Shown here piece after piece: positions 1 through 64,000 of a stretch of 64,000 bases of DNA. Numbering within the stretch: position 1 is the first letter of the stretch; each line of letters opens with the position of its first letter. The notes beneath the pieces were generated by a model that did not search any database, had not been told where the DNA came from, and saw only the letters and a list, made by a program, of their open reading frames with translations. Source of the stretch: Macrostomum lignano (Eukaryota); contig NIVC01000031.1 of assembly GCA_002269645.1 (NCBI GenBank), positions 186,001-250,000 on the forward strand, read 5' to 3'. Both the position numbers and the translations under genes were made by a program.

Positions 1-3000
1 TTACAGCTGAAAAGAGGGCCCGTGTGGCATCTGGAAGGGACGCGGCTAAATGAGTTAGTAGAAGTTAAAGATTTCTGGGGGCGATTGTCGAAGCGATTTT
101 CAGTTTAGTGGCAGCAATTGAATGGCTTTGAAACTTTCCTAAGCTGAGATCGATCAATGCGTCGAAATCTTTTTGAATTTTATATCTCCTAATATCTTAG
201 CTTTGACTGCCAGCAAGGAAGACTTCAGAAGCCGCGAATTCGCTTCAATTAAGCATGACACAATTACTCCTATTTTAGCTCAGCTGGAAATCAGTTAGAC
301 CCTGCGGCAATTATTTTGTTGTGTACTCTAAAATTCTAGTTTTAAGTGGCAAGTCTTTCAATCTAACATAGTATATACATAGACTTTTTGTTTCTCGCTG
401 AAAATAGTGACAGCGATCAGTGAACAGGAAATGCTCAAGAAAACAATGCCTAGAATTCTATTCTATTTTCTGTGGTGTGAACAGCGTAGTGTACCAAATT
501 CTGTACCTGGTCCAGTCTACATATGTACGGAAACATCTTTATAACACACGGAAGTAAACGTGTTAGACAGATACTACGTGTAGTGCATTTATTGCCTTAA
601 TTTTATGTTCAGCGCGCATCGGGGTCTTGATTAATGACGAGCTAGCGTTATTAGATACAGTTTCCACCTGAAAGTCCCAGGAAGTTCAGACATACATGTA
701 GAGCCAAGATTGGTCGCTCGCCCTCGTAGCCCTTTGGTAGCGGAGAAGCTGGCAGAGATTCTCGGGCCCAGGTAAGTGCAGAGTCTTCCGAGTAAAGTTG
801 AGGTGCAGTCAGTCACGCACAAGTGTTAGCTGCATTCTCAACACAGCTAGTAGTTGCAGCGCTGGCAATGGATACCTCTCTGGAGGTAATCTCTTTGGAG
901 CTGAACTGCGTACCGTGGCGCTAGAATAATCGTGCTAACAACACCGATTTGCAACAAAATAATGTAGGAAATATAGGAATTCTTGGCCCTTGACATTCAT
1001 TGAACCCAAGGTAAAACTGCGCTATCAGTAAAGGCGTGACCTCTGGTATGCCTTAATTTGAATGCCATTTAGGCTTTAATGGTGCTCCATGTGTACAATG
1101 TGCCAGAGGTTGGATTTCACCGCCGACGGCGATGCACCATGACAAAAATTATGGCGGTTATTTCAACACTTGACGGCCTATCGGACTTCTTCGAGACATC
1201 ATTTGTGTTGTGTTCCTGTTAGTCCTGCATGGTACTTAACGGGGTGCTATGGAATGGAATGCTCTTCCAACCAACGAAGACCGTTGCGGAGGGTCTCGTC
1301 TGGACAAGCTGGTTGCTGCAGCGAGTTGTTAGCCTGAAGCTATAAGCCCCGCGGTATGCCAGACTCCACGGAGGCTGCGATTTAATGCCCATGGGCAATG
1401 ATGTACACGGGCGACACAATTTTCCCAATCTACAGTTCGTCTACATTTACCTCGAAGGTCTGATTCCCAACATCCGCGCAAGGATCCGCGGAGTCGCTGT
1501 GGGCTTATCTGAGTTGCATTCGTTTCGTGAGCACGGGGCATGCAGTCGTGAGGCGTTACTTCAGGTGATGGTTGAGATCGTCCCGATTCACAACACAATA
1601 AACGTCAAGTACGAGTAAGCTGCCATACAGGACAGATGGTGCATGAGGTGCAGGCAGCTCTCTTCTGCTCTCGAAAGTTTTGAAATTGTTTCGCTAGTCC
1701 GTACAAGAAGGATCGTACTTTACTAAGTGTAAATATACGCTCCTATAATATTCAATAGGTAACTATTAAGCATGGTCTAGGCTAAATCGATATGCAGATC
1801 CTAAGTGCCTATAATAGACTATCTACAATATCCACAGTTCGATCTGCAGCTGTTGTGAAAGGCTCAGAAATGCCAGCTTAACTGGAAAGAAAAATGGATA
1901 TAAAAATATTTAATATTTAAAGAAATTTTATAGAAATGAAAAACATTTTTTTACAAACTATATAGTCTCTATAAGCTTTTGAATGCGACGAAATTGCCAA
2001 ATCAGCAGCTCTGCGAGTGTAGCGGTGAAAAAAGCTTTTAATTGCATAGACCTATGTTATTAAGTTACAAGATAATTTTTTTTATTACAATTACCAGTGC
2101 CTTTTTTATCCGTTCAAATTAAACCCGTAAAAAATAACGGTATGAATGGCGTTGACATAAAACAAATATTAATATTAATAGATTTATTAAAATAGCAATT
2201 AAGGCATTGCAATAACAAGGGTTAGCGGGCTTTAGTTGTACATTAAAATACGACTGTATCAAAGGAAACAAAAATATATTTTTTATGCTGAGTTTACACT
2301 TTCTGTTAATTTAACTAGGGAGTGGATTAAAACAAAAAAAACTGCACAAGGAGGTTTGAAGCAGAGTTCCAGGGTGGAGGAGCATTATAAAATTAAAGAA
2401 GCCAAACGAAGCGGAGAGCGGAGTTGTACCAAAAGCAACAAAAACAGTGACCAGTGCGTGTCCGGGTCATTGAAAAAACGGTAAGTCAACGAAGATTACT
2501 CTTACAAAAATTATAACAAAAAATTGAATTTCTCTTGGATTTTATAATCAATTATTAATCCTATATAATCTTTAGTTCGTTTGTAATCGTACAAGCAAAA
2601 TATGAAGGTGAAAAAACGGTTGTAAAACACCACCACCATTTTCTGCTCTTTCCAAACTTGCTCGCTTCAACCGAGTGCATGCAATCAGAATTAGAGATTC
2701 AAAATAAATTACAAATAAAGGACACGATGCACTTCGAAAAAGGCATAAGTCCCTGTAAAACAAGAAAATAATACTATAAGGTTAAGGCGAAATGGTTAGT
2801 GTTAGTTGAAAAATCTACACAAACTTTGACGAATAGATTTAAAGAGTTACATTAATAATGTTTGACTATTTTTAGCGCAGATATGAGCTTACTTAATATG
2901 CAATAAATACTAACAATTTGATAGTTCATAGCAAGTTCTAACACTCAACATATTGGCTAACTTTGCTCGCGCTAAATACGTAAGCTATACTTGACCGCCA

Positions 3001-3179
3001 CGAACAATAATACGCGTACGTGTTTCCAATAATAGCGTTATTAATGATAATACAAGCTAAAAAAGAAAACAGGCTTTATACATTGCAGGAAAAAAGCAAG
3101 TTAAGTTAGTTATAAACGAAAATGTTTAAGCAGAACCGTTGGGTTTAAATATAATTTGTTTGTCTGATATCCAATCAAA

Positions 3180-3323
3180 TCACACCGGCCGAACAATGCC
3201 GTTGATATTTGTTCGTTTCAGACGATCGATAACTCGAATTAGGGACACATTGTCCGCTCGAAGTTTGCTGTTCTCAAGGCGGAGACGAGAGTTTTCCACC
3301 TCGGCTGATGCTGCGGTTGCCAA
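3180..3323 (-). CDS. PPP1R12A: MYPT alternative terminal exon B, second leucine zipper (LATAASAEVENSRLRLENSKLRADNVSLIRVIDRLKRTNINGIVRPV*)
   Basis: ATATTTTAG acceptor, phase 0, heptad L14/L21/L28/L35 with Asn at a positions, LIRVI motif as in vertebrate MYPT1, TGA stop. Confidence 0.8.
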   Translation of the reverse strand: MATAASAEVENSRLRLENSKLRADNVSLIRVIDRLKRTNINGIVRPV

Positions 3324-4707
3324 CTAAAATATGTGATATTAAATATCTGTATGTAGATAACAAACTGAAATTTATAAATGCTTATTAAATCATTAAACCG
3401 TGGATAGGTAGCAACTTGATAAGCAAAAAATGCAAGCTTTGGATTTTTAGATTTACTTTTATTTTTTTATTTTCAAGTTCCGATAAATAAAATATCAAAT
3501 CAAGTTATTCAACTATTTGAATAATTTAACGATTTAATGGTTTATAGTTAAAATTAATAGTACAAAAAATTATTGAAAAAAAACTGTTCGCGAAAATTCT
3601 AACTAGATTACGTATTAATAACAATAATCTTGAAATATTAAGAATCACTCATTTAATATAATATATATAATAATATAATTGTTTCATATTTAAACTGCAT
3701 CTATAGTTTTATATAATGTATAAAAATATTCAAATATTAGCATATTTAGATAATGATGAAGAAATGATGGAAAATTATAATTATTTTCTATCATTATGAT
3801 TTATTCATGCAATGCCAATTATTGGTTGAAAATGAAGGGTCAACTATAAAACTGAAAATCATGTTGTATACGATAAAATTTTGAATATATAATTTATTAT
3901 ATATGCATAAATGTCACCACAAATCACTAACAAAACTACTAATTATCAGTATGAAGCAATACTGCAAAATTGCATTCCATTTCCAACTAACAAAACATAC
4001 TTGCATGCGAAAACGCTGCTTACTACTTAAACGAGTAGCCTAGTCGAGCCGACTTGAATTGCTCCGTTTTCGATTGCCGAATAAGCGAAATTTTCTTTTC
4101 TTATAACTATTTTAATTAGTTTGATTCAATCAAGAGAAAGAACTATGAATTGAAGATTGTACCAGAGCGAGAATGAAGAATGAAGAATTATCTATGAAAA
4201 TTATTTGATAAAACTTCTGGCCACCAATTGCTGATAGATTTGAGTTGGTCAGAAAAGCAGACACTAAAAAAAGAATAAACGAACTGGAGCAAAAAGACTC
4301 AGACGAAACTGTGAATACAAAGAGTTGAAAGCGGGCAACAGAAAAAGAGTCCTTGTGCATCCTTAATTATCGATTTTATTGCCGCGATAGCCGAGCCACC
4401 ACTCGAGCTAAGGCTCGGTTCTCAGCTTTGAGTTTCTCGTTCTCTCTCATGACCTGCTCCAGCGACTGCGGATCGGGGCGGTGCGTTAAGGCAGTGGGGT
4501 TCGGGCGTGGGTGGCCTGGCCTTAACTTTTAATAACAATGTACACGTAAATATAACCGTGCGACGTTTGTACGTTTCAAAATTAGTGACAATAGCTACGT
4601 GTGTTAGGAACAGTTAGACAAGTATAGCAACAAAAAGCATAATGGTAACGGACATATATTATACTGCCAAATCGGACAGATCAGCATCAAAGCATAGATA
4701 GACAGCC

Positions 4708-4743
<36 letters not shown>

Positions 4744-4891
4744 GGACGGACAGACAGGCAAGCAGACAGACAGACAGACAGACAGGCAAGCAGGCAGACA
4801 GACAGAGACAGACAAACAGACAGGCAAGCAGGCAGACAGACAGACAGACAGACAGACAGAGACAGACAGACAGACAGGCAAGCAGGCAGAC

Positions 4892-4968
<77 letters not shown>

Positions 4969-5023
4969 GGCAAGCAGGCAGACAGAGAGACAGACAGACA
5001 GACAGACAGGCAAGCAGGCAGAC

Positions 5024-5054
<31 letters not shown>

Positions 5055-5071
5055 GGGACAGACAGACAGAA

Positions 5072-5135
<64 letters not shown>

Positions 5136-5183
5136 GACATAAACGCGGAACGCACACAGACAGACGGACAGACAGGCAGACAT

Positions 5184-5276
<93 letters not shown>

Positions 5277-5411
5277 GGCAAGCAGGCAGACAGAGAGACA
5301 GACAGACAGACAGACAGGCAAGCAGGCAGACAGAGAGACAGACAGACAGACAGACAGGCAAGCAGGCAGACAGAGAGACAGACAGACAGACAGACAGGCA
5401 AGCAGGCAGAC

Positions 5412-5471
<60 letters not shown>

Positions 5472-5491
5472 GACATAAACGCGGAACGCAC

Positions 5492-5529
<38 letters not shown>

Positions 5530-8500
5530 GACATAAACGCGGAACGCACACAGACAGACGGACAGACAGGCAGACATACAGACAGACAGACAGACAGACA
5601 GGCAGACAGACAGACAGACAGCTAGCTGGCACTCACCCTGTTCTGAGCCTCATACTCGGACAGCCGTCTATCCACTTGCCGTTGCTCGCTCGACTGCCGC
5701 TTCAGCTGCTCATTCTCCTCCCGCAGGCGGCCATTCTCAGCATTCAACCGTTCGTTAGCGGCTTTCTCTTTCTCATAGAGTCGCTTGTAATCTAAATCAG
5801 ACGATGACGGCGAGGAGGCTGAAGATGAAGACGCGGTTGCGCCGTAGGCGGAGCCGTGATAGGACCCGGGCCGGGAGCGGGACAGGCCGGAGTGGCCTGT
5901 GTCGGCGATGGCCTGTGAGCTGCCTCTGCCTGAGTCGGACTGGGAGGTCAAGGGTGATTCGAACTCAAATTTAACTAGAAGAAAGTTAGCAATCGTTTTA
6001 TTTAAGTTGAATACAGCTGGGTCTTGGATAGGGGGTTGTACGAGCGTAGCCTGGTGGTTAGAGTGTCTGGGGTTCGATTCTCGACCGATTCGGAACAATT
6101 TGTGTCCTTGAGCAAGGCCCTTAGCCCTGCATTGCTTCAGTTCACCCATCTGTAAAATGGGTGCCAGCATTAGCTGGGGTAATTGAGGGTGTGTGTGGCG
6201 ACCCCCCCAGTCCTTGGACTGAACCTTCAGATGCGCCGCGCAATAGCTGCGGCTGAGCTGTCGGTTGCACATCTGGCCATTAGGGCAGGTGTAATCAATT
6301 ATTATTTATTATTAGGGGAAGAGCAGAGAAGCTGAGTCCAACATTGAATTGGGTCTTTTGTGCCCAAAAAATCCACCCGAGGGTTGTCATGCGATTCAGG
6401 TATATTCAGGCCTAACGATTAGAAAGTCAGGTATATGCTGAGGAGTCTGCTGAGGAGTCAGCGGAATGGGACCGCAGAATTGCCCCAGCCCTCCTGTGAA
6501 TAGTTAGCTGCTATGATCTACTTCATGTATAGATACTGCCAAAGTGAATGTCAAAGATAAGAGAGATTGAAAAAAAAATTAGATTGTTTGTACAGTTACA
6601 TACCCGGCTGTTTTTTGGGCACTTAAGTGGCTTGAAGTGGCTTATTAGAGTGCTTTTCGAGTGGCGTTTCGAATGCCATAAACACTTAGAGTATATTCTG
6701 CTATTGTAGGAATTGAAATCTTTATATAAATTAAATATCCCCTATGGATTGGATTTATAGGAATTAAATACCCCTTGATGGTGAATTCAGAGGAATTGAA
6801 TACCCCTTGATGGTGAGTTCAGAGGAACTGAATACTCCTTGATGGTGAGTTCAGAGGAACTGAATACCCCTTGATGGTGAGTTCAGAGGAATTGAATACC
6901 CCTTGATGGTGAGTTCAGAGGAACTGAATACCCCTTGATGGCGATTTCAGAGGAATTAAATACCCCTTGATGGTGAGTTCAGAGGAATTAAATACCCCTT
7001 GATGGTGAGTTCAGAGGAATTAAATACCCCTTGATGGTGAGTTTAGAGGAATTGAATACCCCTTGATGGTGAGTTCAGAGGAATTGAATACCTCTTGATG
7101 GTGAGTTCAGAGGAATTGAATACCCCTTGATGGTGAGTTCAGAGGAATTAAATACCCCTTGATGGCGATTTCCTATTGAATACCCTTTGATTGTGAGTTC
7201 AGAGGAACTGAATACCCCTTGATGGTGAGTTCAGAGGAATTAAATACCCCTTGATGGCGATTTCCTATTGAATACCCTTTGATTGTGAGTTCAGAGGAAT
7301 TGAATACCCCTTGATGGTGAGTTCAGAGGAATTAAATACCCCTTGATGGCGATTTCCTATTGAATACCCTTTGATGGTGAGTTCAGAGGAATCAAATACC
7401 CCTTGATTGTGGGTTAAGAGGAATTGAATACCCCTTGATAGTGATTTCAGAGGAACTGAATACCCCTTGATGGTGAGTACAGAGGAACTGAATACCCCTT
7501 GATGGTGAGTTCAGAGGAATCAAATACCCCTTGATTGTGGGTTAAGAGGAATTGAATACCCCTTGATAGTGATTTCAGAGGAACTGAATACCCCTTGATG
7601 GTGATTTCAGAGGTGGAGAACTGTCGGGGAAGTCCGCTCAACATGCCAGAGCACTCACAGAGTCCACAGAGTCAGAAGATTTAGCCAAATATCTCGAATG
7701 CTTTCTGGTTGACTGCGGTGTCAAATAAGACGCAGCAGCAGCAGAAGCAGCAGACGGTTGCTGACTAAACCCGGAACCCGCCGAACTCGAATGACGAAAC
7801 GAGCCACGGCGCGAGGCTGGCGCGCTGCCACCGAAACTGCTGGCGCCACTAGCGCTAGAGGCGCCGCTACTAATGCTTAACAGAGCGCCAAGAGGCCCAC
7901 CGTAGCAGACATTGCTGCCACCGGCAGAAGAAGACAGTGGCGAACCGGAGTGCACAGAACGAGGCGTTGAAGTGGCTCGAAACAGAGGCATTTCCTGTGG
8001 CTTCCAACCTTCTAGACTGTCTTCTGCTTTTAGGGTCTCTCTGTTTGTGTGTTGTACGAACCGAAACCAACCGAGCAAAGCAACGGGGGGGATTCCAACA
8101 AAGACAGTCAAGTTCAGAAGATTTATCCTTTATCCCAAGCTCTAAACCCCTAACCCTAGCATCTGGATGGTCAACCCCAATGCTGTAAAAAAAGCCAATG
8201 AAGCCGAGCCAGAATCCGGTTTTAGCAGATTGGTCCGCCGCCCATACAGTCCTGCAGTTCGCTAATTCGCTTCCTTCCCCTACCTACAAGTCTGTCTGTA
8301 CCTCTGCCCCAACTTTCAAGCCAGAAAGAACAACACTGTTCGGTAATGTACACGCAAGTTCGAAATAAGGGCAGCCTTTTTCAGCAGCCTCAGGAGCTCC
8401 TCTTGATCGAAATGAAAGAGAAGAAAGTTAGGTGTGACCGAAATAAACGGGGTAGGGGGTTGGGAGGACGAAGATTAGAAAGAATCCTGAAAGCTGCCCT

Positions 8501-11262
8501 CTTTTTTTTCTTACCTGCGCTGGCAGAAGGTTACCCTGTAGAGTTACATTGAATTCTGTTAGACCAGCAAACCTCATCGGAGCTTTAATTAGCTGCAGAT
8601 GCTTGCCTAGCATTTCTGCTTTGGTTGAACATGCAGTCTTGTTTCTGACTGACTGACTGCCTGACTGACTGACTGACTGACTGACTGACTGACTGACTGA
8701 TTGACTGATTGACTGACTGACTGACTGACTGACTGACTGACTGACTGACTGACTGACTGACTGACTGACTGACTGACTGACTGACTGACTGACTGACTGA
8801 CTGACTGACTGACTGACTGACTGACTGACTGACTGACTGACTGACTGACTGACTGACTGACTGACTGACTGACTGACTGACTGACTGAATGACTGCCTGA
8901 CTGACTGACTGACTGACTGACTGACTGACTGACTGACTGACTGACTGACTGACTGACTGACTGACTGACTGACTGACTGACTGACTGACTGACTGACTGA
9001 CTGACTGACTGACTGACTGACTGAATGACTGACTGAATGACTGCCTGACTGACTGACTGACTGACTGACTGACTGACTGACTGACTGACTGACTGACTGA
9101 CTGACTGACTGACTGACTGACTGACTGACTGACTGGAGTGAGTGGGTGACTGACTGACTGAGAGACAGAAAAATTACATTTCAGTGTCCATCAGTCATTA
9201 AAAAACCTGCATGTCACTGATTGATGAGAACAGCGCTCAATCAAAAAAACAAACATCATACACGCTAGCAAATATGATGCCATCAAATAAAGCTCACCTG
9301 ATCCCCAGCAGTTGGCGGCAAGCCCATAGTAGCCTGTCGCCGATTAAAACGACTATACCGGCTACTGCTAGCACTACTGCCAGTAGTAGCAGTCCCTCTA
9401 CCAGCAGAATCATCATCTGTACTAGCGTTTGTCGACGCGGCGGGTACAGCAGAAGCCGAGGTGGAGGAATCTTCCAGTACAGCGGGCAGCGGCTGCTTCG
9501 AGGAGGCTCCAGTTACGCTGACTCCAGAGTCATTGCTGCTGTGATAGGAGGCTGCGGCATCTGAACTATTTGTCGAAGTGTCATTAGCCGCTGAAGCAGC
9601 CGCTTGTCGTTCTTCCACAAGTTTCTTCGCCTGCTCGACAACATCTTGTGCGACACCCTGCGTGGCTCGTTTTGTTGCCCGATTACGTCGCGAGATCCGA
9701 CGGCGTTCCGTCTCCGACTCTTCCACCTTCTCCTTCTCCATGATGGCCGACACGCGTCGATCCGAGGAGCCTCCGACGGCATCGACGGTCTTCTCGTTCG
9801 CTGGCTCCGGTTCGGCCACGATGCTGGGAACTGGGAGACGGTTGACGGCTTCGGGCTGCGGCTGGGGCTGCGGCTCCTGCACCTTTGGCGTCTTGTCAGT
9901 GTCCGTCTGTGGGTTGACAGGAGAGTCACACTGCTGTATGTCTGTGCTGTCATCACACTGCTGTACTGTCATCATCACACTGCTGTACTGCCATCACACT
10001 GCTGTACTGTCATCATCACACTGCTGTACTGTCATCATCACACTGCTGTACTGCCGACACACCGCTGTACTGTCATCACATTGCTGTACTGTCACAACAT
10101 TGCTGTACTGTCACAACATTGCTGTACTGTCACAGCTTTCTATCGAATCGCTCAATCCCAATATGGCACTTCTGAAAGACACGTTCACGCGAAAAAAGCA
10201 AACAACAAATTAATCTTCACTGCATGCATCTGCAGCTGAGCATGGCTTATTAATTAAAATCATGCGGAAAACTTTAAACAAATTTCACGATCTTTAACAC
10301 AGGTAAAAGTTCCTCTCCGATCCTTCAGTGACCCTCCCGATCATTCAGAGACTTTCTCCGATCTTTCAGTGACCCTCTCCGATCTTTCAGTGACCCTCCC
10401 TGATCTTTCAGTGACTCTCCGATCTTTCAGTGACCCTCCCCGATCGTTCAGTGACCCTCTCTCTAAACCTTCAGTGACCCTCTTCTGATCCTTCAGTGAC
10501 CCCCCTCCCAATCTTACAGTGAACCTCTTCTGATTCTTGAGTGACCTCCCCCGATCCTTTAGTGACCCTCTCAGATCCTTTAGTGACCTCCCCCGATCCT
10601 TTAGTGACCCTCTCAGATCCTTCAGTGACCTCTCCCGATCCTTTAGTGACCCTCTCAGATCCTTCAGTGACCTCCCCCGATCATTTAGTGACCTTCTCAG
10701 ATCCTTCAGTGACCTCCCCTGATCCTTCAGTGACCCTTCCCGATCTTTCAGTGACCCTCTCCCTGATCCTTCAGTGACTCTTCCCGATCCTTCAGTGACC
10801 CTCCCCGATCTTTCAGTGACCCTCCCCGATCATTCAGTGACCTCTCCCGATCTTTTAGTGACCCTCTCAGATCCTTCAGTGACCGAACAGTCTCACAACA
10901 GATAACGGCAGTGTCAAACCTTTCCGGCAGAGAAGTGCCTCTTCAACTGGCTAAAAGAACTGGCACCAGATTGGTCGGTAGACAGGATGACGGAGGCTGC
11001 CCGACCGTTGCCGCCGCTAATATTAAAATTTCTTCTACGAGTTTGAACGCCACTTGTTGCGCTGTTCTCTTGCCAACTTTCCATGCGTTTTAGCAGAGTC
11101 TGCGCAATATTAAATTAATAATTTAACTCATTCGGGTAAGTTGGGCACACAGCAAACCACATAAAATATTAGTACAAAAATGAGGGGCCAAGCTTGGGTC
11201 ATAGAAATGTTCAAAAACATCGTGCAAGGTTTCTGATCAAGGACCATAAAAAATTTCTGTTG

Positions 11263-11327
<65 letters not shown>

Positions 11328-11355
11328 GGCAGACAGACAGACAGACAGACAGAGG

Positions 11356-11399
<44 letters not shown>

Positions 11400-11423
11400 G
11401 GCAGACAGAAAGACAGACAGAGG

Positions 11424-11481
<58 letters not shown>

Positions 11482-11523
11482 AAGACAGAAAGACAGAAAG
11501 ACAGACAGAGAGACAGACAGAGG

Positions 11524-11565
<42 letters not shown>

Positions 11566-11651
11566 AAGACAGAAAGACAGACAGACAGACAGACAGAGGG
11601 ACAGACAGACAGAAAGACAGAAAGACAGACAGACAGACAGACAGACAGAGG

Positions 11652-11727
<76 letters not shown>

Positions 11728-11755
11728 GGCAGACAGACAGACAGACAGACAGAGG

Positions 11756-11795
<40 letters not shown>

Positions 11796-11819
11796 GGCAG
11801 ACAGAAAGACAGACAGAGG

Positions 11820-11873
<54 letters not shown>

Positions 11874-11938
11874 AAGACAGAAAGACAGAAAGACAGACAG
11901 AGAGACAGACAGAGGGACAGACAGACAGAAAGACAGAA

Positions 11939-11969
<31 letters not shown>

Positions 11970-11974
11970 GGGAC

Positions 11975-12029
<55 letters not shown>

Positions 12030-12053
12030 GGCAGACAGACAGACAGACAGAGG

Positions 12054-12103
<50 letters not shown>

Positions 12104-12168
12104 AAGACAGAAAGACAGAAAGACAGACAGACAGACAGACAGAGGGACAGACAGACAGAAAGACAGAA

Positions 12169-12199
<31 letters not shown>

Positions 12200-12201
12200 G
12201 G

Positions 12202-12295
<94 letters not shown>

Positions 12296-12297
12296 GG

Positions 12298-12351
<54 letters not shown>

Positions 12352-12437
12352 AAGACAGAAAGACAGACAGACAGACAGACAGAGGGACAGACAGACAGAA
12401 AGACAGAAAGACAGACAGACAGACAGACAGACAGAGG

Positions 12438-12485
<48 letters not shown>

Positions 12486-12492
12486 TGAAGGC

Positions 12493-12545
<53 letters not shown>

Positions 12546-15500
12546 TGAAGGCAGACAGACAGACAGACATGAAGGCAGACACCAAGACAGAGACTCATGT
12601 TAGTCTTTGTTGCTGATCAGTTGATAAGTAGTCGAGACAAAACGCATGCTTTTATCCATAAAATTTCCTATTATTAATATTTTATTGCAAGCGTTAAGCA
12701 CGAAATCATTATTAATACTTGTAATTTTAGTTTTTAAAGTACGTTACATAATATCTCTATTGAACGGAACTGCACGCCCAATACAGCATTCGGGTAGTTT
12801 TCAATTTAACGTTTTTTTCTTTTTTAGATAACGCTTACAACGAGCGTCTATACTACTCACGATATCTGACAGCAAACTATCTGGAATTGCATCCTGAAAT
12901 TATTTGAAAATGACAAATATTTTTATTCATAGTCGAGGAACTCTTGTGATTTTGAATAATTTTAGAGAATTCTTAATGGTTAAAACGAAAAGGTTGACAG
13001 AAAATTTTATGGAATAGTCCTGTGCGATTTCTGTGGCACTATAGTCTAGGGAAATTTCTATGGAATAATCTAGGGCGATGTTTATGCAAGAGTTTAGGGC
13101 GATGTTTATTAAAGTCTAAGGCAATGTTTATGGAATAGTCTAGGGCGATGTTTATGGAATAGTCTAGGGCGATTTCAGTGGAATAGTCTATGGCAAATGT
13201 AAAGTACAGTTTAGAGCGACTTCATCGTCAGAAACTCAACGAACATTCTATTGCAATATATTTATCATTAGTACCGCAATTTACGTTTGATAGGACTGAA
13301 TTTTGATGAAGCTGCTTTACCAAGAAAGACAATATGAGTTGTAGCAGCTCACTTTAACGCTAGTTGATGGCGTCGTCATGCCAGGCGAAAAGTCCAACGG
13401 TTTGGCGGGCGGCCGCTCTTCCGACTTCGGCGGCGCAGATGGCTCCGACGGAGGCTCTTCGGGCTCCGAGGCTGCTGCGGCGGCGGCGGCGGCAACTGCA
13501 GCGGCTGCAGCAGCGGCAGCGGCAGCAGCAGCGGCGGCCTCGGCTCGCTGGCGTCTTCGCTCGGCAGCTCGGCTAAGCGCCGGATTCGAACTCTTGACAT
13601 CATCGTCGTTGCTGACTTCCTCAACGGCTGGTGGCGGCGGAGGCAGCTCCTCTAGCGGCGGCGTCAGCTGCTTGACTGTTGCCGGTGATGCCGTTGGGAC
13701 ACCGCGCTGTCGAGGAGACGCAGGCGGGCGGGAAGCTGCGGCATTTTCCTCAGTCGGCGTGGAGGCGGCGGCGGTTGCGGTTGGCGGGTCAGCCGTGGGC
13801 TTGGGCAAGGACTCCGGGTGCTTTTCAATCTCGGAGCTCTTGCTAGTGAGGTCGTGCCGCTCCGACTGCGTGACGCGAGTGACGGAACTCCTATGGTGGA
13901 TGGGATAATATAGAAGTGGGATTCTTGTCTGGCTTCATTGTCGTTCAAGAGTCTGCAAAAACATGCCAATTTATTGACTATTAAAACGTACGTTATTGAC
14001 TATGGAAAATTATAGAATTCCTGGAGAAGTAAAGGAGAAGCGGGGTTGTGGCCCAGTGGTTAGAGCGTTGGACTCGCGACTGAAAGGTCGGGGGTTCGAT
14101 TCCTGATCCCAGTGGAACAATTTTGTGACCTTGAGCAAGACACTTGACTCTGCATTGTTTCAGTTCACCCAGCTGTAAAATGGACGCCAGCATAGCTGGG
14201 GTAATTGAGGGTGTTTGTGGCGACCCCCCAGTCCTTGGACTGAACAGCCGTACGCAGCTTTCAGATGCGCCGCGCAATAGCTGCGGCTGAGCTGTCGGTT
14301 GCATATCTACCCATTAGGGCAGGTTTAATCTATCTAATCTAAATATACTAAATCTCTAATGTTTGTATGCTTGAATGAATGTCCATAACGCTCTAGAGAC
14401 TGCAATTCTTCACCGATTTTGATCGTGTTTTCGCCAAAAGATTCAAAATTGTCTGGAAAGAAGACAGTTAAATCATTTACTATTAATATTATATTCTTGA
14501 ATAAGTTAAAGAAATAAAAATTTACTAATACTACTACTAGAAAAGTTGAAGTAGTCAGTATAGAATTTCGGTCAAAAGAAAGCGGATGTAAAATACTTGT
14601 TCGTTACACCCGAGATACACTGCGCAGTACCGGCCCCGCTGCGGCATATCCGCTATTAAATCTTGGGGCTATTTATAGACTATACACATCCGCATTAACT
14701 TTCTTAGTTCATAGTTGTTCGTCCCATGTTTTTCTTTCGATATTCTATCCATCAGCTGGGATGGCAAGGAAAAGAAGAAACCATTTTTGCAAAGGATCGG
14801 TCAACGAGTGCGCGTATGTACCCGCGTACAGACAAATGTACGGCTCGTGCACACAGGAGTTCGGTGAGAAAGGGCGAGACGAAGGACTGGCGCTTCTGGC
14901 CGAATCGAAGAAGGGAGACGCACATGGGAACGAACGGATCGAATAAAGGATTGGGGGTGGTAAGTTCGTTTTTAACTTAGCAAGAGAGACAGGGAGGCTA
15001 CGAGGCAGGGCGGATGGAAGGAAGGAGGTGCACGTAGGTGGATAAAGAAGGGCAGATCCAGCCCGGGGCTTCTGGGGCAGGGCAGGGACCATTTTCGGCT
15101 GACGGATTTTGTGACGTAAGCAAACTTTCTGGTACAGTGGAGAGGGGAATTCTTACTGCAGGCGGGCAGGTCTTGTACGACTTCTGTGCAACTATATTGA
15201 TCCTAAAAATTGGATAGCCCACCTCACCATCCTTTCTGCCTTTAGTTTCCAGTATGCGCTGCTGCTATGCCACGGGGTCGGCAAACCTTTTTTACTTCAG
15301 CGGCACAGATAGAGAATCTAGCCCATGACTGCGGGCCACGAGACAGAGGGGAGCAAAAAAGAGGAGAAGAGGGAAGGGAGAAGAGGAGAGAAGAGGGAAG
15401 GGAAACTAGGAGAGGAGAGGAGTGAGAGAAAGGGAGAGAAAAACAAAGAGAAGATGAGAGAGCATAGGCTAGAAGATAAGAGAGGAGAGATGAGAGAAGT

Positions 15501-18500
15501 GACAGGAGAAGAGAAGGGAGGAGAAAGAAGAGGTGAGGTGAGAGAAGAGGAGATGAGGGGAGAGAGAAGAGGAGAGAGAAGAGAGGAGATGAGAGGAGAG
15601 GAGAGAGATGAGAGGAGAGGAGAGAGAAGAGAAGAGAGAAGAGAAGAGAGAAGAGAAGAGAGGAAGGAGAGGAGAGAGAAGAGAAGAGAGGAGAGAGAAG
15701 AGAAGAGAGGAGAGAGAAGAGAAGAGAAGAGAGGAGAGAGAAGAGAAGAGAGGAGAGTAGAGAGAAGAAAAGAGAGGAGAGTAGAGAGAAGAGCGGAGAG
15801 AAGAGGAGAGAGAAGAGAAGAGAAGAGAGGAGAGAGAAGAGAAGAGAGGAGAGTAGAGAGAAGAGAAGAGAGTAGAGTAGAGAGAAGAGCGGAGAGAAGT
15901 GGAGAGAGAAGAGAAGAGAGGAAGGAGAGAGAAGAGCGGAGCGGAGAGGAGAGGAGAGAGAAGAGAAGAGAGGAGAGGAGATAGAAGAGCGGAGAGGAGA
16001 GAGAAGAGGAGAGCTGAGAAGACAACCCCGAGCGGCCGGACGTCAATTTGTTCAGTTGCAAAGGACCCAAAGGGCCGAAGAGAGAGGCATAGCGGTCCGC
16101 AGCTGGCACACGAGCCAGACTTTGCCAACCCCTGTTGCACGCAGCCAGTTGCAGAAATATTCACTTCAACCCAGCGCTTTTCTGCCTGCCCGCTTGCTTT
16201 GGTCTTGGCAAAATGGGATACAGCTACTTCACCTGAAGAAAAGGAACCCCGTGCGTTAATACCGCGGGTTTCCTATCTAGCTATAAATACTTTAGAATAT
16301 CTTTAATTAAATAGTAGAAGTTCGGTCCGACAAAATGCAAGTGGATGTAAATGAACACATATCCGTCAGCAATATTTATAGTCATAAAATTAGCATTACA
16401 TTTTGCGCATAATCCGTTTTTAAAAGTCCTTAATCCTTGGGCGGGTCTGTAGATTTGAAATTTTATCTGTTTATCTTTTTACTTGCTTTGACTATTAATA
16501 CTTTTGAATCCTTTCTTTCCTGTCTGCATCTCACCATGTCTGCCTCTCACCATGTCTGCATCTCACCATGTCTGCATCTCACCATGTCTGCATCTCACCC
16601 TGTCTCCATCTCACCATGTCTGCATCTCACCCTGTCTCCATCTCACCCTGTCTGCATCTCACCTTGTCTCCATCTCACCCTGTCTACATCTCACCCTGTC
16701 TCCATCTCACCCTGTCTCCATCTCACCCTGTCTCCATCTCACCATGTCTGCATCTCATTATGTCTCCATCTCACCCTGTCTCCATCTCACCCTGTCTACA
16801 TCTCACCCTGCCTGCATCTCACCATGTCTCCATCTCACCCTGTCTGAATCTCACCCTGTCTGAATCTCACCCTGTCTGCATCTCACCCTGTCTGCATCTC
16901 ACCCTGTCTCCATCTCACCATATCTGAATCTCATTATGTCTCCATCTCACCATGTCTGCATCTCATTATGTCTCCATCTCACCATGTCTCCATCTCACCA
17001 TGTCTCCATCTCACCCTGTCTGCATCTCACACTATCTCAATCTCACACTATCTCAATCTCACACTATCTCAATCTCACACTATCTCAATCTCACACTATC
17101 TCAATCTCACACTATCTCAATCTCACACTATCTCAATCTCACACTATCTCAATCTCACACTATCTCAATCTCACACTATCTCAATCTCACACTATCTCAA
17201 TCTCACACTATCTCAATCTCACACTATCTCAATCTCACACTATCTCCATCTCACCCTGTCTGCATCTCACACTATCTCCATCTCACCCTGTCTGCATCTC
17301 ACACTATCTCAATCTCACACTATCTCAATACCACACTATCTCAATCTCACACTATCTCAATCTCACACTATCTCCATCTCACACTATCTCAATCTCACAC
17401 TATCTCAATCTCACACTATCTCAATCTCACACTATCTCAATCTCACACTATCTCAATCTCACACTATCTCAATACCACACTATCTCAATACCACACTATC
17501 TTAATATCACACTCTCAATCTAACCCTCTCCATCTCGCCCTATCTCCATCTCACCCTCTCCATCACAGCCTGTCTCCATCTCACCCTGTCTCCATCTAAC
17601 CCTCTCCATCTCACCCTGTCTCCATCTCACCCTCTCCATCACAGCCTGTCTCCATCTCACCCTGTCTCCATCTCATCCTGTCTCCATCTCTATCTCATAA
17701 CTTTATGTCTTCCTCGAACTGTCACGACATTTAAACATTTATCCGAAAGCACACACTCCAAACGTAATAAAAGAACATAAAAATTAACCGTACAAAAAAA
17801 CAATTGAAATTCTATGTTTGCAGGATAAAACAATTTCCAAGAAAACGTAAACTAACAATTTTGCAAACATTATTGGACTAGTTGAAGACTTTAATCCGTT
17901 CATTCTGTTAGCAACATTTTGTAGTGTTGCAATGGCCGCACTGATTCGGCAACTTGGACTGAAAACACGTGCAAAATCAAAATTATTAGTTAAAGTAAAC
18001 GAATACACGAGCGTATAAAATAAACAGTTCCTCGGTTAATGCTATGCTATTTATATATATGCAATATCTTCCATCGCTCCTCTCTCATCTTTTCTCTCTT
18101 GTCTCTTCTCTTCAATCTCTCCTCTCTTCTCTTCAACCTCTCCTCTCTTCTCTTCAACCTCTCTTCTCTTCTCTTCAATCTCTCCTCTCTTCTCTTCAAC
18201 CTCTCCTCTCTTCTCTTCAATCTCTCCTCTCTTCTCTTCTATTTAATCTCTAATCTCTTCTCTTAAATCTCTCCTCTCTTCTCTTCAATCTCTCCTCCCT
18301 TCTCTTCTATCTCTCCTCTCTTCTCTTCAATCTCTCCTCCCTTCTCTTCTATCTCTCCTCTCTTCTCTTCAACCTCTCCTCCCTTCTCTTCTATCTTTCC
18401 TCCCTTCTCTTCAATCTCTCCTCTCTTCCCTTCAATCTCTCCTCCCTTCTCTTCTATCTCTCCTCTCTTCTCTTCAACCTCTCCTCCCTTCTCTTCTATC

Positions 18501-21500
18501 TTTCCTCCCTTCTCTTCAATCTCTCCTCTCTTCCCTTCAATCTCTCCTCCCTTCTCTTCTATCTCTCCTCTCTTCTCTTCAATCTCTCCTCCTTTCTCTT
18601 CTATCTCTCCTCCCTTCTCTTCTATCTCTCCTCTCTTCTCTTCAATCTCTCCTCCCTTCTCTTCTATCTCTCCTCCCTTCTCTTCAATCTCTCCTCTCTT
18701 CTCTTCAATCTCTCCTCCCTTCTCTTCTATCTCTCCTCTCTTCTCTTCAATCTCTCCTCTCTTCTCTTCTATCTCTCCTCTCTTCTCTTCAATCTCTCTT
18801 CTCTTCTCTTCAACCTCTCCTCTCTTCTCTTCAATCTCTCTTCTCTTCTCTTCAACCTCTCCTCTCTTCTCTTCAATCTCTCCTCTCTTCTCTTCAATCT
18901 CTCTTCTCTTCTCTTCAACCTCTCCTCTCTTCTCTTCAATCTCTTTTCTCTTCTCTTCAACCTCTCCTCTCTTCTCTTCAATCTCTCTTCTCTTCTCTTC
19001 AATCTCTTTTCTCTTCTCTTCAATCTCTCTTCTCTTCTCTTCAACCTCTCCTCTCTTCTCTTCAATCTCTCTTCTCTTCTCTTCAATCTCTTTTCTCTTC
19101 TCTTCAATCTCTCATCTCTTCTCTTCAATCTCTCTTCTCTTCTCTTCAACCTCTCCTCTCTTCTCTTCAATCTCTCTTCTCTTCTCTTCAACCTCTCCTC
19201 TCTTCTCTTCAATCTCTCTTCTCTTCTCTTCAATCTCTCATCTCTTCTCTTCAATCTCTCTTCTCTTCTCTTCAATCTCTCATCTCTTCTCTTCAATCTC
19301 TTTTCTCTTCTCTTCAATCTCTCTTCTCTTCTCTTCAACCTCTCCTCTCTTCTCTTCAATCTCTCTTCTCTTCTCTTCAATCTCTCATCTCTTCTCTTCA
19401 ATCTCTCTTCTCTTCTCTTCAATCTCTCATCTCTTCTCTTCAATCTCTCTTCTCTTCTCTTCAACCTCTCCTCTCTTCTCTTCAATCTCTCTTCTCTTCT
19501 CTTCAACCTCTCCTCTCTTCTCTTCAATCTCTCCTCCCTTCTCTTCAACCTCTCCTCTCTTCTCTTCAAACTCTCCTCTCTTCTCTTCAATCTCTCCTCT
19601 CTTCTCTTCAACCTCTCCTCTCTTCTCTTCAACCTCTCCTCTCTTCTCTTCAATCTCTCCTCTCTTCTCTTCAATCTCTGCTCTCTTCTCTTCAATCTCT
19701 CTTCTCTTCTCTTCAATCTCTCCTCTCTTCTCTTCAATCTCTCTTCTCTTCTCTTCAATCTCTCCTCTCTACTCTTCAATCTCTCCTCTCTCCTCTCCCG
19801 TGACCCGCAGTGAGGCGTTAGATTCTCTATCTAGCTTTTGAAGTAAAAAGTTTTGCCGACCCTTGCCCTAAGCTGAAAAACACACAGAGGCTTGAAGTAG
19901 CTAAAAGACAGACTCAACCAGGGGGGCAACAAATAATTGAATTGCAACTGCGCCACACAATACGAGAAAGCCTGTTTGCATTTGCCAGCAAACGTCTTTA
20001 ACGTATGTTAAAGTTTCAGACTCGCATATGAGGTATATAAGATGATGCTATTTTTGTAAACAGTTCTGACAAACTTAAAGCAGAGAAGAATATTAGAAAA
20101 CAGAGTTCAGCTAAGTGTTTGTCAGTAAAAATAAGTTATATCTGCTAACGGAATAGAGCAGAAGCCTCTGAGCCCTGTCAACAGGTCATTGACAGGCCAT
20201 TGACACAAAAGCTAAGGTAAATGGGTTTTTATGGATGATAAACACAGTTTAGATTGGGGTTTTGTGGATGATAAACACAATTCAGATTGAGGTACAGATG
20301 GATGATAAACACAATTCAGATTCAGGTATAGATGGATGATAAACACAATTCAGATTGAGGTACAGATGGACGATAAACACAATTCAGATTGAGGTACAGA
20401 TGGATGATAAACACAATTCAGATTGAGGTACAGATGGATGATAAACACAAACCAGATTGGGATACAGATGGATGATAAACACAATTCAGATTGAGGTACA
20501 GATGGATGATAAACACAATTCAGATTGGGATACAGATGGATGATAAACACAATTCAGATTGAGGTACAGATGGATGATAAACACAATTCAGATTGAGGTA
20601 CAGATGGACGATAAACACAATTCAGATTGAGGTACAGATGGATGATAAACACAATTCAGATTGAGGTACAGATGGATGATAAACACAAACCAGATTGGGA
20701 TACAGATGGATGATAAACACAATTCAGATTGAGGTACAGATGGATGATAAACACAATTCAGATTGAGGTACAGATGGACGATAAACACAATTCAGATTGA
20801 GGTACAGATGGATGATAAACACAATTTAGATTGGGGTACAGATGGATGATAAACACAATTCAGATTGAGGTACAGATGGATGATAAACACAATTTAGATT
20901 GAAGTACAGATGAATGATAAACACAATTCAGATTGGGATATAGATGGATGATAAACACAATTCAGATTGGGATATAGATGGACGATAAACACAATTCAGA
21001 TTGAGGTACAGATGGATGATAAACACAATTCAGATTGAGGTACAGATGGATGATAAACACAATTCAGATTGAGGTACAGATGGATGATAAACACAATTCA
21101 GATTGGGATATAGATGGACGATAAACACAATTCAGATTGAGGTACAGATGGACGATAAACACAATTCAGATTGAGGTACAGATGGATGATAAACACAATT
21201 CAGATTGGGATATAGATGGACGATAAACACAATTCAGATTGAGGTACAGATGGACGATAAACACAATTCAGATTGAGGTACAGATGGATGATAAACACAA
21301 TTTAGATTGGGGTACAGATGGATGATAAACACAATTCAGATTGAGGTACAGATGGATGATAAACACAATTTAGATTGAAGTACAGATGAATGATAAACAC
21401 AATTCAGATTGGGATATAGATGGATGATAAACACAATTCAGATTGGGATATAGATGGACGATAAACACAATTCAGATTGAGGTACAGATGGATGATAAAC

Positions 21501-24500
21501 ACAATTCAGATTGAGGTACAGATGGATGATAAACACAATTCAGATTGAGGTACAGATGGATGATAAACACAATTCAGATTGGGATATAGATGGACGATAA
21601 ACACAATTCAGATTGAGGTACAGATGGACGATAAACACAATTCAGATTGAGGTACAGATGGATGATAAACACAATTCAGATTGGGATATAGATGGACGAT
21701 AAACACAATTCAGATTGAGGTACAGATGGACGATAAACACAATTCAGATTGAGGTACAGATGGATGATAAACACAATTTAGATTGGGGTACAGATGGATG
21801 ATAAACACAATTCAGATTGAGGTACAGATGGATGATAAACACAATTTAGATTGAAGTACAGATGAATGATAAACACAATTCAGATTGGGATATAGATGGA
21901 TGATAAACACAATTCAGATTGGGATATAGATGGACGATAAACACAATTCAGATTGAGGTACAGATGGATGATAAACACAATTCAGATTGAGGTACAGATG
22001 GATGATAAACACAATTCAGATTGAGGTACAGATGGACGATAAACACAATTCAGATTGAGGTACAGATGGATGATAAACACAATTCAGATTGAGGTACAGA
22101 TGGACGATAAACACAATTTAGATTTGGGTACAGATGGATGATAAACACAATTTAGATTGGGGTACAGACGGGTGATAAATAAGATTGACGTATAGATGGA
22201 TAGTAAACACAAATCCGATTGAGGCACATTGTTAGCAAACGAAAATAAACTAAGATTAAAATAAAAAAACTATTTAAACGCAATTAATAAAAGGTGGCAA
22301 AAGTACAAGCGAACAAATTCAGAGACTCACCGCCTTGAAGTGTAAGGCTTGGATCCATCATCTTCTTTCATACTAGTAATGATTGGTTGCTTGCCAGACT
22401 CCTTCATTAGCTACAAAAATTAATTTAGTTAAACAGTTTACATTATATTAAGTATGATTTCTTTGAACTTATTATTCATTTCATACACGGCCATCTTACT
22501 GACCTCTTTTTGTTTCGCTTGAAGCTCTTTAAGAAGGCTGTGCAGTTCTTCTTCGGCGATATCAAAAACTGTTTGATTCTGAAATAGGGAAGGTTAGTTG
22601 AATAGAGTTGTTGATGAGGTGCTAAGGCTCATGGGGATGGTGCTGAGATGCCGAGGATCAAAGGGGTGCTGATATCTTAAGCTAGATAGATAGCTCTCAG
22701 GACTGATGCTTTTTCGATTGGAGCGTCACTGAATCTGTATTGGAAAGTCACTGAATCTGTATTGGAAAGTCACTGAATCTGAATTGGAAAGTCACTGAAT
22801 CTGAATTGGAAAGTCACTGAATCTGAATTGGAAAGTCACTGAATCTGGATTGGATAGTCACTGAATCTGGATTGGAAAGTCACTAAATCTGAATTGGAAA
22901 GTCACTGAATCTGGATTGGATAGTCACTGAATCTGGATTGGAAAGTCACTGAATCTGGATTGGAAAGTCACTGAATCTGGATTGGATAGTCACTGAATCT
23001 GGATTGGAAAGTTACTGAATCTGGATTGGATAGTCACTGAATCTGGATTGGAAAGTCACTGAATCTGGATTGGATAGTCACTGAATCTGGATTGGAAAGT
23101 CACTGAATCTGGATTGGAAAGTCACTGAATCTTGATTGGAAAGTCACTGAATCTTGATTGGAAAGTCACTGAATCTTGATTGGAAAGTCACTGAATCTGA
23201 ATTGAAAAGTCACTGAATCTGGATTGGAAAGTCACTGAATCTGGATTGAAAAGTCACTGAATCTGGATTGAAAAGTCACTGAATCTTGATTGGAAAGTCA
23301 CTGAATCTGAATTGGAAAGTCACTGAATCTGAATTGGAAAGTCACGGAATCTTGATTGGAAAGTCACTGAATCTTGATTGGAAAGTCACTGAATCTTGAT
23401 TGGAAAGTCACTGAATCTGAATTGAAAAGTCACTGAATCTGGATTGGAAAGTCACTGAATCTGGATTGGAAAGTCACTGAATCTGGATTGGAAAGTCACT
23501 GAATCTGGATTGGATAGTCACTGAATCTGGATTGGAAAGTTACTGAATCTGGATTGGATAGTCACTGAATCTGGATTGGAAAGTCACTGAATCTGGATTG
23601 GATAGTCACTGAATCTGGATTGGAAAGTCACTGAATCTGGATTGGAAAGTCACTGAATCTGGATTGGAAAGTCACTGAATCTTGATTGGAAAGTCACTGA
23701 ATCTTGATTGGAATGTCACTGAATCTGAATTGAAAAGTCACTGAATCTGGATTGGAAAGTCACTGAATCTGGATTGAAAAGTCACTGAATCTGGATTGAA
23801 AAGTCACTGAATCTTGATTGGAAAGTCACTGAATCTGAATTGGAAAGTCACTGAATCTGAATTGGAAAGTCACGGAATCTTGATTGGAAAGTCACTGAAT
23901 CTTGATTGGAAAGTCACTGAATCTGAATTGAAAAGTCACTGAATCTGGATTGGAAAGTCACTGAATCTGGATTGAAAAGTCACTGAATCTGGATTGAAAA
24001 GTCACTGAATCTTGATTGGAAAGTCACTGAATCTGAATTGGAAAGTCACTGAATCTGAATTGGAAAGTCACGGAATCTTGATTGGAAAGTCACTGAATCT
24101 TGATTGGAAAGTCACTGAATCTTGATTGGAAAGTCACTGAATCTGAATTGAAAAGTCACTGAATCTGGATTGGAAAGTCACTGAATCTGGATTGGAAAGT
24201 CACTGAATTTGGATTGGAAAGTCCCATTGCAAATTTTAATTTGCAATGGGAACAATAAAAAAACATTGATGAGCTGTCAAAATAATCCAAACTAAGAGCC
24301 TATAACGTTAGATTCAAGAAAATTTTAGAAAGGCAAAAAACATGGACAGAAAAGCCGTTAAAAATGCATTAAAGGTTGCTCCAATTAACGGACACGAAAT
24401 GTTGCGCGCAATTTGGCATGGGGATCAAGTCTGCACTGAGGCACTTCAACGCTTCAGTGTCGCAGTTTCAAACTATTCTTAGTCAATAAATAGATAGACA

Positions 24501-27500
24501 GAATTCAATGGGGATTGTACAGTGCATAGAGACCCTGTCAATGTGCAGACATTATGACTAATAGAAAATCAAATTATTTCCTGAATACTGATGACAGACA
24601 GACGGACAGACAGACAGACACAGACAGAAGCTAGCACAGACAATAGCAGGCACTAACACAGACAGACAGACACAAGAAACACACTAACAGGAACTAACAG
24701 ACAGACAGTAAGACAGACTAACAGACACAAAGACACACTAACAGACAGACAGATTAACAGACACAGACAAAAACTAGCACAGACAATACCAGGCACTAAC
24801 ACAGACAGACAGACACTAAGACACACTAACAGGAACTAACAGACAGACAGTAAAACCGACTAATAGACACAAAGACACACTAACAGACAGACAGACTAAC
24901 AGACACAAAGACAGAAACTAGCACAGACAATAGCAGGCACTAACACAGACAGACGGACACTAACACTAAACAATGCATTTTAGCATTCAAGTTCCAACGA
25001 TCCAAAGAGAGGCGGACGGGAAGACAGTGTGAGGCGGAGTCGCGGCATGGCTAAACATCTAAACATGCAGCCGCAGGGTTAAAGCGAGATTTTAGCTGAG
25101 CCAAGCTTTAGCCACGGTAGTTGGGGGGGATGATTATTGTTGCACTTTAAACGCACTGCTGCAAGCTGCTGTCGTTGAAACCAACAAAAGCATCGACCGA
25201 CCGAACAGAGAGTGAGAGGCAGAGAGGAAGACAGGGGGGGGGGGGGGGGGGGGCGGGACAAAGCATGAAAGGCCGCCATCGCAAAAAGCGAAGTCCAGTG
25301 TACCATCTGAACCTTCTAGTTCCACCTTTCCCAAATCCCAACCCCGAATCCCCCAAAAAAACGCACGACACGCCAAACCGTGCATTCCGGATAGCCCGCG
25401 AGTTAGAATACAATTTAAGGGAAAAGCTTAACGGTCTGTTCGAGGAAACTGAACAACAAGAAAATTCTACAGCACCGCCTAGCCTAATAAAACCCTGGTT
25501 GACAATAGATACACCCCTATGCATATCTATATCTAGCCTCGAAATGCTGGTAGATAACGGAGAAGTGGTTAATAAAAGTGATTTATATTTACAGAGAGAG
25601 CTAGAGGCTTGTGAGACACTTGGAGAATTAAAAAATGCCTTGCACACTTTTACTTGACCTGAAGTTCACATGGTCAAATCATTTTAAATCATCAAATTTA
25701 GATCGATTGAGGGTCTGAGATAGTTACAGAGGGTCTGAGATAATTTATTTTTTTTTATTAGAGGCAGGGGGGGGGGGTTGTGTGCACCCTGGCGCACTTT
25801 AAGCGACATAGGCACACAACCGGCGAGAGGCATTACTGCCCATTCCGCCGACTCCCCTGAGCAGGCATACAAGCGCGCGGATACGTACGCAGGCACACAC
25901 CCACACAGGAGTGTACAGCGGCCCTAACTTTATTTATCGTTAGGCATGTACACTTCACTGCGCCTTGGGGGAGTTGGCTCTCAAGGCCGTTAACTGCACG
26001 AGCAGAGCCAAGCCGAGATTCCAATTCAGCTTCAAATTAATGTGACTGCACTTGGAATCGAGCCTGGGTCGCTGGCACACCAGAGCAGCTGCGCTACCGC
26101 TGGGCTACGGCCCCCCTTGTCTAAGATAATTACAGAGGGTCTGAGATAATTACAGAGGGTCTGAGATAATTACAGAGGGTCTGAGATAATTACAGAGGGT
26201 CTGAGATAATTACAGAGGGTCTGAGATAATTATAGAGGGTCTGAGATAATTACAGAGGGTCTGAGATAATTACAGAGGGTCTGAGATAATTATAGAGGGT
26301 CTGAGATAATTACAGAGGGTCTGAGATAATTACAGAGGGTCTGAGATAATTACAGAGGGTCTGAGATAATTACAGAGGGTCTAAGATAATTACAGAGGGT
26401 CTGAGATAATTACAGAGGGTCTGAGATAATTATAGAGGGTCTGAGATAATTATAGAGGGGCTGAGATAATTATAGAGGGTCTGAGATAATTACAGAGGGT
26501 CTGAGATAATTACAGAGGGTCTGAGATTGTGACAGAGTTCGATATGAATATCTAGGCAGTCTTTGTAATGTTATGTTTAAATAAAATTCAGGTGTAGACA
26601 GCCAGGTGAGATAAGATAATGAATTAATTGGATAGCGTATTGCGCAGAGAAGACTGAAATAATTAAGACAAAAGAAAAAAATACACGCGAGGCCACACGC
26701 CCAGCAAGAACTTCTCACCGCGTGAGTCACCGCAGCCATGTCCGCGCCATTGGATGCCAGCACTTTGCAGGCGGCCTCTTGGCCCCAATGGGCGGCCGCG
26801 TGCAACGGAGTCCAACCGTCGCAGTCGCGATCGTTAATATCAACGCCGGGGCATTGCAGCAGAGTGCTCAACACTATTGAGTAGCCTTTAGCGGCGGCCA
26901 CGTGCAGTGGGGAGGCGTGCGATCTGGGATCGCGTACGCAACGATAGCGGCCCTCTTTTAGCCAGGCGCGCGCGTCTTTTTGCATAGCCAGCGCCTCAGC
27001 ATTTCTGGCTCGGTTCTCGTCTATTAGGGCCATGCTCGCCTTCAGCAGCTGCTTCATATCCCAGGATTCTGCCACGTCTATGGGCAGGTCGCCGTCATTG
27101 TTGGCGATGCCCACCTGGGGATGGGGATCGGGCTTTATAGCTTCATTTGGGTCAAGGTGACTGTTCGCGTCAGTCATTTGATCTGGGTCAAGGTACTGTC
27201 TATGTCAGTCATTTGATCTGGGTCAAGGTTACTGTCTATGTGAGTCATTTGATCTGGGTCAAGGTGACTGTCTGCGTGAGTCATTTGATCTGGGTCAAGG
27301 TTACTGTCTACGTGAGTCATTTGATCTGGGTCAAGGTTACTGTCTATGTGAGTCATTTGATCTGGGTCAAGGTTACTGTCTGCGTAAGTCATTTGATCTG
27401 GGTCAAGGTTACTGTCTACGTGAGTCATTTGATCTGGGTCAAAGTTATTCTGTGAGTCATTAGAAAATTAAAGATTTCCTAATCATATTCAATCGACGTC

Positions 27501-29606
27501 TAATTCATCAGTTAAATTATGTCTTACCTTAGCACCTTCTTTAAGTAGGTACTTGGCCACTTCCGTATGGCCACCCAGTGCTGTGGCATGTAGTGGTGTC
27601 CAACCTTCACTATCTCTAGCATGAATATCAGCTCCATGCTCAATTAAAAACTTGATCAGATCCAACTTATTGTCAATGCATGCCTAAAATTTTAGATATA
27701 GTATAATTTTGCATTAGTATATGCATCACTATTTGTATATTTTTAATTAAAGAAACAATAGAAAAAAAATGTAAGTCTAATTTTTCATGCAATAAAGCTT
27801 TTTATCTACTAGACTTTACTTATTTCATTGTATCAAATAGCTTTCCAATTTACTCATTTCTAGTTTACTATTAAAAAAGTAAGAAATATAATCTTTGATA
27901 AGCTATTATTTACTATTTTACAATTAGTTAATTGTTTATAATATATAGTTTATAAGATTTAAAAATTAAACATTATAATAAAAACCTATTTTACTAAAAT
28001 TATATTATTATTGGCCTTCCATCAAGATATATATTAATTCTTTTTTTAGAAATTACCTAGTTACTTTCCATTATTAAATAATTGCTTGAACTTATAAATA
28101 GATGGATCTAAAAACATAGCTAAATAATAAATATAAATTGTGATAGAAAATCACTAAATTTGATACCATGATTATACATAAGTAATATGATAAACCTAAA
28201 AGATTTACAATACATAACTAAAGCATTTTTGTTTTAAAAAATAAATATTTTATCAAATATTTGACTTAGCCTAACTTATACAATCAATGAGCTACAAAAA
28301 TATTAAATTAAAGCCTACAAAAATATTAAAATATTATTTTATGATCCAAATGTACTATTTTGATTCAACAAATTCAATAACAATTCTATTTATTTTAGCA
28401 TAAAAATTATATATTATATTTTTATGCACATGTGACATAATCATTTAATAGATTTTTTATGCTTTGAACATTCTTTAATAGATAATATAGACTTAAAATA
28501 GGAAGGAACACAATTGGAGCATTTTAACTTACTGGGTAAAAAAATGAAAAGTTCCTCATACAGGAAAAATTATTATATAATTGAGGTTAAAGTTGTTATA
28601 ATTGTTATATATTAGAAAAAATTACTTTAGTAGAGTCAATTGAAGTCAATCAAATTTTTAACTTCTAAATAAATTGCTTTTCTTTAGAAGTCAGATAAAA
28701 TTTGGCAATTATTAAGATTGCATATCAATTTAAGTAACTTATAAATATAATATAGACTCTACATACATTGGATAAAAAACAAGAATACATTAATATATAT
28801 ATTATTCAGGCACACTATTAAGCAACTGATTATAAATCTACAGGATTGGAAACATAAAATAAAAATATATAATAGATAAATAATATAGCCCATACTATTT
28901 TTAAAAAATGCCATATTATTTTAACTTACTTTAATTAGATTAGAACAATATAAAATATAAAATGGTCATTTCATTTTTTTCTCTTTATAATATTCTTTTT
29001 GATTGCAATATATATTAAATTTTCTTGGATTTTCTTAGAATGTACTCACCATGTCAATAAAATAAAATGTATGAAAATAAGTATCCAAAAAAGATTCTAC
29101 TGAATAAGCATGTTTTATAATCTCAATAGTCAATACAAGTTAAAGTTAAATTAAGAATAAGCAAACATGCAATATTTATATAAACTAGCATATTTACTCC
29201 TATAATTATAAATAACAAAAATAGTATAATTTTTTTTAAAACAAAAAATATTAAGTAGATTAAAGGGTTATTAAAATGACCATTTCACTATTAACAGCTA
29301 AATGAAACATTGGCTAAAATGTATCACATTTATTCCAAATAAACAAACCTGGTGCAAGGCTGTCAGGCCATCAATGTTACTAGTGTTAATGTCGACCTTG
29401 TCTTTTAGAAATCTCGAAATCTCATCATAATCAGTTGCATTGCATGCAGCAAGAAAAGCAACTTCTGGTTTAAACTTCACTCTTTCTGGGTTTTTTACAC
29501 TTGCTGATGCTTGGTTGGCTTCAGAAGTCTCCCATGCAGTTAGCTGTTCCCTTCTCTTATGCAGATTATTTACAGGCGTCGTAGTACCATTTCCACTGGT
29601 ACCCAT
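3180..29606 (-). CDS. PPP1R12A: Myosin phosphatase targeting subunit (MYPT1/PPP1R12/Mbs family), whole spliced gene, 11-12 coding exons, about 1,010 aa
   Basis: Hand-spliced minus-strand exons join in compatible phase. Family motifs occur in the expected order: RREQLTAW (MyPhoNE), RVKF, ankyrin repeats (GLTALHQ, GWTPLHA, SPLHVAAAKGY, GWTPLHAAAHWG), RRSSVTR, KRATQGV, DYKRLYE, leucine zipper. Which vertebrate paralogue (12A/B/C) is closest cannot be resolved. Confidence 0.93.
4376..4465 (-). CDS. PPP1R12A: MYPT terminal exon A, leucine zipper (SLEQVMRENEKLKAENRALARVVARLSRQ*)
   Basis: CCGCAG acceptor, phase 0, heptad V5/L12/L19/L26, TAA stop. Confidence 0.88.
   Translation of the reverse strand, partial: SLEQVMRENEKLKAENRALARVVARLSRQ
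4701..5620. repeat. (GACA)n microsatellite with GGCA variants and three copies of a GACGACATAAACGCGGAACGCACACA insert
   Basis: Direct reading. Confidence 0.97.
5637..5939 (-). CDS. PPP1R12A: MYPT exon 10, coiled coil (SDSGRGSS...DYKRLYEKEKAANERL...EAQNR)
   Basis: CCTCCCAG acceptor, AGG|GTGAGT donor, 101 codons, family DYKxLYE motif. Confidence 0.9.
6031..6313 (+). mobile_element. tRNA-derived CORE-like SINE family 1, copy 1
   Basis: Degenerate A box, B box GGTTCGATTC, core GTGTCCTTGAGCAAG...CTTCAGTTCACCCATCTGTAAAATGG, (TTA)n tail. Homologous to three other copies here. Confidence 0.85.
6762..7612. repeat. 32-bp minisatellite GAATTGAATACCCCTTGATGGTGAGTTCAGAG
   Basis: Direct reading, about 26 copies. 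Confidence 0.95.
7659..7994 (-). CDS. PPP1R12A: MYPT exon 9, Ser/Gly-rich (EMPLFRATSTPRS...SSDSVDS); 5' boundary uncertain
   Basis: Open frame with TCT|GTGAGT donor. The only phase-0 AG found (CCACAG at 7995-7997) has a poor pyrimidine tract, so the true acceptor may lie up to about 50 nt upstream. Confidence 0.7.
8515..8535 (-). CDS. PPP1R12A: Candidate 21-nt MYPT microexon (GNLLPAQ)
   Basis: CTAAC branch-like motif, CTCTACAG acceptor, CAG|GTAAGA donor, phase 0-0. Confidence 0.5.
8646..9160. repeat. (GACT)n microsatellite
   Basis: Direct reading. Confidence 0.97.
9298..9906 (-). CDS. PPP1R12A: MYPT exon 8 with inhibitory-site region (ESETERRRISRRNRATKRATQGVAQD)
   Basis: CCCACAG acceptor, CAG|GTGAGC donor, 203 codons. 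Motif matches the MYPT1 EESESQRKARSRQARQSRRSTQGV region. Confidence 0.9.
9928..10133. repeat. 19-22-bp minisatellite CACTGCTGTACTGTCATCA(TCA)
   Basis: Direct reading; abuts the exon 8 acceptor. Confidence 0.9.
10318..10883. repeat. 21-bp minisatellite GATCCTTCAGTGACCCTCTCC
   Basis: Direct reading. Confidence 0.93.
10920..11099 (-). CDS. PPP1R12A: MYPT exon 7 (TLLKRMESWQE...LKRHFSAGK)
   Basis: GCGCAG acceptor, AAG|GTTTGA donor (same GTTTG type as exon 1), 60 open codons, phase 0-0. Confidence 0.7.
11261..12590. repeat. (GACA)n microsatellite with GAAA/GGGA variants
   Basis: Direct reading. Confidence 0.97.
13008..13190. repeat. Degenerate 24-bp minisatellite TGGAATAGTCTAGGGCGATGTTTA
   Basis: Direct reading, about 7 copies. 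Confidence 0.8.
13353..13890 (-). CDS. PPP1R12A: MYPT exon 6 (SSVTRVTQSERHDL...poly-Ala...TTPSTSVK)
   Basis: CCATAG acceptor in phase 2 completes RRSSVTR. AAA|GTGAGC donor. 538 nt, open frame. Confidence 0.88.
14041..14330 (+). mobile_element. tRNA-derived CORE-like SINE family 1, copy 2
   Basis: A box TGGCCCAGTGG, B box GGTTCGATTCC, same core and 3' part. Confidence 0.9.
14331..14660 (+). mobile_element. Possible Helitron-like non-autonomous element
   Basis: Starts TATCTAATCTAAATATACT, contains CACCGATTTTGAT, ends with a GC hairpin (GCGGCATATCCGC). A related fragment lies near 16310-16355. Resemblance from memory only. Confidence 0.25.
15271..16134 (+). mobile_element. hAT-like non-autonomous DNA transposon (MITE) containing a GA-rich array
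   Basis: Imperfect terminal inverted repeats GGGGTCGGCAAAC ... CTTTGCCAACCCCTG resemble the CAGGGGT(C/T)GGCAAAC hAT/Charlie-type end. No clean 8-bp TSD found. Confidence 0.7.
15355..16020. repeat. Purine-only GAGAA/GAGAG array
   Basis: Direct reading; lies inside the hAT-like element. Confidence 0.95.
16521..17690. repeat. 16-bp compound minisatellite CATCTCACCCTGTCTC grading into TCTCACACTATCTCAA and back
   Basis: Direct reading. Confidence 0.95.
18085..19795. repeat. 21-bp polypyrimidine minisatellite CTCTTCAATCTCTCCTCTCTT
   Basis: Direct reading, about 80 copies. Confidence 0.97.
18085..19865 (-). mobile_element. Second copy of the hAT-like element, reverse orientation, one end only, with expanded 21-bp array
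   Basis: Reverse complement of 19790-19865 (CAAGGGTCGGCAAAACTTTTTACTTCA...AGATAGAGAATCTA...ACTGCGGGTCACG) aligns with 15272-15345. Confidence 0.65.
20225..22215. repeat. 34-bp minisatellite GATGGATGATAAACACAATTCAGATTGAGGTACA
   Basis: Direct reading, about 58 copies with recurring variant blocks. Confidence 0.97.
22331..22410 (-). CDS. PPP1R12A: MYPT exon 5 (LMKESGKQPIITSMKEDDGSKPYTSRR)
   Basis: TTTTTGTAG acceptor, CG|GTGAGT donor (phase 2), 93-nt upstream intron. Confidence 0.85.
22504..22578 (-). CDS. PPP1R12A: MYPT exon 4 (NQTVFDIAEEELHSLLKELQAKQKE)
   Basis: CCTATTTCAG acceptor, GAG|GTCAGT donor. Completes the last ankyrin repeat. Confidence 0.88.
22725..24222. repeat. 22-bp minisatellite GTCACTGAATCTGGATTGGAAA
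   Basis: Direct reading, about 68 copies. Confidence 0.97.
24596..24965. repeat. Complex GACA/ACTAACA-derived repeat with a longer internal duplication
   Basis: Recurring CTAGCACAGACAATA.CAGGCACTAACACAGACAGAC blocks. Confidence 0.8.
25710..26527. repeat. 20-bp minisatellite GAGGGTCTGAGATAATTACA interrupted by a SINE family 2 copy
   Basis: About 2 copies at 25710-25745 and about 20 copies at 26118-26527. Confidence 0.93.
25744..26116 (-). mobile_element. tRNA-derived SINE family 2, copy 1
   Basis: Minus strand reads GGGGCCGTAGCCCAGCGG (A box)...GGCTCGATTCC (B box-like)...GCCTCTAATAAAAAAAAA. Homologous to 35209-35537. Confidence 0.8.
26719..27114 (-). CDS. PPP1R12A: MYPT exon 3 (VGIANNDGDLPIDVAE...SPLHVAAAKGY...GWTPLHAAAHWGQ...AVTHA)
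   Basis: CCCCAG acceptor, GCG|GTGAGA donor, 132 codons, ankyrin repeats. Confidence 0.92.
27147..27452. repeat. 36-bp minisatellite GAGTCATTTGATCTGGGTCAAGGTTACTGTCTACGT
   Basis: Direct reading, about 8.5 copies filling most of intron 2. Confidence 0.95.
27528..27683 (-). CDS. PPP1R12A: MYPT exon 2 (ACIDNKLDLIKFLIEHGADIHARDSEGWTPLHATALGGHTEVAKYLLKEGAK)
   Basis: TTTTAG acceptor, AAG|GTAAGA donor, 52 codons of ankyrin repeat. Not in the ORF track. Confidence 0.92.
29349..29606 (-). CDS. PPP1R12A: MYPT exon 1 (MGTSGNG...RREQLTAW...RVKF...GLTALHQ)
   Basis: ATG at 29606, 86 codons, donor CAG|GTTTGT, phase 0. Confidence 0.9.
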
Positions 29607-30448
29607 GCCGTTTGGCGTAACTTGCTTATGAATAAAACTCTTTACTGTACTATATTAATTAGGCCTAGTCAACAGTCAACTGGCTGTTTACGAAGTCACT
29701 ATCACGAAAGAGTAACTTTCTTTGATACCACGACTATGCTGAGAAGCAACATTACAAAATTAAGATTTCCTTTTCATAAGTTTTTTATAGTTTTAAGGAA
29801 GCTACATGTTTCAATAAGGAAGTTCAAGTAGCAAGCAAGGAGTGCCTCCTTGTAATGTTAAACTATACTTCTAAGAAACGAATTGTGTAGTTTGAATTAG
29901 CACTATCTTGCAGTTTTCACAACAGTTTAAACAACTATACGTTATTCCAGTATCTTTACATTTGCTTATTTAAAGGAAATTATATAAAGGAAAAAAACAG
30001 TTAAATATATAGCATATCCTACTAACTTAGACTTAAATTGCAATCTTAGTTAGCTTTTCGACAATTTTCCTCTTAATAAGACATCAGCATCGATTAAATA
30101 CGTACCTAATGCGCCGCGAATACCGAATCAACAATGCGTTCGAGACACTAAAACAATTTTTTGCGGTTGAGTGTCACATGTGTTATACCCATGCCATATA
30201 AGGTTAACATAAAATTTACATGATGTGCTCGATCGGATCCATAATGTACGTACTGATTCTTGCGCATTTTTTGGGAATTGTAACCATGTCTCTGAATCCA
30301 CCCATTAATTTTTTGCACTCGGTTGCCGTGGATGTCGATCTCGATCCTCTTAGCCTGCAGTTCTGCAGGCTGGTTTTGCAGCGCTCCATTTTCAATTGCC
30401 CCAGCCAAATCAGCGCACGCGGTATCGTTGCTCTTCATGCGCGGCGCA

Positions 30449-30458
30449 CTGATTGGCT
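30449..30458 (-). promoter_or_regulatory. CCAAT box (AGCCAATCAG) in a CpG-rich patch, candidate MYPT promoter
   Basis: Matches the NF-Y consensus and lies about 850 bp upstream of the ATG. A candidate 5'UTR donor (TAG|GTACGT near 30105) and acceptor (near 29627) lie between. Confidence 0.4.
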
Positions 30459-30544
30459 ATATACATGTACATGTAAGCCTTTCTCCCCTTTCCTCCGTCT
30501 TTTAACAGCTATACAGAGTGCGTGTAGTGTCGCTAATTTACTCT

Positions 30545-30800
30545 GCGCATCCCAAATTAAACGTCTCTCTTGATCATGGAATCCATGTTGGCTTCACTGA
30601 TCTGCGTGTCCCAACACGTCTCTGAATCCATGTCGTCTTCACTCTGCGTGTCCCCAATTAACGTCTCGAACTGAATCCATGTCCGCTTCATTCAACGTGT
30701 CCCAATTAACGTCTCTGAATCCATGTCGTCTTTGCACTCTGCAGTGCGTCCCAATTATAAACGTCTCTGAATCCATGTCGGCTTCACTTTGCGCGTCTTA
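30545..30800. repeat. Degenerate about 43-bp repeat GTCCCAATTAACGTCTCTGAATCCATGTCG...
   Basis: About 5-6 indel-rich copies. Confidence 0.75.
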
Positions 30801-32821
30801 ACGCATCTTGAGCCGTGTCGGCTTCGTCGGCGTGCTCAACGTGCTCAACAATTTACAGCTAGTGTCAGCACGTCCCGAAGCCTGCTGACGTTCATTGTAC
30901 CTATAGTCATAGTTTTCCATGCAGCGAGAGTTCGTGTTATAGACCCATCTGCTATCTCTCTGGAACTAGCTCTATGGTTTGCAACAATAGTCTTCATCTG
31001 TATTTATTCGGCTTATTGTCAAAGCTTATTGCGCAAACTGAAGCATCAACTGAATCGCTGCTCATATAATCGTAGCTCTGATTATTTTCTAAAAGCTAAG
31101 TCATTATTTAAATAACTTCCCTCTATAATTAGCCCTATATACATGTTCGTATATTATTCCATCTACCATGTATTTCGTTGAAAGGGTGAGAATCCAGAAT
31201 TTTTCTCACTTTCGGTTGATTGAAATTTTTTAATTTACATCGCAATTGTTTAAAAGCATAAATATATATATGTACATGTAATTTAATCTTGAACAAATAA
31301 AAATAATTTACTAATTCTCATTTCTTATGCCTAAATTTGTGCCTACATTATACCTGACGAGCTAGTTTTGCCAATCAATCACTTTTTCTTGATTAGGTGA
31401 ATTATTGACTCGTTGACTTTAGGGGCCAGGGGTGTGAGGAGTGTGTAGGGGGTAGTCAACTAAAGCTGGCTGATCAATAATTCTTAAATTCTTAAATAAA
31501 TTCTTAAATTAAAAAAAAACGTTAAAACATTTAAGTCATGCCAGACAAAAGAATGTTTGCATAGTTTTGAATGTTCTAGAAAACAGTTGAAAAAAGTTTT
31601 AAAACGTTGAAATCAAAAAGTTCCGTTAGTATAACTGCATATCAAATTTCTTCCATGCAGAGGGGGTTGTGGATCCAGGTAGGCATTTTCCAGTCGGAGA
31701 GGTTTTCATTTCTATATGTATGTAGCTCGTACAGCAGTATATGGGGTATGTCGGCGAAGACTTATGCTAAGCATATAGTGGACAAAATGCGTCATGCAAG
31801 GTAAAGAGCATTGCGGGCAAATCTAGCTCATGGACTCCAAAAATTCCCCCATATTGCACTAAAGCCTGAGGTCCTGAATCAACCGCAAAAGTCATCACCA
31901 TAATAGTAACAAAAAAGATAGATACAGCCTACTGACTTAAGTAGTAATACCTGCACGTCACTTACAGAGTGAGTAAAGAAATAGAGGATTAAACTATTTT
32001 TTACAGAAAATTTTGCGACTTGCAATTGAAATCTGTCAATCAATAGGAATAATCATATTTCGATCAACATGCAAAATTCGCGAGTGGCAGTGTCTATCAG
32101 ATTGTAGAATCTTCAAATGATAGACAAATCTTGCTATACATTTTACGATAGCTATACTCGCCGATTCTGCGCGAAAATCTCCATGACTGACAAACACGGG
32201 AGGTCATGTCGTGAGGCATTAAAACTCATTTTTGCACCGCGTTACACAAGTTCGAAATTTATCCGAACTAATCCTGCAAACTATGAGGCACAATGAGACC
32301 GATGATCAAAGTTTGAGACCGACCAATCTACTCTAATTTAATTCTCTGATCAATCAATCAGGTCATCTCAAAAGTTTTTGCGCTTATATTTTTGAAACTT
32401 TGATTGCTTTGATTTTTGAAAATTGTGACTTTTTCTAATAATTTACATTGCACAACTATTAAGCTATTATTTAAACGCTTAATTACATGCATCAGCTGTA
32501 AAAATGAGCCCTTCATGGTTATCCCAAACCTACACACACAAAATTTCCCAATGAAGACGAGTTGAAAAATTTGGGAAATCATAAGGATTATTGTGTCCAA
32601 AGATTCGCCAATTTTAGTCAGACCTGGCTTGGAACGGCTTGTAACTCGACGTTGACAGGCTGTCGCTGCACCTGGGTGGGGTAATTATATTTTGTTGAGT
32701 GAATATTATAATTAATGTACATGTGTTCTTTTTTGCTCTGACTAATCATAATTCGTGAACTCGATTATAAATTAAATCAACATTATTTTCTTTATGAGCA
32801 TCTTATTCTGGATTCCAAGTA

Positions 32822-33590
32822 CCACCTGGCTACCATAGACACCTCATGACTACCATATAGACACCCCAACGCTACACTAGACATCCCATTGCTACCGTAG
32901 ACACCTCATGGCTACCATAGACATCTCATGGCTACCATAGACACACAGTGGCTACCATAGACACACAATGGCTACCATAGACACCTCATGGCTACCCTAG
33001 ACACCCCATGGCTATACCATGAGAACTTCATGGCTGCCATAGACACCTCATGGCTACCCTAGACACCCCATGGCTATACCATGGGAACTTCATGGCTGCC
33101 ATAGACACCTCATGGCTACCCTAGACACCCCATGGCTATACCATGGGAACTTCATGGCTGCCATAGACACCTCATGGCTACCCTATAGACACCTCCTGGC
33201 TACCTTAGATATCTCATGGCTCCCATAAACACACAATGGCTACCCTGGACACACAAAAGGCTACCATAGGCACCTCATGGCTGCTATAGGCACCTCATGG
33301 CTGCCATAGACACCCCATGGCTGCCTTAGACACACAATGGCTACCCTATACACACAATGGCTACCATAGGCACCTCATGGCTGCCATAGACACCCCATGG
33401 CTACCATAGGCACCTCATAGCTGCCATAGACACCCCATGGCTACCATAGGCACCTCATAGCTGCCATAGACACCCCATGGCTGCCATAGGCACCTCATGG
33501 CTACAATGGCTACTCTAGACACCTCATGGCTTACCATAGATACACAATGCTACCCTAGACACCTCATGACTACCCTACAAACATCATGGC
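32822..33590. repeat. 20-bp minisatellite GGCTACCATAGACACCTCAT
   Basis: Direct reading. Confidence 0.93.
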
Positions 33591-35208
33591 TACATTAAAA
33601 AAATCGTATGCTGAACCCTAAGCACTTTAAGACTTAAAAAATTACTACTAATAATGAGGCTTTAGCAAGTGCATGTATAAGTAGATATAAATCAATAAGA
33701 AGGGTAAAATCATTCTACCAGTTTAGTGCAAGGCGAAATAATTATATAAGGCAATATAGCTATGAATCCATTCGATCATAAATCCATAAATTTAATTAAA
33801 ATGCAGCGCAAGAAGCTAATAAAGCTTCGAATTGAATGCTCGCGAATTCCAAGATGGGTCCAATTCTACGAAAACTACGAATTTACTCGTTTTATTCTGC
33901 GAGCTATAAAGTGCACTAAAAACAAATTTAAAAACATAAGTTGTCTGAAGCGAATTCGATTCTCGAAAACAAGTATCTGTTTTTGTTTGAATCAAAATCA
34001 GTTCAGTAAAGCAAGTGCTAGTTTGTTTTAATTAATGCTAGTTTAGAAAAACACGGGTCTTTTTGCAACAATACAATTAGTTCGGTAAAACAAGTATCAG
34101 TTTGTTTGAATCAACTGCTCAGTTCAAGTATCAGTTCAGTAAAACAAGCTTAATTATTACTGAAAAAATTGTCAGTTCACTTAAAAAGTGTCTTTTCACA
34201 AAGCCGTGACTGTTTTTGTTTGAATCGATGTATAAGTTCGTTAAAACAAAGTATCATGACGTCAGTTTTACCAAAGTTCAGTTGTAGTTATGAGTTGCTC
34301 CAAATAGTCTTGTCTAAATGAATATTTGATGATTATTTGACAGCATGAGGTAAACAGTGGACATCGAAGACAATATTGGTACATTTTTGAATAGCCGCAT
34401 CTGGAGCCGCAGGTGCGCCATGGCCGACGCAATTTCCTATGGCTTATACGCATCACAATGGCTAATAAATTGAATCGGCTTCCTGCATATGCCGAATCCA
34501 TTGGAAACTTCATGAACCAATTTCCCCAACTTTTTATGCATTTTCTTGCATTTCAGTTCCTGTATTAAGACGCGGCAGCTGCGTCCCGAACTAACTGAAT
34601 TGATGTTGCAAAATATATACCTTTCTATCTTAGGTATCTCTAAGGTGCGTACGCTATTGCCTATAGGATATTCAGTATGTTTACAACTAGCAGTCATATC
34701 ATCTTAGAGGCCGAAGCCTTACGCTCGTAAGTATATTTTATTGTCAAGAATATAGCTACCCCAGTTATGTTACAAGAGGACAGGAAAAAAGACAGAAGAC
34801 AGAGGATGGGGCAGCCGATGGCATAATTGTTATTGCCATGGCGTTTACGAGCCGGCCCGGCATGCCCTTCCCCATGCAGCTGCGGTGTAAATTGGTCCAA
34901 GGAGATCGAAGACCCAGAAACTGGAAGGAGTCAAAACTCCGCATGAAAATCCGATAAATTTCAGACAACACTTGGCTCGCTATAGGTGTTCCGAAAAAGG
35001 TACTGTTAGGACTTTACGCAATAAAAGTGCAACAAGTTAAATAACCGATGAGCAAAGTCAAGCAAAGGACCTTCTTCTTTTAACGCAGATTATTTAAACT
35101 GAAAACTTCCCCTCTTGGTGAAGAAGTGTTTGAATGAGTTCAGTCAGTCTATTTACGGGTACTGTGTACATTTGTCTGAAAATGATGGAAGTGGATTTAT
35201 CATCTTGA

Positions 35209-35537
35209 GGGGCCGTGGCCTGCAGTGGTCTTAACGCGGCGCTCTGATGTGCCAGCGGCACAGGCTGAATTCTAAGTGCAGTCACATTAATTTGGAAGCT
35301 AAATTGGTATCTAAATTGGAATTGGAATCTCTGCAGCTCGGGGGTCTGTCTGCTTGTGCAATTAACGCACTTGGAGGCCAACGACAAGGCACAGTGAAGT
35401 GTACACGCCTAACGATAAATAAAGTATGACTGCGTACGGCATGGGCAGGAATGGCTCTCGCCAATTATGTGACAATGTCGCTTAAAGTGCGCCATGAGGG
35501 TGCACACAGCCCCCTTGCCTCTAACTCTAATTAAAAA
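35209..35537 (+). mobile_element. tRNA-derived SINE family 2, copy 2 (more diverged)
   Basis: Shares GTGCAGTCACATTAATTTG, CAGTGAAGTGTACA.GCCTAACGATAAATAAAGT and GGGTGCACACA...GCCTCTAA with copy 1. Confidence 0.8.
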
Positions 35538-36039
35538 GCGGGTTTGGAGAAGAGCTGCAACTCCATGCTCTGCTTGTGGGTCTCCTTGACAATTCTCAAT
35601 TTTTTGCGACCCCAGGCTTAACCCCCTCCTACAAGGCCATAAACAGTCTGAGTGGGGGGCACACTTGTTAGATGAGGCTAAAGCTTTAATTTTTTCTACG
35701 TAATTTTTTTCGTAGACTTCAGAATAATGGTCGCCCTATAGCACACACCCGCTGCCATCTCAGGCCTGAGTTAATTGAGAGAACAAAATTTTATGAAGAA
35801 GAAGCCACTTAAAATGGTGCAATTTTTCAGAGCAAGGCTTAAGCTCGAGGGTCAGGTCTTGGTCTCTGTCTGCTGCATTTAAACCTGAGCTTATTGCGAG
35901 CTTCAAAAATACGAGTGGTGTTTAATTTAATTGCAGGTTTGGTTAGTTTAATTGAATATTAGGCGACTTTTAATTCTAATTCTCTGAGAGCGACTATAGC
36001 AAGCCTCAACAACACGAAGCAGCCCCATTAAATGCACCC

Positions 36040-36620
36040 TGACCCAGTATAGCACCCCTGACCTACACGTGACACCTTAATCTCATTCTAGCACCCGTTT
36101 ATGAACCTTTCAGCACCCGTGAATGGCCACAATGACCTTTTTAGCACCCTGTATGATTCCTGTATCCTTCTGTCACCCTTGCATAACTCCCCTGACCCTT
36201 TCAAACACCCGGGTATGACCCTTATGACCCTTTTAGTACCCTGTATGACCCCATGACCCCTTCTAGCACCCATGTATGACCCTTAATATGACCTATTCTA
36301 CGGTAGCACTCATGTATGACTCAAATGACCCTTCTAGCACCCGTGTATGACCCCACGACCCTTTCTAGCACCCTGTATGACCCCATGACCTCTTCTAGCA
36401 CCCTGTATGACCCCATGACCTCTTCTAGCACCCTGTATGACCCCATGACTTCTTCTAGCACCCTGTATGACCCCATGACCCCTTCTAGCACCCGTGTATG
36501 ACCCTTGTAACTTTTCTATTACTCGTGTATGACCCCAATGACCCTTATAATCCTTTCTAGCATTTATGTATGACCCCAAGGACCCTTCTAGCAACCTTGC
36601 ATGACTCACCTGATCCCTTC
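36040..36620. repeat. 30-bp minisatellite CTAGCACCCTGTATGACCCCATGACCTCTT
   Basis: Direct reading. Confidence 0.9.
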
Positions 36621-37074
36621 TAGCAACTCCAGCACCTCCCCAAGCCCCCTCAAAACCTCAATCCTTTTAATCGCCATAAGTTTCCACTGAGAACGAACTT
36701 AGAGTACTGCAGACTTTCACAGCTTAGTCTAGGGCAGCCAGTGTGCTGTTTAGTGGCAGTAAATTCCATAAGCTCCATTATTCGCTGAAGAGTTTGACAA
36801 CCAATCAGAGCTGTTTCTGCTCTCATATCTGAACTGGTTAAAAGTTGTATTAAATATTCAGTTTTTAAATTTGCAAAACCTAAAAGAACCAGGTTTCTTT
36901 AAATACAATTTGTAATTATTTTAAGGTAAGTAAGCATTTTTACTTTACTCACAAAAATTCATAAATAAAAATTAAAAGTTCATAAAAATAATAGTTATCA
37001 TATAATCGTAAAAAATAGACAGTATTTAGACAATAGACACCTACAACATAGCATGTCAATTTGATGTAGGTGTA

Positions 37075-37760
37075 AAGCCACTTCGTTGGGGGTAGAGTCA
37101 CTCTGCTGGGGATAGAGTCACTCTGTTGGGGGTAGAGCCACTCGGTTGGGAGTAGAGTCAATCTGTTAGGGGTAGAGTCACTCTGTTAGGGGTAGAGTCA
37201 CTCGGTTAGGGGTAGAGTCACTCGGCTAGGGGTAGAGTCACTCAGTTAGGGGTAGAGTCAATCTGTTAGGGGTAGAGTCACTCTGTTAGGGGTAGAGTCA
37301 CTCGGTTGGGAGTAGAGGGGTAGAGTCACTCTGTTAGGGGTAGAGTCACTCGGTTAGGGGTAGAGTCACTCGGCTAGGGGTAGAGTCACTCAGTTAGGGG
37401 TAGAGTCAATCTGTTAGGGGTAGAGTCACTCGGTTAGGGGTAAGAGTCACTCTGTTAGGGGTAGAGAGTCTCTCTTTTGAGGGTAGAGACACTCAGTTCA
37501 GGATAAGAGTTACTCTTACTGAAGTAGAATCACTCTGTTGGGTTTAGAGTCACTCTTTTGAGGGTAGAGTTCACTGTGTTGGGGGTAGAGTCACTCTGGT
37601 GGGGGTAGAGTCACTCTGTTGGGGGTAGAGTCACTCTGTTGTGGGTAGGATGATAGGATGAGTCGGTTGTCGGTAAGAGTCACTCTATTAAGGGTGCAGT
37701 CACTCTTTTAGGGGTAGGATCACTCGGTTTGGGTAGAGTCACTCGGTGGAGAATAGATTC
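37075..37760. repeat. 19-20-bp minisatellite GGGGTAGAGTCACTCTGTTA
   Basis: Direct reading. Confidence 0.93.
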
Positions 37761-38439
37761 ACTCTACTGGCGCCCTTTTAACAGCAGCAAGAGAGAGGCG
37801 CACCTGTTTCCAAATTTTACCAGTTCCCTAGCAACCAACTTGTCTTTGGGACCGTTTTACCATGCAAAGCACCTACCATGGCCCCCTTCCCGTCAATCGA
37901 GAGTATCCTAAATCAGAAATGCTGTTGCTAGTGAAAGTTTTTTCTTAAATGCACCTCTTAGCAATGAATTGTTCCTGTGCAGTTCAGAATGAGAGATAAC
38001 CTATTCGCTAAGGGCGTTACCGGCAAGAATGAATGCTACATTGGAAATGGATTCAGATAATAGAGCTAAGGTATACTTCTGTTTTTGTACATTTTCTTCC
38101 AATATCAATTCTTTGGAAATGGTAAAATGGTGTTTCGTAAATGGGAGCAATAGATGGTAAAAGTCTGGGAGAAACGTTTACCTGAAACCATTTATGATAG
38201 TAGATGTGCTGTTTAGGTTGGGAGTAGTGAGGAAAGAGGAAGAGAGGGAGAAGATTGGGGAGGAGTGAGGAGAGAGGAGCGAGGAGAGTGAGAGAGAGAA
38301 AAAGAGAGAGAGAGAAAGGAGGAAGAGAGGTAAGAGTCCTGAAAACCCAAATCACTTACACTGTAACGCAAATGTTTAAGCGAGTTGAGTACCGATATTT
38401 CGAATTTTCATATTCTTCCTCGGAGCTAACTCTTCAATG

Positions 38440-41272
38440 GGAAGGACAAGAGAGGAAAGGGAGCGAAGGAGAGGAGAGAAAAGAGAAGCGGGAGGAGAGA
38501 GAGAGAAGAGAAGAGGGACAAGAGATAGAAGAGAAGGGGAGAGGAGAGAGAAGAGAAGAGGGAGAGGAGAGAGAAGAGAAGGGGAGAGGAGAGAGAAGAC
38601 AAGGGGAGAGGAGAGAGAAGACAAGGGGAGAGGAGAGAGAAGAGAAGGGGGAGAGGAGAGAGAAGACGAGGGGAGAGGAGAGAGAAGACAAGGGGAGAGG
38701 AGAGAGAAGAGATGGGGGTTTGAGGAGAGAGAAGAGAAGGGGGAGAGGAGAGAGAAAAGAAGGGGAGAGGAGAGAGAAGACAAGGGGAGAGGAGAGAGAA
38801 GAGATGGGGGTTTGAGGAGAGAGAAGAGAAGGGGGAGAGGAGAGAGAAGAGAAGGGGGAGAGGAGAGAGAAGAGAAGGGGAGAGGAGAGAGAAGAGAAGG
38901 GGGAGAGGAGAGAGAAGACAAGGGGAGAGGAGAGAGAAGACAAGGGGAGAGGAGAGAGAAGAGATGGGGGTTTGAGGAGAGAGAAGAGAAGGGGAGAGGA
39001 GAGAGAAGACAAGGGGAGAGGAGAGAGAAGACAAGGGAGAGGAGAGAGAAGAGATGGGGGTTTGAGGAGAGAGAAGAGAAGGGGGAGAGGAGAGAGAAAA
39101 GAAGGGGAGAGGAGAGAGAAGACAAGGGGAGAGGAGAGAGAAGAGATGGGGGTTTGAGGAGAGAGAAGAGAAGGGGGAGAGGAGAGAGAAGAGAAGGGGG
39201 AGAGGAGAGAGAAGAGAAGGGGAGAGGAGAGAGAAGAGAAGGGGAGAGGAGAGAGAAGACAAGGGGAGAGGAGAGAGAAGACAAGGGGAGAGGAGAGAGA
39301 AGAGATGGGGGTTTGAGGAGAGAGAAGAGAAGGGGAGAGGAGAGAGAAGACAAGGGGAGAGGAGAGAGAAGACAAGGGAGAGGAGAGAGAAGAGATGGGG
39401 GTTTGAGGAGAGAGAAGAGAAGGGGGAGAGGAGAGAGAAGAGAAGGGGGAGAGGAGAGAGAGAGAAGGGAGAGAAGAGAGAAGAGAATGGGAGAGGAGAG
39501 AGAAGAGAATGGGAGAGGAGAGAGAAGAGATGGGGGAGAGGAGAGAGAAGAGAAGGGAGAGAGGAGAGAGAAGAGATGGGGGAGGGGGAGAGGAGAGAGA
39601 AGAGAAGGGGGAGAGGAGAGAGAAGACAAGGGGAGAGGAGAGAGAAGACAAGGGGAGAGGAGAGAGAAGAGATGGGAGTTTGAGGAGAGAGAAGAGAAGG
39701 GGAGAGGAGAGAGAAGACAAGGGGAGAGGAGAGAGAAGACAAGGGAGAGGAGAGAGAAGAGATGGGGGTTTGAGGAGAGAGAAGAGAAGGGGGAGAGGAG
39801 AGAGAAGAGAAGGGGGAGAGGAGAGAGAAGAGAAAGGGAGAGGAGAGAGAAGAGAATGGGAGAGGAGAGAGAAGAGAATGGGAGAGGAGAGAGAAGAGAT
39901 GGGGGAGAGGAGAGAGAAGAGAAGGGAGAGAGGAGAGAGAAGAGATGGGGGAGGGGGAGAGGAGAGAGAAGAGAAGGGGGAGAGGAGAGAGAAGACAAGG
40001 GGAGAGGAGAGAGAAGACAAGGGGAGAGGAGAGAGAAGAGATGGGGGTTTGAGGAGAGAGAAGAGATGGGGGTTTGAGGAGAGAGAAGAGAAGGGGAGAG
40101 GAGAGAGAAGACAAGGGAGAGGAGAGAGAAGAGATGGGGGTTTGAGGAGAGAGAAGAGAAGGGGGAGAGGAGAGAGAAGAGAAAGGGAGAGGAGAGAGAA
40201 GAGAATGGGAGAGGAGAGAGAAGAGAATGGGAGAGGAGAGAGAAGAGAATGGGAGAGGAGAGAGAAGAGATGGGGGAGAGGAGAGAGAAGAGAAGGGAGA
40301 GAGGAGAGAGAAGAGATGGGGGAGGGGGAGAGGAGAGAGAAGAGAAGGGGAGAGGAGAGAGAAGAGAAGGGGAGAGGAGAGAGAAGACAAGGGGAGAGGA
40401 GAGAGAAGAGATGGGGGTTTGAGGAGAGAGAAGAGAAGGGGAGAGGAGAGAGAAGACAAGGGGAGAGGAGAGAGAAGAGAAAGGGAGAGGAGAGAGAAGA
40501 GAATGGGAGAGGAGAGAGAAGAGAATGGGAGAGGAGAGAGAAGAGATGGGGGAGAGGAGAGAGAAGAGAAGGGAGAGAGGAGAGAGAAGAGATGGGGGAG
40601 GGGGAGAGGAGAGAGAAGAGAAGGGGAGAGGAGAGAGAAGAGAAGGGGGAGAGGAGAGAGAAGAGAAGGGGAGAGGAGAGAGAAGACAAGGGGAGAGGAG
40701 AGAGAAGAGATGGGGGTTTGAGGAGAGAGAAGAGAAGAGGGAGAGGAGAGAGAAGAGAAGGGGAGAGGAGAGAGAAGACAAGGGGAGAGGAGAGAGAAGA
40801 GATGGGGGTTTGAGGAGAGAGAAGAGTAGGGGGAGGGGGGAGGAGAGAGAAGACAAGGGTAGAGGAGAGAGAAGAGAAGGGGGAGGGGGAGAGGAGAGAG
40901 AAGACAAGGGTAGAGGAGAGAGAAGAGAAGGGGGAGAGGAGAGAGAAAAGAAGGGGAGAGGAGAGAGAAGACAAGGGGAGAGGAGAGAGAAGAGATGGGG
41001 GTTTGAGGAGAGAGAAGAGATGGGGGTTTGAGGAGAGAGAAGAGAAGGGGGAGAGGAGAGAGAAGAGAAGGGGGAGAGGAGAGAGAAGAGAAGGGAAGAG
41101 GAGAGAGAAGAGAAGGGGAGAGGAGAGAGAAGAGAAGGGGGAGAGGAGAGAGAAGAGAAGGGGGAGAGGAGAGAGAAGAGAAGGGGAGAGGAGAGAGGAG
41201 AGAAGGGGGAGAGGAGAGAGAAGAGAAGGGGGAGAGGAGAGAGAAGAGAGGGGAGAGGAGAGAGGAGAGAAG
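38440..41272. repeat. About 21-22-bp purine-rich satellite GGGGAGAGGAGAGAGAAGA(G/C)AA
   Basis: Direct reading, about 2.8 kb. Confidence 0.97.
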
Positions 41273-41808
41273 GGGACCGGGCGGGCCAAGGTGGATCAAG
41301 TGAAAGGCAGTGCAACAAGCAGTTTGTCACCTGTTTTTTTCGGATAGGCTTCAACTCCTATAGTTAGAAGCGAGAGAAGCCATTGATAGAGGACAATTGT
41401 GAGATTTTTCATCTATTCTTTTGCTTAGAATGGATAACTGCTTGTACGTGTGTATGACAAGGATCAGTGCTGCAATCCTTAATTCAAACACACAGGGATA
41501 CAGCCTGGGGGGTTAGACAGGTTGCAAATTCGTTTCAGACACCCATGGGATTAACGGCGACTCAGCGAGATAAGCTAGTGCGTTATTTATCCGGCGTCAA
41601 ATACGAACAGCGCTTTCCTTAATCGCCTCCAGTTAGATAAAAAAAAAAATTTCTCGGATAAAAACGCTGCATATCCGTCTTCGGTTTCTGTCTGTTTTCT
41701 CTTCCAAACACGCATGAAGCGTGTGCTTGGCTGTTTGCACAAAATGTCAAGCAGCTGTAGCTTTCATAGTGTGATAATAATAATGCTCACACGCCAACTA
41801 CAGGACCG

Positions 41809-41822
41809 GTTGCTATAGCAAC
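41809..41822. promoter_or_regulatory. Palindromic RFX X-box-like site GTTGCTATAGCAAC
   Basis: Perfect 14-bp palindrome fitting the RFX consensus, upstream of the plus-strand gene. Confidence 0.45.
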
Positions 41823-41964
41823 TGTCAGGTGTGTTGCTGCCAAGAGGCAAGAAGGGGATGAGTGAGAGGTGAGGGAGCTAATCAGCTCAGATCCATGTTC
41901 AACTATAGGAGCATGTACTTTTAATTGGGGCTTAACTCGATGCATTTTGTTGCTACGCTGGCTA

Positions 41965-43310
41965 GGTGTGTGTGTGTTTATAGACACTGGCTAGGTGTGT
42001 TTATAGACACTGGCTAGGTGTGTTTATAGATACTGGCTAGGTGTGTTTATAGATACTGGCTAGGTGTGTTTATAGACACTGGCTAGGTGTGTGTGTTTAT
42101 AGACACTGGCTAGGTGTGTGTGTGTTTATAGACACTGGCTAGGTGTGTTTATAGATACTGGCTAGGTGTGTTTAGAGATACTGGCTAGGTGTGTGTGTTT
42201 ATAGACACTGGCTAGGTGTGTTTATAGACACTGGCTAGGTGTGTTTATAGACACTGGCTAGGTGTGTTTATAGATACTGGCTGTGTGTGTGTGTTTATAG
42301 ACACTGGCTAGGTGTGTTTAGAGATACTGGCTAGGTGTGTGTGTTTATAGACACTGGCTAGGTGTGTTTATAGACACTGGCTAGGTGTGTTTATAGAAAC
42401 TGGCTAGGTGTGTTTAAAGACACTGGCTAGGTGTGTTTATAGACACTAGCTAGGTGTGTGTGTGTTTATAGACACTGGCTAGGTGTGTTTATAGACACTG
42501 GCTAGGTGTGTTTATAGATACTGGCTAGGTGTGTTTATAGACACTGGCTAGGTGTGTGTGTTTATAGACACTGGCTAGGTGTGTGTGTGTTTATAGACAC
42601 TGGCTAGGTGTTTTTATAGACACTGGCTAGGTGTGTTTATAGACACTGGCTAGGTGTGTTTATAGACACTGGCTAGGTGTGTTTATAGACACTGGCTAGG
42701 TGTGTTTATAGACACTGGCTAGGTGTGTTTAGAGATACTGGCTAGGTGTGTGTGTGTTTATAGACACTGGCTTGGTGTGTGTGTGTTTATAGACACTGGC
42801 TAGGTGTGTTTAGAGATACTGGCTAGGTGTGTGTGTGTGTTTATAGACACTGGCTAGGTGTGTTTAGAGAAACTTGCTAGGTGTGTGTGTTTATAGATAC
42901 TGGCTAGGTGTGTGTGTGTTTATAGACACTGGCTAGGTGTGTTTAGAGATACTGGCTAGGTGTGTGTGTGTTTATAGACACTGGCTAGGTGTGTTTAGAG
43001 ATACTGGCTAGGTGTGTGTGTTTATAGACACTGGCTAGGTGTGTTTATAGACACTGGCTAGGTGTGTTTATAGACACTGGCTAGGTGTGTTTATAGACAC
43101 TGGCTAGGTGTGCTTATAGACACTGGCTAGGTGTGTTTATAGACACTGGCTAGGTGTGTTTATAGACACTGGCTAGGTGTGCTTATAGACACTGGCTAGG
43201 TGTGTTTATAGACACTGGCTAGGTGTGCTTATAGACACTAGCTAGGTGTGTTTATAGACACTGGCTAGGTGTGTTTATAGACACTGGCTAGGTGTGCTTA
43301 TAGATACTAG
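41965..43310. repeat. 23-bp minisatellite ACTGGCTAGGTGTGTTTATAGAC with variable (GT)n
   Basis: Direct reading. Confidence 0.97.
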
Positions 43311-43334
43311 ATACATTTCAGCACGAGTGACAGA

Positions 43335-43454
43335 ATGGGGCACAGAGGCAACGCATCCCCCGAGTCAAAACTAATATGTATCGAATATTGCAGCAAAATG
43401 AAACCCCGGAAAGTAGCATCTGATGAAGCATTCAGAGAGTCTTGCCGAGATTCT
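43335..43454 (+). CDS. Possible upstream exon of plus-strand gene (MGHRGNASPESK...ESCRDS)
   Basis: CATTTCAG acceptor at 43321 and TCT|GTGAGC donor. In frame with the acceptor ending at 44054. Confidence 0.35.
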
Positions 43455-46400
43455 GTGAGCTGAAATTCCTAGATAATAAATCAGAATTTTTATTACACCA
43501 TATAAAATCTTTTTCTTCGATGTGCAACGCTTTCTTAGTCTGCTTCTTTCAGCAGCCTAGAAGAATCTTCTTCTTGACAAAAGCATAATTTCTCTTTTCT
43601 CAATTTTGGTCTGCAGTTTCGCAGATAGAAATGAAAAATTCATTAATACTTGATGTATTAATAAGTAACTTAGTAAAATGCAAAAAGCATGTGATGCTAC
43701 TCAGTAGGACTTGGTCAGTAGTGCTATAGGCTCATTTCTGTACACGGCTTAATTATATTGAAAGTTAAAGATGGTCACTGTAGGATCAGAGAGGGGATCA
43801 CTGCAGAATCAGAGAAGGGATCGCTAAAGGATCATGGAGGGGTCGTTGAAGGATCCGAAAGTGGCCGCTGATAGATCAAGTGGGGCTCACTGAAGGATCA
43901 GGTGGGGGGGCTCACTGAAGAATCACGGAGGGGTCACTGATAGCTCAGGAAGGGTGCGACACACACCTGGCCACTTTAAGCCCGACCCAACTGCATTTCT
44001 ACTTGACTATATACTGTGTAATCTACTAAGGTACATTGCAAAACGCTCCCACAGACACGCCAGATGGAGATACGAACTCCTCTGCCACGTCACCAGCATC
44101 GGCACAACATCCCTTGTCCGATTGCCGTCAACCTGACGCTCAACTCCTCCACCGACACCTGCCCGAGTCCGCCGCCTGCGGCTTCGCCTCGAAGCATCTC
44201 CGTAGAAATTGACAGCTCCGACGACAGCAGCTGCGACGATGCAGCCGCGGGGGGCCTCCGACCTGCCAGGCAGATTTTCTCGCGTCGTCGGCTACACGAC
44301 CGGCGACGAAGATCCTCCTCCCTGGGCGACCTGAGCAAACTGCAGCAGCAGCAGGAGGCGGTCGACGTGGTGCCGACGTGTCCTGTGCACCAGCCGGATC
44401 CCCCTGACTGCGGCAGCAAGGGTCAGCGAAGGCGGATGCTGACTGAGCAATGCTTCATCAAGTCCAATAAACTGAGTGCGAAGACTCGGAGACGGTGAGT
44501 GAGCGATTTTAATAAATGAGTTTATGAGTGAGTTAATGTGTAAGTTTATGAGTTTATGAGTGAGTTTGTGAGTGAGTTTATTAGTGAGTTTATGTGTAAG
44601 TTTATGAATGAGTTTACGAATGAGTTTATGAGTGTGAGTTTATGTGTGAGTTTATGTGTGAGTTTATCTGTGAGTTTATGAGTGAGTTTATGAGTGAGTT
44701 TATGAGTAAGTTTATGAATGAGTTTATGAGTGAGTTTATGAGTGAGTTTATGAGTGAGTTTATGAGTGAGTTTATGAGTGAGTTTATGTGTAAGTTTATG
44801 AATGAGTTTATGAGTGAGTTTATGAGTGAGTTTATGAATGAGTTTATGAGTGATTTTATGAGTGAGTTTATGAGTGAGTTTATGAGTGAGTGAATGTGTG
44901 AGTAAGTGAGTGAGTTTATGAGTGAGTTTATGAGTGAGTGAATGTGTGAGTAAGTGAGTGAGTTTATGAGTGAGTTTATGAGTGAGCTTGTGAGTGAGTT
45001 CATGAGTGAGTTCATGAGTGACTTTGAGTGGTTAATTATAAGTAAGGTAGTGGTTTCCAGCTGATTTTTTCAATGATCTGATCAAGGACTACTTAACTAG
45101 AAGGACGGGGAACCTCGTTTCTTGGAAAATGTTTAGAAGGCAGGTTGTTTCCGAAAAATACACAAAAATGGAGATGGAAAATTTAATTTTTCAGCTTAGA
45201 AAAATTGTTATTGCTTTCGATACGAGGCAGACCCTACCGGTAGTGTTCATTTTTTTATATGTTGCGCCTTTCTTATTATAGCTTTATTGTCAATTGATAT
45301 TCATAAAGCTTTTCTTTTTGAGAATTAGTATTCAACGAGTATGTTAATATTTTTATTCTACGTACATGTCTTGCACCTAAAAGTCATAAAAATGCATGGC
45401 ACATCTCGACTCGTTGGTTTTATGAATCTATTTTATCGTCGTCTGTTACATGTATTAGTACGAGATTGCTATACAGTCAGCTGAGAATGACAAAATAGAT
45501 TTATAAAATCAATGAGCACTAACAATTTTTGTACTGAAAAATGAAAACTTTCCTATCTCCGCAGGAATATAGGACGAAATCACATTGAATCCCAGTTTTG
45601 CGTACGAAGACAATATCGAATAGAGACAAATTGGCCTGCAATGCATACAAAGTATTCGATTCGACTCAAACAGCTAGTACCATATTAAGTCGGCGGGAAA
45701 AGCAGGTACTCTTCTGTATAGGCCTCTTTGTAGGCTAACAAAAATAATAACCGATACACAAGAAGTCTTCACTTTGGCGCAAGCCCAGCTCATGAGACAG
45801 GCATATCCTCAAAAATCTTAGAAATCTTATTATTCTGTGTCCGCAGGATCTTTTTCTCTGCGCCTTATTTGTTAGGCTTTCCCTTACCTCCCCCCCACCA
45901 TCTCTCTCGGCTGCTTTTAGTGACGTTGCAGGTGATTGCAAGCTCCCTTGCAATGCCTGTCTGCACGAGCGCCTCTGCTACTTGTGTATTACTAGAGAAT
46001 GCTCTGAGAAGTCTGTAATGACAGTCTCCAAGCCTCTCTGTACCTGCCCTGCATCTCTTTTTGCCTCTTTCAAAGATTCCGAAAACAGCTAGAACAGAGG
46101 GAAACAGAGGCAGGGGATGAAGGACAAGGGAGGCTGGGGAAGGGGAGTGCCGAGTCCTGTTGCATAAATATGCTCACAGAATGAAGTTCAGAATTGCTTC
46201 ATCATCTGATAAAGAAAGTTAGGATAAGTCAGGGAGATTCGATGACTGGAATTGACCAGTGTTGAATTGCCTTATGCCTTAAGAATATTTGATCAACAAT
46301 CTGGACTGCTCCATGGAGAACAATCATGCGATCAAATTAGGAAGGTAAATAATTTCAATGAGGCTCGATAAATCTGTATTAAATTACGTTTGTATATAAA

Positions 46401-49400
46401 TAAGTTTTGTTACCAACTCGAAGAATAAGCGCTTACCAAGTGTATTATTTTTGCAAAAAATGTTTTGCATATTTTTTATGTAGACTTTGTCCAACAATTT
46501 AGCATTTATTAGGATAGAATTTTTGAAATAGCATTTGCTCAGTGAGGGTATTACTCAGTGAGAGGGTTACTCAGTAGGAGTGTTACTCAGTGAGAGTGTT
46601 ACTCAGTGAGGAGTGTTACTCAGTGAGAGTGTTACTCAGTGAGAGTGTTACTCAGTGAGAGTGTTACTCAGTGAGAGTGTTACTTAGTGATTTTTATAAC
46701 TGACAAATTAAACGTTTATCATATTGATATCGATCAATATAGTTGACCGACGCTTCTCAACCATCAGGTGCGACAGCTCTTCGACGCAGACTCAGCGGCA
46801 GCAGCAGCACCTGGAGCAGCAGCTGTCGCCGCCAACCGCCGGTGGCACCCAGCCGGGGCAGCCTGGTCGTGCCTTCAGTGCAGCAGCCAGACGGCACAAG
46901 TTGATGTTGCCACTGGAGAAGCAACAGGCTGTCGAAGAAGAAGATCCAGACATTGACGATCAAGATGATGATGACGATATTATGGACGAGATTTTCTGCT
47001 TTCCCGAAGCAGGCGACACTGCCGGCGGCGATGCAGAAGGCGACGGCAGCCGCCTAAGCGTCGGTCGGAGAAGAGGAACGGGGGAGCATTCGCAAGATCG
47101 CGACGATGTCCTGGTGTCGCCGGCCATTTCACCGGTGCCCTGGGCTCGAGATGTACCGTCCGGGGTCGGACTGAGGAGAACTGGTGGGTTTTTTATGGCT
47201 GGCCGGGTGGGTGTGAGAGGCAGGTGATGTGAGGGGTGGGTGCTGTAAGGGGTAGGTGTTGTGAAGGGTGGGTGTTGTGAGGGGTGGGTGTGAGAGGTAG
47301 GTGATGTGAGGGATAGGTGTTGTGAGGGGTGGGTGTGAGAGGTAGGTGATGTGAGGCATAGGTGTTGTGAGGGGTGGGTGTGAGAGGTAGGTGATGTGAG
47401 GGATAGGTGTTGTGAGGGGTGTGTGTTTTGAGGGATAGGTGTTGTGAGGGGTGGGTGTGAGAAGTAGGTGATGTGAGGCATAGGTGTTGTGAGGGGTGGG
47501 TGTGAGAGGTAGGTGATGTGAGGGATAGGTGTTGTGAGGGGTGTGTGTTTTGATGGATAGGTGTTGTGAGGGGTGGGTGCTGTAAGGGGTAGGTGTTGTG
47601 AAGGGTGGGTGTTGTGAGGGGTGGGTTTTGTGAAGGGTGGGTGTTGTGAAGGGTGGGTGTTGTGAGGGTTAGGTGTTTTAAGGGGTGGGTGCTGTAAGGG
47701 GTAGGTGTTTTGAGGTGTGGGTGTTGTGAGGGGTAGGTGTTGTGAGGGGTGGGTGTTGTAAGGGGTGGGTGTTGTAAGGGGTGGGTGTTGTAAGGGGTGG
47801 GTTTTGTAAGGGGTGGGTGTTGTAAGGGGTGGGTGTTGTGAGGGGTGGGTGTTGTGAGGGGTGGGTTTTGTGAGGGGGGGGGGTGTTGTGAGGGGTGTGT
47901 GTTGTGAGGAGGTGTTGTGAGGAGCGGGTGTTGTGAGGTGTGGGTGTGGTTGGATGTAGAGAGGGTGTGTACGGTGATGTAGATTAAGTTTAAAGTCTTT
48001 CAGTCCCATGTATGAGCTGCAATAAACAAACCGTTTATTTCTGCAGCAGTGAACACCTCAGATTCAAGTGCGCCTCTACAGATCAGCTCGGGCCGCCAGT
48101 GCGTCACTCTGCAAGTCCCCAGCTTTCGATTTTCCGTGAGTAGTGCTTGCTGTAACAGAATGACTACTGTTAGTAGAGCTGAGTGATTGTAGTGTTTGAA
48201 AGTTTGTCTGATATTTTTCAGTGAGGGGCGTTACTCAGTGAGGAGTGTTACTCAGTGAGGAGTGTTACTCAGTGAGGAGTGTTACTCAGTGAGGAGTGTT
48301 ACTCAGTGAGGAGTGTTACTCAGTGAGGAGTGTTACTCAGTGAGGAGTGTTACTCAGTAAGGAGTGTTACTCAGTGAGGAGTGTTACTCAGTGAGGAGTG
48401 ATACTCAGTGAGAGTGTTACCCAGTGAGAGTGTTACCCAGTGAGGAGTGTTACTCAGTGAGGAGTGTTACTCAGTGAGAGTGTTACTCAGTGAGGAGTGT
48501 TACTCAGTGAGGAGTGTTACTCAGTGAGGAGTGTTACTCAGTGAGGAGTGTTACTCAGTGAGGAGTGTTACTCAGTGAGGAGTGTTACTCAGTGAGGAGT
48601 GATACTCAGTGAGAGTGTTACCCAGTGAGGAGTGTTACTCAGTGAGGAGTGTTACTCAGTGGGGAGTGAGGAGTGATACTCAGTGAGAGTGTTACTCAGT
48701 GAGAGTGTTACTCAGTGAGGAGTGTTACTCAGTGAGGAGTGTTACTCAGTGAGAGTGTTACTCAGTGAGGAGTGTTACTCAGTGAGAGTGTTACTCAGTG
48801 AGAGTGTTACCCAGTGAGGAGTGTTACTCAGCGAGGAGTGTTACTCAGTGAGGAGTGTTACTCAGTGGGGAGTGAGGAGTGATACTCAGTGAGAGTGTTA
48901 CTCAGTGAGAGTGTTACTCAGTGAGAGTGTTACTCAGTGAGGAGTGTTACTCAGTGAGGAGTGTTACTCAGTGAGGAGTGTTACTCAGTGAGAGTGTTAC
49001 TCAGTGAGGAGTGTTACTCAGTGAGGAGTGTTACTCAGTGAGGAGTGTTACTCAGTGAGGAGTGTTACTCAGTGAGGAGTGTTACTCAGTGAGAGTGTTA
49101 CTCAGTGAGGAGTGTTACTCAGTGAGGAGTGTTACTCAGTGAGGAGTGTTACTCAGCGAGGGTGCTTTTTTAGTTCTTTTTTTTCAATTCTTCGATGCAG
49201 ATTTTAAGCGAAAAATCTTTAAAAACCATATAAAATATCCCGTGATAGATAGACTAAAATGCATTAAATTTTAATCGAATACATTCAGCCAAGGTAAAAC
49301 GTTAAATAGAGATAGAAGCAGAACAGCGATGAAGGGTTAAATAGAATATGAAGAATATGAAGTTCAAAAGCGCAGATCAAAGCGCGCATAGGGAGGCCTG

Positions 49401-52400
49401 CCATTCGAGTCCCAGAGCTTGGTCAATCGAATGACAAAGGAAGGCAGACAGAATTGAGAATGTAGCTAGAGGCAGAGGGGTACCTGTTCACAAACAGAGG
49501 ATCCTTTGTGTCAATTAACTAATTACCTAGCTTTGCTGAGCTGAGCGGCTTCCTGCGGTGTGTTGAGCTTCTAATGAGGAGGAAGCGAATGGCTCAAATG
49601 AAACAGCGCTGCATATGATTCAGGGTCTTCAGTAGCGAGCAGCTTATAAGAGTCAAGTTTTAACTTGCATGTGCTCAGGAGCTCAGGATTGTTGCACCAG
49701 TGTGTTCATTCACTGCTCAAATATCTTTAAGTCGTGTTTGCTCAAATATTCTTGCTTAAAACGCAAGAAATTCAAGAAATTCGCATGACTGACCGAGGCT
49801 TACACTGGATTATCACGCTAAGAGATATTGAAACGCTTAGCAACGTCAGGAATATGATGTTGAAAATTTAATTTGTCATTTGAACAAAGCCATAGTAATA
49901 TCAATAATAATAATAATTGATTACACCTGCCCTAATGGGCAGATGTGCAACCGACAGCTCAGCCGCAGCCATTGCGCGGCGCATCTGAAGGCTGCGTACG
50001 GCTGTTCAGTCCAAGGACTGGGGGGTCGCCACACACAGCCTCAATTACCCCAGCTAATGCTGGCACCCATTTTACAGCTGGGTGAACTGAAGCAATGCAG
50101 AGTTAAGTGTCTTGCTCAAGGACACAAATTGTTCCAAGTGTGTCGAGAATCGAACCCCCGACCTTCCAATGTAGAAAGATCCAATGAACCAAAATGTAGA
50201 ACATGGAAAGTATATTGAGAAATTTTTTTGTGAAATTACTTTTCTAAAAAATTAACGGCATTTGTTCTGAAAACTTCAAACCCGACTTCAAACTGAGCTA
50301 AAGAATGATGAGCCCAGACCAAGAAGTGCATACGCAAACTGCATGATTTGCATGACCTGAAACTCAGATAAGGCTGACTGGCTACCGCAGCCTCAGGCCA
50401 CTCGGATTGGATGGCGGGATGCCACGAGAATCGAAAAAAAGCGAGAGACAAAATCGCCAAAGGATCAGAGGCAGCCAAATCCTTTTGCATCGTTCAATAC
50501 TTTCCCCTTAGCAACTACTTGGAAGCATAATAATCCCATGCTTCTGTAAAGGATTTTTAACCCTTAAATGATGACCTCAAATCAGGATCAGCAGCAGCAG
50601 CTGCATCAACGCTTACAGCAGTTACAAACTCGTCAGCAAGCCCAGTCCGCGGCATCAAGCCCGGGATCGAACAGGTTTCGTCTGCTAAAGCGGACGAACA
50701 CCTGCAGTGCTCAGGTTTTTGCTGACAAACTGCGGCCTCTCGTGCAGACGGTAAATTGCTTATGAATCAGATTGAGCATGAGGGATGTTAACTATAATAT
50801 TGAGATTGACGCTGAGACTAACTGTGAGATTGACGATGAGATTGACTATGAGATTTATTATGAGATTGACAATGAGATTGACAATGAGATTGACTATGAG
50901 ATTTATTGTGAGATTGACGATGAGATTGACTATGAGATTTATTATGAGATTGACTATGAGATTGACAATGAGATTGACTATGAGATTTATTGTGAGATTG
51001 ACGATGAGATTGACTATGAGATTTATTATGAGATTGACTATGAGATTGACAATGAGATTGACTATGAGATTTATTGTGAGATTGACGATGAGATTGACTA
51101 TGAGATTTATTATGAGATTGACAATGAGATTGACTATGAGATTTACTATGAGATTGACTATGAGATTGACTATGAGATTAACTATGAGATTTATTGTGAG
51201 ATTGACTATGAGATTTATTATGAGATTGACAATGAGATTGACTATGAGATTAACTATGAGATTTATTGTGAGATTGACTATGAGATTAACTATGAGATTT
51301 ATTGTGAGATTGACTATGAGACTCATTACCTATAATATTGAGATTGACGCTGAGACTAACTGTGAGATTGACGATGAGATTGACTATGAGATTTACCATG
51401 AGATTGACTATGAGATTGACTATGAGATTGACTATGAGATTAACTATGAGATTTATTGTGAGATTGACTATGAGACTCATTACCTATAATATTGAGATTG
51501 ACGCTGAGACTAACTGTGAGATTGACGATGAGATTGACTATGAGATTTATTATGAGATTAACAATGAGATTGACAATGAGATTGACTATGAGATTAACTA
51601 TGAGATTTATTGTGAGATTGACTATAAGACTCACTATGAGATTGACGATAAGATTGACTATGAGATTACTATGAGATTGACTGTGAGATTGACTCTGAAA
51701 CTGCCTATGAGATGGACCTTAAGGTTGATAAATGGCTATAAGATTGAAATTAAGATTAATATTTACATTAAGTTCAAATCAACTTTAGCAATTCAAATCC
51801 AAGCATTATTAAAACAAAAGCTGAGAACCGTAGCAGAGAAATCCCGACCCGCATGTTAGCCCAGTGGTCAGAGCGTCGGACACATGACTGAAAGGTCGGG
51901 GGTTCGATTCTCGACACACTTGGAACAATTTGTGTCCTTGAGCAAGACAATTAACTCTGCATTGCTTCAGTTCACCCAGCTGTAAAATGGACGCCAGCAT
52001 TAGCTGGGGTAATTGAGGGTGTCTGTGGCGACCCCCCAGTCCTTGAACTGAACAGCCGTACGCAGCCTTCAGATGCGCCGCGCAATAGCTGCGGCTGAGC
52101 TGTCGGTTGCACATCTGCCCATTAGTATTAATTATTATTATTATTAATAATAATCAGTTGACACGTTTTCGAGAGACGAGAATCAACCCGGTTGAATACG
52201 TCATCCTGTCAATCAGGAATTGTGCGGTCATAAATTTTATTAAACTAGCATTAACCGTTGAAGGTTTTGTGAAAATTTTGGTGAATTATTTGAATTTTTG
52301 CATCAATCAGTCAGTTAAAACAAACTACGAGCGTAGTTGATCAATTTATTCTATCAATAACTAGTCAATATCAATTACAACACAACATTTTCAGATCAAG

Positions 52401-54201
52401 AGACACGGCAGTTCAGCGAGTCTGACCAGTGACAATGAGGATCAGGAGACCGAGCCCACCAAGGAAAATCTCCATCGAAGGGGTCGACGGGCGGCCATCT
52501 ACAATTCAAAGGTTAGTGGCGGAAATGGCTGGTAATTAGTACTCTATCCTTATTCTACCGGTATAGGGAAGTGTGGCGCTTGTGTTGAAGCATCTCCGAA
52601 GGTATTGACAATGACTGGAGCATCTAGAAGAGTAGTGACGTCACTTGCAGCATCTGGGGTATTTGTGACGTCACGTCACTTGAATCATCTGTGAGAGCAG
52701 TGATGTTATTTAAAGCATCTGGGAGAGCAGTGACGTCACTTGAAGTATCTGGGAGAGAAGAAATGTCACTGGAAGCATATGGGAATGCAGTGACGTCACT
52801 TGAAGCATCTGGGAGAGCAGTGACGTCACTTGAAGCATCTGGGAGAGTAGTGACGTCACTTGAAGCATCTGAGAGTGTAATAACATCAAGTGAAGCATCC
52901 CGAAGAGTATGTGTAGCCTGCCGAATCAATAAAAGTGTTTTGCTAGAAGTCACAAAGCATTGACGTAAAAATTATGTCCTTTAATCCCTTAGGAGCAGTA
53001 GCCGTCTTAGCATAAATATAAGAATGAAAGAGACGAAGCATTGCCTGAGTCCTAGTCAGCACAGAATCCTGTGCCGTTGCAATTCAAGCTGAACAGTTTG
53101 TTTTACTGCCACAGCAACCCCCTGAGAGAATCGAGCAGTATTGAGAATGGTATCGTAAAAAAACATTTTTTATTGTCCTGGATAAAACGAGATAAAAACA
53201 GGCATTCTAAACTTTTGTTCTTGTTTTTTCCAACGCACTAAAATTACTTGTTTATTGAATATGTTTGAAATAATTATATAATACTAGATGAACCTACGCA
53301 CATATTTAAGTTACACATCTCACATCTGCATGTAGTTGGGGTGGGGACGCTAGATTGGTGCGATAGGACGTGTGGATTAGCCAAAGAATGTGTAGGAATT
53401 AGCCATAGGATGTGTAGGGATTAGCCATAGAATGTGTAGGAATTAGCCATAGGATGTGTAGGGATTAGCCATAGAATGTGTAGGGATTAGCCATATGATG
53501 TGTAGGGATTAGCCATAGAATGTGTAGGGATTAGCCATAGGATGTGTAAGGAATGGCCATAGAATGTGTAGGGATTAGCCATGGAATGTGTAGGGATTAG
53601 CCATAGAATGTATAGGGATTAGCCATAGAATTTGTAGGGATTAGCCATAGGATGTGTAAGGATTGGCCATAGAATGTGTAGGGATTAGCAATAGAATGTG
53701 TACGGATTAGCCATAGGATGTGTAAGGATTGGCCATAGAATGTGTAGGGATTAGCCATAGAATGTGTAAGGATTGGCCATAGAATGTGTAGGGATTAGCC
53801 ATAGAATGTGTAGAATGTATAGGGATTAGCCATAGAATGTGTAGGGATTAGCCATAGAATGTGTACAGATTAGCCATATAATGTGTAGGGATTAGCCATA
53901 GAATGTGTACGGATTAGCCATAGAATGTGTAGGGATTAGCCATAGGATGTGTAGGGGAGCATAAGATAATCAGGACGCCCTGTGAGGTGTTCAGAATGGG
54001 TGCAATGAAAGGAAAAATCTCACAGCCTCAAAATACAGAACAATGTAGAATCCCAGATTGAAAGGAGCCCCGGCAACAGGCTAAGTCTAATTAAACGGCT
54101 GCACAGCATTCGGAACACATTGAACAGATGCCCCTATTTTCATGAGCAGCGTAATTTCCTCCGCAGGTGCTCGACACGGAACTCGGTCGGGTCGTAATCA
54201 G
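43335..54201 (+). CDS. Unidentified multi-exon gene, about 460 aa low-complexity N-terminal region, possibly PDE7-like phosphodiesterase; probably incomplete
   Basis: Six to seven GT-AG exons chain in compatible phases (0,2,1,0,0,0). The product is rich in basophilic kinase motifs. No catalytic domain is seen in the window. Confidence 0.6.
43775..43945. repeat. Degenerate reverse-orientation relative of the 21-bp 10318-10883 minisatellite
   Basis: GGGGTCACTGAAGGATC-type units, the reverse complement of GATCCTTCAGTGACCC. Confidence 0.7.
44055..44494 (+). CDS. Plus-strand gene exon A (TRQMEIRTPLP...RRRSSSLGDL...RRRMLTEQ...KTRR)
   Basis: CCCACAG acceptor (alternative CAG directly before the ATG at 44064), CG|GTGAGT donor, GC-rich open frame. 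Confidence 0.65.
44495..45030. repeat. 12-bp minisatellite ATGAGTGAGTTT starting at the exon A donor
   Basis: Direct reading. Confidence 0.95.
46540..46690. repeat. 16/17-bp minisatellite AGTGAG(G)AGTGTTACTC, short block
   Basis: Direct reading; same unit as 48222-49160. Confidence 0.9.
46768..47183 (+). CDS. Plus-strand gene exon B (CDSSSTQTQRQQQHL...DDQDDDDD...VGLRRT)
   Basis: CCATCAG acceptor in phase 2; predicted donor G|GTGGGT in phase 1. Confidence 0.62.
47205..47945. repeat. G/T-rich array GTGAGGGGTGGGTGTT and variants
   Basis: Direct reading. Confidence 0.93.
48047..48135 (+). CDS. Plus-strand gene exon C (AVNTSDSSAPLQISSGRQCVTLQVPSFRFS)
   Basis: TTTATTTCTGCAG acceptor, TCC|GTGAGT donor. 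Bridges phase 1 to phase 0. Confidence 0.55.
48222..49160. repeat. 16/17-bp minisatellite AGTGAG(G)AGTGTTACTC, long block
   Basis: Direct reading. Confidence 0.97.
49903..50166 (-). mobile_element. tRNA-derived CORE-like SINE family 1, copy 3 (5'-truncated, reverse)
   Basis: Reverse complement of the same element, with a (TAA)n tail at about 49900-49917. Confidence 0.9.
50586..50750 (+). CDS. Plus-strand gene exon D (DQQQQLHQRL...LLKRTNT...LRPLVQT)
   Basis: AAATCAG acceptor, ACG|GTAAAT donor, 165 nt, phase 0-0. Confidence 0.65.
50793..51700. repeat. 12-bp minisatellite ATGAGATTGACT with higher-order restarts
   Basis: Leader TATAATATTGAGATTGACGCTGAGACTAAC recurs near 50793, 51330 and 51485. 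Confidence 0.95.
51846..52150 (+). mobile_element. tRNA-derived CORE-like SINE family 1, copy 4
   Basis: A box TAGCCCAGTGG, B box GGTTCGATTCT, core, (TTA/TAA)n tail. Confidence 0.9.
52395..52511 (+). CDS. Plus-strand gene exon E (IKRHGSSASLTSDNEDQETEPTKENLHRRGRRAAIYNSK)
   Basis: CATTTTCAG acceptor, AAG|GTTAGT donor, 117 nt, phase 0-0. Not in the ORF track. Confidence 0.7.
52630..52880. repeat. 30-bp minisatellite AGTGACGTCACTTGAAGCATCTGGGAGAGC
   Basis: About 8 copies. Confidence 0.9.
52636..52858. promoter_or_regulatory. Cluster of six perfect CRE palindromes TGACGTCA
   Basis: Sites at 52636, 52666, 52731, 52791, 52821 and 52851. The motifs are certain; function is not. Confidence 0.45.
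53375..53955. repeat. 22-bp minisatellite GATTAGCCATAGAATGTGTAGG
   Basis: Direct reading. Confidence 0.95.
54167..54201 (+). CDS. Plus-strand gene exon F (VLDTELGRVVIR)
   Basis: TTTCCTCCGCAG acceptor. Weak donor AG|GTCTGC; if unspliced it reads on as RSAR*. Confidence 0.5.
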
Positions 54202-54644
54202 GTCTGCTAGATGAGCCAAGCTCATATTGCTCCATTCCCACGGGAGGAAATCAAATAGGAGAATGCTGGGACAAAAGGGGAGTCTACCTGTCTCTCGTCT
54301 CTCTCCTCTCTTCCCTCAATTCAGCAGCCTCAGACCTCTCTGCTTCGTGTCGAATTTCAATCCATTTATCGCCCTAGCTGTCCCCTTCATGTCCTCATCC
54401 TGCCTCCCGCCCCTCTCTCTGTACGAATGTAGCGAGTGTATTAAGATTGGCTTTGCATAGCAGAGATATGGAGATAATAACATGAGATTTTTCTATTAGA
54501 ACCTAATTTTCGGAACATAATATAAATGGATTTTTAGACAGAAAAGAGATTTGAAGGCCAGATTTGGCGTAGCTTTGCGTGGAAATAGGATTATCTTTAT
54601 CAGGAGATGGACTGCTCCCAGTGGGTTATTCTGGTTCTGATTAG

Positions 54645-55460
54645 CTGTGAGATTCACTATGAGACTCACTATGAGATTCACTTTGAGATTCAATATGAGA
54701 TTTACTATGAGATTCACTGTGAGATTTATTTTGAGATTCAGTATGAGATTCACTTTGAGACTCACTATGAGATTCAACTATAAGATTCACTGTGAGTTTC
54801 ATTATGATTCATTATGAGATTCACTATGAGATTCCCTATGAGATTGACGATGAGATTCCCTATGAGATTCACTGTGAGATGTATTTCGAGATTCAGTATG
54901 AGATTCACTTTGAGACTCACTATGACATTCACTTTGGGATTCAATATGAGATTTACTATGAGATTCACTGTGAGATTTATTTTGAGATTCAGTATGAGAT
55001 TCACTTTGAGACTCACTATGAGATTCAACTATAAGATTCACTGTGAGTTTCATTATGATTCATTATGAGATTCACTATGAGATTCCCTATGAGATTGACG
55101 ATGAGATTCCCTATGAGATTCACTGTGAGATGTATTTCGAGATTCAGTATGAGATTCACTTTGAGACTCACTATGACATTCACTTTGGGATTCAATATGA
55201 GATTTACTAAGAGATACACTATGAGATTCACTGTGAGATGTATTTTGAGATTCAGTATGAGATTCACTTTGAGATTCACTATGAGATTCACTATGAGATT
55301 CACTATGAGATTCACTATGAGATTCACTATGAGATTCACTATGAGATTCACTATGAGGCTTACTATGGGATTCACTATGAAAATAACTATGAGATTCACT
55401 ATGAGATTCACTATGAGATTCACTATGTGATGCACTATGAGGTTTATTATGAGATTTCAT
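54645..55460. repeat. 12-bp minisatellite ATGAGATTCACT with about 250-bp higher-order duplication
   Basis: CAACTATAAGATTCACTGTGAGTTTCATTATG recurs at 54775 and 55026. Confidence 0.93.
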
Positions 55461-56146
55461 GGAAGATTCAGTTTTAATTAGAATATTTAATAAACCAACA
55501 AGACTAGCCTAGGCATGTCTGTTTTCTGAACTATGCATACAAGCACTCAATCAATTAATCTAATAATAGTATTATTATATATTCTCATATTAAAGCTGCT
55601 CAACTCTGAGAACTTAAGTGACCCGCGAATAAAATCACTAAGGGATGTGTCTCCAATCAGCTCTACTGTCTATCAGAAAATATATTACGAGAATTGGTTG
55701 CGCAGGGTTATTAATATTTCTGCTTGGGATATTATTGATAGTTATGACGATCTAATGAATTAATTCATTTGGATCGTAGTTCAGGCTTAAAATCGTGCAC
55801 GAATAGTCGAGGACTGAGCGATACAGCAGTAGCTATAGTAAGATTTTCCTCAAAAGAAGAAAAGAATTCGCGATCATTTATCAATGCGCATTGTGCGTTT
55901 CTCTGCCTTTTTTGGCTCTTTGTGAAGCCGGGGGAGAGTCTTTTTGCTGGGGTGCTTCTCGGTCAAAAGAAAGCGATGCATGTGTAATAGCTGTCGTGTT
56001 TTTAAAGTGCACGGTGGCCGAATGTCTGGGATTTAACATAAGGCAGTAGGAAAAAGTAGATTGAGCCACATAGGTGAGTACATTGGCTAGATTTGGTAGA
56101 GAGAATAACAGTAAGATGGGATACGCCGTGGAAAAGTAGAGTAGAA

Positions 56147-57365
56147 TAGTAGAGTAGAGTAGAGTAGAGTAGAGTAGAGTAGAGTAGAGTAGAGTAGAGT
56201 AGAGTAGAGTAGAGTAGAGTAGAGTAGAGTAGAATAGAGTACAGAAGAGTAGAGTAGAGTAGTAGAGTAGACTAGAGTAGAATAGAATAGTAGAGTAGAG
56301 TAGAATAGAGTAGAGTAGAGTAGAGTAGAGTAGAGTAGAGTAGAGTAGAGTAGAGTAGAGTAGAGTAGAGTAGAGTAGAGTAGAAAAGAGTAGAATAGAA
56401 TAGTAGAGTAGAGTAGAGTAGAGTAGAGTAGAGTAGAGTAGAGTAGAGTAGAGTAGAGTAGTAGAGTAGACTAGAGTAGAATAGAATAGTAGAGTAGAGT
56501 AGAGTAGAGTAGAGTAGAGTAGAATAGAATAGTAGAGTAGAGTAGAGTAGAGTAGAGTAGAGTAGAGTAGAGTAGAGTAGAGTAGAGTAGAGTAGAGTAG
56601 AGTAGAGTAGAGTAGAATAGAATAGTAGAGTAGAGTAGAGTAGAGTAGAGTAGAGTAGAGTAGAGTAGAGTAGAGTAGAGTAGAGTAGAGTAGAGTAGAG
56701 TAGAGTAGAGTAGAGTAGAGTAGAGTAGAGTAGAGTAGAGTAGAGTAGAGTAGAATAGAGTAGAGTAGAAAAGAGTATAGAAGAGTAGAGTAGAGTAGTA
56801 GAGTAGACTAGAGTAGAGTAGAATAGTAGAGTAGAGTAGAGTAGATTAGAGTAGAGTAGAGTAGAGTAGAGTAGAGTAGAGTAGAGTAGAGTAGAGTAGA
56901 GTAGAATAGAAAAGAGTAGAACAGAATATAGTAGAGTAGAGTAGAGTAGAGTAGAGTAGAGTAGAGTAGAATAGAAAAGAGTAGAACAGAATATAGTAGA
57001 GTAGAGTAGAGTAGAGTAGAAAAGAGTAGAATAGAGTAGATTAGATTAGAGTAGAGTAGAGTAGAGTAGAATAGTAGAGTAGAGTAGAGCAGATTAGAGT
57101 AGACTAGAGTAGAGTAGAGTAGAGTAGAGTAGAGTAGTAGAGTAGACTAGAGTAGAGTAGAAAGAGTAGAGTAGAGTAGAGTAGAATAGAATAGTAGAGT
57201 AGAGTAGAGCAGAGTAGAGTAGAGTAGAGCAGAGTAGAGTAGAGTAGAGTAGAGTAGAGTAGAGCAGAGTAGAGTAGAGTAGAGTAGAGTAGAGTAGAGT
57301 AGAGTAGAGTAGAGTAGAGTAGAGTAGAGTAGAGTAGAGTAGAGTAGAGTAGAGTAGAGTAGAGT
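56147..57365. repeat. (AGTAG)n microsatellite
   Basis: Direct reading. Confidence 0.97.
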
Positions 57366-57964
57366 AAAAACAGAATCGAAAGGGAAACTGTAGAGCAGAG
57401 TATTATTTGATCAATCCTAAACTCAAGCAGCTGATGTCAGAGAAAAAACAGTGAAAACTTGGATTTAATTATTTCGGATTGAAATTGGCTCGCAAGTTCC
57501 AAAAGTTATCATGAGCCCAAAGCATTACGAAAATGTCTGGCACACAAGGCAGAAAAGGATATCCCCAGATGGATTAAATAAAACAAACTCGCAAGGGGAG
57601 AAATGTTCTCCAGCGCGAGGCTCAGGTTGCCCCGTGACAATCCCCTCGGGAGACTTAAGCCACTATCCTCTTAATAATCTCAGGTGAGCTACTCGCAGCC
57701 AAGAGGCAGATGAGCAGTTAAGTTTGTCTCCACGAGGAAGAGAGTTAGGGAAAAAAGGCGAGAGGTAGGAAATATTGAACAGCTTTCTGTCTCGTTTTGG
57801 CAAACAAAATTTCCCACAATGCCCTGATTCTTCTTGTGTTATCATAAGCCTGCAGGACGCATACGGTAGATGTGCACTTTAGATATTATCATGTGGCGTG
57901 TACACCTGGTCAGGGCAGGTTGACAGACCCCCCCTGCTACTCATCGTTCGGTGCGTTTGACACC

Positions 57965-58712
57965 GAAATTGGTTGTCAGGAGTGACAGGAGTTGGATGTC
58001 AGGAGTGACAGGAATTGGGTGTCAGGAGTGACAGGAATTGGGTGTCAAGAGTGACCGAAATTGGGTGTCAGGAGTGACAGGAATTGGGTGTCAGGAGTGA
58101 CAGAAATTGGGTGTCAGGAGTGACAGAAATTGGGTGTCAGGAGTGACAGAAATTGGGTGTCAGGAGTGACAGGAGTTGGGTGTCAGGAGGGACAGAAATT
58201 GGGTGTCAGGAGTGACAGGAGTTGGGTATCAGGAGTGACAGGAATTGGGTGTCAGGAGTGACAGGAGTTGGGTATCAGGAGTGACAGAAATTGGTTGTCA
58301 GAAGTGACAGGAATTGGGTGTCAAGAGTGACCGAAATTGGGTGTCAGGAGTGACAGGAATTGGGTGTCAAGAGTGACCGAAATTGGGTGTCAGGAGTGAC
58401 CGAAATTGGGTGTCAGGAGTGACAGGAATTGAGTGTCAGGAGTGACAGGAATTGGGTGTCAGGAGTGACAGGAATTGGGTGTCAGGAGTGACAGGAATTG
58501 GGTGTCAGGAGTGACAGGAATTGGGTGTCAGGAGTGACAGGAATTGGGTGTCAAGAGTGACCGAAATTGGGTGTCAGAAGTGACAGGAATTGGGTGTCAG
58601 GAGTGACAGGAATTGGGTGTCAAGAGTGACCGAAATTGGGTGTCAGGAGTGACAGGAATTGGGTGTCAGGAGTGACAGGAATTGGGTGTCAGGAGTGACA
58701 GGAATTAGGTTT
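57965..58712. repeat. 23-bp minisatellite TCAGGAGTGACAGGAATTGGGTG
   Basis: Direct reading. Confidence 0.95.
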
Positions 58713-59269
58713 CAGGATCTTGGATGTACCGTATTGGGTGTCAGGATTGTCAGCATTCCGTAGCACGCATCCTATTTTTCAGTGTCAGCAATGGCTGACT
58801 ATACTAATGCCGTTTCTCAGCCTTCAAAAGTACATAAAAGAGTGCTTTACAATAGAACAATACAGATTTTAAGCCTGTTTTTTCACAGGAATTTCGTTGG
58901 GTAAAAATATTTTTTGTAAAAAAAACAAGTTGTCTCCCTTACTTAGATTGAGTCAGGCTAGTTTCTCAAAACATCACCTGATCGATGAGCAGAGGGTGGC
59001 TTCCTGACTTGTGGTTTTTTCCGTTTGTCAACTGGCCTACTGCAGACGGGCAAAGACTGCCAACTTCACTCACAAATAGGACTATGCGGAGCCAGATTAG
59101 CCAGAGAAGCCAGACTAAAGCCTCTTGGTTAATTTGGGTGCTTAGATCGAAGAGTTGTTGGGAAGACCCACACTGCCTGACTAGCCTTTTTATTTATTTT
59201 TGGTTACCTATGATTAATGATTAAGTTAAAGATAGGAAAATGTATACGCTCAACTCGTCTCTGACTCGT

Positions 59270-62200
59270 CACCTGAGAGTCAGATATTGTAAATCAAAGA
59301 TATTTCGGTCAGATATTGTGCGTCAGAGAGTCAGATATTGTAGGTCAGAGAGTCAGATATTGTGAGTCAGAGAGTCAGATATTGTAGGTCAAAGATATTT
59401 CGGTCAGATATTGTAAGTCAGAGAGTCAGATATTGTGAGTCAGAGAGTCAGAAATTGTGAGTCAGAGAGTCAGATATTGTGAGTCACAGAGTCAGATATT
59501 GTGAGTCCGATAGTCGGAAATTGTGAGTCAGAGAGTCAGATATTGTGAGTCAGAGAGTCAGATATTGTGAGTCAGAGAGTCAGATATTGTGAGTCAGATA
59601 GTCAGAAATTGTGAGTCAGAGAGTCAGATATTGTGAGTTAGAGAGTCAGAAATTGTGAGTTAGAGAGTCAGATATTGTGAGTTAGAGAGTCAGATATTGT
59701 GAGTCAGAGAGTCAGATATTGTGAGTCAGAGAGTCAGATATTGTGAGTCAGAGAGTCAGATATTGTGAGTTAGAGAGTCAGATATTGTGAGTCACAGAGT
59801 CAGATATTGTGAGTTAGAGAGTCAGATATTGTGAGTCAGAGAGTCAGATATTGTGAGTTAGAGAGTCAGATATTGTGAGTTAGAGAGTCAGATATTGTGA
59901 GTCAGATAGTCAGAAATTGTGAGTCAGAGAGTCAGATATTGTGAGTTAGAGAGTCAGATATTGTGAGTCAGAGAGTCAGATATTGTGAGTCAGATAGTCA
60001 GAAATTGTGAGTCAGAGAGTCAGATATTGTGAGTTAGAGAGTCAGATATTGTGAGTCAGAGAGTCAGATATTGTGAGTTAGAGAGTCAGAAATTGTGAGT
60101 CAGAGAGTCAGATATTGTGAGTTAGAGAGTCAGATATTGTGAGTTAGAGAGTCAGATATTGTGAGTTAGAGAGTCAGATATTGTGAGTCAGAGAGTCAGA
60201 TATTGTGAGTTAGAGAGTCAGATATTGTGAGTTAGAGAGTCAGATATTGTGAGTTAGAGAGTCAGATATTGTGAGTCAGATAGTCAGAAATTGTGAGTCA
60301 GAGAGTCAGATATTGTGAGTTAGAGAGTCAGATATTGTGAGTTAGAGAGTCAGATATTGTGAGTTAGAGAGTCAGATATTGTGAGTCAGAGAGTCAGATA
60401 TTGTGAGTCAGAGAGTCAGATATTGTGAGTTAGAGAGTCAGATATTGTGAGTTAGAGAGTCAGAAATTGTGAGTCAGAGAGTCAGATATTGTGAGTTAGA
60501 GAGTCAGATATTGTGAGTTAGAGAGTCAGATATTGTGAGTTAGAGAGTCAGATATTGTGAGTTAGAGAGTCAGATATTGTGAGTTAGAGAGTCAGATATT
60601 GTGAGTTAGAGATTCAGAAATTGTGAGTTAGAGAGTCAGATATTGTGAGTTAGAGAGTCAGATATTGTGAGTCAGAGAGTCAGATATTGTGAGTTAGAGA
60701 GTCAGATATTGTGAGTCAGAGAGTCAGATATTGTGAGTTAGAGAGTCAGATATTGTGAGTTAGAGAGTCAGATATTGTGAGTTAGAGAGTCAGATATTGT
60801 GAGTCAGATAGTCAGAAATTTTGAGTCAGAGAGTCAGATATGGTGAGTTAGAGAGTCAGAAATTGTGAGTTAGAGAGTCAGATATTGTGAGTTAGAGAGT
60901 CAGATATTGTGAGTTAGAGAGTCAGATATTGTGAGTCAGAGAGTCAGATACTGTGAGTCAGAGAGTCAGATATTGTGAGTTAGAGAGTCAGATATTGTGA
61001 GTCAGATAGTCAGAAATTGTGAGTCAGAGAGTCAGATATTGTGAGTTAGAGAGTCAGATATTGTGAGTTAGAGAGTCAGATATTGTGAGTTAGAGAGTCA
61101 GATATTGTAAGTCAGAGAGTCAGATATTGTGAGTCAGAGAGTCAGATATTGTGAGTTAAAGAGTCAGATATTGTGAGTCAGAGAGTCAGAAATTGTGAGT
61201 CAGAGAGTCAGATATTGTGAGTTAGAGAGTCAGATATTGTGAGTTAGAGAGTCAGATATTGTGAGTTAGAGAGTCAGATATTGTGAGTCAGAGAGTCAGA
61301 TATTGTGAGTTAGAGAGTCAGATATTGTGAGTTAGAGAGTCAGATATTGTGAGTTAGAGAGTCAGATATTGTGAGTCAGAGAGTCAGATATTGTGAGTCA
61401 GAGAGTCAGATATTGTGAGTTAGAGAGTCAGATATTGTGAGTTAGAGAGTCAGATATTGTGAGTTAGAGAGTCAGAAATTGTGAGTCAGAGAGTCAGATA
61501 TTGTGAGTTAGAGAGTCAGATATTGTGAGTTAGAGAGTCAGATATTGTGAGTTAGAGAGTCAGATATTGTGAGTTTGAGAGTCAGATATTGTGAGTTAGA
61601 GAGTCAGATATTGTGAGTCAGAGAGTCAGATACTGTGAGTCAGAGAGTCAGATATTGTGAGTTAGAGAGTCAGATATTGTGAGTCAGATAGTCAGAAATT
61701 GTGAGTCAGAGAGTCAGATATTGTGAGTTAGAGAGTCAGATATTGTGAGTTAGAGAGTCAGATATTGTGAGTTAGAGAGTCAGATATTGTGAGTCAGAGA
61801 GTCAGATATTGTGAGTCAGAGAGTCAGATATTGTGAGTCAGATAGTCAGAAATTGTGAGTCAGAGAGTCAGATATTGTGAGTTAGAGAGTCAGAAATTGT
61901 GAGTCAGAGAGTCAGATATTGTGAGTTAGAGAGTCAGAAATTGTGAGTTAGAGAGTCAGATATTGTGAGTTAGAGAGTCAGATATTGTGAGTTAGAGAGT
62001 CAGATATTGTGAGTCAGAGAGTCAGATACTGTGAGTCAGAGAGTCAGATATTGTGAGTTAGAGAGTCAGATATTGTGAGTCAGATAGTCAGAAATTGTGA
62101 GTCAGAGAGTCAGATATTGTGAGTTAGAGAGTCAGATATTGTGAGTTAGAGAGTCAGATATTGTGAGTTAGAGAGTCAGATATTGTGAGTCAGAGAGTCA

Positions 62201-64000
62201 GATATTGTGAGTCAGAGAGTCAGATATTGTGAGTCAGAGAGTCAGATATTGTGAGTTAGAGAGTCAGATATTGTGAGTTAGAGAGTCAGATATTGTGACT
62301 TAGAGAGTCAGATATTGTGAGTCAGATAGTCAGAAATTGTGAGTCAGAGAGTCAGATATTGTGAGTTAGAGAGTCAGAAATTGTGAGTTAGAGAGTCAGA
62401 TATTGTGAGTTAGAGAGTCAGATATTGTGAGTTAGAGAGTCAGATATTGTGAGTCAGATAGTCAGATATTGTGAGTCAGATAGTCAGAAATTGTGAGTCA
62501 GAGAGTCAGATATTGTGAGTTAGAGAGTCAGAAATTGTGAGTTAGAGAGTCAGAAATTGTGAGTTAGAGAGTCAGATATTGTGAGTTAGAGAGTCAGATA
62601 TTGTGAGTTAGAGAGTCAGATATTGTGAGTTAGAGAGTCAGATATTGTGAGTTAGAGAGTCAGATATTGTGAGTTAGAGAGTCAGATATTGTGAGTCAGA
62701 GAGTCAGATATTGTGAGTTAGAGAGTCAGATATTGTGAGTTAGAGAGTCAGATATTGTGAGTCAGAGAGTCAGATATTGTGAGTTAGAGAGTCAGATATT
62801 GTGAGTCAGAGAGTCAGATATTGTGAGTTAGAGAGTCAGATATTGTGAGTTAGAGAGTCAGATATTGTGAGTTAGAGAGTCAGAAATTGTGAGTCAGAGA
62901 GTCAGATATTGTGAGTTAGAGAGTCAGATATTGTGAGTTAGAGAGTCAGATATTGTGAGTTAGAGAGTCAGATATTGTGAGTTAGAGAGTCAGATATTGT
63001 GAGTTAGAGAGTCAGATATTGTGAGTTAGAGAGTCAGATATTGTGAGTCAGAGAGTCAGATATTGTGAGTTAGAGAGTCAGATATTGTGAGTTAGAGAGT
63101 CAGATATTGTGAGTTAGAGAGTCAGATATTGTGAGTCAGATAGTCAGAAATTGTGAGTCAGAGAGTCAGATATTGTGAGTTAGAGAGTCAGATATTGTGA
63201 GTTAGAGAGTCAGATATTGTGAGTTAGAGAGTCAGATATTGTGAGTTAGAGAGTCAGATATTGTGAGTCAGAGAGTCAGATACTGTGAGTCAGAGAGTCA
63301 GATATTGTGAGTTAGAGAGTCAGATATTGTGAGTCAGATAGTCAGAAATTGTGAGTCAGAGAGTCAGATATTGTGAGTTAGAGAGTCAGATATTGTGAGT
63401 TAGAGAGTCAGATATTGTGAGCTAGAGAGTCAGATATTGTGAGTCAGAGAGTCAGATATTGTGAGTCAGAGAGTCAGATATTGTGAGTCAGAGAGTCAGA
63501 TATTGTGAGTTAGAGAGTCAGATATTGTGAGTTAGAGAGTCAGATATTGTGAGTTAGAGAGTCAGATATTGTGAGTCAGATAGTCAGAAATTGTGAGTCA
63601 GAGAGTCAGATATTGTGAGTTAGATAGTCAGAAATTGTGAGTTAGAGAGTCAGATATTGTGAGTTAGAGAGTCAGATATTGTGAGTTAGAGAGTCAGATA
63701 TTGTGAGTCAGAGAGTCAGATACTGTGAGTCAGAGAGTCAGATATTGTGAGTTAGAGAGTCAGATATTGTGAGTCAGATAGTCAGAAATTGTGAGTCAGA
63801 GAGTCAGATATTGTGAGTTAGAGAGTCAGATATTGTGAGTTAGAGAGTCAGATATTGTGAGTTAGAGAGTCAGATATTGTGAGTCAGAGAGTCAGATATT
63901 GTGAGTTAGAGAGTCAGATATTGTGAGTTAGAGAGTCAGATATTGTGAGTTAGAGAGTCAGATATTGTGAGTCAGAGAGTCAGATATTGTGAGTTAGAGA
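59270..64000. repeat. 20-bp satellite GAGAGTCAGATATTGTGAGT(T/C)A, over 4.7 kb, runs off the window
   Basis: Direct reading, about 235 copies. Confidence 0.98.

Follow-up and report, generated by a model that had tools for sequence, protein, structure and literature searches.

Does the 3' end of a myosin phosphatase targeting subunit (MYPT) gene offer a choice between two complete leucine zippers, each coded by a terminal exon of its own, and would such an arrangement be new? The question was raised by a stretch of 64,000 nucleotides (hereafter the window), in which an original prediction had placed two tandem zipper-coding last exons behind a coiled-coil exon of a MYPT gene. We refer to them as exon A (proximal) and exon B (distal). 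Our analysis of the sequence supports, through homology, their reading as two alternative zipper-bearing (LZ+) tails. The 3' end of the gene very probably represents a pair of MYPT/PPP1R12 C-terminal exons, duplicated in tandem and used alternatively, that is ancestral in bilaterians.

The MYPT/PPP1R12 gene of the window

As identified by its sequence, the gene is an orthologue of MYPT/PPP1R12 (myosin phosphatase targeting subunit, Mbs-type), which runs on the minus strand from approximately 29606 down to 3180. Upstream of the 3' end, it comprises the following parts:

22495..29606, minus strand: N-terminal part with the start codon region, the RVKF PP1-docking motif and the ankyrin-repeat exons (ORF and segment lists, Pfam, tblastn with M. 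lignano and Artemia MYPT)
29606-29340, 27683-27525, 27117-26719 and 22584-22495, minus strand: N-terminal exons, with approximate boundaries, of the same gene as exons A and B
9442..9768, minus strand: central exon; it contains ...RRISRRNRATKRATQGVAQD..., the conserved motif of the inhibitory site (translation; residues 634-734 of M. lignano are 51% identical)

The first coding exon contains an RVxF-type docking motif for PP1c, ...NPERVKFKPEVAFL... (ERVKFKPE), which aligned with the N-termini of M. lignano and Artemia MYPT. For the MyPhoNE motif, RxxQ[VIL][KR]x[YW] upstream of RVxF, there is a candidate in KRREQLTAW, which agrees save for a Thr at the K/R position. The ankyrin domain follows RVxF, with several stretches each for Pfam Ank_2 (130 bits) and Ank (107 bits) and E-values down to 4e-38. 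At approximately 9700, the central exon presents an inhibitory phosphorylation motif of the RRSTQGVT type (KRATQGV), which in a wider reading is ...RRNRATKRATQGV.... The PRKG1_interact domain (Pfam PF15898) was recognized when the coiled coil was joined to exon A, the score of 46.7 bits exceeding the cut-off of 32.4 (alignment to profile positions 44-101 of 101). Joined to exon B, the coiled coil covered profile positions 1-100 at 26.5 bits (E=1e-5), which is under this curated cut-off. The assignment to MYPT made by the original prediction is borne out by the RVKF motif, the ankyrin repeats, KRATQGV and PF15898.

The closest full-length match in the protein collection was M. lignano P0001 (BOX15_Mlig002238g1), with 60% identity over the N-terminal part, followed by arthropod MYPTs with approximately 50% identity. 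A 112-aa query made of the coiled coil and exon B, short and compositionally biased, gave no match among 5.8 billion proteins, and a PDB sequence search with the coiled coil plus B returned nothing beyond coiled-coil matches due to chance (E of 0.13 at best). The sole near-identical protein, P0003 (metaclust, 444 aa), is confined to N-terminal exons of the gene and matched two ankyrin exons at 100%. Its minus-strand segments (47127-46760, 44659-44126, 27117-26719, 22578-22501 and 11081-10917) place its N-terminus upstream of the MYPT start codon, at a distance of 17-20 kb, and its C-terminus at approximately 11 kb. P0003 may reflect either alternative 5' exons together with an extra exon absent from our gene model, or a chimeric gene prediction, made in this species or in one very close to it.

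Several repeats occur in the window. Long minisatellites (18047-19779 and 38255-41354) translate into ERLKRRE-type or GERREEK-type repeats in several frames of both strands, and yield spurious long ORFs and weak coiled-coil-like tblastn matches. A dispersed SINE-like repeat, with the translation MCNRQLSRSYCAAHLK...GELKQCR.KCLAQGHK...ESNPRP, has copies at 6305-6100 (minus strand), 14313-13996 (minus), 49880-50218 (plus) and 52114-51809 (minus), of which one lies directly upstream of the coiled-coil exon. Rfam gave no match anywhere in the window, this repeat included.

Two zipper exons behind one splice donor

Splice-site reading and translation revealed two tandem exons at the 3' end of the gene, each coding for a leucine-zipper tail and a stop. 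The features of this region are the following:

5637..5974, minus strand: coiled-coil exon, read as penultimate and constitutive, ...DLDYKRLYEKEKAANERL...RRLSEYEAQNR, with the donor 5637/5636 common to both tails
4466..5636, minus strand: intron between the coiled-coil exon and exon A, approximately 79% (GUCU)n microsatellite in the transcript
4376..4465, minus strand: exon A, proximal alternative terminal coding exon with an A-type zipper and the stop TAA at 4378-4376 (translation)
3800..4375, minus strand: putative 3' UTR of exon A (scan for poly(A) patterns; predicted use)
3180..3323, minus strand: exon B, distal alternative terminal coding exon with a B-type zipper, LATAASAEVENSRLRLENSKLRADNVSLIRVIDRLKRTNINGIVRPV, and the stop TGA at 3182-3180 (translation)
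2081..3179, minus strand: putative 3' UTR of exon B (predicted by pattern scan only)

The coiled-coil exon, which reads ...DLDYKRLYEKEKAANERLNAENGRLREENEQLKRQSSEQRQVDRRLSEYEAQNR, is homologous to residues 740-828 of M. lignano P0001 and to residues 911-983 of Artemia P0051. Its 5' boundary probably lies at 5975, after ttcttctag, and it ends with ...EYEAQNR at 5637 in a consensus donor (AGG/GTGAGT, the slash marking the splice site). The two predicted phase-0 acceptors, each opening a stop-ended zipper, were found at 4465 (ccgatccgcag/TCG) and at 3323 (catattttag/TTG), and the peptides of exons A and B translate exactly as had been proposed. The resulting tails count 29 residues for exon A and 47 for exon B. 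These adjacent exons are homologous (57% identity over 21 aa), both are in phase with the one upstream donor, and both end in a stop. No zipper-type exon beyond A and B was found in the 64-kb window, in which the other tblastn matches were low-complexity repeats of the ERLKRRE type. The intron before exon A carries an (AGAC)n repeat on the plus strand, (GUCU)n in the MYPT pre-mRNA, at 4696-5621 (Tandem Repeats Finder, period 4, 234.5 copies). Since the same type of repeat, at 11128-12603, fills another intron of the MYPT gene, we give it no regulatory meaning.

Heptad assignment gave each tail four core heptads, in one common register. Positions d and a are occupied by V5, L12, L19, L26 and by L2, N9, N16, V23 in exon A, and by L14, L21, L28, L35 and by N11, N18, N25, I32 in exon B. 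Both tails qualify as leucine zippers, with at least four heptads having hydrophobic residues or Leu at d and hydrophobic residues or Asn at a, and they have in common a core in which Leu occupies d and Asn recurs at consecutive a positions. The additional heptad formerly attributed to exon B proved to be only an Ala(a)/Ala(d) pseudo-heptad, and its extension past the position of the vertebrate terminus is shorter than the 12 aa once counted, namely 10 aa (TNINGIVRPV). The LIRVI said to be kept in exon B is indeed there, as the B-type signature. Apart from the C-terminal extension, A and B differ at flanking b, e and a positions (R vs V/G, A/T vs I and V vs I, respectively); family-wide, B-type tails have G for the R of A-type tails at b, I for T/A at e and I for V at a. 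We infer that the broader hydrophobic face of LIRVI could alter the oligomeric state or the partner of the zipper.

Could exon B belong to another transcript or gene, or could both frames be chance ORFs? The six frames of positions 2000-4375 contain 12 open frames of at least 47 codons (P of approximately 0.03 per site), and an open frame alone was dismissed as evidence for an exon because such frames are common in this AT-rich stretch. Nevertheless, we regard this explanation as highly improbable, since exon B needs an upstream phase-0 donor and the sole exons upstream of it on the minus strand are those of MYPT. With an in-frame TAG immediately 5' of it and no ATG, exon B could not be translated alone, and the MYPT terminal exons of a flatworm, of arthropods and of vertebrates are its homologues in both sequence and place of the junction. 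An origin of exon B in another transcript, which had been named as a possible refutation, is not borne out by these observations. The G+C content of exon B is 50.7% vs 21.7% in the upstream 300 nt and 31.7% in the sequence downstream of it, and exon A (54.4%) and the coiled-coil exon (54.1%) have similarly exon-like values. In a tblastn comparison with other genomes, as had been advised, exon B matched the terminal exon of M. lignano (E=2.6e-11, with 75% identity over 32 aa), and A tails of arthropods and vertebrates were matched by exon A. Composition and homology were decisive here, and by both, exons A and B are more than chance.

A-type and B-type tails in other animals

The two window exons were scored on two profile HMMs, one derived from 22 distinct A tails, the other from 20 distinct B tails. 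Exon A reached 45.7 bits on the A-type profile and 31.4 bits on the B-type profile, which clearly points to an A-type exon. Its core is identical in 13 of 14 positions to the vertebrate PPP1R12B A tail, and it is near the arthropod A-type tail. Exon B reached 20.2 bits on the B-type profile and 16.7 bits on the A-type profile, a gap of 3.5 bits, so that by score its assignment to the B type is weak; it is also backed by the LIRVI signature, by the distal position of the exon and by its identity to the M. lignano terminal exon. The M. lignano tail itself scored 33.8 bits on B and 30.9 on A. With its small B-type preference and its score under the Pfam gathering value, exon B is diverged.

Among the best 120 MYPT matches, an A tail was present in 85 and a B tail in 28. 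At least nine arthropod species have both tail types as annotated isoforms, namely Nasonia vitripennis (A P0009, B P0033), Polistes fuscatus (P0024, P0052), Artemia franciscana (P0005, P0051), Thrips palmi (P0019, P0053), Schistocerca gregaria (P0078, P0103), Cacopsylla melanoneura (P0007, P0011), Frankliniella occidentalis (P0091, P0087), Megachile rotundata (P0063, P0066) and Aphidius gifuensis (P0015, P0036). Using a vertebrate MYPT2-type coiled coil joined to an A-type tail as a probe, we found both tails in vertebrate PPP1R12B as well, with the B-type in most entries and the A-type in P0133, P0136, P0137 and P0200 (camel, fin whale, rattlesnake and one transcriptome contig). That A and B are homologous alternative C-terminal zipper exons, as originally proposed, is supported by the occurrence of the same tail types as isoforms of single arthropod species and in vertebrate PPP1R12B. 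Other C-termini were also seen: P0104 (Polistes dominula X3) ends in ...EEELKINHVVLVAWSGAFIKRSDSG, which resembles a read-through past the common junction and looks like a third, zipper-less C-terminus, and the tail of P0106 (scallop Ylistrum balloti X5) is an A/B hybrid.

Three genomic loci were compared with the window:

Crotalus horridus PPP1R12B (L003): junction exon 15149-15205, exon A 22461-22592, exon B 28954-29037
Aromia moschata, a beetle (L004): junction exon 17757-17840, exon A 20597-20692, exon B 28818-28898
M. lignano (L001): junction exon 22368-22559 and a single B exon, 23839-23958, 1.3 kb downstream

The order of junction exon, proximal A and distal B is identical in the window, Crotalus and Aromia, and the position of the junction is conserved, ...EEE[LM]K in Crotalus and Aromia corresponding to ...EAQNR in the window. 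The arrangement had been put forward as one without a known description. This claim fails because the same pair, in the same order, is present in vertebrate PPP1R12B and in many arthropods, and because it is catalogued in the literature. There, Martinez-Gomez et al. (2021) list for PPP1R12B a substitution by tandem exon duplication that is common with the Drosophila orthologue (PMC8373072). The paper does not name the exons of the event; since A and B are the homologous tandem pair found in PPP1R12B, we infer that the event is the A/B pair. Judging from these sequences, the A/B arrangement is an already known, conserved PPP1R12B/Mbs gene structure across Bilateria, annotated in many genomes. 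What the window adds is the presence of the pair outside arthropods and vertebrates, in an invertebrate gene with a flatworm MYPT as its closest match, which supports an origin before the protostome-deuterostome split.

The pair has not been retained everywhere. The M. lignano gene model joins the homologous junction to the B exon, and no A-type exon was detected in its 1.3-kb last intron nor in the whole 34-kb locus, which indicates that loss of the pair occurs. The locus of the scorpion Centruroides (L002) showed only an exon A, with no B exon within 10 kb. From these loci, it appears that the pair can be lost or that its exons can lie farther apart, and that it is ancient without being universally retained. 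Such losses, together with the score of exon B under the PF15898 cut-off, would be in line with only one of the two exons still being used in the window lineage, the other being a decaying relic of the ancestral pair. We find this improbable. In both window exons the frame is intact, the phase-0 acceptor usable and the a/d core regular, and the G+C content is exon-like within AT-rich flanks. Moreover, exon A keeps its near-identity to the vertebrate A core, and exon B has 75% identity to the exon used in the M. lignano gene model. Both junctions are probably used in the window gene, and probably in a mutually exclusive way, as the isoform annotation of other species suggests.

Alternative last exons and known MYPT switches

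The preferred reading, an ancestral pair of alternatively used last exons, would work as follows. When donor 5637 is joined to the proximal acceptor 4465, exon A would add the A-type zipper and a stop, and the transcript would most likely end at a poly(A) site a few hundred nucleotides downstream. When the same donor is joined to the distal acceptor 3323, exon A would be removed within a 2.3-kb intron, and exon B would add the LIRVI zipper and its stop. The products would be two proteins alike up to ...EYEAQNR, differing only in their last 29 or 47 residues. Most likely, splicing to the distal acceptor would face competition from a proximal last exon that has a poly(A) site to itself.

Candidate poly(A) signals of exon A are AATAAA at 4380-4375, which overlaps the stop, ATTAAA at 4116-4111 and AATAAA at 3898-3893 and 3805-3800 (minus strand), the last three being situated at +259, +477 and +570 from the stop. 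Of the signals formerly listed, those at 3898-3893 and 3805-3800 stand, and the one overlapping the stop has its place at 4380-4375 rather than 4373-4378. That the stop codon of exon A sits inside an AATAAA has a counterpart in human PPP1R12A, whose stop codon is also reported to lie within AATAAA (PMC9367544); contexts of the form ...A TAA A... probably make this likeness a coincidence. No splice donor adjoins the stop of exon A, the nearest donor-like site being 375 nt downstream and agreeing with four of six consensus positions. The A exon of Crotalus is likewise without a donor after its stop and has poly(A) signals at +292 and +340. For exon B, canonical AATAAA signals occur approximately 1 kb past the stop (2188-2183 and 2086-2081), and a TATAAA variant is found at 3080-3075. 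An alternative-last-exon mechanism fits the missing donor, the downstream poly(A) signals and the same pattern in the snake, and exon A is probably a true terminal exon with a poly(A) site of its own.

In the beetle Aromia, the stop of the A exon abuts a good donor (TAG/GTAACG, 20693-20700), which suggests that in insects exon A can, instead of being terminal, act as an internal cassette that carries a stop. Applied to the window, exon A would be spliced on to exon B; with A included, the protein would carry the A tail and B would fall into the 3' UTR, and with A skipped it would carry the B tail. This would be a pure choice between inclusion and skipping, formally similar to exon E24 of MYPT1, without alternative polyadenylation. 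In PMC8373072, C-terminal substitutions of the tandem-duplication class are attributed to either alternative poly(A) use or exon skipping, which leaves room for such a cassette. However, the window A stop is not followed by a GT, its only donor-like site is the poor one mentioned above, and its downstream ATTAAA and AATAAA signals and the like organization of the snake A exon argue against it. We therefore consider a cassette unlikely for the window, if somewhat less so than a relic exon, and keep exon A as an alternative last exon. For genome annotation, both 3' ends of the MYPT gene should be modelled.

What would the choice of a tail bring about? The two zippers may differ in dimerisation or in the choice of partner. 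A tentative proposal, which we would put at a little less than even, is that A and B form an ancient bilaterian switch, more than 600 million years old, between two binding or oligomerisation specificities, whose B form was remodelled in the window lineage. As one possibility, the LIRVI form would bind PKG or an M20-type partner and the NRAL.RVV form another partner or itself as a homodimer. The remodelling of B would consist of three Asn at a positions and of the 10-aa extension. We found no functional comparison of A and B tails in the literature for any animal, and any difference in what the two zippers do would concern the whole family rather than the window in particular.

A close parallel in other animals is vertebrate PPP1R12B (MYPT2; M21), which, like the window, has two homologous zipper exons after its ...EMEEEMK junction, each ended by a stop. 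In Crotalus, A is proximal and B distal, approximately 6.4 kb apart, with no donor after the A stop and poly(A) signals approximately 300 nt downstream. The vertebrate A exon codes for 44 aa vs 29 aa in the window; its N-terminal part is longer and its end acidic. Compared with vertebrate B, the window B exon is longer by 9 residues on the N-terminal side and by 10 on the C-terminal side. Human PPP1R12B isoforms of 982 and 998 aa, and hHS-M21A/B of 208 and 224 aa, presumably reflect the B and A tails, which the 16-aa difference fits. Transcription of the small subunit M21 begins at a start site inside PPP1R12B (PMC4552530), which explains vertebrate proteins of 120-180 aa with either tail. Among the three vertebrate PPP1R12 paralogues, the A/B pair was seen only in 12B. 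In arthropod Mbs/PPP1R12 (RefSeq models of Hymenoptera, Thysanoptera, Hemiptera, Orthoptera and Branchiopoda), either tail follows the same junction; their B tail is nearly identical to vertebrate B, whereas the window B tail is far more diverged, and the Aromia A may be a cassette exon, unlike the probably terminal window A. The M. lignano MYPT P0001 has the homologous junction, ...AGYEAQER followed by AAQAEAELNKLRLENSKLKADNTSLIRVISRLS, and its B exon is the one that is 75% identical to window B, but unlike the window its locus is without a detectable A-type exon.

As the vertebrate counterpart, the original prediction had cited a frameshifting switch between LZ+ and LZ- forms, an incomplete picture given the A/B pair of vertebrate PPP1R12B. 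That switch belongs to vertebrate MYPT1 (PPP1R12A), in which the 31-nt exon E24 lies between the ...EEELK exon and a B-type zipper exon (PMC5087845, PMC9367544). The idea that E24 is a degenerate A exon was dropped: the PPP1R12B locus of the snake contained nothing similar to E24, which speaks neither for nor against it. In MYPT1, as would be the case in the window, an alternative exon upstream of the B zipper decides whether this zipper is translated. In MYPT1, however, E24 shifts the frame and leads to a zipper-less tail, whereas nothing like a 31-nt frameshifting exon was seen in the window, where exons A and B are both in phase 0 and both code for zippers, so that there is no frameshift and both products would be LZ+.
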